Shown here: piece after piece, positions 1 to 45,395 of the stretch | How the letters are laid out: every line of letters starts with the position of its first letter | Numbering within the stretch: the stretch's first letter is position 1 | Source of the DNA: an uncultured bacterium | GTDB lineage: Bacteria > Patescibacteriota > Minisyncoccia > Phycocordibacterales > PALSA-1337 | Direction of reading: 5' to 3' | Assembly: GCA_903870315.1 (NCBI GenBank) | Contig: CAIQCJ010000032.1 | Coordinates: 1-45,395 of the forward strand | DNA length: 45,395 nucleotides | Notes under the pieces: model-generated | Databases searched by the model: none | The model's input: only the letters and a program-made list of their open reading frames with translations | Told to the model about the DNA's origin: nothing | Program-made: the position numbers and the translations under genes

Positions 1-86
1 GACCAATTCATTGGACGGTTATTGGAGTCGCCTCAAGAATCTTTTAGGCGCGCATCGCGGAAAAAGCAAAGAAAGAATCAGGAAGA

Positions 87-1043
87 TTGCTACTGAAATA
101 CTACGCAAACAGACTGCTTAAATTACCATTAGACCTAAATGATACACAAGTCATACCGGCCAGACTAGAGCTTACGAAATCGACTGGTAAAAAAGTGAAG
201 ATACTTTTTCTAGTTAATGAATTATCTGAAGAGATTGTAGGTGAAAAGGCACAAGTGAAAGGTTTACCTGATAAGAGATTGGATATTGGAGACAGTCTGT
301 ATCTCGATGATCATCCGATAGCCGAAGTGGTATCACAAGACAAAGAAGAGTTCACTTTCAATCTGCTAGTGTCACTGGATTATTTCAGGAAAACTTTGGA
401 AGACCGAGGTCTTACACCACTACCACCATATATACACTCTTCACTAAGTGAGGGTGATGTACGTGAGAAATATCAGACTATATTTTCTGAAACCAATCCA
501 CTTGCTTCGGTGGCGGCGCCGACAGCTTCTTTACATTTTACGGAAAGAGTTTTTTGTTCTCTTGAAGAAAAGGGCATAGAAAATACGCGTGTCACTTTAC
601 ATGTCGGAAGAGGCACCTTTTCTCATATTAATGAAGACACAAAACAACTTCATAGAGAACCGGTATATATCTCTAGAGCTTCCGCAGAGAAGATAGCGGA
701 TGCTAAGAGGCACGGTCGAACAGTTATATCTTCTGGTACTACAGCCACCAGAGTCCTTGAATCATCCGTCAGATTCATACTGGATAATAACCAGCCAGAT
801 GATCGAGAAGGACAGAGTGATCTGTCTGGTTTTACTTCTATATTTATAAAACCGTCTTACGATTTCAAGATAGTAGACGCTCTTATGACCAACTTTCACC
901 TTCCCAATACGTCGCTTCTTATGTTGTTGGATGCATTTTTACAATACAAAAAATCTACCAAAACTTGGCGTGACATATATGAATATGCTGTCGAAAACAA
1001 ATTTAGGTTCTATTCTTTCGGAGATGCTATGTTAGTGATATAA
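87..1043 (+). CDS. queA: S-adenosylmethionine:tRNA ribosyltransferase-isomerase (QueA)
   Basis: QueA hallmark motifs: NDTQVIPARL, TPLPPYIHS, VAAPTASLHFT, TLHVGRGTF, SSGTTATRVLES, TNFHLPNTSLLMLL, FYSFGDAMLV. The listed start is a TTG and the usual N-terminal ~30 aa are not in this frame, so the start is uncertain. Confidence 0.85.
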   Translation: MLLKYYANRLLKLPLDLNDTQVIPARLELTKSTGKKVKILFLVNELSEEIVGEKAQVKGLPDKRLDIGDSLYLDDHPIAEVVSQDKEEFTFNLLVSLDYFRKTLEDRGLTPLPPYIHSSLSEGDVREKYQTIFSETNPLASVAAPTASLHFTERVFCSLEEKGIENTRVTLHVGRGTFSHINEDTKQLHREPVYISRASAEKIADAKRHGRTVISSGTTATRVLESSVRFILDNNQPDDREGQSDLSGFTSIFIKPSYDFKIVDALMTNFHLPNTSLLMLLDAFLQYKKSTKTWRDIYEYAVENKFRFYSFGDAMLVI

Positions 1044-1051
1044 TCATCCCC

Positions 1052-1711
1052 ATGAACACAAAACGCATCATATTCTGGGCCTGTTTCTTAATAGTGCTAG
1101 CTCTTATCGTGTGGGGTCTAGCTGTGGCTATGAGTCGCTCTTTACCAACTGATGGATCGATAGCTGGGACACCAGCACCAGTGACAGCATCGGATCATGT
1201 ACAAGGTTCTGTTACTGCACCAGTGACAGTTATAGAATATAGCGATTTCCAATGCCCAGCTTGCGAGAGTTTTTACTGGTCTGTATCCAGACTTCTTCAA
1301 GAAGAATCTTCTACCACACTACGTTTAGTATATAGACATTTTCCTTTGCCACAACACGCAAATGCTATACCAGCGTCTATGGCTGCAGAAGCGGCTGGTT
1401 TGCAAGGCAAGTTCTGGGAGATGTATGATCTTATTTTCAAAAATCATACAGATTGGACTGAATCTTCTGACCCAACCAAAGTATTTATAGGGTATGCAAC
1501 TACTCTTGGTCTGGATATAAACAAGTTTATAACCGATCTGAATAGCCCTATCTCTAGACAGGTTATAGACTCTGATATACAGAGTGGTCAAGTTGCTGGT
1601 ATCAATGCCACACCAACATTTTTTATCAACGGTAAAGCTATAGTAAATACATCTTCATATGCAGATTTCAAAAAACTTATTGACCAGGCCGCTTCAGTCA
1701 GTTCACGTTAG
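1052..1711 (+). CDS. DsbA-family thiol:disulfide oxidoreductase, membrane-anchored
   Basis: N-terminal hydrophobic helix (IIFWACFLIVLALIVWGLAV). Thioredoxin-fold CxxC active site in FQCPACESF. DsbA-like context YRHFPL and ATPTFFINGK. Confidence 0.8.
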   Translation: MNTKRIIFWACFLIVLALIVWGLAVAMSRSLPTDGSIAGTPAPVTASDHVQGSVTAPVTVIEYSDFQCPACESFYWSVSRLLQEESSTTLRLVYRHFPLPQHANAIPASMAAEAAGLQGKFWEMYDLIFKNHTDWTESSDPTKVFIGYATTLGLDINKFITDLNSPISRQVIDSDIQSGQVAGINATPTFFINGKAIVNTSSYADFKKLIDQAASVSSR

Positions 1712-2147
1712 TCTTGCTATAGCTGTTTTGGTTGTGGCCTTGATTGGTTTTGCCGATGCTTCTTATCTGGTTATAGAACATTATCAGGGCGTTGTCCCAC
1801 CATGTAGTATTACTGGAGGTTGTGAGAAGGTCTTGACCAGTTCATATTCTGAAGTTTTGGGTATACCAGTATCATTACCCGGAGCATTGTTCTATCTACT
1901 GGTTGCCGCCGGAGCTCTGGCGTACATAGAGGGTAGACATGAGAAGATATTTCGCTACTCGCTTCTTCTGACAGTGTTTGGTCTTCTTGCTTCTTTGTGG
2001 TTTGTTTTTTTACAAGCCTTCGTGATACATTCATATTGTGCATATTGTCTAGGATCTGCTATAACATCTACAATGCTGTTTATATTGGCCGGCTTCATAT
2101 TTAAGATATATGGCAGACAAGAAGATGTACAGGTAGAATCAGTATAA
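1659..2147 (+). CDS. Vitamin K epoxide reductase (VKOR) family membrane protein
   Basis: Four predicted TM segments. Cys pair in PPCSITGGCEK loop and CAYC motif in the last helix, typical of bacterial VKOR. Directly follows the DsbA-like gene. The ATG at 1659 overlaps the upstream gene by 53 nt; in-frame TTG 1728 or GTG 1734 are alternative starts. Confidence 0.75.
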   Translation: MQISKNLLTRPLQSVHVSLAIAVLVVALIGFADASYLVIEHYQGVVPPCSITGGCEKVLTSSYSEVLGIPVSLPGALFYLLVAAGALAYIEGRHEKIFRYSLLLTVFGLLASLWFVFLQAFVIHSYCAYCLGSAITSTMLFILAGFIFKIYGRQEDVQVESV

Positions 2148-2157
2148 AATCAATAAG

Positions 2158-3129
2158 ATGGATTATGAACTCATAGATTCGGGTGACGGGGAAAAATTAG
2201 AACGCTTCGGCGAAGTGGTTTTGGCGCGTCCAGATCCTCAGGCCTTGTGGCGCAAACTTTTGCTAGTGACAGAATGGAAAAAAGCTGGTGGTACTTTCAA
2301 TCATGGAGATAAAGATGGTGGTAGATATAGTAACAGTAAGGAGGGTGGTTGGTCTCTCAAGAAAGATATTCCAGATCGTTGGAAGATCGATTTTGCTGGA
2401 CTTAATTTTTGGATCAAACCAACACCATTCAAACATGTCGGTTTATTTCCAGAACATATTTCGAATTGGGACTGGATGCGAGATCTGATTCGACAAAAGG
2501 TCAGTTCGACGGATAGACAATTAGACACACAAAAAACAGATACAGAAAAAAGTTCAGATATAGAAATTTTGAATCTTTTTGGTTATACAGGTGGAGCTTC
2601 TCTTGCTTGTGCACAAGCTGGCGCCAAGGTCGTTCATATAGACGGCTCGAAAGCTGCTATAGCTTGGGCTCGTGAAAATGCCGAACTTTCAGGTTTAGAC
2701 AAGAAACCGATTCGTTGGATACTTGACGATGCTCGAGCTTTTGTAAAGCGCGAGATCAAACGCGGACGCAAATACCACGGAATCATCATGGATCCACCAT
2801 CTTTCGGACATGGTCCAGACAATGAAGTTTGGAAGATCGAAGACGACTTTTTACCACTTATCGAGATGTGTTTTCAGATATTGGTAGACGATATCTCAAC
2901 TGGCGATGGTTCAATAGGAAATACTAAGCCACTCTTTTTCTTAGTAAATGGCTATGCTGCTGGATATTCTGCTATTGCTTATGAAAACGTTCTACGTCCA
3001 CTGGTTACTAAGTATGGTGGCAAGATAGAAAAAGGGGAGTTGGTTGTGAAGGAAAAAATTTCTAATAAAGAAAAAGGAAGCGACGGGAGGTCGCTTCCTT
3101 GTGGCATTTTTGCCAGATGGTCAGCCTAG
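2158..3129 (+). CDS. Class I SAM-dependent methyltransferase (RlmI/RlmK-like rRNA methyltransferase family)
   Basis: N-terminal LIDSGDGEKLERFG...ARPDPQALW. SAM-binding motif I LNLFGYTGGASLACAQAGA. Motif IV-like IIMDPPSFG. Confidence 0.7.
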   Translation: MDYELIDSGDGEKLERFGEVVLARPDPQALWRKLLLVTEWKKAGGTFNHGDKDGGRYSNSKEGGWSLKKDIPDRWKIDFAGLNFWIKPTPFKHVGLFPEHISNWDWMRDLIRQKVSSTDRQLDTQKTDTEKSSDIEILNLFGYTGGASLACAQAGAKVVHIDGSKAAIAWARENAELSGLDKKPIRWILDDARAFVKREIKRGRKYHGIIMDPPSFGHGPDNEVWKIEDDFLPLIEMCFQILVDDISTGDGSIGNTKPLFFLVNGYAAGYSAIAYENVLRPLVTKYGGKIEKGELVVKEKISNKEKGSDGRSLPCGIFARWSA

Positions 3130-3662
3130 GTGGCTGGCATCAACATGCGCATCTCTGAGATCGCTTCACCCATACTGATTCCAGTGATATCCTTGAAATC
3201 TTTTGATGACTCTTTGGTAAAGAGTATCGAATGATTCTCATACTTGGGATTTTTCTGGATAGTTTGTTGCACAAAACTCTTGAGCATTCTGACTATGAAC
3301 TTGTAATAAAGTTCGAAGACACGTTCTTCTATAGATGTGAATCGGACCAGATTTTCAAGTTCAGCATCGAACATGTCAAACCGGAAATACTTTGTCTTAG
3401 GCGTGTAGTACACTATCGCCTCAAGTAAAGTATCTTCTAGTTCAGTGTCGGTCGCGAGTATGAACTCTCTTCCAGCACCACGAACACTCTTGGTCGCGTC
3501 ACTGATCCAGAAGAAGACTCGTACAGAATACTCCTTTTCTCTGATTTCTAGACATCCTCGGCAACTATCATTGCAGTAACTTTCTACGAGCATGAATCCA
3601 TGTGATCTTTTCACTATAGGTATCTCGTAGACCCTAGCATACAGCTTAGATCTTACATTCAT
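3126..3662 (-). CDS. Hypothetical protein (no recognisable domain)
   Basis: Long minus-strand ORF (track 3126..3707). I prefer the internal ATG at 3662 because a strong AAGGAGGT Shine-Dalgarno lies 4-5 nt upstream on the minus strand. The 3' end overlaps the convergent methyltransferase stop by 4 nt. Confidence 0.5.
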   Translation of the reverse strand: MNVRSKLYARVYEIPIVKRSHGFMLVESYCNDSCRGCLEIREKEYSVRVFFWISDATKSVRGAGREFILATDTELEDTLLEAIVYYTPKTKYFRFDMFDAELENLVRFTSIEERVFELYYKFIVRMLKSFVQQTIQKNPKYENHSILFTKESSKDFKDITGISMGEAISEMRMLMPAT

Positions 3663-3773
3663 TTTTACCTCCTTGGGCATTCTAGTGGCATTGTCATAAT
3701 TAGTCAAAGAAGTATAATGGTATAGTAATGAAAGTCTTTATTAGTCAATAATTAATACTAAAAATATAAACTT

Positions 3774-4610
3774 ATGAATCCAGAAGAAAAAAAGTGTTGT
3801 GGTACAGATAATTGTAATAGGGGATGTCATAGTAAACACTCGCACAAGGTTCTAAAGGTGGTTGGTGTTTTGTTGGCTATATACCTGGCAGTGCTTTCCG
3901 TAAAGCAGTTGAAATCTATTGCTTATGTAGGTATAAATCCTCAGCAGAGCCATACTATATCAGTAGATGGAACCGGAGATGCTGTAGCTATACCGGATAT
4001 AGCTACGCTGTCATTTTCTGTCACAGAAACAGCTAAGACTGTCGCCGACGCGCAAGCTCAAGCCACAAAGAAGGTAAATGCTACTATTTCAGCACTGAAG
4101 TCTTCAGGTATAGCTGAAAAAGATATTCAAACAACTTCATACAATATAAATCCTCATTATGAATATCAGAACAGTGTCTGTTCTTCAAACGGTATATGCC
4201 CTCCTTCCAAGTCTATAGTCACTGGATATGATGTTAGTCAGAGTACAGATGTGAAGGCACGTGATCTTAAGAAAGTTGGTGACCTGCTTACTCTCATAGG
4301 ATCAAATGGTGTTCAAAATGTCAGCGGACCTTCATTCTCAGTAGATAATCCAGATGTCACACAAGTTGAAGCTCGCGCCAAAGCTATCAACAATGCTAAG
4401 ACAAAGGCTGAAGTCCTGGCTAAAGCTCTTGGGGTACACATAGTACGTGTTGTTAGCTTTTCAGAGACTGGCAATACACCATATCCTGTAAGATATGACA
4501 TGATGATGGCCGGCGCCGCTTCTACAAAATCAGCACCAGTAACTCCGGAGATATCAGTAGGACAACAGAAAGTTACGAGTAATGTCAGTATAACTTACGA
4601 GATAGAGTAG
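3774..4610 (+). CDS. SIMPL/DUF541-family membrane-anchored protein
   Basis: Cys/His-rich N-terminus and one TM helix (VLKVVGVLLAIYLAVLSV). The following region matches the SIMPL pattern (ISVDGTGDAVAIPDIATLSFSV, AEKDIQTTSYNINPHYEY, ISVGQQKVTSNVSITYEI). Confidence 0.7.
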   Translation: MNPEEKKCCGTDNCNRGCHSKHSHKVLKVVGVLLAIYLAVLSVKQLKSIAYVGINPQQSHTISVDGTGDAVAIPDIATLSFSVTETAKTVADAQAQATKKVNATISALKSSGIAEKDIQTTSYNINPHYEYQNSVCSSNGICPPSKSIVTGYDVSQSTDVKARDLKKVGDLLTLIGSNGVQNVSGPSFSVDNPDVTQVEARAKAINNAKTKAEVLAKALGVHIVRVVSFSETGNTPYPVRYDMMMAGAASTKSAPVTPEISVGQQKVTSNVSITYEIE

Positions 4611-4650
4611 TTGCTTTATTGCAGATCTATGTTATTCTTATGCGGTAACA

Positions 4651-4668
4651 CCCCCGCAGGGGTTTTTT
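4651..4668 (+). terminator. Short intrinsic terminator-like hairpin plus T-run
   Basis: CCCC-GCA-GGGG followed by TTTTTT, 40 nt after the SIMPL gene stop. Confidence 0.55.
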
Positions 4669-4690
4669 AATAGAAAACATCTTCAAAACC

Positions 4691-4867
4691 ATGGGAATTA
4701 TAAACTATTTCAAAGAGACAAAGTCAGAGTTGAGCCATGTCAATTGGCCTACTCGTGAGCAGACGATCAGATTTACATTGTTAGTTATACTGACATCTAT
4801 CGCTGTCGCTGCGGTCTTAGGCATCGCTGATTTCGTATTTTCTAGATTGCTGACACTCTTACCATAA
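4691..4867 (+). CDS. secE: Preprotein translocase subunit SecE (58 aa, below ORF-track cutoff)
   Basis: Hand translation: MGIINYFKETKSELSHVNWPTREQTIRFTLLVILTSIAVAAVLGIADFVFSRLLTLLP. It has the SecE signature (K.EL.KV.WPTR) plus a single TM helix and sits immediately upstream of nusG, the conserved position. Confidence 0.75.
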   Translation: MGIINYFKETKSELSHVNWPTREQTIRFTLLVILTSIAVAAVLGIADFVFSRLLTLLP

Positions 4868-4885
4868 CCTACCCCAACAATAGCT

Positions 4886-5431
4886 ATGTCAAAACAACAC
4901 ACAACAGGTGAGAGGAATTGGTATGCCATACATACATATGCTGGCTACGAAAACGCCGTTGCTCGTAACCTGAAGCAGCGTATAGAATCTCTTGGTATGG
5001 AAGGCAAGATATTTGCAGTTATAGTTCCGACTGAGAAGAAGATCAAGGTTAAGAGTAACAAGCGTGTCGAGGAGGAAGAGAAGATATATCCAGGTTACGT
5101 CCTAGTCGATATGATCGTGACCGACGACTCTTGGTACGTTGTCCGTAACACTCCTCGTGTCACAGGGTTTGTTGGTTCTGGTGTCTATCCAGTTCCACTA
5201 GAGAAGACAGAGGTAGATGCTTTGTTCGCACGTATGACCAAAGGCGGCATAGAACACACCATAGACTTATCTTCTAGTGACCTTATCAAGATAACTGACG
5301 GCCCATTCAAAGATTTTGAAGGTAAAGTCAGTGAAGTCGATACTCAGAGAGGTAAGATTAAGGTCTTGGTCTCTATGTTTGGACGAGAGACTCCAGTCGA
5401 ACTCGATTTCTTGCAAGTTAAGAAAGTTTAA
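4886..5431 (+). CDS. nusG: Transcription termination/antitermination factor NusG
   Basis: NWYAIHTYAGYENAV N-terminal NGN motif. C-terminal KOW (ITDGPFKDFEGKVSEVD...KIKVLVSMFGRETPVELDF). secE-nusG-rplK synteny. Confidence 0.9.
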   Translation: MSKQHTTGERNWYAIHTYAGYENAVARNLKQRIESLGMEGKIFAVIVPTEKKIKVKSNKRVEEEEKIYPGYVLVDMIVTDDSWYVVRNTPRVTGFVGSGVYPVPLEKTEVDALFARMTKGGIEHTIDLSSSDLIKITDGPFKDFEGKVSEVDTQRGKIKVLVSMFGRETPVELDFLQVKKV

Positions 5432-5487
5432 TGTAGGATACCCACACTAGATTCAAGTATAGATTCAGACACAAATAATACAACACC

Positions 5488-5910
5488 ATGGCAAAGAAAA
5501 TCATAAAAACAGTCAAAGTTCTAGCTCCGGCAGGAAAAGCAACTCCAGCTCCACCACTCGGACCAACCTTGGGTCAGGCCGGCGTTAATATCGGTGATTT
5601 CACCAAGAAATTCAACGATGCTACCAAGAATATGATTGGTGATATCATACCAGTCGTTATCACAGTCTACGATGACCGTACTTACAGTTTCGTCTTGAAG
5701 ACTCCTCCAGCGTCTAGTCTCATTTTGAAGGCCTTAAAGAAAGAGAAGGGTTCTGGCAAGCCAAACTTGAGCAAGATTGGTATCCTTACTAAGACACAAC
5801 TCAAGGAGATTGCTGAGAAGAAACTCCCGGATCTCAATGCTAACGACGTTGATGCTGCCATGAAGATTGTCGCTGGTACGGCTCGTTCTATGGGTGTTGA
5901 GGTTAAGTAA
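5488..5910 (+). CDS. rplK: 50S ribosomal protein L11
   Basis: [37 protein letters not shown] is the canonical L11 N-terminal domain. 140 aa. Confidence 0.95.
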
Positions 5911-5941
5911 AGTTATATTATCTATATTTGTAAAGAAAATC

Positions 5942-5962
5942 CCGGCCTAGAGCCGGTTTTTT
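5942..5962 (+). terminator. Intrinsic terminator after rplK
   Basis: CCGGC-CTAGA-GCCGG followed by TTTTTT, 32 nt after the rplK stop. Confidence 0.8.
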
Positions 5963-6043
5963 CTTTCAGAACACCCATTTTTTTTAGGTTGTATGGTTGT
6001 CTTTGTTGTGGTAAGTTTCAATATAGAAAGGTAGGTGATTTGA

Positions 6044-6544
6044 TTGGACACAATAAATGTGTTTTTGACATACCCTCATACAAACAGTCAGTCGAAGTTC
6101 TCTGTTTCCATGAAAGCTCTGCATGAACGTATCAGTGGATTGTCTGGCGTTGTTCTATTGGATAGTTGGAGACAAATATCGGGTCAACTTGGTGTAAGTC
6201 TTTCAGAGGCTTATAGTCGCGATATGGCAAATGTAAACAAAGCCGACCTTGTAGTGGCCATCTATGAAAATAGTGTAGGCAGTATTGATGATGTCGTCAT
6301 GGAGATTGTAAGGCGTTGTGAGGTCAGGAAACCAATCCGGATCTTTGTATCACATAAAGGCGCGGTTTCTCCAATCATCGAAGCTTGCATCGCTTATAAT
6401 AAAGTGCAAAAAGTCGGTCCGTTTGATGTACGAGCAGATGAGATACCTAATCCTACAAGGTATTTTCATGTAAATGGAATCTTCGAATTGGTAGCCGAAT
6501 GGGTCAACAAGAAGAATCTTATTTCAGGAGAAAATCCTGGCTGA
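6044..6544 (+). CDS. Hypothetical protein; weak resemblance to nucleoside 2-deoxyribosyltransferase-like / TIR-like Rossmannoid fold
   Basis: 166-aa ORF with TTG start 8 nt after AGGTAGG. INVFLTYPH at the N-terminus and NKADLVVAIYENSVGSIDDVVMEI...RKPIRIF resemble the aDlvvA...G...E...kP pattern of NDT-like proteins. The assignment is tentative. Confidence 0.45.
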   Translation: MDTINVFLTYPHTNSQSKFSVSMKALHERISGLSGVVLLDSWRQISGQLGVSLSEAYSRDMANVNKADLVVAIYENSVGSIDDVVMEIVRRCEVRKPIRIFVSHKGAVSPIIEACIAYNKVQKVGPFDVRADEIPNPTRYFHVNGIFELVAEWVNKKNLISGENPG

Positions 6545-6569
6545 GCCAAGATTGTCTGTCAGCTATTGC

Positions 6570-6603
6570 ATCGCCGTAGTCCAAACTCTTGGACTACGGC
6601 GAT
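6570..6603. terminator. Perfect 15-bp hairpin between convergent genes
   Basis: ATCGCCGTAGTCCAA-ACTC-TTGGACTACGGCGAT, abutting the stop of the minus-strand DHFR-like gene. There is no strong T-run on either side, so terminator function is inferred from position only. Confidence 0.45.
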
Positions 6604-6604
6604 T

Positions 6605-7108
6605 CTACTTTACATTATATTCTAGTAAAAGGGCACCACTCGTAGTCTTCTCAGAACTTACAAGTGTGAGTTTGTTGTCTAGGCCTTTATTGAATAGCTT
6701 CATACCAGCCCCAAATATCAAAGGCTCTATAGTGAGGTATAACTTATCTACAACACCACTTTCCATGAACATAGTGTAAATCTGTGATCCACCACAAATG
6801 GCGACTTCTTTGTAACCTCTATCAGCCAAGTCAGCCAACAGATCAGCTGGTGCCTTAGTGGTTGTTTCTACTCCAGCGATAGCGTCTGCACCGGTAAGCT
6901 TTTCTGGTGAATAGACGACGTTTAAGCGGTCTTTGAGCGGCTTACCAAGTGTTCTATAGGTATTTAAGCCCATAACCACAACACCTGCTCTCTTGGTGAT
7001 CTCTATAAAGCGCTTTTTGTCTTCCTTACTAGTCCAGGAAGCAGCATGTGCTGAATCTTTTCCTATAAAACCATCTGTGGTGAGTGCTGCAGAGATGAAA
7101 CAAATCAT
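6605..7108 (-). CDS. Dihydrofolate reductase family protein (DHFR / RibD C-terminal-like)
   Basis: ISAALTTDGFIG, W.SKEDKKRF, GVVVMGLNTYRTLGKPLKDRLNVVYS and ICGGSQIYTMF follow the DHFR-fold pattern. Neighbours thyA and glyA. Confidence 0.7.
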   Translation of the reverse strand: MICFISAALTTDGFIGKDSAHAASWTSKEDKKRFIEITKRAGVVVMGLNTYRTLGKPLKDRLNVVYSPEKLTGADAIAGVETTTKAPADLLADLADRGYKEVAICGGSQIYTMFMESGVVDKLYLTIEPLIFGAGMKLFNKGLDNKLTLVSSEKTTSGALLLEYNVK

Positions 7109-7208
7109 GATATTTTCAGTATATCATTTTGATACGAAAAATGTCATCTGTCATGGTTGCGAATACCAGTGGTTGGATTATACTTGAGTATACATTAACC
7201 AAAATTTT

Positions 7209-7889
7209 ATGAATTCATTTGAAATAGAAATAAAAAGTTTATTGGGTGCCGAGGATGCAGCTATTGCATTCAAAAAGAGATTGCAGTCTGCACGACCAAA
7301 TATGAAATTGGTAGGAACGGGGAAGCAGCTGAATCATTATTTCAACCTAGCAAAAGATCTGAAAGCTCTGGAGGCTTCACTTGTCGGCGTAGTTCCTGCT
7401 GATAAAAAAGATTCCTTGAAAAATATTCTTGAACACGGAAACAAAATTTCTTTGAGAACTCGTGATGCAGACGGAAAAGTTATCTTGGTCATGAAGGCCT
7501 CTGTCGGAGGTGACACTAGTGCAAACGGTGTCCAGAGAATAGAGTTCGAGGCTGTCATGAAGGGGAAGACTTTGGACGAACTAGATAAGGCTCTACTTAG
7601 CGCCGGATGTACATATCAAGCCAAATGGTCGCGCGCCAGAGAAGAGTATGCAGACGGCGATATTCATATCTGTATGGACAAAAACGCTGGTTACGGATAT
7701 TTGGTTGAATTTGAGAAGGTTGTCACAAATGAGGCCGATACCAAAAAGGCTCATGCAGAACTTATATCTTTCATGAAGGAACTTGGTGTAGAAGAGTTGC
7801 CTCAAGAGCGCATAGAGAGGATGTTTGCTTTTTACAATGCACACTGGCCAGAATATTATGGTACAGAGAAAACATTTACTATTAAATAA
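7209..7889 (+). CDS. CYTH-domain protein (CyaB/thiamine triphosphatase superfamily)
   Basis: N-terminal FEIEIKSLL carries the ExExK signature of CYTH domains. Size and beta-rich pattern are consistent. Confidence 0.65.
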   Translation: MNSFEIEIKSLLGAEDAAIAFKKRLQSARPNMKLVGTGKQLNHYFNLAKDLKALEASLVGVVPADKKDSLKNILEHGNKISLRTRDADGKVILVMKASVGGDTSANGVQRIEFEAVMKGKTLDELDKALLSAGCTYQAKWSRAREEYADGDIHICMDKNAGYGYLVEFEKVVTNEADTKKAHAELISFMKELGVEELPQERIERMFAFYNAHWPEYYGTEKTFTIK

Positions 7890-7898
7890 TATAAACAA

Positions 7899-8513
7899 AT
7901 GTATTTAGCCGACGAAGATATAAAGAGAGCATTGAAAGATGGTGAGATCATCATAAACGATTTCGATGAAGCACGTTTGCAGCCAGCCAGCTACGATATT
8001 TTGCTTGGCAATAAGTTTATAGTGAGCAATACAGAGTCGACTATGGCTATAGATCCAGTGAATAAGATATTTCCTCAAACAAAAGAGATTGTCATAGGTG
8101 ATGATGAGATGTTTGTACTTCATCCTGGCATCAGTATTCTTGGAACCTCGGTTGATTATTTCGGTTCAGATAAATACCTCATACACCTCTCTGGTAAGAG
8201 TAGTTTGGCTAGGTTGGGGCTTATTATCCATAATACTGCCGGTATTATAAATCCGGGTCATTTTCTCAACATTACTTTTGAGCTATGCAATCTAAATCAC
8301 GTGCCTATTATCCTTCGACCACAGATGCGTATAGGTCAGATTCTTTTCTCGCAACTTACTAGTCAGCCGAAGAAGGATTATAAGACGACAGGAAGATATC
8401 ATGGACGCGATTGGCAACATTTCGTCGATCCAAAAGATGAAGAAGGAAAAGAAAAGATAAAAGAGGAAAGCAAAAAGTTGAAAGTTAAAAAGGGAAAGAA
8501 GGCGAAGAAATAG
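7899..8513 (+). CDS. dcd: dCTP deaminase (dUTPase superfamily) with Lys-rich C-terminal tail
   Basis: MYLADEDIKRAL...LQPASYDILLG, HLSGKSSLARLGLIIHNTAG and RIGQILF are typical of Dcd. About 30 extra residues of a K/E-rich tail (KEKIKEESKKLKVKKGKKAKK). Confidence 0.85.
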   Translation: MYLADEDIKRALKDGEIIINDFDEARLQPASYDILLGNKFIVSNTESTMAIDPVNKIFPQTKEIVIGDDEMFVLHPGISILGTSVDYFGSDKYLIHLSGKSSLARLGLIIHNTAGIINPGHFLNITFELCNLNHVPIILRPQMRIGQILFSQLTSQPKKDYKTTGRYHGRDWQHFVDPKDEEGKEKIKEESKKLKVKKGKKAKK

Positions 8514-8535
8514 TTTTATAAAGTAAATAAATAAT

Positions 8536-9492
8536 ATGAATCACCCAGAACAACAATATCTAGATCTTCTCAAGGATATTATGGAAAATGGGGTATTGAA
8601 GCATGATCACAACACCAGCGTCGGTTTGACTAGTGTCTTCGGTCGCCAGATGCGTTTTGATCTTTCCAAAGGTTTTCCTCTTCTGACTACGAAGAAAGTT
8701 CCTTGGAATAGTATTATGCATGAGTTGTATTGGTTCATGTCTGGTCAGACCAATGTTAAGTATCTCGTCGATCACAAGGTTCCTATCTGGACAGATTATC
8801 CTTACAAGATTTATAAGAAAAAAGCCGACAAAGGCGCGTTGCCTGCAATTACTCTAGAAGAATTTTCAGAGAAGATAAGAACTGATGAAGCTTTTGCGAA
8901 AGCTCATGGTGAACTTCCTCGCATATACGGTGAACAATGGAGAGCTTGGCCAGCTGCAGATGGTCGCAAGATAGATCAACTTTCTTGGGTTATAGATACA
9001 TTGAAGAATTTTCCAGAGCGCAAACACGCCATACTTTCTGCTTGGAATCCTCCATTTCTTTATGCTATGGCGAAACCAGGAGAAGCATTGGCATATCCTT
9101 TGTGTCATATTCTTTTCCATTTCAATGTTTCAGGAAATAAACTCTCGTGCTGTTTGTATCAGAGATCATGCGATATGTTTCTTGGTGTTCCATTTAACAT
9201 AGCGAGCTACGCTGCTCTCACCATGATCGTTGCGAAGATTTGTGGATATGAACCTGGAGAATTTATTCATACACTTGGTGACGCACATATTTACGAGGAT
9301 CATATGGAGCAAGTGAAAGAGCAGATAAAGAGGGAACCAAAGAAGTTTCCGAAGCTTGTTTTGAGTGATGAAATCAAGGATCTGGACAGTTTCCGTCCAG
9401 AGATGGTTACTCTCACTGAATACGATCCACACCCACTTCTTAAGGCTAAGATGACTGTAGCTGGAGGGTTTGATGAGAAGGATAGGAAATAA
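8536..9492 (+). CDS. thyA: Thymidylate synthase ThyA
   Basis: EQQYLDLLKDIMENG, SVFGRQMRFDL, LTTKKV, LSAWNP, PLCHILFHF, YQRSCDMFLGVPFNIASYA and HTLGDAHIYEDH are canonical ThyA motifs, including the catalytic Cys. Confidence 0.95.
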   Translation: MNHPEQQYLDLLKDIMENGVLKHDHNTSVGLTSVFGRQMRFDLSKGFPLLTTKKVPWNSIMHELYWFMSGQTNVKYLVDHKVPIWTDYPYKIYKKKADKGALPAITLEEFSEKIRTDEAFAKAHGELPRIYGEQWRAWPAADGRKIDQLSWVIDTLKNFPERKHAILSAWNPPFLYAMAKPGEALAYPLCHILFHFNVSGNKLSCCLYQRSCDMFLGVPFNIASYAALTMIVAKICGYEPGEFIHTLGDAHIYEDHMEQVKEQIKREPKKFPKLVLSDEIKDLDSFRPEMVTLTEYDPHPLLKAKMTVAGGFDEKDRK

Positions 9493-9544
9493 GGTGCATA
9501 AAGACGCTTGCATGTCCTCCATGCGATGATAAGCGCCTCTCCCG

Positions 9545-9585
9545 GACCGGCGTCACACTCCCGTGCGGCGCCGGTCTTTTCTTTT
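9545..9585 (+). terminator. Intrinsic terminator between thyA and glyA
   Basis: GACCGGCG...CGCCGGTC 8-bp G+C-rich stem (9545-9552 / 9569-9576) followed by TTTTCTTTT. Confidence 0.8.
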
Positions 9586-9639
9586 CATGATAGAATTCAA
9601 ATATTAAGAGTCATTAATAATCCCCCTAATTATTAACCT

Positions 9640-10848
9640 ATGAAAGACACACAAATAAAGAGACTCCTTGAGGCAGAGAAGAAACGTCAGAAAAAAGTCA
9701 TAAACCTTATTGCTTCTGAAAATTTTGTGTCTGCCGATGTTCTAGAAGCTCTCGGTTCAGAACTAACAAATAAATATGCGGAAGGATATTCTGGCAAAAG
9801 ATATTACGGTGGTAACGAGATAGTCGATAAGGTCGAAGATCTTTGTATCGAACGTGCATTGAAACTTTTTGGTCTTGATGCAAATAAGTGGCACGTCAAC
9901 GTACAGGCGCTTTCTGGTTCACCTGCGAACTTGGCTGTGTATGTCGGTGTATTGGGTTTGAAAAATGATGGCCAGCCACCAAAGATCATGGGTATGTCAC
10001 TCGATCATGGAGGCCATCTTACTCATGGTCACAAAGTTTCTGCTACTGGAAAATTTTTCACACAGGTTCCTTATGGTCTAGATCCTAAGACTGAGATGTT
10101 GAACTATGTTCAGCTTCGTGAGATAGCCATGAAAGAGAGGCCTGCTATTATCGTGGCAGGCTACACAGCATATCCACGTCGTATAGATTGGGCCAAGATG
10201 CGTGAGATTGCTGACGCTTGCGGAGCATTACTTATGGTTGATATGTCACATGTGGCCGGTCTTGTCGCTGGTGGGGCATATCCAGCACCATTTCCATACG
10301 CCGATATTGTGACCACGACTACTCATAAGACTTTGCGTGGTCCTAGGTCAGCACTTATATTTGTTCGCAAAGACGCCCGTGAACTTGATAAGAAAATAGA
10401 CAAGGCTGTTTTCCCTGGTTTGCAGGGTGGTCCTCATGAAAACCAGATTGCAGCAGTTGCTGTTGCTCTCAAGGAAGCCGCAAGTCCAGCTTTCAAGAAA
10501 TACGCACAACAGGTTGTAAAAAATGCCGCTGCTTTAGCCAATGAACTTCGTAATTGTGGCTGGAGACTTATTTCTGGTGGCACAGATTCTCATCTTATTC
10601 TCATAGATACTTGGAATAGCGGTGTGAAAAACGCCAAAGGTGCCGGCGCAGTTCCTGGAAAAGACGCCAGTGACAAACTTGAGAAAGTCGGCATCATTGT
10701 AAACAAAAATGGCATTCCATTTGATTCAAGATCACCAGTTGATCCGTCTGGTATTCGCATTGGTTCTGCCGCAGAGACTACTCATGGCAAAAAAGAGAAA
10801 GATTTTCGTGCAATAGCGAAAAAGATAGATGAGGTATTGAGGAAGTAG
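9640..10848 (+). CDS. glyA: Serine hydroxymethyltransferase
   Basis: LIASENFVS, LTNKYAEGYSGKRYYGG and TTTTHKTLRGPR (PLP-lysine motif) are diagnostic. Confidence 0.95.
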   Translation: MKDTQIKRLLEAEKKRQKKVINLIASENFVSADVLEALGSELTNKYAEGYSGKRYYGGNEIVDKVEDLCIERALKLFGLDANKWHVNVQALSGSPANLAVYVGVLGLKNDGQPPKIMGMSLDHGGHLTHGHKVSATGKFFTQVPYGLDPKTEMLNYVQLREIAMKERPAIIVAGYTAYPRRIDWAKMREIADACGALLMVDMSHVAGLVAGGAYPAPFPYADIVTTTTHKTLRGPRSALIFVRKDARELDKKIDKAVFPGLQGGPHENQIAAVAVALKEAASPAFKKYAQQVVKNAAALANELRNCGWRLISGGTDSHLILIDTWNSGVKNAKGAGAVPGKDASDKLEKVGIIVNKNGIPFDSRSPVDPSGIRIGSAAETTHGKKEKDFRAIAKKIDEVLRK

Positions 10849-10908
10849 GGATATTTGATTTTAGCCAATTTGGCGGATTTTTCGCTAACTTTCTGCTACA
10901 ATCATCCC

Positions 10909-12735
10909 ATGAAAGACGAAATCATAAAGATATTGCAAAAAACCTTTGAGCCACTTGGTATATCGGATATTTCGGTCGCCTTAGATTTTCCAGAAAATGC
11001 CGAATATGGTGACTATACTAGCAATGTGGCCATGATAAACGCCAAGAGGCTTGGTATGAAGCCTGTTGAATTGGCGACAAAGATCGTGGCAGATTTCGAC
11101 AAACTTGTAGCCAAGGCATCTTTGAAAGGTCTTATGAAATCAGTCAGTGTGGCTGGACCTGGATTTATTAATTTTACTTTGACCGCAGAAGCGGTTTCGA
11201 AGAATGTTCAGGAGATCTCAAGAGAGTTGAATGGCCCCAAAGGCTCAAATAGCTTAAAAGGCCAAATTTCAAATATCGGCGCTGGTAAAAAAGTTTTGAT
11301 AGAGTACTCGTCTCCGAATATTGCCAAACCTTTTACGGTCGGACATTTGAGGTCAACTATCATAGGTGATTCTATTGCGCGTATTTTGAGTGCTACTGGA
11401 TATTCTGTTATTCGTGACAACCATCTTGGTGACTGGGGAACACAGTTTGGGAAGCTTTTGGTGGCGATAGAAAAGTGGGGGGATGAATTTGGCGGACTCG
11501 ATGGCATCAAAAAGAGTGAAAATCCTATCAAAATACTTGTTGATCTTTACGTGAAGTTCCATGATGAGGTTGCGATTATGGAGGATTCTGAAGACGAAAA
11601 ATTGAAAACAGAAGCAGAAGAACTCGTTACTTTTGCTCGTGCCAAATCTAAAATATTGGAATCTGGTAAGGATCCGATAATTTCTGAAATTTGGAAGGTC
11701 TGCGTAGATCTTTCCATGCATGAGTTTGCCCTTATTTATACGAGACTCGGTGTGTCTTTTGATCCAAAGAGGGGAGATACGCAGATTGGTGAAAGTTTCT
11801 TTGTGACCCCAGATAAGATCAACCCAGTCAGAGATGCCTTGAATGCCAAAAATCTTTTGAAAGAAAGTGAGGGTGCCAAAGTTGTATTCTTTGGTAGTGA
11901 AGATCCAAAGTCATGGAAACTCCCTCCGCTTATAGTAGAGAAAAGTGACGGTACATCCATATATGCTACTCGTGATTTGGCCGCAGATTTATATCGAATC
12001 AATACATACGGTAAAGGTCTAATACTCATAAATGAGGTTGGTGCTGAACAAAATCTTTACTTCAAACAACTTATAGAAACTGAGACTATGCTTGGCTGGT
12101 TTACGAAAGGTCAGAGACTTCATATCGCCCACGGACTTTACAGGTTCAAGGATGGCAAGATGTCTACAAGAAAAGGTAAGGTCATCTGGCTAGGTGATAT
12201 TCTGGATGAAGCAGTTACTCGTGCTTCCAAGATAAATGCCGATAGTGCCAATGATGTGGCTGTGGCGGCTATCAAGTTCAATGATCTTAAGCGCGACAGT
12301 ATACAAGATATAGTTTTCGATTGGGATGAAATGATGAGTATGACCGGTGACTCTGGACCATATCTACAATATTCATGCGTGCGTGCCAAAGCCGTCATAG
12401 AGAAAGCGAAAGGGCTCGGCATAGTCGCGCATATTGGCCCTGGATCCGGTGAAGGTAGTACACGCCCAAAAATCGCCCAAATCGATCTTCTTGAAAGATA
12501 CCTGATCCGTTTTCAGTCGGTTGTCGAATTCGCCGGCGCATCATATAGACCGAATGTCATTGCCAACTATCTCATAAATCTGGCGGCGCTTTTCAACAGC
12601 TTCTATTCCCAAGTAATGATCGCTGATGCGAAAGACCCTATGGCAGCTTACAAAGTTGCTGTCACGCAGGCTTTTGCCATGACCATGGAGAGGGGATTAG
12701 ATCTATTGGGTATAAAAGTTCCGAAGAAGATGTAA
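10909..12735 (+). CDS. argS: Arginyl-tRNA synthetase
   Basis: EYSSPNIAKPFTVGHLRSTIIGD (HIGH-region variant), DGTSIYATRDLA, MSTRKG (KMSKS-like) and a DALR anticodon-binding C-terminus. The track ORF starts at TTG 10855; I prefer ATG 10909 (MKDEIIKILQ). Confidence 0.9.
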   Translation: MKDEIIKILQKTFEPLGISDISVALDFPENAEYGDYTSNVAMINAKRLGMKPVELATKIVADFDKLVAKASLKGLMKSVSVAGPGFINFTLTAEAVSKNVQEISRELNGPKGSNSLKGQISNIGAGKKVLIEYSSPNIAKPFTVGHLRSTIIGDSIARILSATGYSVIRDNHLGDWGTQFGKLLVAIEKWGDEFGGLDGIKKSENPIKILVDLYVKFHDEVAIMEDSEDEKLKTEAEELVTFARAKSKILESGKDPIISEIWKVCVDLSMHEFALIYTRLGVSFDPKRGDTQIGESFFVTPDKINPVRDALNAKNLLKESEGAKVVFFGSEDPKSWKLPPLIVEKSDGTSIYATRDLAADLYRINTYGKGLILINEVGAEQNLYFKQLIETETMLGWFTKGQRLHIAHGLYRFKDGKMSTRKGKVIWLGDILDEAVTRASKINADSANDVAVAAIKFNDLKRDSIQDIVFDWDEMMSMTGDSGPYLQYSCVRAKAVIEKAKGLGIVAHIGPGSGEGSTRPKIAQIDLLERYLIRFQSVVEFAGASYRPNVIANYLINLAALFNSFYSQVMIADAKDPMAAYKVAVTQAFAMTMERGLDLLGIKVPKKM

Positions 12736-12755
12736 TAAATTCTCCGGCGTGGTTT

Positions 12756-13022
12756 TCAGTACATATCGTCGTGTGATCCGATACCGTATAGGGTTATTGT
12801 TGTCGCGTCAAAAGAAAAAACTATTCTGTGGTCATAAGATATTCTACATGCATATAATTCTTTGAGAGACCCATGTAGTTTATGAGTTTTAAGTAATGGA
12901 TTGGAGACATCGCTCTCTAACATTTTAAGAGTTTTCGACCATCTTGTTTTTAAGTGCGCGTTCTTCCTAAGAAAATCACGCGACATTTTGTTGAATGCGG
13001 GAGTGGCGAATATTGTCCTCAT
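12756..13022 (-). CDS. RelE/StbE-family type II toxin
   Basis: 88 aa. LKTHKLHGSLKELYACRISYDHRIVFSFDATTITLYGIGSHDDMY matches the RelE/StbE/YafQ C-terminal pattern. Preceded by a small partner ORF. Confidence 0.7.
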   Translation of the reverse strand: MRTIFATPAFNKMSRDFLRKNAHLKTRWSKTLKMLESDVSNPLLKTHKLHGSLKELYACRISYDHRIVFSFDATTITLYGIGSHDDMY

Positions 13023-13037
13023 GGATCAAGAGATAGG

Positions 13038-13220
13038 CTAAAGACCTTTAGTAATGTCGGCAATAAGCAAATTTGCTGACGAGTATTTTCTGACTTTACC
13101 AGTTTGTGCTTCCCAAACAGATTGAAGGATCTCAAGTTCAAAGAATCTTTTTCGCAGATCGCGCATGATACTAGCAACCTCTTTTGAGTTCTTTTTTATC
13201 TGAAATTTAGTGATTTTCAT
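13038..13220 (-). CDS. Putative antitoxin partner of the RelE-like toxin
   Basis: 60-70 aa ORF ending 15 nt upstream of the toxin start on the same strand. No motif recognised; the call is positional. The start could be 13250 or 13220. Confidence 0.45.
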   Translation of the reverse strand: MKITKFQIKKNSKEVASIMRDLRKRFFELEILQSVWEAQTGKVRKYSSANLLIADITKGL

Positions 13221-13256
13221 GTATTTAGTATAGCGTAGGTGGGTGGTCATGCCTAC

Positions 13257-13286
13257 TTGACATTTAGATACTAAGTAGTGTACAAT
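13257..13286 (+). promoter_or_regulatory. Sigma70-like promoter upstream of the DGR-target-like gene
   Basis: TTGACA (13257-13262), 18-nt spacer, TACAAT (13281-13286). This would give a ~105-nt 5' UTR before the ATG at 13398. Confidence 0.45.
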
Positions 13287-13397
13287 ATCGCTCAGCGAGG
13301 TAGGTCTTTGTCAGTGCAATGTTAGGGGATTCGTCCCAGTGCGTGGTCGTAGTAAAACAAACCAAAACCGCTCGAAAGAGCAGAAAGGAAAGCGCGT

Positions 13398-14186
13398 ATG
13401 AAAAATGCGAGCGTTCCCAAAGTAGCAGAAGTGGTTCAGAGAGAGATCTCTGTGCAATGGCAAGCACAGATTAGTGCCAACCTTATCGTGGGGTCAATAC
13501 CGATCCTAAAACAACTGGGAAGATTCCCGCAATTGGCTCAGAAGCTTGCAGCCAAGCCGGAAGCTTGGACAGAGTTCCTGATGTCGGCATTGCCGAAGCG
13601 GATGGTTATCGGCCACAATGATGCGGAATATTGGGACCGGTATTATCAAAATGAGTTTGGCATCAAGGGCTCATTTGAGGGTCTCGAAATCCCAGCCGCT
13701 CCAGCTTATCCAGCATGGCTTGTTGTGATGCATGAACAGATCTCCAATCGGTGCAATCCGATAATGGAGGTTTGCAAAAAGCATTACCCGAAGTACTGGC
13801 AGTACACGAGCGATCTCGGCGCTTCGATCGTCAGACATGATCGGAGTGGGACATACGGAATCTGGGTCGCGGCTTCGCCGAGCGCTGAATTCGGAAATGT
13901 GGATGGTAAAAACTTGTCTAGCCAGGATGTTTGGGACAGGGGCATTATTACCACAACTCTGCCGGAGCGTCTGATTCTTGGTGATACGTTCTATTTGAAA
14001 AACCAAGATCATCTGGACAAAAATAAAATCAACCTCTGTCCAGGTTCGCGCAATTCCGACGGCAATGTGCCGAGTGTGAATCGGCACAACGACGACAATG
14101 TCAAGGTGAACTACTGGAATCCGCAGAATGCCGATGACAATCTGCGGTTCCGTCTGGAAATTTCTCGCAACAAGGGGCTTTCATAG
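13398..14186 (+). CDS. Putative DGR target (variable) protein with C-terminal CLec-like variable module
   Basis: 262-aa ORF, visibly more G+C-rich than its neighbours. The C-terminus CPGSRNSDGNVPSVNRHNDDNVKVNYWNPQNADDNLRFRL resembles the ...NRNNNPNNRNNNLGFR ends of DGR variable proteins. It lies next to Avd-like and DGR-RT-like ORFs. Confidence 0.5.
   Translation: MKNASVPKVAEVVQREISVQWQAQISANLIVGSIPILKQLGRFPQLAQKLAAKPEAWTEFLMSALPKRMVIGHNDAEYWDRYYQNEFGIKGSFEGLEIPAAPAYPAWLVVMHEQISNRCNPIMEVCKKHYPKYWQYTSDLGASIVRHDRSGTYGIWVAASPSAEFGNVDGKNLSSQDVWDRGIITTTLPERLILGDTFYLKNQDHLDKNKINLCPGSRNSDGNVPSVNRHNDDNVKVNYWNPQNADDNLRFRLEISRNKGLS
14052..14153 (+). other. Candidate DGR variable region (VR)
   Basis: Among these 34 codons, 9 are Asn (AAT/AAC) and 5 are Asp (GAC/GAT), plus CAC, TAC, TCC and GCC. 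That mix is what adenine-specific mutagenesis of AAY template codons would produce. No matching template repeat was found in this window. Confidence 0.35.
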
Positions 14187-14194
14187 CCCCTTTT
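14174..14194. terminator. Hairpin plus T-run at the 3' end of the target gene
   Basis: GGGGC-TTTCATA-GCCCC then TTTTGTG. The stop codon TAG (14184-14186) lies in the loop/stem. The position (immediately 3' of the VR-like module) mirrors the hairpin found downstream of DGR VRs. It also faces the convergent Avd-like ORF. Confidence 0.65.
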
Positions 14195-14197
14195 GTG

Positions 14198-14452
14198 TCA
14201 TATGTTTTGGCTACGCGCCACATAGTTTATCCAATTGGTCGCTTCTTTGGATATTTCAAAAAGTTTGGTAGAAAGACGTATATAAGTTTTATCATCGATG
14301 ATAAGTAATTCATTTTCTGTCCGAATCAGATTTTGTAGAACACCGATTTTTACACGCAATCTTTCCAGTGTCGGCTTCTTTAGGATTTTTATTTGAAATG
14401 ACCCTTCTATAGCCAGAGACAAAATGTTTATGCACAGCCGTTCTATTTCCAT
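14198..14452 (-). CDS. Avd-like four-helix-bundle protein (short, possibly 5'-truncated)
   Basis: 84 aa, all-helical. LERLRVKIGVLQNLIRTENELLIIDDKTYIRLSTKLFEISKEATNWINYV matches the C-terminal half of the DGR accessory variability determinant / 23S-IVS four-helix-bundle family. Typical members are longer. Confidence 0.55.
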   Translation of the reverse strand: MEIERLCINILSLAIEGSFQIKILKKPTLERLRVKIGVLQNLIRTENELLIIDDKTYIRLSTKLFEISKEATNWINYVARSQNI

Positions 14453-14527
14453 ATGTATTCCCAGCTTGTTGCTTTTCGATAGTTTTTGGCCGGTGTTGTA
14501 AATGTCTTTGTGTAGTATTCTTATACT

Positions 14528-15019
14528 ATGGATAATTGGGACAATTTGTTTGAACTTATAAAAAGGATTATTTTTTCATTCGAAAAGACCGGTGGAAAAG
14601 GCTTGCCACTTGGCAATGTTACTAGTCAGCTTTTCTCCGATATTTATCTCAATGAGCTGGATCAGTTTGTAAAACACGAACTAAAAGCAAAGTACTATAT
14701 TAGATATTGTGACGATTTTGTAATTTTAAATGACTCTTTGGATTACCTTGATTATTGTTTAGATAAGATTAGGGATTTTTGTTCGGAAAATCTGTTGGTA
14801 AATTTACATCCAGATAAAGTAGAGATACGTAAACTGAAAACCGGAGTAGATTTTCTTGGATATGTTTCCTTGCCACATTATAGAGTCTTGCGTACCAAAA
14901 CAAAGAGGAGGATGTTAAATAGAGTTTCGACAAAAAATGTGGCCTCATATTTAGGAATGTTGAAGCATTGCAAAGGAGAGAAAATAGAGGAACAAATTAG
15001 CAGATTATTTTTTGATTAA
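14528..15019 (+). pseudogene. N-terminally truncated DGR-type reverse transcriptase (motifs 4-7 and thumb only)
   Basis: GLPLGNVTSQLFSDIYLNELD carries the [I/L]GxxxSQ motif-4 hallmark of DGR RTs. YIRYCDDFVIL is the YxDD catalytic motif. Only 163 aa; an in-frame TAG at 14513 blocks upstream extension, and no RT motifs 1-3 appear in any upstream frame. Confidence 0.7.
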
Positions 15020-15040
15020 AAAATGCTAGAATAAGCCATT

Positions 15041-18000
15041 ATGAGTTCACATAGTGAGCGCGAAGAAAAGATGCTGGCCTTCTGGAAAGAGAAGGGTATT
15101 TTTGAGAAAACACTGGAGAAACCTTCTCCTAAAGGCGAATTTACTTTCTATGATGGCCCGCCATTTGCTACGGGCACACCTCATTACGGGCACTTGCTGG
15201 CTGGTACCATGAAGGATGTCATTCCGCGCTGGAAAACCATGCAGGGATATCACGTGGCTCGCCGATGGGGCTGGGATTGTCATGGTTTGCCAGTTGAGAA
15301 TCTCATAGAAAAGGAGCTCGGACTTAAGTCCAAGAAAGATATTTTTGAATATGGCATTGATAAGTTCAATGACGCTGCTCGTGCCAGTGTCATGCGTTAT
15401 GCTGACGAATGGCGCAAAGTTGTTCCACGTTTGGGGCGTTTCGTCGATATGGAGGATGATTATCGTACGATGGATGCCTCGTATACCGAAAGTGTCTGGT
15501 GGATATTCAAGAATCTCTATGACAAAGGTCTGATCTATGAAGGTTTCAAATCCATGAATCTTTGTCCACGTTGTGAGACGACTTTGTCGAACTTTGAAGT
15601 GGCACAGGGTTACAAGGACATAACAGATATTTCTGTATATGTGAAGTTTAGGATACCTGACTGGTACAAAGTTTTCTGGTCAAATGGTGGAAATGACCCG
15701 AAAAGCCAAAATAGAAATGTACAAGGTGTAAATGGAGCGCAGATAGCCACTTATCTTATAGCTTGGACGACGACGCCGTGGACTTTACCAGGGAATGTGG
15801 CTTTGGCGGTAAATCCAGATATTGATTATGTCAGGGTTAATTTAAGCACAATAACCAAAGATGATTCGGATACTATTGGCTCAGTAAGCGAAACATACTT
15901 GATAGCGGAATCACGTCTTGCGGTCATCTTGAAAGATAAACAATATGAGATTATCGAGAAGATAAAAGGTTCAGATCTTGTCGGTCTTTCATATGAACCT
16001 ATTTTCGATTGTTATCACAACGACAAAACCTTGAAGGATCGTGGAAATGGTTGGAAGATATATGGTGCAGATTTCGTGACAATAGAAGATGGTACTGGTA
16101 TCGTCCACATCGCTCCAGCATTTGGGGCAGATGACTACAGTTTGCTCCTCAAATACAATTTGCCTTTAGTACAACACGTGGCTGTCGACGGTACATTCAA
16201 GAAAGAGTTTACATCTAGCCCAGAGACTTCAGTCTTTTCTGGTCTACATGTGAAGCCTAAGGATACATCTGAAGACAAAAATGCTCACCAAAGTACTGAT
16301 ATTGAAGTTATAAAATGGTTGGCTCATAGTGGAAAACTTTTTGATAAAGAAAAGATTATACACTCATACCCACATTGTTGGCGCTGTGAGACTCCTCTTA
16401 TTAACTACGCCTCTTCTTCTTGGTTTGTGAAAGTCACCGATATCAAGGATAAACTGGTGGCAGCCAATAAGAAGATAACTTGGGTTCCAGAAGAACTTGG
16501 CGAAGGTCGTTTTGGTAATTGGTTAGAAGGTGCGCGTGACTGGGCTATATCTCGCTCACGTTTCTGGGGAGCACCGATACCTGTATGGAGAGAAGAAGGT
16601 GCAAGTGGTACGCAAGGTCCAAGCAATTTACATGTCATAGGATCTATAGCAGACTTCAAGAAATATTCTCATACAAAGAATACTTATTACGTGATACGTC
16701 ATGGAGAATCCGAAGGTAATGTGAAAGGCATATTGAGCACAGATATGAAGATAGTTCACCATCTGACAGACAAGGGTAGGGAGCAAGCAGCATCTGCCAC
16801 GGAAAACCTTAAAGGTATAGAGTTTGATCATGTATTTGTATCTCCGTTTGCACGTACTCAGGAGACTTACGAAGTTTTGGCTTCGAAGTTAGGTTGGGAC
16901 AAGAGTAAAATGATAACAGACGATCGTATAAGAGAGCTTGGAGGTGGTATATGGAATGGACGACTTATATCTGATTTCTTGGCTGAGTTTGAACATTCTG
17001 ACAGGTTCGAGAATGCTCCAGAAGGTGGAGAGAATTATACCGATATAAAAAAGAGGATGGGCGATTTCTTGTATGACATAGAAAACAGATACCAAGGTGA
17101 GACTATACTTATAGTTACTCACGAGACGCCGGCTTGGTTATTGTTCTCTGCGGCTATTGGAGCCGATAAAGCCTCATCTTTGGCCATGCGTGTCAGCGAC
17201 AGGAAGACTGGTGGTGATTTCTTGAAAAATGCCGAAGTGAAGAAGTTGGATTTTGTGCCTATTCCTCACAATAAAAACTATGAACTCGATCTACATCGTC
17301 CTTTCATAGATGAAATAGGATTGCGCGTTGATAATGGCAATAAACTCACTCGTGTGTCTGATGTTTTCGATTGTTGGTTTGAATCAGGCTCTATGCCATG
17401 GAGCTCAAATCACTATCCTTTCGATGGGGATATTGCTTATCCAGCTGACTTCATTGCTGAAGGTCAAGATCAGACCCGTGGCTGGTTCTACACCATGTTG
17501 GTCCTAGGTGTAGGCTTGTTTGGTACATCTCCATACAAGAAAGTCTTGGCCAATGGTCTTGTCCTAGCAGAAGATGGTGAAAAGATGTCCAAATCCAAGA
17601 AGAATTATCCTGATCCGATGCTTATAATAGATAAATACAGTGCAGATGCATTGCGCTATTATTTACTTTCTTCACCAGTAGTACGTGCACAAGACCTGTG
17701 TTTTAGTGAGAAAGGTGTAGATGAAGTGACGAAGAAGATTATCAATCGTATTCTAAATGTAGTCTCTTTCTATGAGATGTATGCAGGCGAAGGTGTAAAT
17801 GGGAGTACGCAAGATGAAAGTAAAATTACGAGCGAATCATGTGTCCGAAGCAAGAATGTTCTGGATCTCTGGATTAAGGCACGTCTAAATGAGACAATTT
17901 CTCAAATCACCGGTAGCTTAGAATCAGGAGAACTTGATCGCGCCTCGAGACCATTTATGGATCTTATAGATGATCTATCAACTTGGTATCTGCGTCGATC

Positions 18001-18781
18001 CCGCGACCGCTTCAAAGGAGATGATGTCTCAGACAAGAGCTCAGCCTTGGCAACTACAAAGTTTGTCCTCATAGAGACAGCTAAACTCATGGCCCCATTT
18101 ATGCCTTTTTTGGCAGAGGATATATATATCAGAGTTGGTAGAAACATCACCAGCAATAATTCAAATGCAGATATACTAGAAAGTGTTCATCTAGATTCTT
18201 GGCCAAAAGCCACGAAAGTTAATCAGCATCTTATAGATGATATGAAGTTGGTACGTTCAGTCGCTTCACAAGGACTGGAGGCTCGTATGACGGCTAAGAT
18301 CAATGTCCGTCAGCCACTTCAGTCTCTGAAGGTTGAACTGATCCAAGAGAAGATGTGGTATAGATCAGAAAGACAACTTGGTCCAGAATTTACGTCTATC
18401 ATTGCGGATGAAGTCAATGTCAAAGAGGTTCTATCTTCCATAAAACTGGTAAGGACGACCAGTGCAGGATCTAACAAAGCGAATACCATAGTCAGTAGTG
18501 TTGAGCTCGATACTTCTATCACCATAACATTGAGAGAAGAAGGTATGGTTCGTGAACTCATACGTGCCATACAGGATCTAAGAAAGACCAAAGGCCTTAC
18601 TATAAATGACAAAGCTACTATTATCATTGAGACCGACAAGACTGGTCACGGATTTATCGAAAAGAATAAAGATGTGATATCTCGTGCGACGCTGTTGAAG
18701 ATGATTGAGTGGGGAAGTGTTGATAGTTCAATAGATATCCTGAAAATAGGTGAGATGTATATTAAGATTGATTTGAGATAA
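15041..18781 (+). CDS. ileS: Isoleucyl-tRNA synthetase, type 2 (eukaryote-like), with an internal histidine-phosphatase domain
   Basis: FYDGPPFATGTPHYGHLLAG (HIGH), WTTTPWTLPGN (editing domain), WAISRSRFWGAPIPVW, DLHRPFIDEI, DCWFESGSMP and KMSKSKKNYPDP (KMSKS). 1246 aa, about 200 aa longer than usual because of the insert at 16685-17260. Confidence 0.95.
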   Translation: MSSHSEREEKMLAFWKEKGIFEKTLEKPSPKGEFTFYDGPPFATGTPHYGHLLAGTMKDVIPRWKTMQGYHVARRWGWDCHGLPVENLIEKELGLKSKKDIFEYGIDKFNDAARASVMRYADEWRKVVPRLGRFVDMEDDYRTMDASYTESVWWIFKNLYDKGLIYEGFKSMNLCPRCETTLSNFEVAQGYKDITDISVYVKFRIPDWYKVFWSNGGNDPKSQNRNVQGVNGAQIATYLIAWTTTPWTLPGNVALAVNPDIDYVRVNLSTITKDDSDTIGSVSETYLIAESRLAVILKDKQYEIIEKIKGSDLVGLSYEPIFDCYHNDKTLKDRGNGWKIYGADFVTIEDGTGIVHIAPAFGADDYSLLLKYNLPLVQHVAVDGTFKKEFTSSPETSVFSGLHVKPKDTSEDKNAHQSTDIEVIKWLAHSGKLFDKEKIIHSYPHCWRCETPLINYASSSWFVKVTDIKDKLVAANKKITWVPEELGEGRFGNWLEGARDWAISRSRFWGAPIPVWREEGASGTQGPSNLHVIGSIADFKKYSHTKNTYYVIRHGESEGNVKGILSTDMKIVHHLTDKGREQAASATENLKGIEFDHVFVSPFARTQETYEVLASKLGWDKSKMITDDRIRELGGGIWNGRLISDFLAEFEHSDRFENAPEGGENYTDIKKRMGDFLYDIENRYQGETILIVTHETPAWLLFSAAIGADKASSLAMRVSDRKTGGDFLKNAEVKKLDFVPIPHNKNYELDLHRPFIDEIGLRVDNGNKLTRVSDVFDCWFESGSMPWSSNHYPFDGDIAYPADFIAEGQDQTRGWFYTMLVLGVGLFGTSPYKKVLANGLVLAEDGEKMSKSKKNYPDPMLIIDKYSADALRYYLLSSPVVRAQDLCFSEKGVDEVTKKIINRILNVVSFYEMYAGEGVNGSTQDESKITSESCVRSKNVLDLWIKARLNETISQITGSLESGELDRASRPFMDLIDDLSTWYLRRSRDRFKGDDVSDKSSALATTKFVLIETAKLMAPFMPFLAEDIYIRVGRNITSNNSNADILESVHLDSWPKATKVNQHLIDDMKLVRSVASQGLEARMTAKINVRQPLQSLKVELIQEKMWYRSERQLGPEFTSIIADEVNVKEVLSSIKLVRTTSAGSNKANTIVSSVELDTSITITLREEGMVRELIRAIQDLRKTKGLTINDKATIIIETDKTGHGFIEKNKDVISRATLLKMIEWGSVDSSIDILKIGEMYIKIDLR
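16685..17260 (+). other. Histidine phosphatase (phosphoglycerate-mutase-like) domain inserted in IleRS
   Basis: YYVIRHGESEGN matches the PGAM-family phosphohistidine signature (h-x-R-H-G-E-x-x-x-N). It is followed by FVSPFARTQET (second Arg), RELGGGIWNG (acid Glu) and LIVTHETPAW (second His). It lies between IleRS motifs PIPVW (W516) and DLHRP (D750). Confidence 0.75.
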
Positions 18782-18792
18782 TCTTTTGTAAA

Positions 18793-19437
18793 ATGCATGC
18801 CATATACACTACGCCAGGATTTATCATTGGCTCTGGTCAATACGGAGAAGCTGGTAAGTTGATATCTATTTTTACCAGAGATCTTGGCCTGGTAAAGGTT
18901 GTTGCTCAAGGTATTCGCTTCGAAAAATCAAAATTACGCTACCACACCAAGGACTATTCTTTTGGGATTTTCTCTTTGGTGCGTGGAAAAGAAGTCTGGC
19001 GTCTTACTAGCGCGCAAGCATTGCTGGCATCATCATTATCCACACCTATTTCATCACAAAATATCTTTGTAACTAATAACGAAGCTTTCTGGGCGCGGAT
19101 AGCACTACTTCTACGCAGATTTTTGCAAGGTGAAGAAGCAAACGAAAAACTCTTCGAGACTATTTCAGCTTGTAATATTTTTTTGGTCTCTTTTGGTCAA
19201 ACTGGAGATGTCGACGGTCTTAGCTCAGTTCCGGATAATGATTCTCATATGGAAATAGTAGAATCACTACTTGTTATACGTATAATGCATACCCTCGGTT
19301 ATATAGGCGATGACAAGGATATACACGCAGTTATATATTCCAATGATTTTACACATGGAATTATCGAATCTGCTTCACGTAAGAAACACCTGATAAACCA
19401 ACATATCAACAAGGCGCTGAAGGAATCACACCTTTGA
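18793..19437 (+). CDS. recO: DNA repair protein RecO (short form, no zinc finger seen)
   Basis: N-terminal OB-fold pattern GFIIGSGQYGEAGKLISIFTRDLGLVKVVAQGIRFEKSKLR resembles RecO (v...dygE.dki..lfT...G...v.a+Ga+k.kS+). recO-glyQS neighbourhood, as in Firmicutes. Confidence 0.6.
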   Translation: MHAIYTTPGFIIGSGQYGEAGKLISIFTRDLGLVKVVAQGIRFEKSKLRYHTKDYSFGIFSLVRGKEVWRLTSAQALLASSLSTPISSQNIFVTNNEAFWARIALLLRRFLQGEEANEKLFETISACNIFLVSFGQTGDVDGLSSVPDNDSHMEIVESLLVIRIMHTLGYIGDDKDIHAVIYSNDFTHGIIESASRKKHLINQHINKALKESHL

Positions 19438-19480
19438 GGCATTTCCGCTATTGTTGTTTTCATAGTAAAATGATTGGCAA

Positions 19481-21418
19481 ATGCCTCCAGAAGAGAAAAG
19501 CAAAATAGAAGACTTGAAGAAAGCGCTTTATTCTAGGTCGGCGCCAGATATCAAGACTCGTCGCAAGTTACGCTTCCACGATGATATCTCTACTGTACAG
19601 AAGTCTTGGCAGCGAGCTCCAGAAGTTAATGTTCAAGAGGATTTAAATAATAGATACGAAGATCATTCTATGTCTTTTTTCACTAAACTACTTATAGGCT
19701 CGATTGTCTTTTGCTTGATAGCCGTTAGTGCTGGAGCCTATCTCTTTTTCAATGGTAAAAATCTTGTCTCAGCCAACAATATAGATGTCGCCATAACTGG
19801 CCCCGTCTCCATACCTGGAGGTGAGCCTGTGTCTTTCGATGTTGGTATTACGAACAACAACAGTATAGATTTGCAGTTGGTAGACATGTCTGTATCTTTC
19901 CCGGCCGGTACAACAGATCCTAGCAATCCCTCTCAGGAATTGAAGAAATACGTGAACATGATAGGTGATATGACTTCTGGTAAGTCTGTCCACGAGACTG
20001 TGAAAGCAATCATGTTTGGTGAAGAAAATACTCAAAAACAAGTCACCGTTTCTTTGACTTATAGTATCAAGGGTTCCTCGGCCGTTTTCACCAAAGACAA
20101 GACTTATCAGGTTTTGATCAACTCATCACCAATCATTGTCGATGTATCTTCGTACAAAGAAGTTACATCTGGCCAAGAATTTGACCTGAAAGTGAATATC
20201 AAATCAAACTCTGGACAGACATTGAAGAATATATTACTCAATGCGAGCTACCCTTTTGGCTTTGTGTTCATGTCGTCAAACCTAAAGCCGACTTCTGTCG
20301 ACAATACGGTCTGGAGGATAGGAGACATACCACCGGGTAGTCAGGATAGTGTGACTATCCATGGAAAGTTACAGGGCGAGAACAGTGATGTGAGGTCGTT
20401 TAGATTCCTAGTTGGAGCCCAGAGTTCTACGAATCTGAATCAGATCGGCACTCAATATATGTCAATCCAACAAGATATTTCAATCCAAAAGCCTTTCATA
20501 TCTCTAGGTTTGACTATCAACAACAATCCAGACTCAACTGACTTTGTCGGTGGATACAATTCTCCACACCAGATATCGGTTTCGTGGTTCAACAATCTAA
20601 CCGTCCCAGTTACCAACGCCGTTATAACGATCCATCTTTCCGGCAATGCTTATGACAAAGCCTCCATATCTCCAGGTGAAGGATATTACCGTTCGACTAC
20701 CGATGATGTGGTTTGGAATCCACAGACTACACCGGCTCTAGCTTCGATCGCTGCTGGAGATACTGGTAGTGTTTTGTTCTCTATAATTCCTAGAGACCTC
20801 GGTAACAGTTCAGACCCCTTAGTAAATCCAGATCTTACTTTAACAGCAAGTGTATCAGGGGATAGGGTACAAGAATCACAAGTACCAGATTCTCTTACAG
20901 CCATTGCTACTAGAAGTATACGCATACCATCACCAGTATCTCTGTCTGGTCGTATCATAAGATCTTTTGGACCATTCCTAAATATAGGACCGGTACCCCC
21001 ACAAGCTGAACAGCAGACTACTTATACTGTTGTCTGGACCGTTGATAATGTCTCCAACAACATAAGTAACGCTAAAGTCACAGCTAGTCTTCCGGCCTAT
21101 GTGAGGTGGTCAGGAAATGTTAGCCCAAATACCGAGTCAGTATCTTTCGATAATAATTCTGGAACGGTATCTTGGAATATTGGTAGTATGAACTCACGAT
21201 CTAATAATTCTTCCGGACGTAGATCGGTCGCATTTCAGATATCTATGTTGCCTGGAACAGACCTAATCGGATCTTCACCGAGTCTTGTAGGTGCAGCTAC
21301 ATTTACCGCAACAGATAACTATACTAACTCCCAGTTGCAGAGCAACCAAGATCCACTTCTAACCAGTTTCAGTACAGATCCAGCTTTCAAGCTCAATGAC
21401 GGCATTATTGTGAAGTAA
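19481..21418 (+). CDS. Membrane-anchored extracellular protein with repeated Ig-like/CARDB-like beta modules
   Basis: Charged N-terminus and a single TM (FFTKLLIGSIVFCLIAVSAGAYLFF). About 550 aa of Ser/Thr/Asn/Val-rich beta-type sequence follows, with recurring P.G....V.F.I.N.G motifs. No enzymatic motif. Confidence 0.55.
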   Translation: MPPEEKSKIEDLKKALYSRSAPDIKTRRKLRFHDDISTVQKSWQRAPEVNVQEDLNNRYEDHSMSFFTKLLIGSIVFCLIAVSAGAYLFFNGKNLVSANNIDVAITGPVSIPGGEPVSFDVGITNNNSIDLQLVDMSVSFPAGTTDPSNPSQELKKYVNMIGDMTSGKSVHETVKAIMFGEENTQKQVTVSLTYSIKGSSAVFTKDKTYQVLINSSPIIVDVSSYKEVTSGQEFDLKVNIKSNSGQTLKNILLNASYPFGFVFMSSNLKPTSVDNTVWRIGDIPPGSQDSVTIHGKLQGENSDVRSFRFLVGAQSSTNLNQIGTQYMSIQQDISIQKPFISLGLTINNNPDSTDFVGGYNSPHQISVSWFNNLTVPVTNAVITIHLSGNAYDKASISPGEGYYRSTTDDVVWNPQTTPALASIAAGDTGSVLFSIIPRDLGNSSDPLVNPDLTLTASVSGDRVQESQVPDSLTAIATRSIRIPSPVSLSGRIIRSFGPFLNIGPVPPQAEQQTTYTVVWTVDNVSNNISNAKVTASLPAYVRWSGNVSPNTESVSFDNNSGTVSWNIGSMNSRSNNSSGRRSVAFQISMLPGTDLIGSSPSLVGAATFTATDNYTNSQLQSNQDPLLTSFSTDPAFKLNDGIIVK

Positions 21419-21442
21419 GCGTCTTTGATATACAATTCCACC

Positions 21443-22870
21443 ATGTCAAAAAATCAAGAAAAAAATGATTCACAGAGTGACGTCATGGATTCTATAGTGT
21501 CTCTTTGTAAAAGACGTGGTTTTATATTTCAAGGCTCTGAGATATATGGCGGACTCGCCGGTACATGGGACTATGCTCCTCTTGGAGTTGCCCTGAAAAA
21601 TAACATCAAGAAGATTTGGTGGAAGCGTTTTATAGATGATCGAGATGATATGTATGGTGTAGATGCAGCTATTCTCATGAATCAACGTACGTGGGAGGCT
21701 AGTGGTCACGTAGGTGGTTTCGCTGACCCATTGGTTGAATGCAAAAAATGCCAACATCGTTTTCGTGCTGATCAATTGATTGGTGAAGATGGTAAGCCGT
21801 CTAGTGTAGACGCACCAGTTAAAAAGTGTCCAGATTGTGGAGGTTCTCTTGGAGAAATTCGCCAATTCAATATGATGTTCAAAACACATATAGGTGCAGC
21901 CGAAGACGCATCAGCGGTTTCATATCTACGCCCAGAAACAGCTCAGGGTATGTTTGTGAATTTCAAAAATATCCTAGACACTTTCCACCCGACTTTGCCT
22001 TTTGGTATGGCGCAGATAGGGAAGGCTTTCAGAAATGAGATCGCGCCTCGTGACTTCCTCTTCCGTGCGCGCGAATTCGAGCAGATGGAGATCGAGTATT
22101 TCGTGAAGGCGCCCAAAGACACGAAAGATGACGGAAAATCTGAGGATGCAGCTGATGGTTGGCAAAAGGTTTTCGATGATTTTCGCCAGCAGATCCACGG
22201 TTTCATCGCCGATATCGGTTTGACCGCTTCGAAAGTCCACGAGTTGGAAGTTCCGGATGGTGAACGCGCGCATTACTCCAAGCGCACTATAGATTTCGAG
22301 TTTGATTTTCCATTTGGCAAAAAAGAGCTTTATGGTTTGGCCTATCGTACGGATTTTGACTTGAAGCAGCATGCTGAGTTTAGTAAAGTCGATCTTTCTT
22401 ATTATGATGAAGAGACCAAAGAGCGTTACGTGCCACATTGCATAGAGCCGTCATTCGGCCTCGACAGAACGGTTTTGGCTGTTTTGGCTGATGCCTACAC
22501 TGAAGATGCGATGAGTGATGAGAAGCGGGTATTTTTGAAACTAGCCCCAGCTGTAGCGCCTTATAAAGTCGCAGTTTTTCCGCTCTTGAAAAATAAACCG
22601 CTGCTGGTAGCAAAGGCTCGCGAAGTTTTTGCTACTCTGAAAGCTGAATTTGCAGAGGTCGGAATCCAAGGCGTCGCCTTTGATGATAACGGCAATATCG
22701 GCAAGCGCTATCGCAGACAAGATGAAGTTGGTACGCCATTTTGTGTAACTGTAGATTTCGATACTATCGAGAAAAGCGCCGGTGTCACCGTGCGCGATCG
22801 TGACTCAGGAAGACAGGAGCGAGTCGCTGAAGGGGAGTTGGTTGGATATTTATTGGGGAAAGTGAAATGA
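21443..22870 (+). CDS. glyQS: Glycyl-tRNA synthetase (class II, homodimeric GlyQS type)
   Basis: IVSLCKRRGFIFQGSEIYGGLAGTWDYAPLGVALKNNIK, YLRPETAQGMFVNF, GKAFRNEIAPRDFLFRAREFEQMEIEYF and IEPSFGLDRT. The track start is TTG 21425; I prefer ATG 21443. Confidence 0.9.
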   Translation: MSKNQEKNDSQSDVMDSIVSLCKRRGFIFQGSEIYGGLAGTWDYAPLGVALKNNIKKIWWKRFIDDRDDMYGVDAAILMNQRTWEASGHVGGFADPLVECKKCQHRFRADQLIGEDGKPSSVDAPVKKCPDCGGSLGEIRQFNMMFKTHIGAAEDASAVSYLRPETAQGMFVNFKNILDTFHPTLPFGMAQIGKAFRNEIAPRDFLFRAREFEQMEIEYFVKAPKDTKDDGKSEDAADGWQKVFDDFRQQIHGFIADIGLTASKVHELEVPDGERAHYSKRTIDFEFDFPFGKKELYGLAYRTDFDLKQHAEFSKVDLSYYDEETKERYVPHCIEPSFGLDRTVLAVLADAYTEDAMSDEKRVFLKLAPAVAPYKVAVFPLLKNKPLLVAKAREVFATLKAEFAEVGIQGVAFDDNGNIGKRYRRQDEVGTPFCVTVDFDTIEKSAGVTVRDRDSGRQERVAEGELVGYLLGKVK

Positions 22871-22903
22871 TAGTTGAGAAAATATAACCACCTAAAGACT
22901 TTT

Positions 22904-24175
22904 ATGACCTTCAAAACCACCACATTACCAAATGGCTTACGCATCATAACAGTACCTATGCAAGACAATCCGTCGGTTACGGCACTCGTCATGGTCCGTA
23001 CAGGTTCGAAATATGAGACGAAAGACATAAACGGTCTGTCGCATTTTCTGGAACATATGTGTTTCAAGGGAACAGAGAAGCGTCCGAAGGCTAGCGATAT
23101 TTCTCGTGAGCTGGATTCTATCGGTGCCAATTACAATGCTTTTACTAGTCAGGAATTCACTGGATATTACGCCAAGGCCGCTGCCAAAAATGCTAGCAAG
23201 ATTGTAGACATTATCTCTGACATGTATTTACACCCTATTTTTAATGCGGAAGAACTTGAGAAAGAGAAAGGTGTAATTATCGAAGAGATCCGTATGTACA
23301 ATGATCTACCACAGCGCAAAGTTGGTGATGTCTTTATGAATCTTCTGTATGGCGATCAACCTGCTGGTTGGGATATAGCCGGACCAGAAGAAACTATCCG
23401 GACTTTGAATAGAGAAAAAATGATCGCTTATCGCTCAGTTCACTACACAACTCCAGCAACAACAGTTATCGTTTCAGGTTCATTTGATGAAAAAGAGATG
23501 CTAAGCCAGATCACCAAGGCTTTTGAGAAGGCTAGTACTAAGACTTCGGCCGGAAAGCTGCCAGTCAAAGAATCACAAACCGCACCGGCTATCGCTACAT
23601 CTTTCAAGGAAACTGATCAGACACACTTGATCATCGGCTTCAGGTCATTCCCGATAACAGATAAGAGAATGCCTATCATACAGGTGCTTGTTTCGATACT
23701 TGGCGGCGGCATGAGCTCTAGGCTTTTCTCCAAGATGCGTGATCAGCTTGGCATTTGCTATTACATAAAAACAGACAATGATTCTTTCACTGATCACGGC
23801 TTTCTCTCCATCTCGGCTGGTGTAGATAACACCCGCGTTGAAGAGGGTATCAAAGGTATTCTCGAAGAATGTCGTCGCATAAAAAATGAGCCAGTCGGTG
23901 CCGAGGAACTCCAAAAATCCAAAGACTATATTTCTGGTACTACGTTGCTTGGTCTTGAAACGTCTGATGCACGCGCCGAATTTTGCGGCTATCAAGATGC
24001 TCTCAAGGGTTCAGTGCAGACCCCTGATGAGCTTATGGCTAAAATACGTGAGGTGACCGCGGATGATATTACAAAATTGGCAAAAGAAATCTTTGTAGAC
24101 GAAGGCCTCAACATGGCCATCGTCGGAAGATACAAAGACTCGGAAACATTCAAAAAATATTTTACGGTGCTATAA
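22904..24175 (+). CDS. M16-family (pitrilysin/insulinase-like) zinc peptidase
   Basis: HFLEHMCFKGT is the inverted HxxEH zinc motif. TLPNGLRIITV at the N-terminus and downstream EEIRMYND fit the family. The track start is 22874; ATG 22904 is preferred. Confidence 0.85.
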   Translation: MTFKTTTLPNGLRIITVPMQDNPSVTALVMVRTGSKYETKDINGLSHFLEHMCFKGTEKRPKASDISRELDSIGANYNAFTSQEFTGYYAKAAAKNASKIVDIISDMYLHPIFNAEELEKEKGVIIEEIRMYNDLPQRKVGDVFMNLLYGDQPAGWDIAGPEETIRTLNREKMIAYRSVHYTTPATTVIVSGSFDEKEMLSQITKAFEKASTKTSAGKLPVKESQTAPAIATSFKETDQTHLIIGFRSFPITDKRMPIIQVLVSILGGGMSSRLFSKMRDQLGICYYIKTDNDSFTDHGFLSISAGVDNTRVEEGIKGILEECRRIKNEPVGAEELQKSKDYISGTTLLGLETSDARAEFCGYQDALKGSVQTPDELMAKIREVTADDITKLAKEIFVDEGLNMAIVGRYKDSETFKKYFTVL

Positions 24176-24182
24176 TGGGCTT

Positions 24183-25262
24183 ATGGCTGAGACACCCAAA
24201 GATTTCCACATAAACATAAGCAGCGGCACTATATTGCGCTTCTTCTTGATACTTATAGGCCTAGCGGCGCTTTATTATCTTTCAGACGTGCTTTTGATAG
24301 TGGTGGCGGCTGTTATCATAGCTTCTGCAGTTGAACCAGCTGTGAGGCGTTTGAAGCGCTATGGTATCCATAGGATAGTTGGGGCCATCATTGTCTACGT
24401 CACTTTGGCCGCTTCTCTAATTACAATACTTGTATTCTTCATGCCAGTAGTTATAAACGATGTGACGGCTTTCTTGGCTGCTGCACCCAAGTCTATATCA
24501 CTTGGTGAATTATGGGCACCGATCAGGGATTTTGGTACAGGAGCCGGATCATTGGCGGCTCATACAATATCCGTTCAAGATTTCGTAAATGGTTTGAGAT
24601 CTTTCTTTGGTGGTGGCACAGGAGTCGGAGTATTTCAGACAGCCAGCTTGGTTTTCGGTGGGTTCCTGAGTTTCGTACTTATCGCAGTACTCTCTTTCTA
24701 TCTATCTGTAAAAGAAGAGGGAGTAGACGACTTCTTGAGTCTTGTCACTCCTATACATCATCAAGAATACATAATAAACCTTTGGCACAGGTCACAACGT
24801 AAGATTGCTTTCTGGTTGCAAGGCCAGATCATATTGGGTATCGTCGTTGGTCTGCTTGTTTATCTAGTTTTGGCAATACTTGGTATACCACACGCTTTGG
24901 TCTTGGCATTATTCGCTGGTATCTTTGAAATCATACCAGTCTTTGGTCCGATCATATCTTCTATACCAGCTATACTCGTCGCCTTTACCGACGTTGGAGT
25001 TGGCACCGGTTTCTTGTTGATGGGTCTTTACGTACTTATATACCAATTCGAAAGTCAGTTATTCTATCCTTTGGTAGTGAAGAAGATAGTTGGCATATCT
25101 CCAATCATTGTTATCCTAGCGTTGGTGATAGGGGCCAAACTGGCCGGAATTCTTGGGGCCATACTAGCTGTTCCATTGTCAGCAGCACTTATGGAATACA
25201 TAAGCGATATAGAAAAGAGGAAGAAAGACGCGCACGACAGTGCTAAAGCTAGTGCTTCATGA
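24183..25262 (+). CDS. AI-2E family transporter (PerM/UPF0118)
   Basis: Multi-TM protein with C-terminal QFESQLFYPLVVKKIVGISPIIVILALVIGAKLAGILGAILAVPL, typical of the family. Confidence 0.85.
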   Translation: MAETPKDFHINISSGTILRFFLILIGLAALYYLSDVLLIVVAAVIIASAVEPAVRRLKRYGIHRIVGAIIVYVTLAASLITILVFFMPVVINDVTAFLAAAPKSISLGELWAPIRDFGTGAGSLAAHTISVQDFVNGLRSFFGGGTGVGVFQTASLVFGGFLSFVLIAVLSFYLSVKEEGVDDFLSLVTPIHHQEYIINLWHRSQRKIAFWLQGQIILGIVVGLLVYLVLAILGIPHALVLALFAGIFEIIPVFGPIISSIPAILVAFTDVGVGTGFLLMGLYVLIYQFESQLFYPLVVKKIVGISPIIVILALVIGAKLAGILGAILAVPLSAALMEYISDIEKRKKDAHDSAKASAS

Positions 25263-25301
25263 TTTCATTTACCATTATCATAAGATAAGTCTGCAATAAG
25301 C

Positions 25302-26855
25302 ATGTCCAAACCATTTTATATAACTACTACGTTGCCGTACGTTAATTCGATACCGCATATTGGTTTTGCGACTGAGATTATAAGAGCCGATTCTATCGCT
25401 AGATGGAAGAGAGCTTCCGGTTTTGAAGTATTTTCCAATACTGGTACAGATGAACATGGCCTCAAGATTTTTCAAAAAGCTAAGGAGGCTGGTATAGAGC
25501 CACAAGTCTATGTAGATCAAGTCGCTTCAAAATTCAAAGAACTCCTACCGATTCTTGGTATAAGTCCTGAAGTAAACTTTATCCGTACTACTGATAAGCA
25601 TCACACGAAAGCCGCTCAAACTTTTTGGCAACTTGTAGACAAGAATGGCTTCATATACAAGAAAAATTATTCAGTGAAATATTGTATCGGATGTGAGCTG
25701 GAGAAGACTGAGTCAGAACTAGTAGAAGGGAAATGTCCACTGCACCCACTCCAGTCTCTGGAGATTATAAATGAGGAAAATTATTTCTTCAGATTTAGTG
25801 CCTTTCAGGAACAACTATTAGATCTCTACGACAAAAGTAGCAGCTCCTCAGTAAACAATTCCACAGAGTCTTCAAGACAACCCTTTGTCATACCAGAATC
25901 TCGCCAGAGGGAGATTCGTGCTTTCGTCGAACGTGGTCTAGACGACTTCAGTATATCTCGTCTCAAGTCCAAGATGCCTTGGGGTATACCAGTACCGGAG
26001 GACGAAGAACAGGTTATGTATGTTTGGTTCGACGCCTTGGTCAACTACGTTTCCGCTGTCGGCTGGCCAGATGATGTCGTAGCTGACAAGGCTATGCCCG
26101 GCTCATTCAAAAAGTGGTGTGTAGAGACTGGTGGTATGGTTCAATATTGTGGCAAAGACAATCTTCGACAACAGTCGGCTATGTGGCAAGCTATGCTCTT
26201 AGCTGCAGGACTACCGACCTCGAAGACTGTCATTGTTGACGGTTTTGTAACGGCTGATGGTGGCGTGAAGATGTCTAAGTCTCTTGGCAATACAGTAGAT
26301 CCGGTTGCTCTAGTCAAAGAGTTTGGCACCGATGCTATGAGGTATTATTGTCTACACGAGCTTCATCCTTTCGAGGATAGCCCTTGTACAGTTGAGCGCT
26401 TTAAAGATGCTTACAACGCCAATCTAGCAAATGGTTTAGGAAATCTGGTGAGTCGAGTTATGAAGATGGCAGAGACTAGTGGTATAACTATTGCTGATAA
26501 GCTCAAAACATATGAAGACTCTTTAAAGTCTGGAAAATTTATTGTTTCTGCGATATTATCTACTGAATACATGGCTGGTTTAGAGGAGTATAATCTCAAA
26601 AAGTCCATGGATGCTATATGGTCTATCATAGCTGTGTCCGACAAACTCATACAAGTGAAGCAGCCATTCAAGTTAGTGAAATCTGAAGACGATAAAGACA
26701 AAGCCGATGGTAAATCATGTATAGAGACTTTGCTCAATAACATACATACTATAGGAGTTGCTCTACAGCCTTTTATGCCTACAACAGCTCAAATGATACT
26801 TGAGTGTATATATAACAACAAAATGCCTGCCACGCCACTCTTCTTAAGGAAATAA
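25302..26855 (+). CDS. metG: Methionyl-tRNA synthetase
   Basis: FYITTTLPYVNSIPHIGF (HIGH variant), one Cys knuckle (CIGC...CPLH), YVWFDAL and KMSKSLGN. Confidence 0.9.
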   Translation: MSKPFYITTTLPYVNSIPHIGFATEIIRADSIARWKRASGFEVFSNTGTDEHGLKIFQKAKEAGIEPQVYVDQVASKFKELLPILGISPEVNFIRTTDKHHTKAAQTFWQLVDKNGFIYKKNYSVKYCIGCELEKTESELVEGKCPLHPLQSLEIINEENYFFRFSAFQEQLLDLYDKSSSSSVNNSTESSRQPFVIPESRQREIRAFVERGLDDFSISRLKSKMPWGIPVPEDEEQVMYVWFDALVNYVSAVGWPDDVVADKAMPGSFKKWCVETGGMVQYCGKDNLRQQSAMWQAMLLAAGLPTSKTVIVDGFVTADGGVKMSKSLGNTVDPVALVKEFGTDAMRYYCLHELHPFEDSPCTVERFKDAYNANLANGLGNLVSRVMKMAETSGITIADKLKTYEDSLKSGKFIVSAILSTEYMAGLEEYNLKKSMDAIWSIIAVSDKLIQVKQPFKLVKSEDDKDKADGKSCIETLLNNIHTIGVALQPFMPTTAQMILECIYNNKMPATPLFLRK

Positions 26856-26876
26856 TCTATAGATATATCATATAAA

Positions 26877-27761
26877 ATGGCCAATAATATCAAGTATATA
26901 GATATCCATGGCCACATAAACTTTCCTGTATATGACATTGACCGTGAAGCAGTTATAGACCGTGCAAAAGATGCTGGGGTGGGGATGATTATTGTCGGTA
27001 CAGATTTTTCATCTTCTAAAAGAGCTATTGAGCTTGCGGAAAAATACGAAAATGTCTGGGCTACAGTTGGTGTTCATCCTACAGACGATGTTGTTTCAGG
27101 ACAAAATGATAACACAGACACAGTGTCTATTTTCAACTACACAGCTTTCAAGTCTTTGGCAGTACATCCTAAGGTGGTGGCGATAGGGGAATGTGGCTTG
27201 GATTATTTTCATAAAGAATCTATTTCTGGTGAACCTTTGGACATAGAATCTCAACGTTCACTTTTCTTGGCACATATAAAGTTAGCAAATTACGTAAATA
27301 AGCCACTGATGCTTCATGTCAGGAATGCCCCGTCTAGCAAAAATGGCTGCAAGACTAGTGATGCCTACAAGGAAGTTGTACATATGTTGAAACAGAATGC
27401 GAAAGTACGCGCGAATTTTCATTTTTTTGCTGGAGATATTGACGACCTATCTGCGGTTTTAGATATAAAAGGTATGATTTCACTCACTGGTGTTATCACT
27501 TTCACAAGCGACTATGATGAGATTATAAAACGTGTACCGCTAGACAACTTGATGACGGAGACTGATTGCCCGTATGTTTCACCGGTGCCATATCGTGGTA
27601 AGCGTAACGAACCTGTTTTTGTCATAGAAGTTGTGAAAGCTATAACCAAGATACGTTCAAGCCTCGATGATCAAGGTGTGCGGATAGTTGAGAAGTCTGA
27701 TGTGGGATCTAAGATAGGGGAACAATTACTAGACAACGCTCGAAGCTTCTTCAACCTCTGA
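26877..27761 (+). CDS. tatD: TatD-family metal-dependent hydrolase
   Basis: YIDIHGHINF, IGECGLDYF, LMLHVRNA, NFHFFAG and ETDCPYVSP. metG-tatD synteny. Confidence 0.9.
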   Translation: MANNIKYIDIHGHINFPVYDIDREAVIDRAKDAGVGMIIVGTDFSSSKRAIELAEKYENVWATVGVHPTDDVVSGQNDNTDTVSIFNYTAFKSLAVHPKVVAIGECGLDYFHKESISGEPLDIESQRSLFLAHIKLANYVNKPLMLHVRNAPSSKNGCKTSDAYKEVVHMLKQNAKVRANFHFFAGDIDDLSAVLDIKGMISLTGVITFTSDYDEIIKRVPLDNLMTETDCPYVSPVPYRGKRNEPVFVIEVVKAITKIRSSLDDQGVRIVEKSDVGSKIGEQLLDNARSFFNL

Positions 27762-27775
27762 CGCTATATTACGGT

Positions 27776-27854
27776 TTCTTCATAGCTTCTTGAGAACTTC
27801 TTGAACGTTTCTTGAAGATTTTTTGATAGAGATTTTAACTTAGCGGTTTATGAT
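27776..27854 (+). repeat. Copy 1 of a 79-nt intergenic module: four 11-bp-phased heptamers plus promoter-like elements
   Basis: TTCTTCA (27776), TTCTTGA (27787), TTCTTGA (27798) and TTCTTGA (27809), spaced exactly 11 nt apart. Then TTGATA (27823) and TATGAT (27849). Hand alignment gives 64/79 identity with 37630-37708 and a 37-nt perfect core (27777-27813 = 37631-37667). Confidence 0.8.
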
Positions 27855-28023
27855 AGTAATGCCTCTGGACATTGCGGAGGAGATAGTTTTGTGTTAATCT
27901 CATGGCATTATAAGTAATCGCAGTAAGTTCCTGATTTGTTGTATTATGGCTTAATAAGGCCACAGTATGATGGTGAAGGATTCCGCAGATTTATTTTAAG
28001 CGGAGCACTGACTGCAAAAAACA

Positions 28024-28554
28024 ATGAACGAAACACAAAACGACGTTCGTATGAACGTGTATGAGATCGGGTATTTGATCGTTTCTTCTGTGCCAGAAGA
28101 GAAAGTAGCTTCTGAAGCTGAGGCGGTCAAGAGTATTATCACAAAGGCGGGGGCTTCGGTTATTGCCGAAGAGGTGCCTCATAAGGAACATCTCGCGTAT
28201 ACTATGCGCAAGAAGACAGTTTCTGGATCATATGATAAATATGACACAGCTTATTTCGGATGGATCAAGTTCGAAGTCGGTTCGGACGTTGTTGAATCTG
28301 TGAAGAAGCTTGTTGAGACACAACCTTCAGTCTTGAGGATGCTCATGATCTCTACTGTCAAAGAAAATACTTATCTAGGTAAGCATGCTTCAGCTATAGC
28401 AGCAGAGTTCAATCCTATGGGCAAAAAGACCATAGAGAGAACTTTTTCTCCTGCTCTGAAGTCATCAGAAGCTGAGAAAGCATCTGTCCCTGTAACTCCA
28501 GCCTCTGTCGAGGATATGGACAAGAGTATCGACGCAATGATCAAAGAGGTATAA
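28024..28554 (+). CDS. rpsF: 30S ribosomal protein S6 with C-terminal extension
   Basis: MNVYEIGYLIVSSVPEEK start and a ~95-aa S6 core. Position ahead of ssb-rpsR. About 70 extra C-terminal residues. Confidence 0.8.
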   Translation: MNETQNDVRMNVYEIGYLIVSSVPEEKVASEAEAVKSIITKAGASVIAEEVPHKEHLAYTMRKKTVSGSYDKYDTAYFGWIKFEVGSDVVESVKKLVETQPSVLRMLMISTVKENTYLGKHASAIAAEFNPMGKKTIERTFSPALKSSEAEKASVPVTPASVEDMDKSIDAMIKEV

Positions 28555-28581
28555 TAGTCTTATATCAATAACACAACCTCT

Positions 28582-29040
28582 ATGTATCTAAACAAAGTAT
28601 TCATCATAGGAAATCTTACTCGCGACCCAGAACTCAAGGCCCTTCCTTCTGGTTCTAAGGTCTGTAGCTTCGGTATGGCTACAAACCGCGTCTTCAAGAA
28701 CAAAGATGGCCAGAGACAAGATGCCACAGAATTCCACAACATCGTCGTCTTCGGACGCGTCGCCGAGCTTGCCGCTCAATATTTGAAGAAAGGATCACAA
28801 GCTTTGGTTGAAGGTCGTATGCAGACTCGTTCTTGGGAAGCTGATGGCCAGAAGAAATATCGCACCGAAGTGGTCGCCGACAGTATACAGTTCGGTTCAC
28901 GACCAGGTGCCGCCGGTTCAACAAGTACTCCTGGAGCACAATCCGGATCCCAGAAAGGTGGAGAAGAAGTCCTAGTAGAATCCGGTGATAAGATAGATTA
29001 TCCAAGTGAAGAGATAAATCCTGACGACATACCATTTTAG
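28582..29040 (+). CDS. ssb: Single-stranded DNA-binding protein
   Basis: MYLNKVFIIGNLTRDPELK OB-fold start. Gly/Ser/Pro-rich linker. Acidic tip ending DDIPF. Confidence 0.9.
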   Translation: MYLNKVFIIGNLTRDPELKALPSGSKVCSFGMATNRVFKNKDGQRQDATEFHNIVVFGRVAELAAQYLKKGSQALVEGRMQTRSWEADGQKKYRTEVVADSIQFGSRPGAAGSTSTPGAQSGSQKGGEEVLVESGDKIDYPSEEINPDDIPF

Positions 29041-29088
29041 TCAGACTTCACACAACAGATCATAAATACTAAATCAAAAACTACCAAT

Positions 29089-29292
29089 ATGAAAAAACAA
29101 TGTTATTTCAATCAGCATAATATAAGTCACATCGATTACAAGGATACGGAGGTATTGAAGAAATTCATCAATCCACATGGCCGTATGGTCAGCCGTAGGC
29201 GTACAGGCATATCTGCCAAGTACCAGCGCCAGTTGGCTACAGCTGTTAAGCGTGCAAGATTCATGGGTCTTTTGCCGTATGTCGCGAGGTAA
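29089..29292 (+). CDS. rpsR: 30S ribosomal protein S18
   Basis: [50 protein letters not shown] is canonical S18. Confidence 0.9.
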
Positions 29293-29329
29293 TGTGAGCA
29301 ATAAGTAGAAAGAAAATCTCTGGGCTACA

Positions 29330-29438
29330 AAAAGTGGTGGAGTGTGTTGAGGAGATACGGATATTTTCTTGCTAGAAAATTCCTCGTGCTCGCGCCAGTC
29401 GCGCTCGCAATATCTCCTCAACACACTTCACCACTTTT
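29330..29438. terminator. 28-bp-stem inverted repeat with 53-nt loop between convergent rpsR and efp (bidirectional terminator or structured element)
   Basis: AAAAGTGGTGGAGTGTGTTGAGGAGATA (29330-29357) pairs with TATCTCCTCAACACACTTCACCACTTTT (29411-29438), with a single G-T mismatch. A/T runs flank both arms. The loop contains a 7-bp sub-hairpin ATTTTCT-TGCT-AGAAAAT. Confidence 0.6.
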
Positions 29439-29455
29439 GTTTCTGAGCTTTCTAA

Positions 29456-30028
29456 TTATTTTCCTACACGCTCGCGATATTCACTGGTTTCTGTGTTGAT
29501 CCTTATAACGTCGCCTTCATTTACGAATAGGGGAACGTTTATGGTTGCACCAGTCTCCAAAGTGACAGTCTTTTGGCCGCCAGTTGCAGTATCGCCCTTT
29601 ATGCCAGGTGGAGCATCTGTAACTTTCAATTCTGCTGTGATTGGCATATTGAAACTCATGGGGGTATCTCTGAAAAGAAGTTGTTCCACAACTGTATTTG
29701 GTTTGAGGAATTTTCCTTGAGGACCAACCTGATCTTCAGTTACCTTGAAGCGCTTTGAGGAATCTACAGACTCACAGAACCACCATTCACCACGATTATT
29801 GTATAGATATTTCACTTCACGAGTCTCGATCTCAGCTTCCTCGACTTTTTCAGATTGATGGAATGAATACTCAGTGACTTTACCAGTCATAAGGTTCTTC
29901 AGTTTGGTAGCATTGACTGGTTTGCGCTGCTGTTTACGGAAGACGTGTGAAGTTATGACTTCGTAAGGCTGTCCTTCGTGGACTATGTACTTCTTTTCTG
30001 TGACTTCGTTATATTCTAAGAGTGACAT
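29456..30028 (-). CDS. efp: Elongation factor P
   Basis: 190 aa. YIVHEGQPYEVITSHVFRKQQRKPVNATKLKNLMTGKV and GDTATGGQKTVTLETGATINVPLFVNEGDVIRINT match EF-P. Confidence 0.95.
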   Translation of the reverse strand: MSLLEYNEVTEKKYIVHEGQPYEVITSHVFRKQQRKPVNATKLKNLMTGKVTEYSFHQSEKVEEAEIETREVKYLYNNRGEWWFCESVDSSKRFKVTEDQVGPQGKFLKPNTVVEQLLFRDTPMSFNMPITAELKVTDAPPGIKGDTATGGQKTVTLETGATINVPLFVNEGDVIRINTETSEYRERVGK

Positions 30029-30121
30029 GGGTATTTGCGCGCCTCGGCGCTTATTTATAATTGTTAATGTAGAGGCATTCTAGCCGAGGATAGGGGATAA
30101 GGCAAGGGAGCTATTAAATTC

Positions 30122-31222
30122 TTATTCCGTACTCAATTTTTCTCTAATTTTCGCAAGAATTTCATCTTTAACCACGGTATTCTCCTTCAAGAATTGTCTT
30201 GTCGCATCATAGCCACGACCGAGCTTTTCTTCACCAAATGAATAGGAAGCTCCAGACTTACTGACGATACCGAACTTCTCGCCAAGTGCAATAATCTCAC
30301 CTTCTTGGGATATACCCTCGTTATACATAAGGTCGAATTCAGTCTGTTTAAATGGAGCTGCGACCTTATTCTTCACAACCTTAACACGGACGCGGCCACC
30401 CATAACCTCCTCACCTTTCTTGATCTGGGCGATGCGGCGTATGTCGAGACGTACTGAGCAATAGAATTTCAAAGCTTTACCACCTGGAGTTGTTTCTGGG
30501 TTGCCGAACATAACCCCGATCTGCATACGAATCTGGTTGATGAATATGACTACAGTCTTCGAGCGTGCCACTATAGCCGTGAGTTTACGCAAAGCCTGTG
30601 ACATGAGACGTGCTTGGGTACCAACGTGGAAGGCTCCCATATCTCCCTCGATTTCTGCGCGTGGCGTCAGTGCAGCCACAGAGTCTATAACAATAACATC
30701 CATCTTGTTTGTGCGTATAAGGCTTTCGACGATGTCGAGTGCTTGTTCACCTGTGTCTGGTTGAGAGATAAGGAGATCGTCTATCTTCACGCCGATCTTC
30801 TTTGAGTATTCAGGATCCATAGCATGTTCAGCATCTATGTAGGCACAAACACCACCAAGTTTTTGTGCCTCAGCTACAGCGTGCAAAGCTAGAGTTGTCT
30901 TACCAGAGGATTCCGGACCAAATATCTCGACTATACGTCCGCGAGGGAAGCCACCAATGCCAAGTGCCCAATCAAGTCCGATGGAACCAGTAGGGATGAC
31001 GTCGACATTTACTCTAGGTTTGTCGCCTAGTTTCATAATAGCTTCTTCACCGAACTTCGTACGGATACTGTCGAGCGCGTCACTTATCTCATTCATCGAT
31101 TTTGAAGCGCGTGCCGCACTTTTGCTATTTTTTGTATCTTTATTTTCTCGCTGCTCGTTTTTTTCTTTTTGCTCAATCTTATCTTTACTCTCTTTTTGAT
31201 TGTCTTTAGGATTTTTTACCAT
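30122..31222 (-). CDS. recA: Recombinase RecA with ~45-aa K/E/N-rich N-terminal extension
   Basis: [31 protein letters not shown] (Walker A), [21 protein letters not shown] and [23 protein letters not shown] prefer ATG 31222 (MVKNPKDNQ) over the track start 31294, which would overlap the upstream gene. Confidence 0.95.
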
Positions 31223-31280
31223 ATTGAATTTGCTCTTTATTTTTATAATAAGAGGCGGGCTTATGACTATAATATCATAG

Positions 31281-31643
31281 TCAATTATTTGCACCCACTA
31301 TGACAATATCGGTTTCTGTGTTGCGATCAAATTGGTCGGTGGCACGTAAGGTTAGCTTATTTAAGCCTGGAAAAACCACGATAGTTTGTTTGAAATGACC
31401 CTGTTCATCTATAGAAACAGCCCCGCCATTGATGGTGAGGTTATGGGCGCGCTCGATCATACCTATAAGGTCTACAGTAGGGGATGAGATGACAGCACCA
31501 TCTGTTGGTGAGTTCAGGTCTATCTTCGGACCACGCGCATATGCAAGTGAGCGCGCTATGGCATAAGCTATTATAATAATAGCCACCAAAGATATGGCAG
31601 TATATTTGATCAGACGTAAGGTTGAGGTGCGGGTGAGTGGCAT
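31281..31643 (-). CDS. Hypothetical membrane-anchored protein with Ig-like beta domain
   Basis: N-terminal TM ([19 protein letters not shown]), then an ~85-aa beta-rich region ([23 protein letters not shown]...NKLTLRATD). Confidence 0.5.
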
Positions 31644-31688
31644 TGGACTCAGTATATATTCAAATGAGTCGCAATTACAAGGAGATTA

Positions 31689-34064
31689 TTATATTCCCAA
31701 TTCTTCAGCAATCTTGTCAGTAACACCACCTCCCCCACCAAAACCTTCACTTCCATCACTTGAACTACTACCCATGACTTCTCTTGGTTTCGAGCCATTG
31801 GCTGGACCGATGACGCCATGTTCTTCTAGTAGATCCATAAGCTTGGCAGCGCGAGAATAACCGACTCCGAGCTTACGTTGTATATAAGAAGTTGAAGCTT
31901 TACCGGCAGCGATAACAGCTTCCTTGGCCGATTCGTAGAGCTCGTCTTGATCCTCTAGTGAATCACCATCTAGATCTATATTTGCACTAAAGGCAGCCCC
32001 AGAACCAGCCTCACTTATGTTGAGGTTTATCTCTCCTGGTATCTCATCCCTATATTGATCCGCCAAGAACTTCACAACTCTCTTGACTTCATTTTCTGAT
32101 ATATAAGCAGACTGTAGACGTACTGGCTTGGACATTTCACCTCCAAGGTAGAGCATATCACCAGCACCGAGGAGCTTTTCTGCACCCATTTGGTCAAGGA
32201 TAGTACGTGAATCTATCTGTGAAGCGACTTGCAGAGCTACGCGAGTAGGGATATTGGCTTTGATAAGACCAGTGATGACGTTAACGCTTGGTCTTTGTGT
32301 AGATACAACTAGGTGTATACCGACAGCGCGACTCATCTGTGCTAGGCGTACTATTGCGGCCTCTAGTTCTCGTGGATATGTCTGCATTATATCGGCCAAC
32401 TCATCTATAACTATGGCTATATATGGCATAGTTTCTGGAAGTTTCGATGATACTTCTTCAGCGTTATCTCCATCTCGGTCCCTGCGGTCAGAGTTGAGAC
32501 TGCTTATAGCTGGAGCCAAGACATTCTTATGATACGAATCTATGTCGCGAGCAGTATTCTTTTCAAGAATATCGTAACGGCGACTCATTTCTTTTGCAGC
32601 CCACTTCAAAGCCAGGATAGCTTTCTTAGGATCAGTGATAACAGGTGTTAGAAGGTGAGGGATCTTGTTATACAAAGTCAGTTCAACGCGCTTAGGGTCT
32701 ATCATTATGAACTTCAGGTTTTCTGGAGAATTGCGATAAAGGAGGGAAGTAATGAGGGCGTGGATACTGACGGACTTACCAGAGCCTGTGGCTCCAGCTA
32801 TAAGTATATGAGGGGCCTTAGCCAGGTTGCAGAAATGAGCTCGGCCAGTGATATCTTTTCCAAGTGACATAAACAAGGGCTTCTCTGATTCTTGGAAGTC
32901 TGGAGCACCAAGAAGGGTAGCCAGACCAACAGTTGTCTTTGCGGTGTTTGGTACTTCTATACCAACCAGAGACTTGCCTGGTATAGGAGCTTCTATGCGG
33001 ATGGGGTGAGCCGCCAGAGCTAAAGACAGATCATTGTTAAGTCCAACTATACGCGAAAGCTTCACGCCCTCGGCTGGCTTCAGGGAATAGCGAGTAACCG
33101 AAGGACCTATAGAGATCTCGTCCATCTCCACAGTTATGCCGAAATTTTGTAGAGTACGTTTAATGATGTTTGCATTGGCTTTGATATCACCGGTTTCTGG
33201 TTTGCCACGATCTTTCTCAAGCAGGGAAAGTGGTGGAGGGTTAAATGGCCTCAAGAGTGGTGTTTGTATAGCTGAAGCAAATGCACCAGCATCTTCGTCA
33301 TCTGTATCAACAGAACCATTCTTATTTTTGCTTGCTTTTGCAGAGGTGGCGTTTGCGCGAGCCTTTTCTTCGGCCTTTTTGGTGCGAGCTATAGCCTCCT
33401 CAGCTTCTAGTTGAGCCGGTGTCTTACCACTAAGTCCGAGCGTACCAGCTTGTGCTTCTGCCAAAGCCTTGTCGATTTTCTCTTCTTCGTCATCATTCAT
33501 CTTGCCAGATTTCTTGCGTGAGCTAGAGTTTGTATCTAGGGAGCCATTTTCTGATTTCTGGAAATATTTCCAAAACTTTATATCCTCTATAGTGAAATGA
33601 CCCTCAAACAAGATGAAGAGTGATACCACGACGAGAACTATAAGAAGTATTAGGCTGGCATATACGTCCAGTATCTTTATAAGAGGTATAGCTACCCAGC
33701 GTCCGAAGACACCACCATGACCAGTACTGGCTATATGTATGATGCCTAGACTAGAGAAGAAGAAAACTACAGATCCTATAGACTTGGAGACGCGGAATTT
33801 TTTCTCTACACCACGCAGAAGGGCGATACCAACCAATACTGCTATGACTGGAATGAGGAAATATCCAACACCACAAAGTCTGGTGAAGAACATATATCCA
33901 TATTCACCAAGAGGTCCGGCTTTTCCGAAAGAAGCCAGTATGGAAAGTGTAGAGATCAAGAAAGAGAATATGGCCAAAACCGTCTGCACTGTTTCTTCAC
34001 GCATATCATTCCAGAATTTCGCTTTTTCTATGAAATCTGATCCAGTGTCTTTTTTCTTTGCCAT
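31689..34064 (-). CDS. ftsK: DNA translocase FtsK/SpoIIIE
   Basis: N-terminal 4-TM region and a low-complexity linker. Motor domain with GATGSGKS (Walker A) and VIDELADIM (Walker B). C-terminal gamma wHTH (STSYIQRKLGVGYSRAAKLMDLLEEHGVIGP). Confidence 0.9.
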   Translation of the reverse strand: MAKKKDTGSDFIEKAKFWNDMREETVQTVLAIFSFLISTLSILASFGKAGPLGEYGYMFFTRLCGVGYFLIPVIAVLVGIALLRGVEKKFRVSKSIGSVVFFFSSLGIIHIASTGHGGVFGRWVAIPLIKILDVYASLILLIVLVVVSLFILFEGHFTIEDIKFWKYFQKSENGSLDTNSSSRKKSGKMNDDEEEKIDKALAEAQAGTLGLSGKTPAQLEAEEAIARTKKAEEKARANATSAKASKNKNGSVDTDDEDAGAFASAIQTPLLRPFNPPPLSLLEKDRGKPETGDIKANANIIKRTLQNFGITVEMDEISIGPSVTRYSLKPAEGVKLSRIVGLNNDLSLALAAHPIRIEAPIPGKSLVGIEVPNTAKTTVGLATLLGAPDFQESEKPLFMSLGKDITGRAHFCNLAKAPHILIAGATGSGKSVSIHALITSLLYRNSPENLKFIMIDPKRVELTLYNKIPHLLTPVITDPKKAILALKWAAKEMSRRYDILEKNTARDIDSYHKNVLAPAISSLNSDRRDRDGDNAEEVSSKLPETMPYIAIVIDELADIMQTYPRELEAAIVRLAQMSRAVGIHLVVSTQRPSVNVITGLIKANIPTRVALQVASQIDSRTILDQMGAEKLLGAGDMLYLGGEMSKPVRLQSAYISENEVKRVVKFLADQYRDEIPGEINLNISEAGSGAAFSANIDLDGDSLEDQDELYESAKEAVIAAGKASTSYIQRKLGVGYSRAAKLMDLLEEHGVIGPANGSKPREVMGSSSSDGSEGFGGGGGVTDKIAEELGI

Positions 34065-34149
34065 ATTTGAAGTTATTTTATTTCGGTTAATGCTCGTTCG
34101 ATATTATATAGATATATTAACATATTTTCTTTTGTTTTCTTTCAACCAC

Positions 34150-34177
34150 TTGCAACTTTGTTTGTTATGTCTATAAT
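34150..34177 (+). promoter_or_regulatory. Sigma70-like promoter for the 34271 gene
   Basis: TTGCAA (34150-34155), 16-nt spacer, TATAAT (34172-34177). Confidence 0.5.
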
Positions 34178-34270
34178 GGACACATAAGAGACATATACTG
34201 ATAGCATCAAAATTATTCAAAGACACACTTTTTGTAGATTTTTTTAAAAGACATCTAATAAGACAATAAA

Positions 34271-35074
34271 ATGGAAAACAAAGATCTTAATAAAGACATG
34301 AACAACGATCTTCCTACGCATGACCCTTTGAAGTGGAAAACACTGGGTTTTTTCAGTGCTGAGGAGTATCTACTTTATGTCTTTAAGAAGGTTGAGAAGA
34401 TTACGGCTGCCCTTTATCTTGTTTCTGGACTTCTAAAGGACGAGGAACCTATAAAGTGGGAATTGCGTGACAGAGGTATGGATCTTATCACTTCGTCCTT
34501 TACAGCTTCATCCACTCTTCCAGGTGATAAAAATATAGTTATCCAATCTCTTTTTACTGCGGCTTTGGAGACTATATCTCTTCTCAATGTTGCCAAGATT
34601 TCCAACCTCATAACCGAGATGAATCATAGGCTTCTGGTGCGTGAGATCGACAATATACTTGGCCTGTTGCGTGACCGTCTGGCCGCTAGTGCAGAAAATG
34701 CCGGCTATGTTTTGTCTGATGTCTTCTTTAAGACACCGGATCTTTTCTCTTCAGATTTCAAGTCTGCAAGTGGACAAACTAGTCACCGAGATCTTATTAA
34801 CGGACAAATTAGCAAAAATACAGTAAGTGAAAATCTGGCTCTAAATAAGCATACCCATAAAGGACACGCAGATGTCCAAGAGAAAAAGTCTGAAAGACAG
34901 GAGCTTATTATAACTGCCCTGAAAGGACAATCTAACTTAACAATAAAAGACTTCTCTAGAATCATCAAGGATTGTAGCGAGAAGACTATACAACGTGAGC
35001 TCCTAGCTATGGTGGATAATGGCCTTATAAAGAAGGAAGGGGAGCGTCGTTGGTCCCGCTATTCTCTTAAGTAG
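34271..35074 (+). CDS. Hypothetical protein with C-terminal winged helix-turn-helix
   Basis: C-terminal ERQELIITALKGQSNLTIKDFSRIIKDCSEKTIQRELLAMVDNGLIKKEGERRWSRY looks like a DeoR/MarR-type wHTH. The N-terminal 200 aa are unassigned. Confidence 0.5.
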   Translation: MENKDLNKDMNNDLPTHDPLKWKTLGFFSAEEYLLYVFKKVEKITAALYLVSGLLKDEEPIKWELRDRGMDLITSSFTASSTLPGDKNIVIQSLFTAALETISLLNVAKISNLITEMNHRLLVREIDNILGLLRDRLAASAENAGYVLSDVFFKTPDLFSSDFKSASGQTSHRDLINGQISKNTVSENLALNKHTHKGHADVQEKKSERQELIITALKGQSNLTIKDFSRIIKDCSEKTIQRELLAMVDNGLIKKEGERRWSRYSLK

Positions 35075-35105
35075 AAAGGCTAGAAAACATAGGTATCTAT
35101 ATACC

Positions 35106-35134
35106 TTGACTTTGAACCCTATTTGCCCTAATAT
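35106..35134 (+). promoter_or_regulatory. Near-consensus sigma70-like promoter about 400 nt upstream of the surface-protein gene
   Basis: TTGACT (35106-35111), 17-nt spacer, TAATAT (35129-35134). Confidence 0.5.
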
Positions 35135-35536
35135 GGTTACGTCACCAAATGTTATCCACAAAGCCCCTTTTGTTATATAGGGCCATTGTGCGTTATAATG
35201 CTTTGCAACGAGTGTGTATGACCATTTTGGACATATGCATTCGTCTCAAAGCGTAAGCTTTGAAGGATACGAACTTTGACAATTACATAGTGTGAAATAA
35301 TGTAAATATATATAGGTTCGTCTTATTTACTAGCCCACTAAATTCTTTGTCTGGAAGTCGATAGTACGGACATGGAAATGTGGAATAAATGTCTCGCGGT
35401 CGACCCGCTTTCGTATAATAAAAATATGAGATCGGAACGCGAACATACTTAGTTAGATTATTAGTTTACAAATTGCGCAACCTCTCTTATTTTATTAATA
35501 ACAAGAGATGACGCATTAATTATAAAAACAATAGAT

Positions 35537-37300
35537 ATGAAAAAGATTCTTACAGCTTCTACAGTAGCCATATTGGCTTTCGCCGTGGTTGCTTCAGCTG
35601 CTACTTTCAGTGCTAACCTCACGGTTGGTTCAAAGGGTGCAGATGTCACAGCTCTTCAGACAGCACTTATCGCTGGCGGATATTCTATCCCAGCAGGTGC
35701 TACAGGTTACTTCGGTTCACAGACAAAGTCTGCAGTTCAGAAGTATCAGGCCGCTAAGGGTATTCCTGCTACAGGTTTCGTAGGTCCTCTTACTCGCGCA
35801 GCTTTGAATGGTGGCGTTGCTACTGTTTCAACAGCTACTTGCCCAGTAGGTTTCACTTGCGCCCCAATATCTGGTACAACTCCAGTGGTTGGTGCTCCAG
35901 CAGGTATAACAACTCCTGGTATAGCCGGTACATTGGCTGTATCACTATGGTCGACTCCTTCAGGCGTCACAGCTTATAAGGGTCAATCTTATGATTTAGC
36001 TGGTTATAAGGTTCAGGCTTCAGCTTCAGACATGCAACTTTCAAATCTGTCTTTCGACTTCGATACGCGCTTCTGGCTCTTTGCCTCAGCGGTAACAGTC
36101 AAGGATGAGAACGGTGTTGTTGTCGGTTCTGTAGGTAGCTTGGATGCTTCTAAGTTCACAGAGCTTACAGTTGGTTCAAAATACCGCATAAACATTCCTG
36201 TTAATGGAATCGTAGTCAATGCTGCAAAAGCTAAGTACTTGACACTCAATGCTACATTCCTTCCTATGACAGATAGGAATTCAGGCCCTATCAATGTTAT
36301 AGGTGCTCAGGTCCGTGCAGTTGATGGAACAGGAGTTACTGACACAGAATCAGTAACTGATATTCGTCTCTTTACTTACCAGGGTTCAAACATTGGTCAG
36401 TTGATCTTGACTAACGATACATCTTCACCAGCTACTCAAGTTATCCAGGTATCAACATTCGCTCAGACACAGAACGTTCCTTTGGCTATCTATGACATCA
36501 AGTCACAGAATCAACCCGGAACACTCCAGAGTTTGACGATTGGTCTTAACATCAGTTCATCAACCCTTCCGGTTGGAAGTTTGATAGCTAATCTTCAGCT
36601 CAAGGCTGGTGGTTTGACTTATTCAGCAAGTTCACTATCATCATCTTCAGCAACATTCACGAATCTTTCGATTCCTTTGGCTGCTGACGTTTACGTCCCT
36701 GTTGCTATCTCTGCTACTCTTGCTCAGGACACAAACGATGTATATGACAATATCTATATCTATACAACTTTGTCAGCGGCAAATATATCAGCTATAGATT
36801 CTACATATAACATCATTACACCAAATAGTGTTATATTGAATTCAAATGCTCAGTCATTTACGTCTTCAGGTGTTGCTATTGGTACTCTTAGTCCAGTTGG
36901 TCTTGTTATAACAGCCAACTCAGGTGCTTCGACAACAGCTACATTCGGATATGTATATAGCTTGACAGCAGGAAACAATCCTATCTATATCAGTGCTACA
37001 TCAACGAATGCTGTGGGAGTAGTAACTACTGGATCAGTTGGTACAGTTAATCTTGTCAGCTTCCGTGACAATGACAGTACAAACGATTTGGCTAATGGTT
37101 ACTTCTATATCGCTCCAGGTCAGACAAAGACATTTACCCTTTCTTATCAATCAAAGGGTTCAGTCGGTTCAGTCTCTGGAACATATTCTATTAATCAGTT
37201 GAATTACGGAACAGGCTATAGTGCTGGTGCTATCACTGGTGCAGGCTCTCTATCAGCTTCGACGATTGGTAACACTCTTATCACTAACCTCTCTTACTAA
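35537..37300 (+). CDS. Secreted cell-surface protein: signal peptide, PG_binding_1 domain, long Thr/Ser/Ala/Val/Gly-rich beta region
   Basis: MKKILTASTVAILAFAVVASAATFSA signal peptide. LTVGSKGADVTALQTALIAGGYSIPAGATGYFGSQTKSAVQKYQAAKGIPATGFVGPLTRAAL is a peptidoglycan-binding domain-1 repeat. The remaining ~480 aa are low in charged residues and almost Cys-free. A strong terminator follows. Confidence 0.7.
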   Translation: MKKILTASTVAILAFAVVASAATFSANLTVGSKGADVTALQTALIAGGYSIPAGATGYFGSQTKSAVQKYQAAKGIPATGFVGPLTRAALNGGVATVSTATCPVGFTCAPISGTTPVVGAPAGITTPGIAGTLAVSLWSTPSGVTAYKGQSYDLAGYKVQASASDMQLSNLSFDFDTRFWLFASAVTVKDENGVVVGSVGSLDASKFTELTVGSKYRINIPVNGIVVNAAKAKYLTLNATFLPMTDRNSGPINVIGAQVRAVDGTGVTDTESVTDIRLFTYQGSNIGQLILTNDTSSPATQVIQVSTFAQTQNVPLAIYDIKSQNQPGTLQSLTIGLNISSSTLPVGSLIANLQLKAGGLTYSASSLSSSSATFTNLSIPLAADVYVPVAISATLAQDTNDVYDNIYIYTTLSAANISAIDSTYNIITPNSVILNSNAQSFTSSGVAIGTLSPVGLVITANSGASTTATFGYVYSLTAGNNPIYISATSTNAVGVVTTGSVGTVNLVSFRDNDSTNDLANGYFYIAPGQTKTFTLSYQSKGSVGSVSGTYSINQLNYGTGYSAGAITGAGSLSASTIGNTLITNLSY

Positions 37301-37360
37301 ATCTTTTCAGGTTTAGTCTAAGGGTTAGTCTTCCCCCCAACGGGTTACAATGTTGGAACA

Positions 37361-37384
37361 AAAACCGCCTTCGGGCGGTTTTTG
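37361..37384 (+). terminator. Intrinsic terminator after the surface-protein gene
   Basis: AAAACCGCC-TTCG-GGCGGTTTTTG. Confidence 0.85.
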
Positions 37385-37452
37385 TGTTGCCGGAAATACT
37401 GAGAGGGCGCGACGCGGGTGTGATTACATATCAAGCTATTATTTGATAGAAT

Positions 37453-37602
37453 ATGAATATGAATAACCCTTTTGATGGCACTTTCTTCAAGTTTCTTATA
37501 GGCTTTGTGCTTATACTATTCGTCAGTTTCGGTATCATATATTTGGCTAGTCAATACAAAAGCAATGCACCTGTACAAGCTGTTTTGAGCAAGACTAAGT
37601 AA
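37453..37602 (+). CDS. Possible 49-aa single-TM small protein (below ORF-track cutoff)
   Basis: Hand translation: MNMNNPFDGTFFKFLIGFVLILFVSFGIIYLASQYKSNAPVQAVLSKTK. One clear hydrophobic helix. No recognised homology. Confidence 0.35.
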   Translation: MNMNNPFDGTFFKFLIGFVLILFVSFGIIYLASQYKSNAPVQAVLSKTK

Positions 37603-37629
37603 CCTCCACTAAATCTATTCCACGGATAC

Positions 37630-37708
37630 ATCTTCATAGCTTCTTGAGAACTTCTTGAACGTTTCTTCATAACTTTTTGAGCGAAATTTTATCTCGCTGT
37701 TTTATGCT
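37630..37708 (+). repeat. Copy 2 of the 79-nt phased-heptamer module
   Basis: ATCTTCA (37630), TTCTTGA (37641), TTCTTGA (37652) and TTCTTCA (37663) at 11-nt spacing. Then TTGAGC (37677) and TATGCT (37703). Ends 30 nt before the ATG at 37739. Confidence 0.8.
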
Positions 37709-37738
37709 GGTTGTATTATCCATAATCAACCAGTTTGT

Positions 37739-40456
37739 ATGAAGAAATATACTACGCGCATTGTTAGATTATCTATATGGACGACATTTATCTTGGCATT
37801 TTTCATACCAGATTCAGTTCACGCTGAGACTCATATCACTGACGGCTTCTTATTCGACAGTGCGACCTGGGATATACGTGGCAGTCCTTATATCATAGAT
37901 GCTGATATGTCTGTTCCGGCTGGGCGTACTCTAACTATAGGTCCCGGCGTTGTAGTGAAGGCTGATCCTGCTCTTGGTTATGCACCTAGCTTTTTCGTTG
38001 GTGGAGAGTTAAATGTTAAGGGTGCAAAAGGTAAGCCGGTAATTTTATCTGGTTTCTACAATCTCAATATATACTATGCAACGGCGACTATTTCTAGACT
38101 TGATATATCTGCTACAAAAGGGGTGGTATTGAACCACTCTAAAGCGACGATCTCCAGCTCTACTATTTATGGTTCTACAAATGGCATCTACGTGAAGGCT
38201 AGCAATGCTTCTATAGTTGGTAGTCGTATCACAGGTAATAGTTATGGTATATATGTAGATCCGGTCATGCCTGTATATCTCTATGGCTATAGTGATCCAG
38301 CTCATCAAGTAAATGTTGGAGCCATAATTCCGTCGAATGTTACAGTCACAAGTTCATCTTTGGTAGATAATAAGTTGGCGGCTATTGATAGTGCGGAAAC
38401 AACCAGTGTGGTTCAAGCCACAAACAATTGGTGGGGTGACGCCGGTGGTCCTACAGCCACTAGGGTCGCTACTAGTTCTAGGATTATGGGCCAGGTGAAT
38501 TATATTCCTTGGTCGGACCATGATCCGACCATAGAAGCTACGTCGACACCATGCTGTTCGAGCGTTTTGTTTTTACCAGGATTGGAAGGTACTTGGCTAT
38601 ACAGGTATGAACCATCATTGTTTGGGAGTATTCCACTTATTGGAGGAGTCTCGACGAACACCCTTTGGGCGCCAAACCGCAACGATGATGTACGCAAGCT
38701 CTTCTTGGATAGCAATGGCTCGAGTACTGACACGTCTATTTATTCTGGTGAGCCTATAGACAATGTTTTCAATATCTTTAGTGTCTACGGATCATTTATG
38801 AGATTTATGGATAGCCTAGTTAGCACAGGGAAAATAGGTGAGTGGAGATCCTTTGGCTATGATTGGCGTAAACCCATATCGGACGTCGTTTATAGCATAG
38901 AGAAAAAAGCTACCATGACAGAGTCTTTGGTATCTGTTGTGGAAGACTTGGCATCGCGTTCGCGTACAGGCAAAGTCACTATCATTGCTCATAGTAACGG
39001 CGGACTTGTGGCCAAGTATCTAGTTAAGGTTTTGTCTGATTCTGGTAAGGTCGATCTTGTTGATGGGGTTATTTCGGTAGCGGTGCCATATCTTGGTACA
39101 CCAGAAGCTATAAGTGCTTTATTGTATGGCGATCATCAGTCTATCGCCTACGGTCTTATTTTAAATTCTGAAGTTGCCAAACAGCTTGGTCAAAATATGT
39201 CTAGCGCTTATTCTTTATTACCATCACGTGAATACTTTTCACATACACTTGATCCATTGATAACATTTGCGGATGGTAAGAGTGTGAATTCACACGAAGG
39301 CCTGTCAGATTTCATCAGCGGTGCGTCAAATGGCTTTTTGGCTTCCGCTGGTGATGCTATTCAGTCGGTGCTCACGAATTTTTCTTGGCCAGCAAATGTT
39401 TATCGCTACTCTCTAGTCGGCTGGAATGTCGATACTCCTAAAAGTCTGGTTTATATAAATAAAGAAAAATGTTTCAGATTTTTGTGGCTCAATTTTAGTT
39501 GTTCTACTGTCTTGACGCGCTACGAAAAGACAACCATCATGGGTGATGGTACTGTCGTGGTACCAAGTGCGGCATATAGTGGTTTGACGGCGGATGGTGC
39601 AAGTCCGACAAAAGTTGTATCCATAGACTTAGCTTCAAGTTCGGCCGCTGAAAATAAAAGTTTTGATCATGTAAATATTCTTGAATCTTCGACGACACAA
39701 GCAGTTATCGGAGCTATTTTAACTGCGGACCATTCTATAAATGGTGGGTCATTACCGGGTGGGGGCTCAACCATTGGTGGGAGCGTTTTGCCCGGAGGCA
39801 CATCTTTAGGTGAACCAAATTATAATACAGAACCAGTACACTTAGTTGTGAGTGTTGATGCAGCAGCTAGTTTAGATGTTCATGATAGTTCAGGAAATCA
39901 TACTGGTTTGATCATGCCCCCAGCCGGTGTAACAGATTATGTTGTGGCGGCTTATGAAGAGAAAGTTCCTGGCAGTCATTTCTCTGTAAGCACAGACGAC
40001 AGCAATGGTAGTGGCAGTGATAGTAACGCCGACGGCATAACCAATACCTCGATTTCATTACCAAATAATAACCAGCAATATTCAGTAACGGTAAATGGTG
40101 GTGGCTTCGGTTCATTTACTTTGAATCTTGATAAAGTACAAGGCACTACTACACTTGGCCATATTGAGTTTGCTGATATACCGATGACACCATCTAGTAC
40201 AGCTACAACAATCATTGAAGTTGCTCCGAATGAGCCTATTGCCTCATCGACAAGTCCCATGAGTGTAGATATTGATGGTGATGGCACGATTGATTTTGTG
40301 GCGAGTTCGACGGTAAATTCTACGGCGCAGGATTTGATTAGTTCGACGACAGATTTGGCGACTATTTCAACCACTAGTCCAATCAGTAATAATGGCGCGA
40401 CAAATCCCAACAGTGCAGAATTATTCAAGAAATATTTGAAGAGGTTTTGCAATTAA
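37739..40456 (+). CDS. Secreted multidomain protein: right-handed beta-helix, alpha/beta-hydrolase (LCAT/PGAP1-like lipase) and a Ser/Thr/Gly-rich C-terminal region
   Basis: Signal/anchor (LSIWTTFILAFFIPDSVHA). Beta-helix repeats (GSTNGIYVKASNASIVGSRITGNSYGIYVD) ending in ATNNWWGDAGGP. Hydrolase part: VLFLPGLEGTW and the nucleophile elbow VTIIAHSNGGLVAKYL (Ser419, codon at 38993). C-terminal DIDGDGTIDF is a Ca-binding-like motif. Confidence 0.7.
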   Translation: MKKYTTRIVRLSIWTTFILAFFIPDSVHAETHITDGFLFDSATWDIRGSPYIIDADMSVPAGRTLTIGPGVVVKADPALGYAPSFFVGGELNVKGAKGKPVILSGFYNLNIYYATATISRLDISATKGVVLNHSKATISSSTIYGSTNGIYVKASNASIVGSRITGNSYGIYVDPVMPVYLYGYSDPAHQVNVGAIIPSNVTVTSSSLVDNKLAAIDSAETTSVVQATNNWWGDAGGPTATRVATSSRIMGQVNYIPWSDHDPTIEATSTPCCSSVLFLPGLEGTWLYRYEPSLFGSIPLIGGVSTNTLWAPNRNDDVRKLFLDSNGSSTDTSIYSGEPIDNVFNIFSVYGSFMRFMDSLVSTGKIGEWRSFGYDWRKPISDVVYSIEKKATMTESLVSVVEDLASRSRTGKVTIIAHSNGGLVAKYLVKVLSDSGKVDLVDGVISVAVPYLGTPEAISALLYGDHQSIAYGLILNSEVAKQLGQNMSSAYSLLPSREYFSHTLDPLITFADGKSVNSHEGLSDFISGASNGFLASAGDAIQSVLTNFSWPANVYRYSLVGWNVDTPKSLVYINKEKCFRFLWLNFSCSTVLTRYEKTTIMGDGTVVVPSAAYSGLTADGASPTKVVSIDLASSSAAENKSFDHVNILESSTTQAVIGAILTADHSINGGSLPGGGSTIGGSVLPGGTSLGEPNYNTEPVHLVVSVDAAASLDVHDSSGNHTGLIMPPAGVTDYVVAAYEEKVPGSHFSVSTDDSNGSGSDSNADGITNTSISLPNNNQQYSVTVNGGGFGSFTLNLDKVQGTTTLGHIEFADIPMTPSSTATTIIEVAPNEPIASSTSPMSVDIDGDGTIDFVASSTVNSTAQDLISSTTDLATISTTSPISNNGATNPNSAELFKKYLKRFCN

Positions 40457-40480
40457 TTGAAAAGCATATTTAGGCAAAAG

Positions 40481-40507
40481 GAAAACGCCGTACAGGTCGG
40501 CGTTTTC
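40481..40507. terminator. Intrinsic terminator (potentially bidirectional)
   Basis: GAAAACGCCG-TACAGGT-CGGCGTTTTC, a perfect 10-bp stem with A-run and T-run flanks, between the convergent lipase gene and rplL. Confidence 0.8.
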
Positions 40508-40601
40508 TAATGTGACTATATTATATACACTTCAATTTAGTTGTTAATAACAAAAAGGCCCCAATGTGGAAATAGCTACACAAGAGGCCTCTTTGGTTTT
40601 G

Positions 40602-40988
40602 TTATTTTAATTCAACCTTACCACCAGCGGCTTCGATTTGCTTCTTGAAAGCATCAGCCTCTTCTTTCTTCATACCATCCTTTAGGAGGGAAGGAGCGGC
40701 ATCAACGAGGTCCTTAGCTTCCTTGAGACCAAGGGCTAGAACTTCCTTGATAACCTTTATAACAGCGATCTTTTGCTCACCAACAGCGGCCAAGTGAACA
40801 GCGAAAGTGCTCTTCTCTTCACCAGCGGCGGCAGCAGGAGCAGTAGCGACAGCAACAGCTGCGGCTGAAACACCGAACTTCTTTTCGAGGAGTTTGACGA
40901 GCTCATTTAGATCGAGAACTGACATCTTTTCGACTGTTTCGACTAGTGTCTTGAACTTTGCAGGGATTTCTATATTTGTAGGTTCCAT
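40602..40988 (-). CDS. rplL: 50S ribosomal protein L7/L12
   Basis: [23 protein letters not shown], Ala-rich hinge, and C-terminal [23 protein letters not shown]...[19 protein letters not shown]. Confidence 0.95.
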
Positions 40989-41048
40989 GTTTGTAATTGT
41001 TAATTTTTAATTGTTAAATTTTGCGCTTTGCGTCTTTAAACTTATGTC

Positions 41049-41537
41049 TTATTTCTGTTTCTTGGCTATCTGATCAAGTGCCATGACAAACCCTTGTATA
41101 GGGGAATTGATGACATTGACGAACATACCACGCAATGTATCGAGTGGAGGAATAGAAGCTATAGCTATCATTCCAGCCTTGTCCATATATGCGCCATCGA
41201 AGACTCCACCAGTAATACTCACTTGGTCTTTGAACTTCTTTTGGAATTCATAGACGTTGCGAGCTGGAGCAATAAGGTCGGTGCTGTAAGCGATACCTGA
41301 TTCACCAACAAGTGCTGGCATTGTTCCAGAGTACTTCTTTTCGGTGAGGGCTCGTTCAGTCAAAGACTTCTTGGCTACGAAATATCCGACGCCATCTTTC
41401 TTCATAGCGCGGCGCATAGTTGTAGCATCAGAAACTTTGAGACCATGGAAATTCACGAAGACGATAGACTTAGCATCGCCCATGAGCTTCCCAAGCTTCT
41501 CGATGATTTCTTTCTTTTGTATTTTTGTACGTGCCAT
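41049..41537 (-). CDS. rplJ: 50S ribosomal protein L10
   Basis: KKEIIEKLGKLMGDAKSIVFVNFHGLKVSDATTMRRAMKKDGVGYFVAKKSL is canonical L10. Immediately upstream of rplL. Confidence 0.9.
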   Translation of the reverse strand: MARTKIQKKEIIEKLGKLMGDAKSIVFVNFHGLKVSDATTMRRAMKKDGVGYFVAKKSLTERALTEKKYSGTMPALVGESGIAYSTDLIAPARNVYEFQKKFKDQVSITGGVFDGAYMDKAGMIAIASIPPLDTLRGMFVNVINSPIQGFVMALDQIAKKQK

Positions 41538-41760
41538 TTTGTAATTTCAAACAAAAGGTGCGAGGTTAATCTCGTCCCTGTTTGATATTTTTAGTTTTTT
41601 CGACCTTTATAAAAGGCCAGAGATTAGGGTTTTATTCCTCGGAAGGTCTTGTTGCCTACCATTTGGCTAGCCTGTCGCTTTGCCAGTGGCTTGGTGTCGG
41701 CACGCCTTCTGTCTTTGGGCCTTGGCTAAGATAATCGCATAGAACATGAAATGATGCAAG
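41538..41760 (-). promoter_or_regulatory. Candidate L10-leader-type autoregulatory 5' UTR of rplJL
   Basis: Unusually long untranslated region, locally G+C-rich at 41640-41745. On the minus strand TAGCC...GGCTA encloses GCC-ACT-GGC and GGC-GT-GCC stems. A CGAG-ATTAAC-CTCG hairpin with a T-rich tail lies just before the start. Assigned by position and general structure only. Confidence 0.3.
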
Positions 41761-41856
41761 CCCCGAAACATCTACGCTTATGTCTTTCATTATTCTATTT
41801 TTCTGTTAAAATGCACCGCATAGTCAAATGAATTTAATAATCTGAATATAACCACC

Positions 41857-42477
41857 ATGGAAACACTAACAGCCTTATTCGGTAGCGAATCAAAAGTCAG
41901 AATCATCCGTCTTTTCCTTTTCAGTCAAGGTGTACCTTTCTTTACGAAAGAAGTCGCAGACAGAAGTCGATGCTCTATTGGTACAACCAAAAGGGAACTG
42001 AACATACTCTTGAAATCTGACCTTATTCGTAAGCGCAAGATCACAAAAGAGGTACAAGTCAGACATGGCAAAAACATAACCCCAAAGAAAGTCAAAGGTG
42101 TCGGTTTTATTTTAAATGATAAATTCCCTTATCTAAACCCGCTCAAAACTCTTCTGACAGTAGCAAGTATCCAAGCCGATGAGTCTCTGACGAAATGTTT
42201 TGCTTCTGCTGGTAGGATCAAATATCTAGTAGCAGCTGGTGTATTTATCCAAAATTGGGATTCCAGAGTAGACCTTCTTGTTGTTGGGGAGGAACTCAAT
42301 CTATTGAAGATAGAATCCATAATAAAGTCTATAGAAGCCGAGATTGGTAAGGAGATATCATATTCCGCTTTTGATACTGAGGACTTCCAATATCGTATGG
42401 GTATACACGACCGCCTAGTTCGTGACATCTTGGACTATCCACATGTCACCCTCATAGACAAACTTAACGTGGTATAA
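41857..42477 (+). CDS. Hypothetical wHTH (ArsR/MarR-like) protein with C-terminal nucleotidyltransferase-like region
   Basis: N-terminal SKVRIIRLFLFSQGVPFFTKEVADRSRCSIGTTKRELNILLKSDLI looks like a winged HTH. C-terminal RVDLLVVGEE... resembles minimal nucleotidyltransferase folds. Confidence 0.45.
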   Translation: METLTALFGSESKVRIIRLFLFSQGVPFFTKEVADRSRCSIGTTKRELNILLKSDLIRKRKITKEVQVRHGKNITPKKVKGVGFILNDKFPYLNPLKTLLTVASIQADESLTKCFASAGRIKYLVAAGVFIQNWDSRVDLLVVGEELNLLKIESIIKSIEAEIGKEISYSAFDTEDFQYRMGIHDRLVRDILDYPHVTLIDKLNVV

Positions 42478-42524
42478 TAGATACATTATTAGCGTTAATT
42501 ATTAGTTAAATATAATTCAATTAT

Positions 42525-43214
42525 ATGTTATTGATTCAGAATTGGGGTGATGTATTCACCTTCTCACTTCAGAGCGTTTGGGCCGGTGTAGCACGTTTCG
42601 TGCCAGTATTGGTTATCGCTCTCATAATATTTGCCATCGGTTGGGTTTTGGCAGCTCTCATAGAGAAGCTTGTCGAAAGTCTATTCCGTGCCCTCAAGGT
42701 TGATACAGCTTTGAAGGGTGCAGGTATGGAAGAGGCGGTTAAGCGTGCAGGTTACAACTTGAACTCAGGTGCCTTCGTAGGATCTTTGGTCAAGTGGTTC
42801 ATCATAGTAGTATTTTTGATGGCTTCACTTAGCATGCTTGGTCTAGAACAGGTTAATCTTTTCTTGGCCCAGATCGTCTCATACTTGCCAAACGTTATCG
42901 TGTCAGTACTTATACTTCTCGTCGGAGCCATTATCGCTTCTACTTTGCAGAAGTTTGTAGTAGCCAGCGCCCTCGCCGCTCATTCTAAGTCAGCCGAGTT
43001 GCTTGGTCGTGTCACGAAGTGGTCTATCTGGATTTTCGCTATTTTGACAGCCCTCATTCAGCTTGGTGTCGCCGCTACATTGATCCAGATGATCTTGACG
43101 GCAATCTTCGCTGGTCTAGCTCTTGCTATCGGTTTGGCCTTCGGGCTCGGTGGTAAGGAGGTTGCAGCAAAGTTGATCGAAAAGACAGCTACCCATATAT
43201 TGAGTAAGGAGTAG
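42525..43214 (+). CDS. Membrane protein with conserved-TM-helix repeats (MscS N-terminal-like, PF05552-type)
   Basis: Repeated pattern of a TM helix followed by an amphipathic segment (FVPVLVIALIIFAIGWVLAALIEKLVESLFRAL; LPNVIVSVLILLVGAIIASTLQKFV). Confidence 0.5.
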   Translation: MLLIQNWGDVFTFSLQSVWAGVARFVPVLVIALIIFAIGWVLAALIEKLVESLFRALKVDTALKGAGMEEAVKRAGYNLNSGAFVGSLVKWFIIVVFLMASLSMLGLEQVNLFLAQIVSYLPNVIVSVLILLVGAIIASTLQKFVVASALAAHSKSAELLGRVTKWSIWIFAILTALIQLGVAATLIQMILTAIFAGLALAIGLAFGLGGKEVAAKLIEKTATHILSKE

Positions 43215-43240
43215 TTTTCACTGAAATTTTTGAAGAAAAA

Positions 43241-43267
43241 CAGCCCCTTTGCGGGGGCTGTTTTTTT
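43241..43267 (+). terminator. Intrinsic terminator
   Basis: CAGCCCC-TTTGCG-GGGGCTG followed by TTTTTTT. Confidence 0.85.
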
Positions 43268-43289
43268 GTTTCCAATATCATTGCTAAGA

Positions 43290-43529
43290 TTAAGCCAATC
43301 TGACGGTTAATTTTGCGTCCAATGCTTTTGCGACACGTTTCAAAAATTTTATAGAAGGATTGTAATTGCCTGTCTCTAGTCTTGATAGGGTAGCCTGGTC
43401 AATTCCAGATTTGCGAGCCAGCTCTGCCTGGGTTACGTCCTTCTTAATACGTTTATCCAAAATGTCGTTTATGATTTGGAATTCAACTTCAAGTGTTGCA
43501 TCGGCACGACGAAATTTTGCACTTCGCAT
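43290..43529 (-). CDS. XRE-family helix-turn-helix protein (HigA/antitoxin-like)
   Basis: VTQAELARKSGIDQATLSRLETGNYNPSIKFLKRVAKAL is a classic Cro/C1 HTH. 79 aa. Confidence 0.8.
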   Translation of the reverse strand: MRSAKFRRADATLEVEFQIINDILDKRIKKDVTQAELARKSGIDQATLSRLETGNYNPSIKFLKRVAKALDAKLTVRLA

Positions 43530-43685
43530 TCACTTCTTACCCCAAGCTTCAAAAGTTGTATATTTTAATTTTGTATTCATGATGTATTGAGTATGTGTCA
43601 TATATGCAAGTTAGCATATTTTGATAAAGATTTTGGCACTATTTCTCCCCAGCTTATCCACATATTGGTCGATCTCTGAAAACGC

Positions 43686-43713
43686 TTGACATTTTTTCGT
43701 CCGCAAGTATACT
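43686..43713 (+). promoter_or_regulatory. Sigma70-like promoter about 240 nt upstream of the 23S rRNA 5' end
   Basis: TTGACA (43686-43691), 16-nt spacer, TATACT (43708-43713). Confidence 0.45.
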
Positions 43714-43794
43714 TATGCCTACGTCAGAATGATTATGAGAAACACCACTTATCTGCGGCTATAGCCACACCCCCTAACAGGAGTGTGTATGTTG

Positions 43795-43820
43795 CCGCTC
43801 AATGAAGCGGTTTTTCTTTT
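43795..43820 (+). terminator. Terminator-like hairpin plus T-run inside the pre-23S region
   Basis: CCGCT-CAATGA-AGCGG followed by TTTTTCTTTT, about 80 nt after the promoter-like element. Confidence 0.45.
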
Positions 43821-43952
43821 CAGAACGAATGTTGTTTGAAAATTTCATACTTCAAGTTAGATAAGTCATTTTAGACCGATGAAACCCAGCGGTGGATGTA
43901 TTTGGTTTTTATTATGACTTTGTAAAGTAAGTAATGTAGGTAAGTAACAAGC

Positions 43953-45395
<1,443 letters not shown>

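Follow-up and report, generated by a model that had tools for sequence, protein, structure and literature searches.

A probable DGR fossil with a fused repeat between argS and ileS of a Patescibacteriota bacterium

Genes and features at the locus

The window analysed here is a 45,395-nt stretch of DNA from an uncultured bacterium of the Patescibacteriota (NCBI GenBank assembly GCA_903870315.1, contig CAIQCJ010000032.1). Between argS and ileS it holds a 262-aa gene of a family of targets of diversity-generating retroelements (DGRs), bacterial systems by which a stretch of a gene is rewritten. The 3′ end of this gene runs through a single repeat into a hairpin, and beyond the hairpin lie remnants of genes for the accessory variability determinant (avd) and for a reverse transcriptase (RT) (Table 1). 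A syntenic locus (argS–x–target–…–ileS) is present in a relative, L002, where the cassette is intact and is ordered as a target with its variable region (VR), a 260-nt spacer, the template repeat (TR), the hairpin, avd on the minus strand and RT. An earlier note on this DNA, made from the sequence alone, had suggested that the gene might be diversified by a DGR elsewhere in the genome and had overlooked the truncated cognate RT and avd that adjoin the 3′ end of the ORF. It had also begun the gene at 13257; the ORF starts at 13398, and position 13257 is the first base of a promoter-like site.

Table 1. Features of the window and of the intact syntenic relative L002.
Locus	Feature	Position	Strand	Remarks
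Window	Promoter-like site TTGACA-18 nt-TACAAT	13257..13286	+	Upstream of target gene; 11/12 consensus matches, a consensus match only (site count in the region no higher than in shuffles)
Window	DGR target gene, 262 aa	13398..14186	+	Scaffold is residues 1 to ~213; former VR region now template-like
Window	Single VR::TR hybrid repeat	14043..14162	+	5′ context is the target gene; body and 3′ end TR-like
Window	TR-type (donor-type) boundary GAAATTTCTCGC	14157..14168	+	Has A at 14158, where all genuine VRs of the family have C
Window	TR-flank hairpin	14166..14197	+	Outer stem CGCAA/TTGTG, inner stem AAGGGGC/GCCCCTT, then T-run; contains target stop codon
Window	avd remnant	14198..14542	-	Homologous to L002 Avd residues 8-118, 77% identity; start codon lost
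Window	RT remnant, 163 aa	14528..15019	+	Original ATG, LGNVTSQ and YCDD kept; fingers region and motif A missing
Window	In-frame deletion junction, ~500 nt lost	14536..14546		Takes away RT codons ~4-170 and also, from the other strand, about the first 8 codons of avd
L002	Target	4862-5629		Includes VR 5506-5623
L002	TR	5886-6003		3′ of spacer 5624-5883, then hairpin
L002	avd	6058-6414	-	118 aa
L002	RT	6379-7380	+	333 aa

The target protein ends in ...CPGSRNSDGNVPSVNRHNDDNVKVNYWNPQNADDNLRFRLEISRNKGLS. Our recount confirmed this end as the earlier note had given it, together with the 9 AAY and 5 GAY codons that accompany CAC, TAC, TCC and GCC among the 34 codons at 14052-14153; the other 218 codons of the ORF hold 11 AAY and 10 GAY. 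Given these counts, the enrichment of Asn and Asp at the end of the gene is real and beyond chance (Fisher p = 1.6e-5 for both residues, 3e-4 for Asn alone). The ORF has a G+C content of 49.3% and its 34 end codons one of 52%, against 42.1% for the whole window, and the target genes of relatives are likewise 6-11 GC points richer than their own loci. Searches of the 262-aa protein against Pfam and NCBIfam matched no family.

The reading frame of the avd remnant is open, with no ATG, GTG or TTG before an internal Met, and its longest ORF, of 84 aa, runs from that internal ATG (14198-14452). The remnant matches the NCBIfam profile DivGenRetAVD and positions 33-106 of 107 of bAvd (PF22296), the latter at an E-value of 5e-4 that is below the Pfam cut-off. 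The RT remnant covers only positions 111-203 of the 205 of the RVT_1 profile and aligns to residues 176-329 of the 333-residue L002 RT with 73% identity; directly after the original ATG it resumes at the equivalent of L002 residue ~171-176. Motif A of the L002 RT (KCDLRKFFDSID, about residues 150-160) falls within the part deleted in the window, which has no complete DGR-type RT catalytic domain, and no other RT was found in the 45 kb. The L002 genes for Avd and RT lie on opposite strands and share 36 nt at their 5′ ends, so that one deletion in the RT also removes the avd start, and the Avd of a functional DGR is likewise missing from the window.

Intact relatives and the target family

The targets of the window and of L002 are 72% identical in protein and 75% identical in DNA. 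In L002, which also carries a second RT/avd cassette, all of the mismatches between VR and TR (8/8) fall at TR adenines. The same holds for nearly every mismatch in the other intact lineages: 14/15 in L006/L013, 23/24 in L008-10/L015, 13/13 in L016, 9/9 in L018, 22/22 in L021/22 and 28/30 in L023, which makes 117/121 when the seven lineages are pooled. Those relatives that are annotated belong to Candidatus Taylorbacteria (Parcubacteria/Patescibacteria). On account of the adenine-site pattern in seven lineages and of these annotations, the target family is a true DGR family, of the type found in the candidate phyla radiation (CPR).

Wu et al. 2018 (the 'CPR set', PMC5758913) and Roux et al. 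2021 (DGR clade 2, PMC8144416) describe CPR DGRs with which the target, Avd and RT found here are homologous, and both surveys report most CPR targets to be without a recognisable domain, as is the case here. The intact relatives share with these systems a compact cassette (avd, TR and RT, with no other accessory gene), a C-terminal VR and adenine-specific mutagenesis. The window differs from them in having one fused repeat, an RT that has lost its N-terminal half and an avd that has lost its start. Judged by its sequence, the element very likely belongs to the CPR DGRs already known, in a decayed state, and is neither an active nor a new system. Among the features of a functional DGR, homology of the target was the only one found in the window.

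That homology is extensive. The target protein has 24 close homologues, and a profile search with the family (E<=1e-3) retrieved representatives of 1846 clusters drawn at 50% identity; almost all of them have ~240 aa and a match that extends to the C-terminus. Alignments of the homologues show invariant scaffold residues interleaved with hypervariable positions, the invariant ones being C214, S217, R218, G222, V224, V227, V237, W240, P242 and the LRFR motif. The C-terminal segment is homologous to the diversified VRs of the seven related lineages, which bears out the relation to DGRs that the earlier note had proposed for the end of the gene.

The same note had likened this end to DGR targets of the C-type lectin (CLec) fold. 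The family does resemble CLec variable proteins (Mtd, TvpA and those of the FGE-sulfatase type) in its C-terminal VR, in the interleaving of invariant and variable residues and in an ending like ...N.NLxFR, but the model of the window target differs from them in having no structural or profile match. An AlphaFold model built from the 24 sequences reached a mean pLDDT of 83.9 and a pTM of 0.77, and Foldseek searches with it against PDB and BFVD returned nothing at E<=0.001 (best E 0.14; TM 0.12 for the top PDB match and <=0.25 for every match). No CLec, Mtd, TvpA or FGE entry was among the 50 matches listed per library, in a search that may miss very divergent CLec variants. An earlier model from 13 sequences was poor (pLDDT 57), and its Foldseek matches were meaningless and were set aside. 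Pfam searches with the 24 close members and 10 distant relatives gave no convincing match to FGE-sulfatase, DUF1566 or any other family, and the family profile found nothing below E=1 among PDB sequences, only noise and no solved CLec variable protein. The predicted structure and the sequence searches therefore do not support a CLec assignment, though the family may still be a very divergent CLec variant. Novel CLec folds have been predicted for CPR targets by Roux et al. (PMC8144416), and Wu et al. (PMC5758913) assigned no class to most CPR VRs. We offer only tentatively, as a reading with the odds against it, that the family is a VR-displaying scaffold of neither the C-type lectin nor the Ig type. 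A family that is large, has no Pfam annotation and yields a confident model without a structural neighbour may in any case merit structural study.

The single repeat and its 3′ flank

By blastn and MAFFT, the repeat of the window aligns with both the VR and the TR of L002. Window positions 13380-14162 align to the L002 target through its VR, and positions 14043-14536 match, without a break, the TR of L002 with its 3′ flank and hairpin and then avd; nothing in the window corresponds to the 260-nt L002 spacer. Neither a repeat search nor a permissive blastn search with positions 13950-14200 as query found a second copy of the repeat in the 45-kb window, and a degenerate pattern for its conserved 3′ core found one copy there, of the TR type. 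With this single copy, the window has no TR/VR pair with mismatches at adenine sites.

The 3′ boundary distinguishes the two kinds of repeat. In the seven intact lineages the VR is followed by G-C-AAT and the TR by G-A-AATTTCTC(G/A)(C/T); the flank of a genuine VR is VR-specific and usually has an inverted repeat of its own, and the end of a TR is followed by the hairpin. In the window, G-A-AAT is followed by TTCTCGC and the hairpin of the TR, and a search of the window for a VR-type flank, with its recipient-type (IMH-like) boundary, found none. The end of the target protein, ...LRFRLAIV* in the family, has become ...LRFRLEISRNKGLS* in the window. A similar distinction is known from the Bordetella phage BPP-1 DGR (mtd, avd, TR, brt), where, according to Wu et al., the non-identical 3′ ends distinguish donor from recipient repeats (IMH versus IMH*) and an inverted repeat follows the recipient (PMC5758913). 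The family described here has an analogous one-base 3′ boundary, C in the VR and A in the TR, and also a conserved structured flank 3′ of the TR. It differs from BPP-1 in gene order and in the orientation of avd, its TR is flanked by a short hairpin and T-run directly next to a convergent avd, and the window copy has a donor-type end only.

We next compared adenine content, defining consensus template-adenine sites as alignment columns with A in >=6 of the 7 TRs (n=27). The window and its sister assembly L001 retain A at 26/27 of these sites, bona fide TRs at 26-27/27 and the adenine-depleted TR of L018 at 14/27; genuine VRs retain A at 5-20/27, and two other fused repeats, those of L005 and L014, at 17-18/27. 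Since the window keeps A at 26/27 sites as TRs do and VRs do not, its Asn codons and most of its Asp codons appear to be unmutated template and not products of mutagenesis. The AAY and GAY codons had been taken for the spectrum left by adenine-specific mutagenesis, a reading that these counts do not sustain, as most GAY codons of the segment also occur in TRs. Two codons may be exceptions: codon 246 is GAT in the window where all TRs have AAY, and codon 230 is CAC in the window, TAC in L001 and AAY in most TRs. The former, and perhaps the latter, could be VR-type A-to-N changes, and there is a small chance that the body of the repeat is that of a lightly mutated VR. As the body is TR-like, the crossover in the window would have been near the 5′ end of the repeat, or else the VR was almost unmutated; with no separate TR from the window lineage to compare, and with no more than 72% protein identity to the nearest intact relative, its point cannot be placed more closely.

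The hairpin reported by the earlier note does lie just 3′ of the repeat, with GGGGC at 14174-14178 pairing with GCCCC at 14186-14190 and the TAG stop of the target (14184-14186) inside it. The note had compared it with the hairpins of VRs; the entire sequence 3′ of the repeat matches what follows the TR in L002, flank and avd included, which makes it a TR hairpin. RNAfold extends the stem over the interval given in Table 1 (-18.3 kcal/mol), and TTTTGTGT follows. In 9 lineages a homologous two-tier hairpin is predicted, at -12 to -19.5 kcal/mol and with compensatory changes, the inner stem occurring as GGGGC/GCCCC, GGGC/GCCC, GGAGC/GCTCC, GGAC/GTCC or GGAGT/ACTCC and the outer stem as CGCAA/TTGCG, CGCAA/TTGTG or CACAA/TTGTG; these variants come from folds of the individual sequences, as MAFFT left the hairpin arms out of register, and are not a formal covariation count. 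Within the TR 3′ flank, GAAATTTCTC is invariant in 9/9 aligned sequences and the full boundary segment is found in 7/9. The hairpin and its T-run directly abut the convergent avd. Neither an Rfam scan of positions 12700-15100 nor a consensus terminator scanner picked up the hairpin. We consider that it is probably the terminator of the TR RNA. By analogy with Bordetella phage, in which RT-Avd was shown to need a noncoding segment downstream of the TR (PMC6182149), it may also be part of a noncoding segment that RT and Avd recognise.

Probable decay of the element and recurrence of the fusion

Taken together, the locus is very likely a fossil of a CPR-type DGR in which VR and TR have fused and RT and avd have been truncated. 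The ancestral layout would have been that of L002: the VR at the C-terminal end of the target, then 260 nt of spacer, the TR and its hairpin, avd on the opposite strand and RT. In one event, probably a recombination of the two direct repeats (~118 nt), by homologous recombination or by slippage between them, the spacer and one copy were deleted. The repeat that is left follows on from the target gene at its 5′ end and is TR-like in its body and its 3′ flank. As a result of such a recombination the target now ends in unmutated, Asn-rich template and reads into the TR flank. In the other event, which may have come before or after, an in-frame deletion of ~500 nt took the start of avd and the RT codons that include catalytic motif A. 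Since neither a donor/recipient pair nor an active RT nor a full Avd is left, mutagenic homing cannot take place in cis and the sequence would be frozen.

Both lesions are shared by L001 (ENA ERZ19032152), an independent assembly with 10 substitutions relative to window positions 9979-20352 (10.3 kb). The L001 target has a TAG at codon 63, because of which only a 194-aa product is called. The target gene, with its 789 nt, accounts for six of the 10 substitutions (binomial p = 3e-5), and four of the 10 lie within 14020-14150 (p = 5e-6). We also considered DGR activity as the cause of these differences and rejected it, as 2/4 of the clustered ones lie upstream of the repeat and 1 is at a TR site that is T or C. 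Relaxed selection on the target after the death of the DGR would fit the L001 stop codon. Even so, the density of substitutions looks higher than the synonymous rate of the flanking genes.

L005 and L014/L017 have a fusion of the same type, with a VR body followed directly by a TR-type flank, the hairpin and avd and with no second repeat. Normal VR-type ends are found in the genes most closely related to each of the fused ones (L014, for one, has L021/L022 as intact close relatives), and for this reason the three fusions, in the window, L005 and L014, are independent; by this count there were at least three origins of VR::TR fusion among about a dozen lineages. The VR bodies of L005 and L014 are heavily mutated up to the last variable codon, which places their putative crossover in the short invariant 3′ block, and both fusions coexist with an apparently intact avd and RT. 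The fusion might be an intrinsic failure mode of this compact architecture and more than passive recombination, with a cDNA that is primed in the flank of the TR forming a bridge from there to the VR, an idea that we rate below the tentative scaffold reading given above. A regex census of TR-type tails in 150 distant family members was discarded because the pattern was too loose.

It could be objected that the fusion was made by an assembler that jumped between the repeats and dropped the 260-nt spacer, the genome itself having a separate VR and TR. Near-identical direct repeats ~380 nt apart are a classic situation for such a collapse. However, two independent assemblies that are 10 substitutions apart show the identical join; the join coincides with the unrelated inactivating deletion in RT and avd and, in L001, with the stop codon in the target; and the L014-type protein is found on at least 24 contigs from various samples and assemblers (MEGAHIT k141, JGI and others), with a k that exceeds the repeat length. 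We therefore regard an artefact as improbable.

Less probable still is the proposal of the earlier note that the gene ends in a live VR diversified in trans. The gene does belong to a true DGR target family, the two cassettes of L002 show that additional ones occur in the group, and codon 230 begins with C in the window and with T in L001, at a position that is A in most TRs. Nevertheless, all but one of the 27 conserved template adenines are still A, there is no recipient-type flank with an inverted repeat downstream, the RT remnant is the only RT in the 45-kb window, and three of the four window/L001 differences near the repeat lie upstream of it or at a non-adenine site. The 3′ boundary of this copy, which is of the donor type (G-A-AAT) and not of the recipient type (G-C-AAT), also makes its diversification in trans unlikely. 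There is a similarly slim chance that the fused repeat still serves as a template, able to act as donor for a VR elsewhere once RT and Avd are supplied in trans, since its adenines and the invariant segment GAAATTTCTCGC with the hairpin are intact and the fusions of L005 and L014 accompany apparently intact genes, but the local RT is without motif A, the local avd is without a start codon, the window has no second repeat, and the sister strain L001 is accumulating inactivating mutations in the gene that bears the repeat.

Other relatives in the family are dead DGRs as well, in which the target gene has likewise outlived the element. In L011/L012/L020 a heavily mutated VR and its VR-type flank were kept and the TR, avd and most of the RT were lost by a downstream deletion, and in L007 there is no avd or RT match at all, whereas in the window the VR body and the spacer were lost by VR-TR fusion instead. 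In the limited library of literature that we searched, we found no description of natural VR-TR fusion as a route of DGR decay. As recombination between direct repeats is expected to have this outcome, the fusion is a modest addition to what is known and not a new kind of event.

For genome scans, the locus means that an AAY-rich, VR-like gene end without a partner repeat can be template and not a diversified copy, and in this target family the two can be distinguished by a one-base boundary (A versus C) and the flank. Set beside its intact syntenic counterpart, the locus shows how a DGR dies: the repeats that make the element work are also a recombination hazard, and their fusion resets the target to the Asn-rich template.

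Surroundings of the target gene

Within the 5' leader of the target gene, a terminator-like hairpin on the minus strand (window 13368-13383; CTGCTCTTTCGAGCGG followed by a T-rich tail) reads on the plus strand as a GAAA-loop hairpin lying directly ahead of the ribosome-binding site. Between the target gene and argS we also observed a putative toxin-antitoxin pair (window 12756-13250). In L002, the syntenic relative with an intact DGR, an unrelated 158-aa ORF occupies this slot, and the fused DGR of the L014 type (L027-L036) is likewise flanked by a YafQ/RelB pair. Further along the window, ileS carries an inserted histidine-phosphatase domain (PGAM-like; residues 550-716, E = 4.5e-33), and the same insertion is on record for the ileS of L002.

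Features in the window and in related loci
Feature	Locus	Coordinates	Strand
RelE/YafQ-like toxin, 88 aa	window	12756-13022	minus
Possible antitoxin ORF, 70 aa, upstream of the toxin	window	13038-13250	minus
ileS, isoleucyl-tRNA synthetase, 1246 aa	window	15041-18781	
His_Phos_1 insertion in ileS	window	16688-17188	
Second avd/RT pair	L002	806-2167	avd minus, RT plus
Second avd/RT pair	L003	412-1773	avd minus, RT plus
Target gene with VR-type flank and heavily mutated VR	L011 (also L012, L020)	9914-10882 (L011)	

A second avd/RT cassette in the intact relative

The second avd/RT pair of L002 lies upstream of argS, and its RT shares 45% identity with the first RT of the same locus. The TR and target of this cassette were not located on the contig because the contig ends there. 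The 45-kb window lacks any equivalent of the pair.

The target gene in the sister assembly

Across the 10.3 kb compared, six of the ten substitutions separating the window from the sister assembly L001 fall inside the target gene (span 13585-14150). One of these, a C to A change in L001 at window 13585, converts target codon 63 from TCG to TAG (L001 3624-4208 region), leaving this strain with either a target pseudogene or a target that lacks its N-terminal part. Four of the ten lie within 14020-14150, including two adjacent A/T changes immediately 5' of the VR::TR repeat; these do not represent DGR changes at adenine sites.

Decay and a possible template change in other lineages

In L011, L012 and L020, whose targets are inserted in a ribosomal protein operon between rplB and rpsS, all that persists 3' of the target is a 60-aa C-terminal fragment of the RT; these loci represent a different route of DGR decay. 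The TR of the intact lineage L018 (1059-1174) is adenine-depleted: of the 27 consensus template-adenine sites (alignment columns with A in at least six of seven TRs), just 14 are still A. It nonetheless differs from its own VR only at adenines (9/9), a pattern suggesting that a mutagenised copy at one time overwrote this TR.

Follow-up and report, generated by a model that had tools for sequence, protein, structure and literature searches.

Diversity-generating retroelements (DGRs) are bacterial cassettes for targeted hypermutation. The DGRs of bacteria of the Candidate Phyla Radiation (CPR; Patescibacteria) are the described systems closest to the locus analysed here, and the groundwater survey behind this set is said to be that of Paul et al. 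2017. In Wu et al. 2018 these elements appear as the 'CPR set', taken largely from a groundwater survey, reference 23 of that paper (PMC5758913); the published surveys compile putatively functional elements. Text searches of Wu et al. 2018 met with neither recombination nor DGR remnants (PMC5758913), and our literature search on DGR remnants returned no description of a collapse between the variable repeat (VR) and the template repeat (TR) as a route of decay. Like the type studied here, the mechanistic prototype, the DGR of Bordetella phage BPP-1 (mtd-avd-TR-brt), pairs a reverse transcriptase (RT) carrying the motifs (I/L)GxxTSQ and Y(M/C)DD with a four-helix Avd protein; in both, the TR and a 3' VR are about 90% identical, and a structured element adjoins the repeats (PMC5758913).

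From its sequence, the locus contained in the 45,395-nucleotide stretch of DNA that was analysed (the window) is very probably an inactivated DGR of the compact Patescibacteria (CPR) type, killed by two independent deletions. A sequence-only reading of the window had suggested comparing the same locus in related genomes, and this comparison yielded an intact version in L085, a syntenic relative with the order argS-target/VR-TR-avd-RT-ileS in the same argS...ileS-recO context as in the window; orthology, synteny with an intact DGR and identifiable lesions together mark the window locus as a DGR remnant. In L085 a target gene with a C-terminal VR is followed by a spacer of about 260 nt, the TR, a hairpin, avd (accessory variability determinant) on the opposite strand, and the RT. 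Among 80 GTDB loci encoding this RT family, 56 have a TR/VR pair with mismatches almost only at TR adenines, and the order VR-TR-avd(-)-RT is found in 55 of these; in the intact examples L001 and L085, 17 of 17 and 8 of 8 mismatches, respectively, fall on TR adenines. In 55 of the 80 related genomes, as well as in L085, the TR has the target stop on one side and the avd 3' end on the other and does not separate avd from the RT, and in this family the 5' ends of avd and RT overlap in antisense. Active relatives display 16-30 VR-site differences between otherwise identical contigs. The true RT of this abundant CPR DGR type is about 330 aa long, as compared to the approximately 277 aa usually called.

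The target gene of the window (13398..14186, + strand) encodes a protein of 262 aa that shares 72% identity with the DGR target of L085 and about 30% with VR-bearing targets at many loci of the family; in place of its C-terminal variable region it carries the template repeat. The C-terminus reads ...RFR(L/R)A(I/T)(V/C/I) in 10 of the 11 closest homologues; an ...LEISRN... ending is limited to the targets of the window and of locus P0127, and the window tail, ...RFRLEISRNKGLS, is read from the TR 3' flank. A single repeat survives (14045..14162, +), which aligns by blastn to both the VR (5506-5623) and the TR (5886-6003) of L085. It is of the TR type: the two L085 copies are told apart by 8 sites, at 7 of which it has the TR state, its adenine fraction is 0.278 (family TRs, 0.268 ± 0.024; family VRs, 0.118 ± 0.030, maximum 0.198), and the 43 nt that flank it are almost the same as those after the L085 TR, with no relation to the flank of the L085 VR. 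A second copy was found neither by a repeat scan of the window nor by word-7 blastn; with only one copy, there is no separate TR and VR pair differing at TR adenines. The TR-specific 3' flank (14163..14197, +) consists of the motif TCTCGCAAC, a hairpin with arms at 14172-14179 and 14185-14192, and a T-rich tail; the target stop codon (TAG, 14184-14186) lies inside the hairpin. The earlier statement that no template repeat is present does not hold, since a TR-type repeat with its TR flank occupies 14045-14197, on the other side of avd.

Family-wide, the TR is followed by the same motif and by a hairpin, with stem sequences that are unrelated to each other. When each sequence was folded separately and scored against shuffles, the hairpins of 58 TR flanks had a median ΔG of −18.7 kcal/mol and a median z of −3.3, with corresponding values of −23.1 kcal/mol and −4.1 for the window. 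RNAalifold, applied to a MAFFT alignment of 32 TR flanks, gave no consensus pairs, because loop lengths differ among the flanks. The AlphaFold model of the target (12-sequence alignment, mean pLDDT = 57) is too poor for a fold search, and therefore no fold is claimed for this protein.

Next to the TR flank, the avd coding sequence (14198..14542, − strand) corresponds to residues 8-113 of the 114 residues of L085 Avd. Its frame is open from 14575 to the stop at 14198, with homology spanning 14542-14225 (tblastn, L085 Avd residues 8-113); identity is 80% to this part of L085 Avd and 58% to L001 Avd residues 1-112. The frame covers positions 6-106 of the 107 in the Pfam bAvd profile (E = 3.6e-7), with a score (31 bits) that is under the 40-bit Pfam cut-off, as is also that of the intact L085 Avd (33 bits); a PDB sequence search with it returned no solved Avd at E ≤ 1. 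Absent are the first 7 codons and the canonical start codon: there is no ATG, GTG or TTG ahead of Avd residue 33, only near-cognate codons being available upstream of 14452, and the first ATG of the frame, at 14452, gives an 84-aa ORF without helix 1. This ORF (14198-14452, −), noted earlier as Avd-like, does match bAvd (profile positions 33-106 of 107), but it is only part of an Avd coding sequence that extends to 14542. Avd is thus not truncated to its C-terminal part, as had been proposed, and the presumed 75-nt spacer at 14453-14527 is instead Avd N-terminal coding sequence. The actual RT/avd deletion junction is at 14543..14545, with Avd homology up to 14542 and RT homology from 14546 (tblastn, L085 proteins).

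The RT remnant (14528..15019, +; 163 aa) consists of a native start and 5 codons (MDNWD, antisense to VPIIH of Avd), followed by the equivalent of L085 RT residues 176-329, which map by tblastn to 14546-15007 with 73% identity. It contains both LGNVTSQ and YCDD, is matched by Pfam RVT_1 in the C-terminal half of that profile only (111-203 of 205, E = 6e-11), retains motifs 4-7 and the thumb, keeps every family-invariant residue, and ends about 50 residues past motif 7. Motifs 0-3, including the motif-A aspartate (D150 of L085), are deleted in frame, so that a complete catalytic core (motifs 1-7, three catalytic aspartates) is lacking; residues equivalent to 6-175 of L085 are missing window-wide, as a tblastn search with a full-length relative found no RT N-terminal homology in the 45 kb. 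On these points the sequence-only reading was right: the locus is a decayed DGR core with a real RT half-gene of DGR type, divergent from avd, with motifs 1-3 neither in the ORF nor upstream, and in the profile alignment of both ORFs that it recommended, the RT match starts at RVT_1 111 and that of the longer Avd frame at bAvd 6. The in-frame TAG at 14513-14515, which was held to block an extension of the ORF, is indeed present, but it is no lesion: L085 RT starts (MNDRN) at an ATG homologous to 14528 and has the same TAG 15 nt ahead of it, and therefore both the TAG at 14513 and the ATG at 14528 of the window are native. The remnant is adjacent to ileS, as reported, although the gap to its ATG (15041) is 21 rather than 22 nt; no terminator-like site was found in this gap, and co-transcription of the two genes is plausible.

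As to the affiliation of the remnant, its motif 4 (LGNVTSQ) conforms to the pattern (I/L/V)GxxxSQ of the DGR clade, and the 2,519 homologues of the remnant make up a compact family, with Avd and adenine-biased TR/VR pairs at its loci. Its best solved relative is 8ub7_A (328-aa chain, residues 174-285, E = 5e-18), which from its length and motifs we take to be the Bordetella enzyme, the entry itself being named only 'Reverse transcriptase'. A full-length relative also finds a 328-aa RT chain with IGSLTSQ and YMDD as its closest solved structure (E = 9e-39, versus 1.6e-21 for the best group II RT).

Alignment with L085 resolves the missing DNA into two intervals: window positions 13380-14162 align to L085 4844-5623, 14043-14536 to 5884-6387, and 14597-14998 to 6955-7356. 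The first lesion amounts to 380 nt, corresponding to the VR copy and the spacer (VR/TR collapse). The second, of about 510 nt (L085 6394-6903, an interval that begins 6 nt before a G9 tract), equals 170 codons, shortens the RT from 333 to 163 aa, and takes in frame RT codons 6-175 together with avd codons 1-7; DNA identity to the nearest intact relative is only about 75%. Whereas the anatomy, the two deletion intervals, the TR nature of the repeat and its clonal invariance across data sets are shown directly, we infer how the repeats recombined, in which order the events took place and that function was lost. The ancestral layout is that of intact L085 at the same argS...ileS position. Recombination or slippage between the direct repeats VR and TR would have removed one repeat unit and the spacer, so that one TR, essentially free of mutations, became joined in frame to the target, with the TR hairpin and avd next to it. 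A second deletion, the 510-nt in-frame one, eliminated RT motifs 0-3, with the catalytic aspartate, and the avd start, and any avd promoter within the deleted 5' segment of the RT would have gone with them. The product, which has no separate donor and recipient repeats, would be unable to polymerise cDNA: for these reasons the target would be frozen with the asparagine-rich 'germline' sequence of the TR. Lesions of both kinds occur elsewhere. VR/TR collapse has arisen independently in L014 (a VR 5' / TR 3' hybrid with RT and avd intact), L058 and P0127, which with the window makes 4 independent cases in roughly 90 loci examined, and RT 5' deletions abutting avd are found also in L037 and L067.

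The state of the locus can be followed in independent data sets. Contigs L104-L107 are 100% identical to the window over 10898-17519, and L100, L102 and L103 over 12028-17519; these seven contigs derive from a JGI metagenome, an NCBI MAG and two Logan assemblies, such that four data sets besides the window, from several pipelines, match it exactly across the locus. A second strain (ENA contigs L084, L101 and L003), diverged by about 0.1%, has both junctions in common with the window. The repeat shows 0 differences among the five data sets and 2 with respect to the second strain, and the exact 262-aa target protein recurs in 78 index blocks; therefore, the target is frozen, as had been surmised earlier, and its 3' end, where the variable region is the TR, shows no diversification in the five data sets. 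Over 10001-17304 the window and L084 have 9 differences, 6 of them in the target gene, and the second-strain target contains a nonsense mutation (S63*, 13585 C>A); judging from these target mutations, decay is continuing. Residual DGR activity was also considered as a source of the clustered differences at 14020, 14022, 14085 and 14150, and was judged unlikely, because two of them sit 23-25 nt upstream of the repeat, the two inside it are one synonymous change and one C/T change, the target of the same strain carries S63*, and there is no variation in five other data sets.

Among the alternatives to an element killed by two deletions, the one that fares best, though we regard it as improbable, is that the fragments have a non-canonical function, with an RT acting in trans on the target-embedded TR and hairpin as template, or with Avd or the RT palm-thumb acting alone. 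Some observations do speak against full decay: both remnant ORFs are intact, and the reading frame is preserved across the RT deletion, as are the native start and the conserved residues. Furthermore, Avd (80%) and the RT remnant (73%) are closer to L085 than are the products of the flanking housekeeping genes (ArgS 64%, IleS 65%, RecO 55%), and thus there is no sign of accelerated decay, a similarity that would fit either recent deletions or continued constraint. L085 carries a second DGR just upstream of argS, so genomes with multiple DGRs exist in the lineage, fresh VR diversity is seen in relatives with apparently broken RT genes, and a second DGR elsewhere in the genome could act in trans on the window locus. 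However, the TR of the second DGR of L085 is unrelated, no other RT or TR is found in the 45-kb window, avd lacks a canonical start and any promoter in the deleted segment is gone. The invariance of the sequence in five data sets, the pseudogene state of the target in the second strain, and the nature of the two repeat differences point in the same direction.

The sequence-only reading had proposed that a divergent avd / TR / RT cassette lost the 5' end of avd, the TR and the 5' half of the RT all at once, in one deletion of about 1 kb. This history is very unlikely and is contradicted by the alignment with L085. It agrees with the divergent orientation of avd and RT and with the loss of the RT 5' half, but the TRs of this family are found past the avd 3' end, avd and RT overlap in antisense with their 5' ends, the TR-type repeat with its flank and Avd residues 8-113 are retained, and the missing DNA is made of two separate L085 intervals, of 380 and 510 nt. 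There is likewise scant probability that one or both junctions are assembly artefacts, for example through the collapse of VR onto TR, in a genome with an intact DGR. The VR and TR of L085 do share identical stretches of about 27 nt, which could mislead a short-k de Bruijn assembly; yet the structure is the same base for base in the JGI metagenome contig, the NCBI MAG and the two Logan assemblies, and recurs in the three ENA contigs from other samples, the exact fused target is indexed in those 78 blocks, and no target variant of more than 72% identity ending in ...RFRLAIV exists in a 5.8-billion-cluster protein set. Moreover, the avd/RT junction has no flanking repeat and is reproduced in L003, L084 and L100-L107. 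Finally, a group II intron, retron or defence RT as the source of the fragment, an origin that for groups II introns and retrons would have refuted the sequence-only reading, has a negligible likelihood: the top NCBIfam matches are indeed group II intron RT/maturase (62 bits) and Drt3a (52 bits), with no DGR RT model among the matches, but these scores are far under the cut-offs (300 and 200, respectively), as are those of the retron St85, Drt2, Drt4 and Drt5 models, such that the group II identity was rejected, 8ub7_A leads Drt3a and group II RTs by 10 orders of magnitude, the motif 4 and family loci described above are those of DGRs, and Rfam has no match in the window to a group II intron or retron RNA. 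Nor does the ORF, which ends about 50 residues past motif 7, fit the RTs of group II introns, with their maturase (X) and often endonuclease domains.

A further feature of the family concerns simple tracts inside avd and RT. In a survey of 79 related loci with the RT N-terminus located, a G7-G13 run lies exactly at the overlap of the avd and RT 5' ends in 58, and a (GA)5-14 run is present just ahead of RT motif 4 in 13 others. Tract length varies between near-identical strains, as G9 versus G10 or as (GA)9 versus (GA)10, the latter toggling the RT reading frame; (GA)10, 12 and 13 occur within one population, and fresh VR alleles are found in populations whose assembled RT is out of frame or has an in-frame TAG. 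The split RT halves of L029, L044, L050, L052 and L059 were considered as window-like deletions and rejected, as they are (GA)n frameshifts. On the strength of these patterns the tracts are candidate phase-variation switches, and the 510-nt deletion of the window, 6 nt from the poly-G position, may have nucleated at a fragile tract. That the remnant is the end state of a DGR family gated by hypermutable tracts, with phase-variable hypermutation, is a tentative idea that we put forward with some doubt; our literature search found no paper linking DGRs with such poly-G or (GA)n tracts.

The remnant itself is an ordinary dead element: it illustrates one way in which DGRs die, and a target protein that can persist with unmutated template sequence as its binding tip, and by itself it matters little. 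Of wider consequence is that VR x TR collapse is a recurrent, self-inflicted failure mode of DGRs, and that DGR-finding pipelines requiring a TR/VR pair will miss collapsed cases. The anatomy of an abundant CPR DGR type is also corrected, with the TR placed upstream of an inverted avd and an antisense 5' overlap of avd and RT. Should the tracts prove to be genuine switches, these bacteria with tiny genomes would turn targeted hypermutation on and off in a stochastic manner.

These results can be set against the systems introduced at the outset. With the CPR DGRs the locus has in common the RT clade, Avd, a small target with C-terminal VR, a chromosomal position among housekeeping genes and, in its intact relatives, adenine-specific TR/VR differences; unlike them it is a dead derivative, with half an RT, no VR/TR pair and a start-less avd. 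Gene order and orientation set it apart from BPP-1: here avd is inverted and has the TR upstream of it, avd and RT overlap in antisense where their 5' ends meet, and a hairpin is found after the TR, either instead of or in addition to one after the VR. The first lesion resembles deletions between direct repeats, by homologous recombination or replication slippage, and the decay of pseudogenes in reduced genomes, in that exactly one repeat and the intervening DNA are lost; it recurs independently in three other loci. It differs in that the repeats serve a retroelement as functional donor and recipient, and therefore their collapse both disables the system and rewrites the ligand-binding tip of the target to the template sequence.

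A search with the reverse transcriptase (RT) remnant of the window yields 2,519 homologues at E <= 1e-3, nearly all from Patescibacteria/CPR metagenome bins, and the full-length RTs of this family possess motifs 1-3 upstream of the part matched by the remnant. In 80 family loci taken from species-representative genomes, a direct repeat pair of ~115 nt could be recognized in 56, with mismatches almost exclusively at the adenines of one copy (in locus L001, 17 of 17 at adenines of the template repeat, TR); contig ends interrupt most of the remaining loci. The order in 55 of these 56 is target gene with a 3' variable repeat (VR), gap (~250-370 nt), TR, hairpin, accessory variability determinant (avd) on the opposite strand, and RT. 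An affinity to group II introns or retrons, which would have counted against the sequence-only reading of this DNA, is not what is observed: the closest solved structure to a full-length family RT is 8ub7_A, a 328-aa chain with IGSLTSQ and YMDD (E = 9e-39, versus 1.6e-21 for the best group II RT among solved structures), and the window remnant itself matches residues 174-285 of 8ub7_A (E = 5e-18). Adenine-biased TR/VR pairs and 8ub7_A as the closest structure thus identify the RT family of the window as a bona fide family of diversity-generating retroelements (DGRs). The TR had been supposed to separate avd from RT; in this family it sits on the other side of avd, past its 3' end, and the 5' ends of avd and RT overlap in antisense. 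A conserved RT N-terminal segment (...GGGRH..F.DV....NL..AW..F..GKR...) is encoded upstream of the ~277-aa gene calls; the true length of the family RT is ~330 aa.

The RT remnant is a plus-strand ORF of 163 aa (14528-15019) which, as originally noted, carries LGNVTSQ and YCDD; its Pfam RVT_1 match is confined to the second half of the profile (positions 111-203 of 205, E = 6e-11), and, in agreement with the reported absence of motifs 1-3, tblastn with a full-length relative as query finds no RT N-terminal homology across the 45-kb window. The ATG-initiated Avd-like ORF of 84 aa (14198-14452, minus strand) is also present and covers the last three quarters of the bAvd profile, but it is not the whole of the gene: the minus-strand frame is open up to a TGA at 14576-14578, and Avd homology extends past 14453-14527, as far as 14542. 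So extended, the frame covers bAvd positions 6-106 of 107, with 58% identity to residues 1-112 of the L001 Avd. Its coding sequence directly adjoins RT residue 176, and Avd VPIIH is encoded antisense to RT codons 1-5 (MDNWD). Since avd continues through 14453-14527, the two genes do not face each other across 75 nt, as had been proposed.

An intact version of the locus, which the sequence-only reading had recommended seeking in related genomes, was found on L085, a 37.7-kb JGI contig that carries a 72%-identical homologue of the window target (13398-14186, plus strand, 262 aa). Its neighbourhood matches that of the window (argS ... target ... RT-ileS-recO) and includes an intact DGR, with VR at 5506-5623, TR at 5886-6003 (8 of 8 mismatches to the VR at TR adenines), avd at 6076-6414 on the minus strand, and an RT of 333 aa at 6379-7380. 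Blastn aligns the two contigs in three collinear blocks: window 13380-14162 with L085 4844-5623 (target through VR), 14043-14536 with 5884-6387 (TR through avd), and 14597-14998 with 6955-7356 (RT C-terminus). Window 14043-14162 therefore aligns with both L085 repeats, which have a spacing of 380 nt; absent are the spacer and one copy of the repeat. By tblastn, the second junction lies between 14542 (Avd residue 8) and 14546 (RT residue 176); the missing interval, L085 6394-6903, measures 510 nt or 170 codons, which is the difference in RT length (333 vs 163 aa), so the deletion is in frame. In place of the single ~1-kb deletion envisaged at first there are thus two lesions. Both the start codon at 14528 (ATG) and the TAG that precedes it by 15 nt (14513-14515) have counterparts in L085 (ATG 6379, TAG 6364). 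They mark the original 5' limit of the RT gene; the TAG, correctly located earlier, is not a blocking mutation, nor is the ATG a chance start.

The TR had been presumed lost. On the contrary, the surviving repeat (14045-14162) is the TR, as three independent lines of evidence (flank, diagnostic sites and composition) agree. Family TRs lead into GAA(G/A)T(T/C)TC(TCGCA), a strong hairpin, a T-rich tail and the avd stop, and family VRs into GCAGTT(T/C)CC..TAA and CCTT-rich sequence; the flank of the window repeat, ...CTGGAAATTTCTCGCAACAAGGGGCTTTCATAGCCCCTTTTGTGTCA, is near-identical to the TR flank of L085 and shows no relationship to the flank of its VR. Hairpins built on unrelated stem sequences characterize the family (median dG -18.7 kcal/mol and median z -3.3 over 58 flanks; dG -23.1 kcal/mol and z -4.1 in the window). 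At 7 of the 8 positions that distinguish the L085 TR from its VR the window carries the TR base. The adenine fraction is 0.278, with both halves alike, compared to 0.268 +/- 0.024 for family TRs and 0.118 +/- 0.030 (maximum 0.198) for VRs. The target ORF runs through this TR and terminates within the hairpin as ...RFRLEISRNKGLS, while 10 of its 11 closest homologues end in ...RFR(L/R)A(I/T)(V/C/I).

The simplest mechanism for such a collapse would be recombination or replication slippage between the direct repeats, with a crossover near the repeat 5' end. A collapse with this outcome has occurred independently in loci L014 and L058 (2980-3140) and in the target homologue P0127, whose C-terminus reads ...RFRLEISRNQ...; the L014 hybrid (3020-3170), in a locus with intact RT and avd, joins a VR-like 5' part (A fraction 0.12) to a TR-like 3' part (0.21) with TR flank. 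Such a collapse is an unsurprising consequence of 85-90% identical direct repeats ~400 nt apart. RT 5' deletions abutting avd are likewise recurrent (L037:3645-4438, L067:1132-1755), in loci that keep both TR and VR copies, with 22 of 22 mismatches at TR adenines in L067. As the collapse and the RT deletion each occur alone in relatives, they are independent lesions, and either may precede the other. The losses of the RT 5' half in L037, L067 and L013 fall at nearly one place, residues ~180-192. In L013 (91-4444) the loss came through a 3.3-kb insertion, in which reading the translated ORFs by eye recognizes an IS1595-like transposase, a Dam-like methyltransferase and a possible restriction enzyme.

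In an intact DGR, as described in PMC5758913, TR RNA is copied by RT-Avd with mis-incorporation at adenines, and the cDNA replaces the VR; in the intact relatives, TR RNA with its 3' hairpin would serve as the template. In the window this cycle would be broken at three points: missing from the RT are the fingers and, with the motif-A aspartate, half of the palm; the donor repeat and the recipient repeat are now one; and avd no longer has its start codon, nor the DNA ahead of it, which went with the deleted RT 5' segment. This leaves a target protein that is fixed and displays the asparagine-rich sequence of the template. Three observations speak against simple decay: both ORFs are intact, every family-invariant RT residue is kept, and identity to L085 is higher for Avd (80%, over L085 residues 8-113) and RT (73%) than for ArgS (64%), IleS (65%) or RecO (55%). 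We take them to mean that the deletion is recent and that, in addition, the cassettes may share a more recent ancestor. To a residual role, for example with an RT from another DGR acting in trans, we give little chance; L085 does contain a second complete DGR just upstream of argS (VR 200-311, TR 675-786, avd 806-1198, RT 1190-2167), but its TR is unrelated.

That the junctions are an assembly artefact is very unlikely, because contigs from four other datasets (JGI metagenome 3300009502, NCBI MAG GCA_903828525.1, Logan assemblies ERR4193247 and SRR3657439) match the window with 100% identity from 10898, or for some contigs from 12028, to 17519, and a second strain from ENA samples (L084, L101, L003), ~0.1% diverged, has both junctions. 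In an index of the public assembly collection, the exact 163-aa RT remnant occurs in 73 blocks and the exact 262-aa fused target in 78. The locus is an ordinary, well-replicated DGR pseudo-cassette.

The adjacent target is frozen, as had been anticipated. The window repeat shows no differences among five datasets, the window and the four others, and two, one synonymous and one C/T, with respect to the second strain. This invariance contrasts sharply with the VR variation of active relatives: in one population (L052/L089), 16-22 sites distinguish 6.5-kb contigs of otherwise identical sequence, and they lie within the VR apart from one mismatch outside it in a single contig and a (GA)n tract of variable length; in another (L097/L098) the VR holds all 30 differences found over 7.5 kb. 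In the second strain (L084, L101; ENA GROS21-1 samples) the target bears a nonsense mutation, S63* (13585 C>A), and this 789-nt gene holds 6 of the 9 window-L084 differences over 10001-17304 (13585, 13703, 14020, 14022, 14085 and 14150, as compared with L084/L101), which suggests that the frozen target is itself losing constraint.

The relatives also display polymorphic tracts. A (GA)5-14 tract encoding RERERE lies 10-70 nt before RT motif 4 in 13 of the 80 loci (L029, L033, L043, L044, L050, L052, L053, L059, L063, L069, L071, L073, L076; also in L088-L096), in frame in 8 and out of frame in 5. L088, with (GA)10, and L050, with (GA)9, are 99.7% identical over 1.9 kb, and the one GA unit decides whether the RT is a single 283-aa ORF or is split into two fragments; a single population has (GA)10, (GA)12 and (GA)13 in 6.5-kb DNA that is otherwise identical, and none of the three is in frame, yet there are at least 3 VR alleles. 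From sequence, this is a candidate phase-variable or slippage-decoded RT. Of the 79 loci with a locatable RT N-terminus, 58 (none of them a (GA)n locus) carry, precisely on the antisense overlap of avd and RT, a run of G7-G13 (mode G9/G10), read as GGG in RT and PPP in Avd. L085:6400-6408 (G9) and L086:6006-6015 (G10) have only one other differing site in 7.1 kb; G10 puts avd of L086 out of frame, whereas its RT stays in frame through a second ATG that overlaps. In the window the tract position, just right of 14542, is deleted; as the 510-nt deletion starts 6 nt from the L085 poly-G position, the tract may also be a deletion hotspot. In a Giovannonibacteria RT, an in-frame TAG (L097:3198-3200; also in L098 and L099; assemblies GCA_001778555.1 and GCA_001000585.1) replaces the Glu of a conserved LEDN motif at ~residue 50, and yet all 30 sites differing between L097 and L098 fall within the VR (2164-2248), suggesting read-through or an internal start in an active DGR. 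Taken together, the (GA)n and poly-G variation and a TAG in an active element suggest a family in which hypermutable tracts, slippage or read-through gate the expression of RT/Avd. A literature search found no paper linking DGRs to such tracts; these polymorphisms are more interesting than the remnant and merit separate study.

Some other features of the window can be mentioned. A predicted, near-consensus sigma-70-like promoter (13257-13286, plus strand; TTGACA-18-TACAAT, 11 of 12 matches) lies 112 nt upstream of the target gene start. Between argS and the target are a RelE/YafQ-like toxin ORF (12756-13022, minus strand; Pfam YafQ_toxin, E = 2e-7) and an adjoining 70-aa ORF, a possible antitoxin (13038-13250, minus strand); L085 has an unrelated 158-aa ORF in this interval. 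Upstream of argS the window has SHMT (serine hydroxymethyltransferase), and no RT was found there. In IleS (15041-18781), a His_Phos_1 histidine-phosphatase domain (residues 550-716, E = 4.5e-33) is inserted between the halves of the catalytic core, as in the L085 orthologue. An 81-nt direct repeat (27777-27857 and 37631-37711, 81% identical) with reiterated CTTCTTGA(A/G) units lies roughly 30-170 nt upstream of ORFs at 28024 and 37739 and may be a shared regulatory region. The 5' 1,409 nt of a 23S rRNA gene (Rfam LSU_rRNA_bacteria, 1149 bits) occupy 43969-45395 and continue beyond the window end.

The sequence-only reading was right about the kind of object, a decayed DGR, but not about its history and anatomy. 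In the text of Wu et al. 2018 (PMC5758913) that was searched, recombination and DGR remnants are not mentioned, and a literature search on DGR remnants yielded no account of DGRs being lost through VR x TR collapse. The locus lacks the complete RT, the TR/VR pair and the ongoing diversification of a functional DGR, and is orthologous to an intact DGR. It belongs with the CPR DGRs compiled by Wu et al. 2018 and by the survey cited there, as a degenerate member, not a new kind.

Follow-up and report, generated by a model that had tools for sequence, protein, structure and literature searches.

The isoleucyl-tRNA synthetase (IleRS) encoded in the window, the whole 45,395-nucleotide stretch of DNA that was analysed, carries a complete PhoE-like histidine phosphatase inside its CP3 region. 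Sequence comparison indicates that this embedded phosphatase is a conserved architecture over a large part of the Parcubacteria, and we regard both the architecture and the evolutionary origin proposed below as very probably secure. Aminoacyl-tRNA synthetases (aaRSs) are among the most conserved enzymes, and their catalytic cores almost never gain new enzymatic domains; in this case, an entire radiation of very small bacteria appears to keep a catalytically intact-looking phosphatase within the core of its IleRS. The full-text literature searched yielded no account of a histidine phosphatase embedded in an aaRS, in line with what the initial annotation had stated, and automated JGI annotation already names some of these proteins 'isoleucyl-tRNA synthetase/phosphohistidine phosphatase SixA/...'.

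The synthetase and its inserted domain

The ileS frame is uninterrupted over its 1246 codons, and the whole protein scores 838 bits with the NCBIfam model TIGR00392, above the equivalog cutoff of 621.4. Pfam splits tRNA-synt_1 (PF00133, E=3.4e-139) into two separate stretches with His_Phos_1 (PF00300) between them, followed by Anticodon_1 and then DUF5915 (E=1.4e-16). The best PDB matches are the yeast, human, Candida and T. thermophilus IleRS (615-690 bits), against only 264 bits for the type-1 enzyme of S. aureus, which places the protein in the type-2 subtype, defined as eukaryote-like with a DUF5915 C-terminal domain in place of the bacterial Zn-binding domain. In a 43-sequence alignment, P47, H48 and G50 of PHYGH and W242, T243-245, W247, T248, L249 and P250 of WTTTPWTLP are invariant, as is the GTG(I/V)VH element of the CP1 editing domain (GTGIVHIAPAFG, aa 351-362). 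Both halves of the synthetase look intact, as had been claimed from the sequence, and the motifs quoted at that time (PHYGH, WTTTPWTLP, W516, Arg-His 553-554, R605, E632, H694, D750 and KMSKS) all lie at the residues given for them (Table 1). The protein is best explained as the housekeeping, editing-competent type-2 IleRS of the organism.

Table 1. Features of the IleRS gene and of the phosphatase embedded in it (window coordinates)
Feature	Position	Strand	Description or basis
ileS	15041..18781	+	1246-aa type-2 (eukaryote/Thermus-like) IleRS with insert; ORF and TIGR00392
HIGH signature PHYGH, aa 47-51	15179..15193	+	translation
CP1 editing-domain motif WTTTPWTLP, aa 242-250	15764..15790	+	translation, alignment
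CP2-CP3 linker ARDWAISRSRFWG, aa 498-510	16532..16570	+	sequence read
N-terminal part of CP3, aa 511-547	16571..16681	+	hairpin and short helix; ordinary IleRS sequence
His_Phos_1 (PhoE-like) insert, aa 548-741	16682..17263	+	Pfam, AF2 model, Foldseek
Arg553-His554 of RHG motif	16697..16702	+	His554 is the predicted phospho-acceptor nucleophile
Arg605, second phosphate-pocket arginine	16853..16855	+	120/120 homologues
Glu632, predicted general acid	16934..16936	+	120/120; same column as catalytic Glu of PhoE and iPSP1
His694, second catalytic histidine	17120..17122	+	120/120 homologues
Return connector PHNKNYEL, aa 742-749	17264..17287	+	insert-specific; conserved as PLPHNxEYEL
C-terminal IleRS part	17288..18781	+	CP3 remainder (DLHRPFID), CWFESG, KMSKS, anticodon-binding domain, DUF5915
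CWFESG	17372-17389	+	within C-terminal IleRS part
KMSKS, aa 848-852	17582-17596	+	translation; conserved among homologues

The window protein has the full class-Ia architecture of the type-2 IleRS of known structure from S. cerevisiae (7D5C/8WND), T. thermophilus (1ILE) and Priestia megaterium (IleRS2, 8C8U), with which it shares HIGH, KMSKS, the CP1 editing motifs, CP2, CP3, the anticodon-binding domain and DUF5915 (phmmer E 1e-183 to 5e-206). In known IleRS structures CP3 comprises ca. 60-70 residues, arranged as beta-beta-alpha-alpha or as a Zn knuckle (PMC7955072, PMC7191050), whereas that of the window protein is interrupted by an enzyme domain of about 200 residues. The initial annotation placed this segment at 16589-17287; its end stands, but its start was set too early, since the first ca. 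30 codons are ordinary CP3 and the module begins at 16682. Residues 511-547 align with insert-less IleRS up to '...GSI.E..K.S' and are modelled as strands 515-519 and 530-532 and helix 536-542. Where the window protein has the phosphatase, an insert-less CPR IleRS orthologue shows '...GSIKELEKLSSVKVTDLHKHFID', so that the module stands in place of a loop of ca. 4 residues in CP3. Residues 519 and 749 correspond to 474 and 498 of the yeast enzyme, which leaves about 24 residues there in yeast. By these alignments the true insert is aa 548-741 plus the connector 742-749 (nt 16682-17287), anchored some 38 residues past the CP2-CP3 linker, and the GC content across it reveals no anomaly.

The insert matches PF00300 over aa 550-716 (E=4.5e-33; 115 bits against a gathering threshold of 21.7), covering profile positions 2-169 of 194, which bears out the earlier proposal of a full histidine-phosphatase-superfamily domain. 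Each of R553, H554, G555, R605, E632 and H694 is present in all of the best 120 homologues, although mean identity to the query is 51% in the insert against 67% in the IleRS body. The arginine and histidine of the RHG motif are kept in every inserted or free-standing relative whose N-terminus is present, and the R, H, R, E, H pentad is also intact in additional copies and free-standing relatives. The connector is similarly constrained among the best 120 homologues (P742 in 119, H743 in 115, N744 in 117, E748 in 116) and has pLDDT >90 in the insert model; connectors of this type are absent from free-standing phosphatases (e.g. P0260) and from insert-less IleRS (e.g. L081). Conserved, well-ordered connectors argue for a fixed pose of the phosphatase on the synthetase. 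The AF2 model of the insert alone is of high quality (pLDDT 89, pTM 0.86) and that of aa 1-1140 of moderate quality (pLDDT 74.6, pTM 0.60).

The survey of orthologues for the same insert rendered PF00133 together with PF00300 in all of the 120 best homologues (52-100% identity), metagenome-assembled genomes of Parcubacteria/Paceibacteria from four sources (NCBI, JGI, ENA and Logan), and an ENA contig of independent origin encodes an identical protein. A relative is present in at least 328 GTDB species representatives, and in all 77 traceable loci (80 were fetched) the phosphatase lies inside the IleRS frame. Both the proteins with several inserts and the near free-standing relatives came to light through an exhaustive profile search; a word-indexed search with the insert alone overlooked the IleRS family and recovered just free-standing phosphatases at a distance (28-43% identity). 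A misassembly or chimera is excluded by the recurrence in the 120 homologues and in the species genomes, and a genuine internal insertion, as opposed to an end-to-end fusion or an artefact, had been correctly recognized. CP3 is structurally variable among IleRS (PMC7191050), so that a purely structural CP3 replacement, an inert filler, is conceivable in principle. However, independent assemblies with the phosphatase in this place number in the hundreds and include contigs >500 kb, there is no compositional break, and the catalytic residues are all invariant despite ca. 50% sequence divergence. An artefact or a dead domain is effectively refuted.

Family and ancestry of the phosphatase

In its modelled structure the insert is closest to small-molecule phosphatases of the PhoE/PspA (phosphoserine phosphatase)/CobC/TIGAR type. 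The top Foldseek matches were 4ij6 (iPSP1), 1h2e (PhoE) and 9mmh, with E of about 1e-13, and the probability was 1.00 for iPSP1, PhoE, CobC, TIGAR and cofactor-dependent phosphoglycerate mutases (dPGMs), as corresponds to the dPGM/PhoE-type alpha/beta fold; a PhoE-like cap (aa 632-664) covers the active site. With PhoE (YhfR) of Geobacillus stearothermophilus and iPSP1/PspA of Hydrogenobacter thermophilus, both of branch 1, it shares the fold, a size of ca. 200 residues, the R-H-R-E-H set and the cap motif LxExxxGxW(E/N)G (phmmer E of about 1e-14; target-normalised TM-score 0.69-0.75; identity only 21-28%). Unlike these enzymes, it is embedded in another one, and its second catalytic histidine is followed by D/E-T-P instead of the usual Gly. 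The identity and integrity of the domain can be read directly from the alignments, as can the conservation of its residues, and its phosphatase chemistry is predicted from the family.

The insert resembles PhoE, PspA, CobC and GpmB but passes no equivalog cutoff (CobC, TIGR03162, 73.7 against 162.9; PspA, 68.8 against 350; PRK13463, 58.5 against 277; GpmB, 53 against 261), and it was rejected as an orthologue of any of them. SixA was discarded as well, with TIGR00249 at 33.8 against 74.5 and a match limited to the first 75 residues; the insert has about 190 residues with a cap, whereas SixA is a short cap-less domain of about 155. Its histidine phosphatase fold separates it from PNKP-type RNA end-healing phosphatases, which are HAD (DxDxT) or metallophosphoesterase enzymes. 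The 'RF...PEGGE' pocket signature is common to generic family members and gives no clue to the substrate. The second-best NCBIfam match, PRK07238 (80 bits, far under its cutoff of 326), corresponds to RNase HI/acid phosphatases of the Rv2228c type, in which a nucleic-acid enzyme is also covalently joined to a CobC/PhoE-like histidine phosphatase, there as an end-to-end fusion with RNase H and here as an internal insertion in an aaRS. We know of no established rationale for the Rv2228c-type fusion.

The term 'PGAM-like' in the initial annotation is misleading. It is true that the best NCBIfam match is the archaeal dPGM model NF038349, which would fit a moonlighting glycolytic enzyme, the insert being the dPGM of the cell. 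Its 97 bits are, however, far under the cutoff of 225, and the other dPGM equivalogs render 17-53 bits against cutoffs of 82-421 (pgm_1, TIGR01258, 22 against 81.7; the remaining models 17-53 against 261-421). The dPGMs of E. coli and yeast carry E-R-x-Y at the acid Glu and H-G-N at the second histidine. In the insert, E632 is followed by L/I/M-x-x-G with no Arg, the mutase Tyr is absent, and H694 precedes D/E-T-P with no G-N. A mutase would moreover be hard to square with the several copies in IleRS and ValRS, or with the HAD analogue at the CP3 site described below. The dPGM identity was rejected on scores and residues, and the moonlighting role seems scarcely likely.

The closest free-standing relatives (P0260, P0274 and P0277; profile E=1e-44 to 1e-47) are encoded upstream of an ileS that has no insert, 2-119 bp away from it, in the order argS-HP-ileS-recO, with which the gene order of the window itself agrees. 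In P0273 the gene directly follows argS, and the downstream gene is cut and without identification. In a neighbour-joining tree the free-standing neighbour genes are sister to the CP3 inserts. These gene orders and this tree are best explained if the insert descends from the gene that, in sister CPR lineages, directly precedes ileS. Other related free-standing genes (P0281, P0284, P0293 and P0294) lie away from ileS.

An upstream DGR-like remnant was also observed in the window, for which no template/variable repeat pair was found, and no tRNA genes were detected within the 45 kb.

Embedded domains in other CPR synthetases

Across 242 N-terminally complete aaRSs, 270 instances of His_Phos were counted; each starts at or after residue 455, past WGxPxP, and none is placed at the N- or C-terminus. 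The insertions are confined to the stretch from CP3 to the anticodon domain, where they flank elements of the synthetic site. Depending on the lineage, at least four distinct sites are used: CP3 has two of them, a third follows CWFESG ahead of DQTRGWF, and a fourth separates KMSKS from the anticodon domain. Gracilibacteria and Peregrinibacteria carry one to three His_Phos domains at sites other than that of the window protein. In one genome the domain is found in ValRS and not in IleRS, with the ValRS gene nearby. In the IleRS of P0376 the CP3 site is occupied by a non-homologous phosphatase of the HAD type, whose PDB matches are no more than weak or generic (COG0546 phosphatases).

P-loop kinase, GNAT or serine-hydrolase domains are present in further CPR IleRS. 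The best PDB match of the kinase is the RNA-repair kinase Pnkp1 (4XRP), a weak one (E=6e-4), and it accompanies His_Phos in P0377, P0392 and P0398; GNAT does so in P0229, P0315 and P0398. A Ser_hydrolase adjoins ileS in L091 and is inserted in P0366, which suggests that ileS may simply absorb its neighbours, and selfish-looking DUF559 and IS200-like domains also occur in frame within CPR IleRS. As judged from these sequences, the window protein is one case of a wider CPR tendency to embed such domains (phosphatase, kinase, GNAT, hydrolase) in the IleRS and ValRS. The NCBIfam family NF040702 (ileS_w_GNAT) and the eukaryotic aaRSs with appended domains are precedents for the gain of extra domains, and GNAT-bearing IleRS are present among the CPR relatives, sometimes with His_Phos. 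The window protein scores 332 against the NF040702 cutoff of 1999 and has no GNAT, and its phosphatase lies inside the catalytic core, not as an appendage. With the end-healing enzymes of the Pnkp type (T4 Pnkp, bacterial Pnkp/Hen1, Pnkp1-Rnl-Hen1) a functional analogy at most may exist, in that the phosphatase, and in some CPR IleRS a P-loop kinase next to it, may be placed so as to act on RNA termini. The phosphatases of the Pnkp-type enzymes are HAD or metallophosphoesterase enzymes, non-homologous to the one studied here, and no ligase partner was seen.

Possible role of the embedded phosphatase

We propose that a single polypeptide, with the phosphatase (aa 548-741) set into a ca. 4-residue surface loop of CP3, would hold three catalytic sites, for aminoacylation, CP1 editing and phosphomonoester hydrolysis. 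In a metal-independent transfer through a phospho-histidine, as predicted from the family, His554 would take the phosphoryl group, held by Arg553, Arg605 and His694, Glu632 would protonate the leaving group, and the phosphatase would strip phosphate from a nucleotide-type ligand entering or leaving the synthetic site. That the phosphatase is functionally tied to the site of synthesis in IleRS/ValRS, instead of riding along as a passenger, is a proposition we would hold about as readily as its negation, and the same balance applies to this explanation as a whole. Several observations argue for coupling: the lack of terminal fusions, although a fusion would arise most easily if the upstream gene simply lost its stop codon; the four or more sites in different lineages, all flanking synthetic-site elements; the intact pentad in every extra copy; the ValRS with the domain in a genome whose IleRS is without it; the non-homologous HAD phosphatase of P0376 at the CP3 site; and the conserved, ordered connectors. 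The insert is, moreover, anchored ca. 38 residues past the CP2-CP3 linker, whose yeast counterpart, ARDWNVSRNRYWG, lines the pocket for the tRNA CCA end and reveromycin (PMC7955072). Branch-1 histidine phosphatases can remove the terminal phosphate from ssDNA and ATP in vitro (PMC2737285), which, together with the P-loop kinase pairing in some CPR IleRS, makes the chemistry plausible.

On the other hand, the closest characterised relatives act on phosphoserine, 3-PG, alpha-ribazole-P, Fru-2,6-P2 and glucosyl-3-PG, and the PhoE-like cap suits a small substrate. We know of no histidine phosphatase that acts on RNA ends in vivo. Net charge and pI, taken as a proxy for RNA binding, give little guidance: the inserts are about neutral, with no obvious RNA-binding signature, and the free-standing relatives span -16 to +17. 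Up to three or four copies at different surface sites fit poorly with one precise geometry, related genes also stand away from ileS, the full-length model is of limited quality, and a bias towards permissive loops could account for the distribution of sites with no coupling at all.

The insert could instead be a passenger, a broad-specificity metabolic phosphatase (for sugar phosphates, phosphoserine or nucleotide salvage) taken from the neighbouring operon gene, with no mechanistic link to aminoacylation, to which an essential, constitutive host gene gives co-expression and, as the genome shrinks, protection from loss. Its close structural relatives all act on small molecules, the cap is PhoE-like, copies occur at varied loops and some related genes elsewhere in the genome; moreover, an unrelated Ser_hydrolase is likewise both neighbour and insert, and selfish-looking domains are also found in frame. 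This reading is possible though rather unlikely: it leaves unexplained why the insertion recurs independently in IleRS and ValRS as against other essential genes, as well as the absence of terminal fusions in 242 proteins, the convergence of the HAD phosphatase on the CP3 site, the ValRS domain in a genome with a domain-less IleRS, and the conservation of the connector.

Two readings give the domain a more specialized task. In one, it would detoxify at the target a phosphorylated or phosphoramidate mimic of the aminoacyl-adenylate, or another inhibitor of IleRS/ValRS, as the GNAT, serine-hydrolase and kinase domains of relatives might likewise do. Microcin-C-type antibiotics are defeated by MccE/RimL acetyltransferases, the MccF peptidase and HinT phosphoramidases; GNAT, alpha/beta serine hydrolase, P-loop kinase, His_Phos and HAD are all classes of antibiotic-modifying enzymes, His_Phos and GNAT coincide in three proteins, and GNAT-bearing IleRS form a curated family. 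We nevertheless consider it distinctly improbable, since we know of no phosphorylated IleRS inhibitor, histidine phosphatases cleave phosphomonoesters whereas known adenylate mimics have other linkages, and universal, stable retention throughout an order-level clade (120 of 120 homologues; at least 328 species) looks like housekeeping and not like an arms race. In the other, the domain would reverse the phosphorylation of IleRS or of a partner (e.g. by HipA-type kinases that target aaRSs), or form with the kinase domains of relatives a switch like PFK-2/FBPase-2. The superfamily includes protein phosphatases (PGAM5, Sts-1 and SixA), and kinase and His_Phos co-occur in three proteins, but the SixA score is well below its cutoff, the closest known structures belong to metabolite phosphatases whose pockets have a cap, and the window protein has no kinase partner domain; such a regulatory module seems very unlikely.

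If the phosphatase is coupled to the synthetic site, our leading guess is that it acts on tRNA whose acceptor end bears a 2'/3'-phosphate or pyrophosphate and could otherwise not be charged; second comes a by-product or analogue of nucleotide type (AMP, PPi or ATP-derived), and to name any one substrate is doubtful at best. The context makes a functional link to IleRS/ValRS probable and selects none among roles on the tRNA 3' end, a by-product or an inhibitor. Carried further, the CPR class Ia synthetases (IleRS and sometimes ValRS) might be scaffolds for a third, 'end-healing' site that strips a 2'/3'-phosphate, a cyclic phosphate or a toxin-added pyrophosphate from the acceptor end on the synthetase itself and thereby makes damaged or poisoned tRNA fit for charging, with a Pnkp-like kinase, GNAT or serine hydrolase added in some lineages. 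This extension is speculative and, in our judgement, unlikely to hold; if true, it would be the first case of a histidine phosphatase working on RNA termini, and a hitherto unseen kind of tRNA quality control or counter-defence would be built into an aaRS.

Related lineages appear to have reached the same solution repeatedly, at other sites, in ValRS, with a HAD phosphatase or as an adjacent operon gene, and such a recurrence of a phosphatase with IleRS/ValRS usually reflects a real functional dependency. It would imply a phosphate-removal step tied to the charging of Ile/Val-tRNA and not known in model organisms, for which tRNA-end repair, counter-defence against tRNA-modifying toxins and nucleotide by-product processing are candidates, and it may help to approach the biology of CPR bacteria that have not been cultivated. 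CP3 and its neighbouring loops tolerate insertions of 200 residues, which may be useful for aaRS engineering.

Architecture of the IleRS and limits of the inserted domain

The ileS gene of the window is one uninterrupted reading frame, in which Pfam detects the class-I synthetase catalytic domain in two stretches (E=3.4e-139) and, between them, a His_Phos_1 domain (PF00300, aa 550-716; 115 bits, cutoff 21.7; E=4.5e-33); an anticodon-binding domain and DUF5915 follow the second stretch. The protein falls in the NCBIfam family ileS TIGR00392 (838 bits, cutoff 621), and its closest solved structures are type-2 IleRS enzymes (yeast, human, Candida, Priestia and Thermus). GC content is flat, without a shift over the insert region. 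The protein is a member of both the IleRS family and the histidine phosphatase superfamily. The single frame, the profile matches and the flat GC content thus bear out the phosphatase domain within an IleRS proposed in the initial annotation, and every motif quoted there occurs in the translation at the residue it had named.

The insertion had been placed at 16589-17287. This interval does contain the inserted domain, but its first ~30 codons are ordinary CP3 by alignment. Residues 519 and 749 of the query correspond to residues 474 and 498 of yeast IleRS, and where a CPR orthologue without the insert has "...VVGSIKELEKLSSVKVTDLHKHFID", the window protein has "...VIGSIADFKKYSHTKN", then T548 to I741, then PHNKNYELDLHRPFID. 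The limits of the module and its connector are set by these two alignments, according to which both stand in place of a loop of ~4 residues. In yeast, CP3 comprises residues 459-526 and is preceded by the CP2-3 linker ARDWNVSRNRYWG, which lines the pocket for reveromycin A and the tRNA CCA end (PMC7955072). The counterpart of this linker in the window protein is ARDWAISRSRFWG, 38 residues ahead of the insert. The insert is anchored on the subdomain springing from the CCA-pocket linker. CP3 is the part of IleRS with the greatest structural variability: Thermus has a Zn knuckle there, S. aureus three helices and Candida a beta-beta-alpha-alpha arrangement (PMC7191050). Compared with the insert-less orthologue, the window IleRS has two more short, lineage-specific, low-confidence segments; the loop holding the second hosts a further phosphatase or kinase domain in Gracilibacteria-type IleRS.

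Coordinates of features in the window and in two related loci (nt unless marked aa)
Feature	Position	Strand	Remarks
Thymidylate synthase	8536-9492		upstream
SHMT	9640-10848		upstream
ArgRS	10855-12735		ordinary length, no extra domains
Cassette ORF, 262 aa	13398-14186	+	no match in Pfam search
Cassette ORF, 84 aa	14198-14452	-	bAvd-like four-helix bundle, E=4.8e-4
Truncated reverse transcriptase	14528-15019	+	C-terminal half of RVT_1 only, including YCDDF; E=6e-11
ileS ORF	15041-18781	+	uninterrupted, 1246 aa
IleRS motifs (translation)	aa 47-51; 242-250; 516; 750; 848-852	+	PHYGH; WTTTPWTLP; W516; D750; KMSKS
Phosphatase residues (translation)	aa 553-554; 605; 632; 694	+	R553-H554; R605; E632; H694
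Extra segment PDWYKVFWSNGGNDPKSQNRNVQGVNGAQIA	15650-15745, aa ~205-235	+	immediately ahead of editing domain
Inserted module	16682-17263, aa 548-741	+	from alignments to yeast and insert-less CPR IleRS
Eight-residue connector	17264-17287	+	follows module
Extra segment GVNGSTQDESKITSES	17795-17842, aa ~919-934	+	loop between SC-fold and anticodon domain
Class-II ProRS-like synthetase	21425-22870		ordinary length, no extra domains
MetRS	25302-26855		ordinary length, no extra domains
905-aa ORF	37739-40456		aa 352-498 (central) match LCAT/DUF676-type serine esterase
ValRS start, embedded His_Phos	L092 12319-13204		related locus
ValRS start, embedded His_Phos	L093 9725-10610		related locus

Recurrence, kind of phosphatase and free-standing relatives

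The 120 best homologues, drawn from NCBI, JGI, ENA and Logan and in some cases located on contigs of more than 500 kb, all carry PF00133 together with PF00300, at 52-100% identity; their sources, where named, are Taylorbacteria, Paceibacterota, Parcubacteria or "Patescibacteria group". At least 328 genomes encode a relative in a scan that took one genome for each GTDB species. Among 80 fetched loci, the phosphatase lies within the IleRS frame in all 77 whose reading frame could be traced. The surrounding gene order SHMT - ArgRS - IleRS - RecO - DUF11 protein - class-II aaRS - M16 peptidase is conserved. Misassembly, which the initial annotation had allowed for, is dismissed by the same architecture in the 120 homologues and the species genomes. 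The alignment of these homologues likewise upholds conservation of the catalytic residues, since the pentad is invariant in it (R553, H554, R605, E632 and H694), as are G555, N560, S601, P602, T609, E664 and R672. Mean identity to the query is 51% for the insert and 67% for the remaining protein. As judged from the alignment, such conservation reflects purifying selection upon an apparently working active site rather than a spacer.

Among solved proteins, those nearest in sequence are iPSP1, a metal-independent phosphoserine phosphatase (4IJ5, 7e-15), PhoE/YhfR (1EBB/1H2E, 1e-14), TIGAR and CobC. AF2 models the insert with confidence (pLDDT 89, pTM 0.86), and Foldseek returned the same set plus the riboflavin-pathway phosphatase 9MMH and mycobacterial GpgP. 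The insert has a complete phosphatase fold with conserved, well-ordered connectors, and two intact enzymes share one chain. Its scores fall short of all dPGM equivalog cutoffs, and residues specific to the mutases are missing; a dPGM identity was rejected on these grounds, and the earlier label "PGAM-like" gives way to "PhoE-like phosphatase". Membership in the PhoE, PspA or CobC equivalogs, SixA and PNKP-type phosphatases was also rejected in each case. Because every equivalog cutoff was missed, the insert is not orthologous to any characterised enzyme.

A search of the insert profile against 1.84 billion representative proteins rendered 310 clusters at E<=1e-30, including complete free-standing proteins of ~190-210 aa. 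For three of these (P0260, P0274 and P0277), the gene lies upstream of an ileS without insert, at distances of 2, 8 and 119 bp, and the two longer contigs of the set share the argS-...-ileS-recO synteny of the window. The P0273 gene directly follows argS and precedes a cut, unidentified gene; that of P0281 adjoins recO with no ileS in between; those of P0284, P0293 and P0294, the other free-standing relatives examined, lie elsewhere in their genomes. In a neighbour-joining tree, whose long branches make it indicative only, the ileS-linked genes group as sister to the canonical CP3 inserts. The pattern is that of a "Rosetta stone", with neighbouring separate genes in one lineage and a single polypeptide in another.

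Other domains embedded in CPR IleRS and ValRS

A wider survey combined the insert profile search with a homologue search that started from one multi-insert protein. His_Phos domains were also found in Gracilibacteria-, Peregrinibacteria- and Peribacteria-type IleRS, frequently at other positions: a single copy lies between KMSKS/SC-fold and the anticodon domain in 42 proteins, in CP3 in 38 and between CWFESG and DQTRGWF in 5, with two or three copies in ~15 and none in 13. The catalytic pentad is retained in all copies. Six double-insert proteins, each of 1419 aa and nearly identical to one another, stem from separate assemblies, one of them lying on a 1.06-Mb contig. All 270 phosphatase domains of the 242 N-terminally complete proteins are downstream of the WGxPxP motif, and no terminal fusion occurs among them.

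Other domains are embedded as well, in proteins of up to 1859 aa in these three groups. The CP3 site holds a HAD phosphatase instead of His_Phos in P0376 and a serine hydrolase (Ser_hydrolase) in P0366; zeta-toxin-like P-loop kinases (AAA_33/zeta-like) occur in P0377, P0392 and P0398, and GNAT in P0398 and many more IleRS. Selfish-looking DUF559 (endonuclease) and IS200-like (Y1 transposase) domains are present in frame in P0392, P0328, P0398 and P0229, which suggests a mobile-element origin for some insertions. The insert-less IleRS P0382 is encoded 4 kb from a 1337-aa ValRS bearing His_Phos, and P0169 is a ValRS-like fragment with four phosphatase domains. A free-standing Ser_hydrolase gene (L091 8332-8841) adjoins the gene of an insert-less IleRS (P0378); being an insert in P0366, this domain mirrors the neighbour/insert duality of the phosphatase.

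Candidate function, precedents and neighbouring genes

By analogy with the family, His554 would be transiently phosphorylated, with the phosphate bound by R553, R605 and H694 and E632 serving as the acid. We infer that the activity may be functionally tied to IleRS/ValRS, because recurrent independent insertions stay within the segment from CP3 to the anticodon domain, the "easy" N-terminal fusion is absent, and HAD convergence, ValRS substitution and operon adjacency point the same way. Of five candidate substrates we rank first a phosphorylated tRNA acceptor end, and second, at the adenylate site, a nucleotide by-product or analogue (AMP, PPi or ATP-derived). In vitro, branch-1 histidine phosphatases can act on ssDNA and ATP to release the terminal phosphate (PMC2737285), so both are chemically plausible. 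Against them, however, the near structural relatives are all metabolite phosphatases and the pocket is capped, and several copies at multiple sites speak against one exact geometry. A passenger model, in which the substrate would be an unrelated metabolite, is placed third, followed by a phosphorylated inhibitor and lastly by a phosphoprotein.

The literature searched rendered no description or explanation of an aaRS-embedded histidine phosphatase, in agreement with the initial annotation, which knew of no synthetase with an embedded phosphatase; automated JGI names already register the domain in some IleRS. The nearest precedents are the actinobacterial RNase HI/acid-phosphatase fusion (PRK07238), GNAT-bearing IleRS (NF040702) and eukaryotic aaRS appendages, but none of these has a catalytic domain inserted into the synthetase core. 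The architecture is secure, its recurrence striking and the function experimentally tractable.

Between argS and ileS there is a degraded diversity-generating-retroelement-like cassette (13398-15019), for which a template/variable repeat pair was looked for and none found. Of 80 related loci, only 3 have a homologue of its reverse transcriptase fragment, and it is therefore a lineage-specific insertion. In the 905-aa ORF, the ~750 residues outside the esterase match had no match in the Pfam search. Translation genes are abundant in the window (9640-12735 and 21425-26855).
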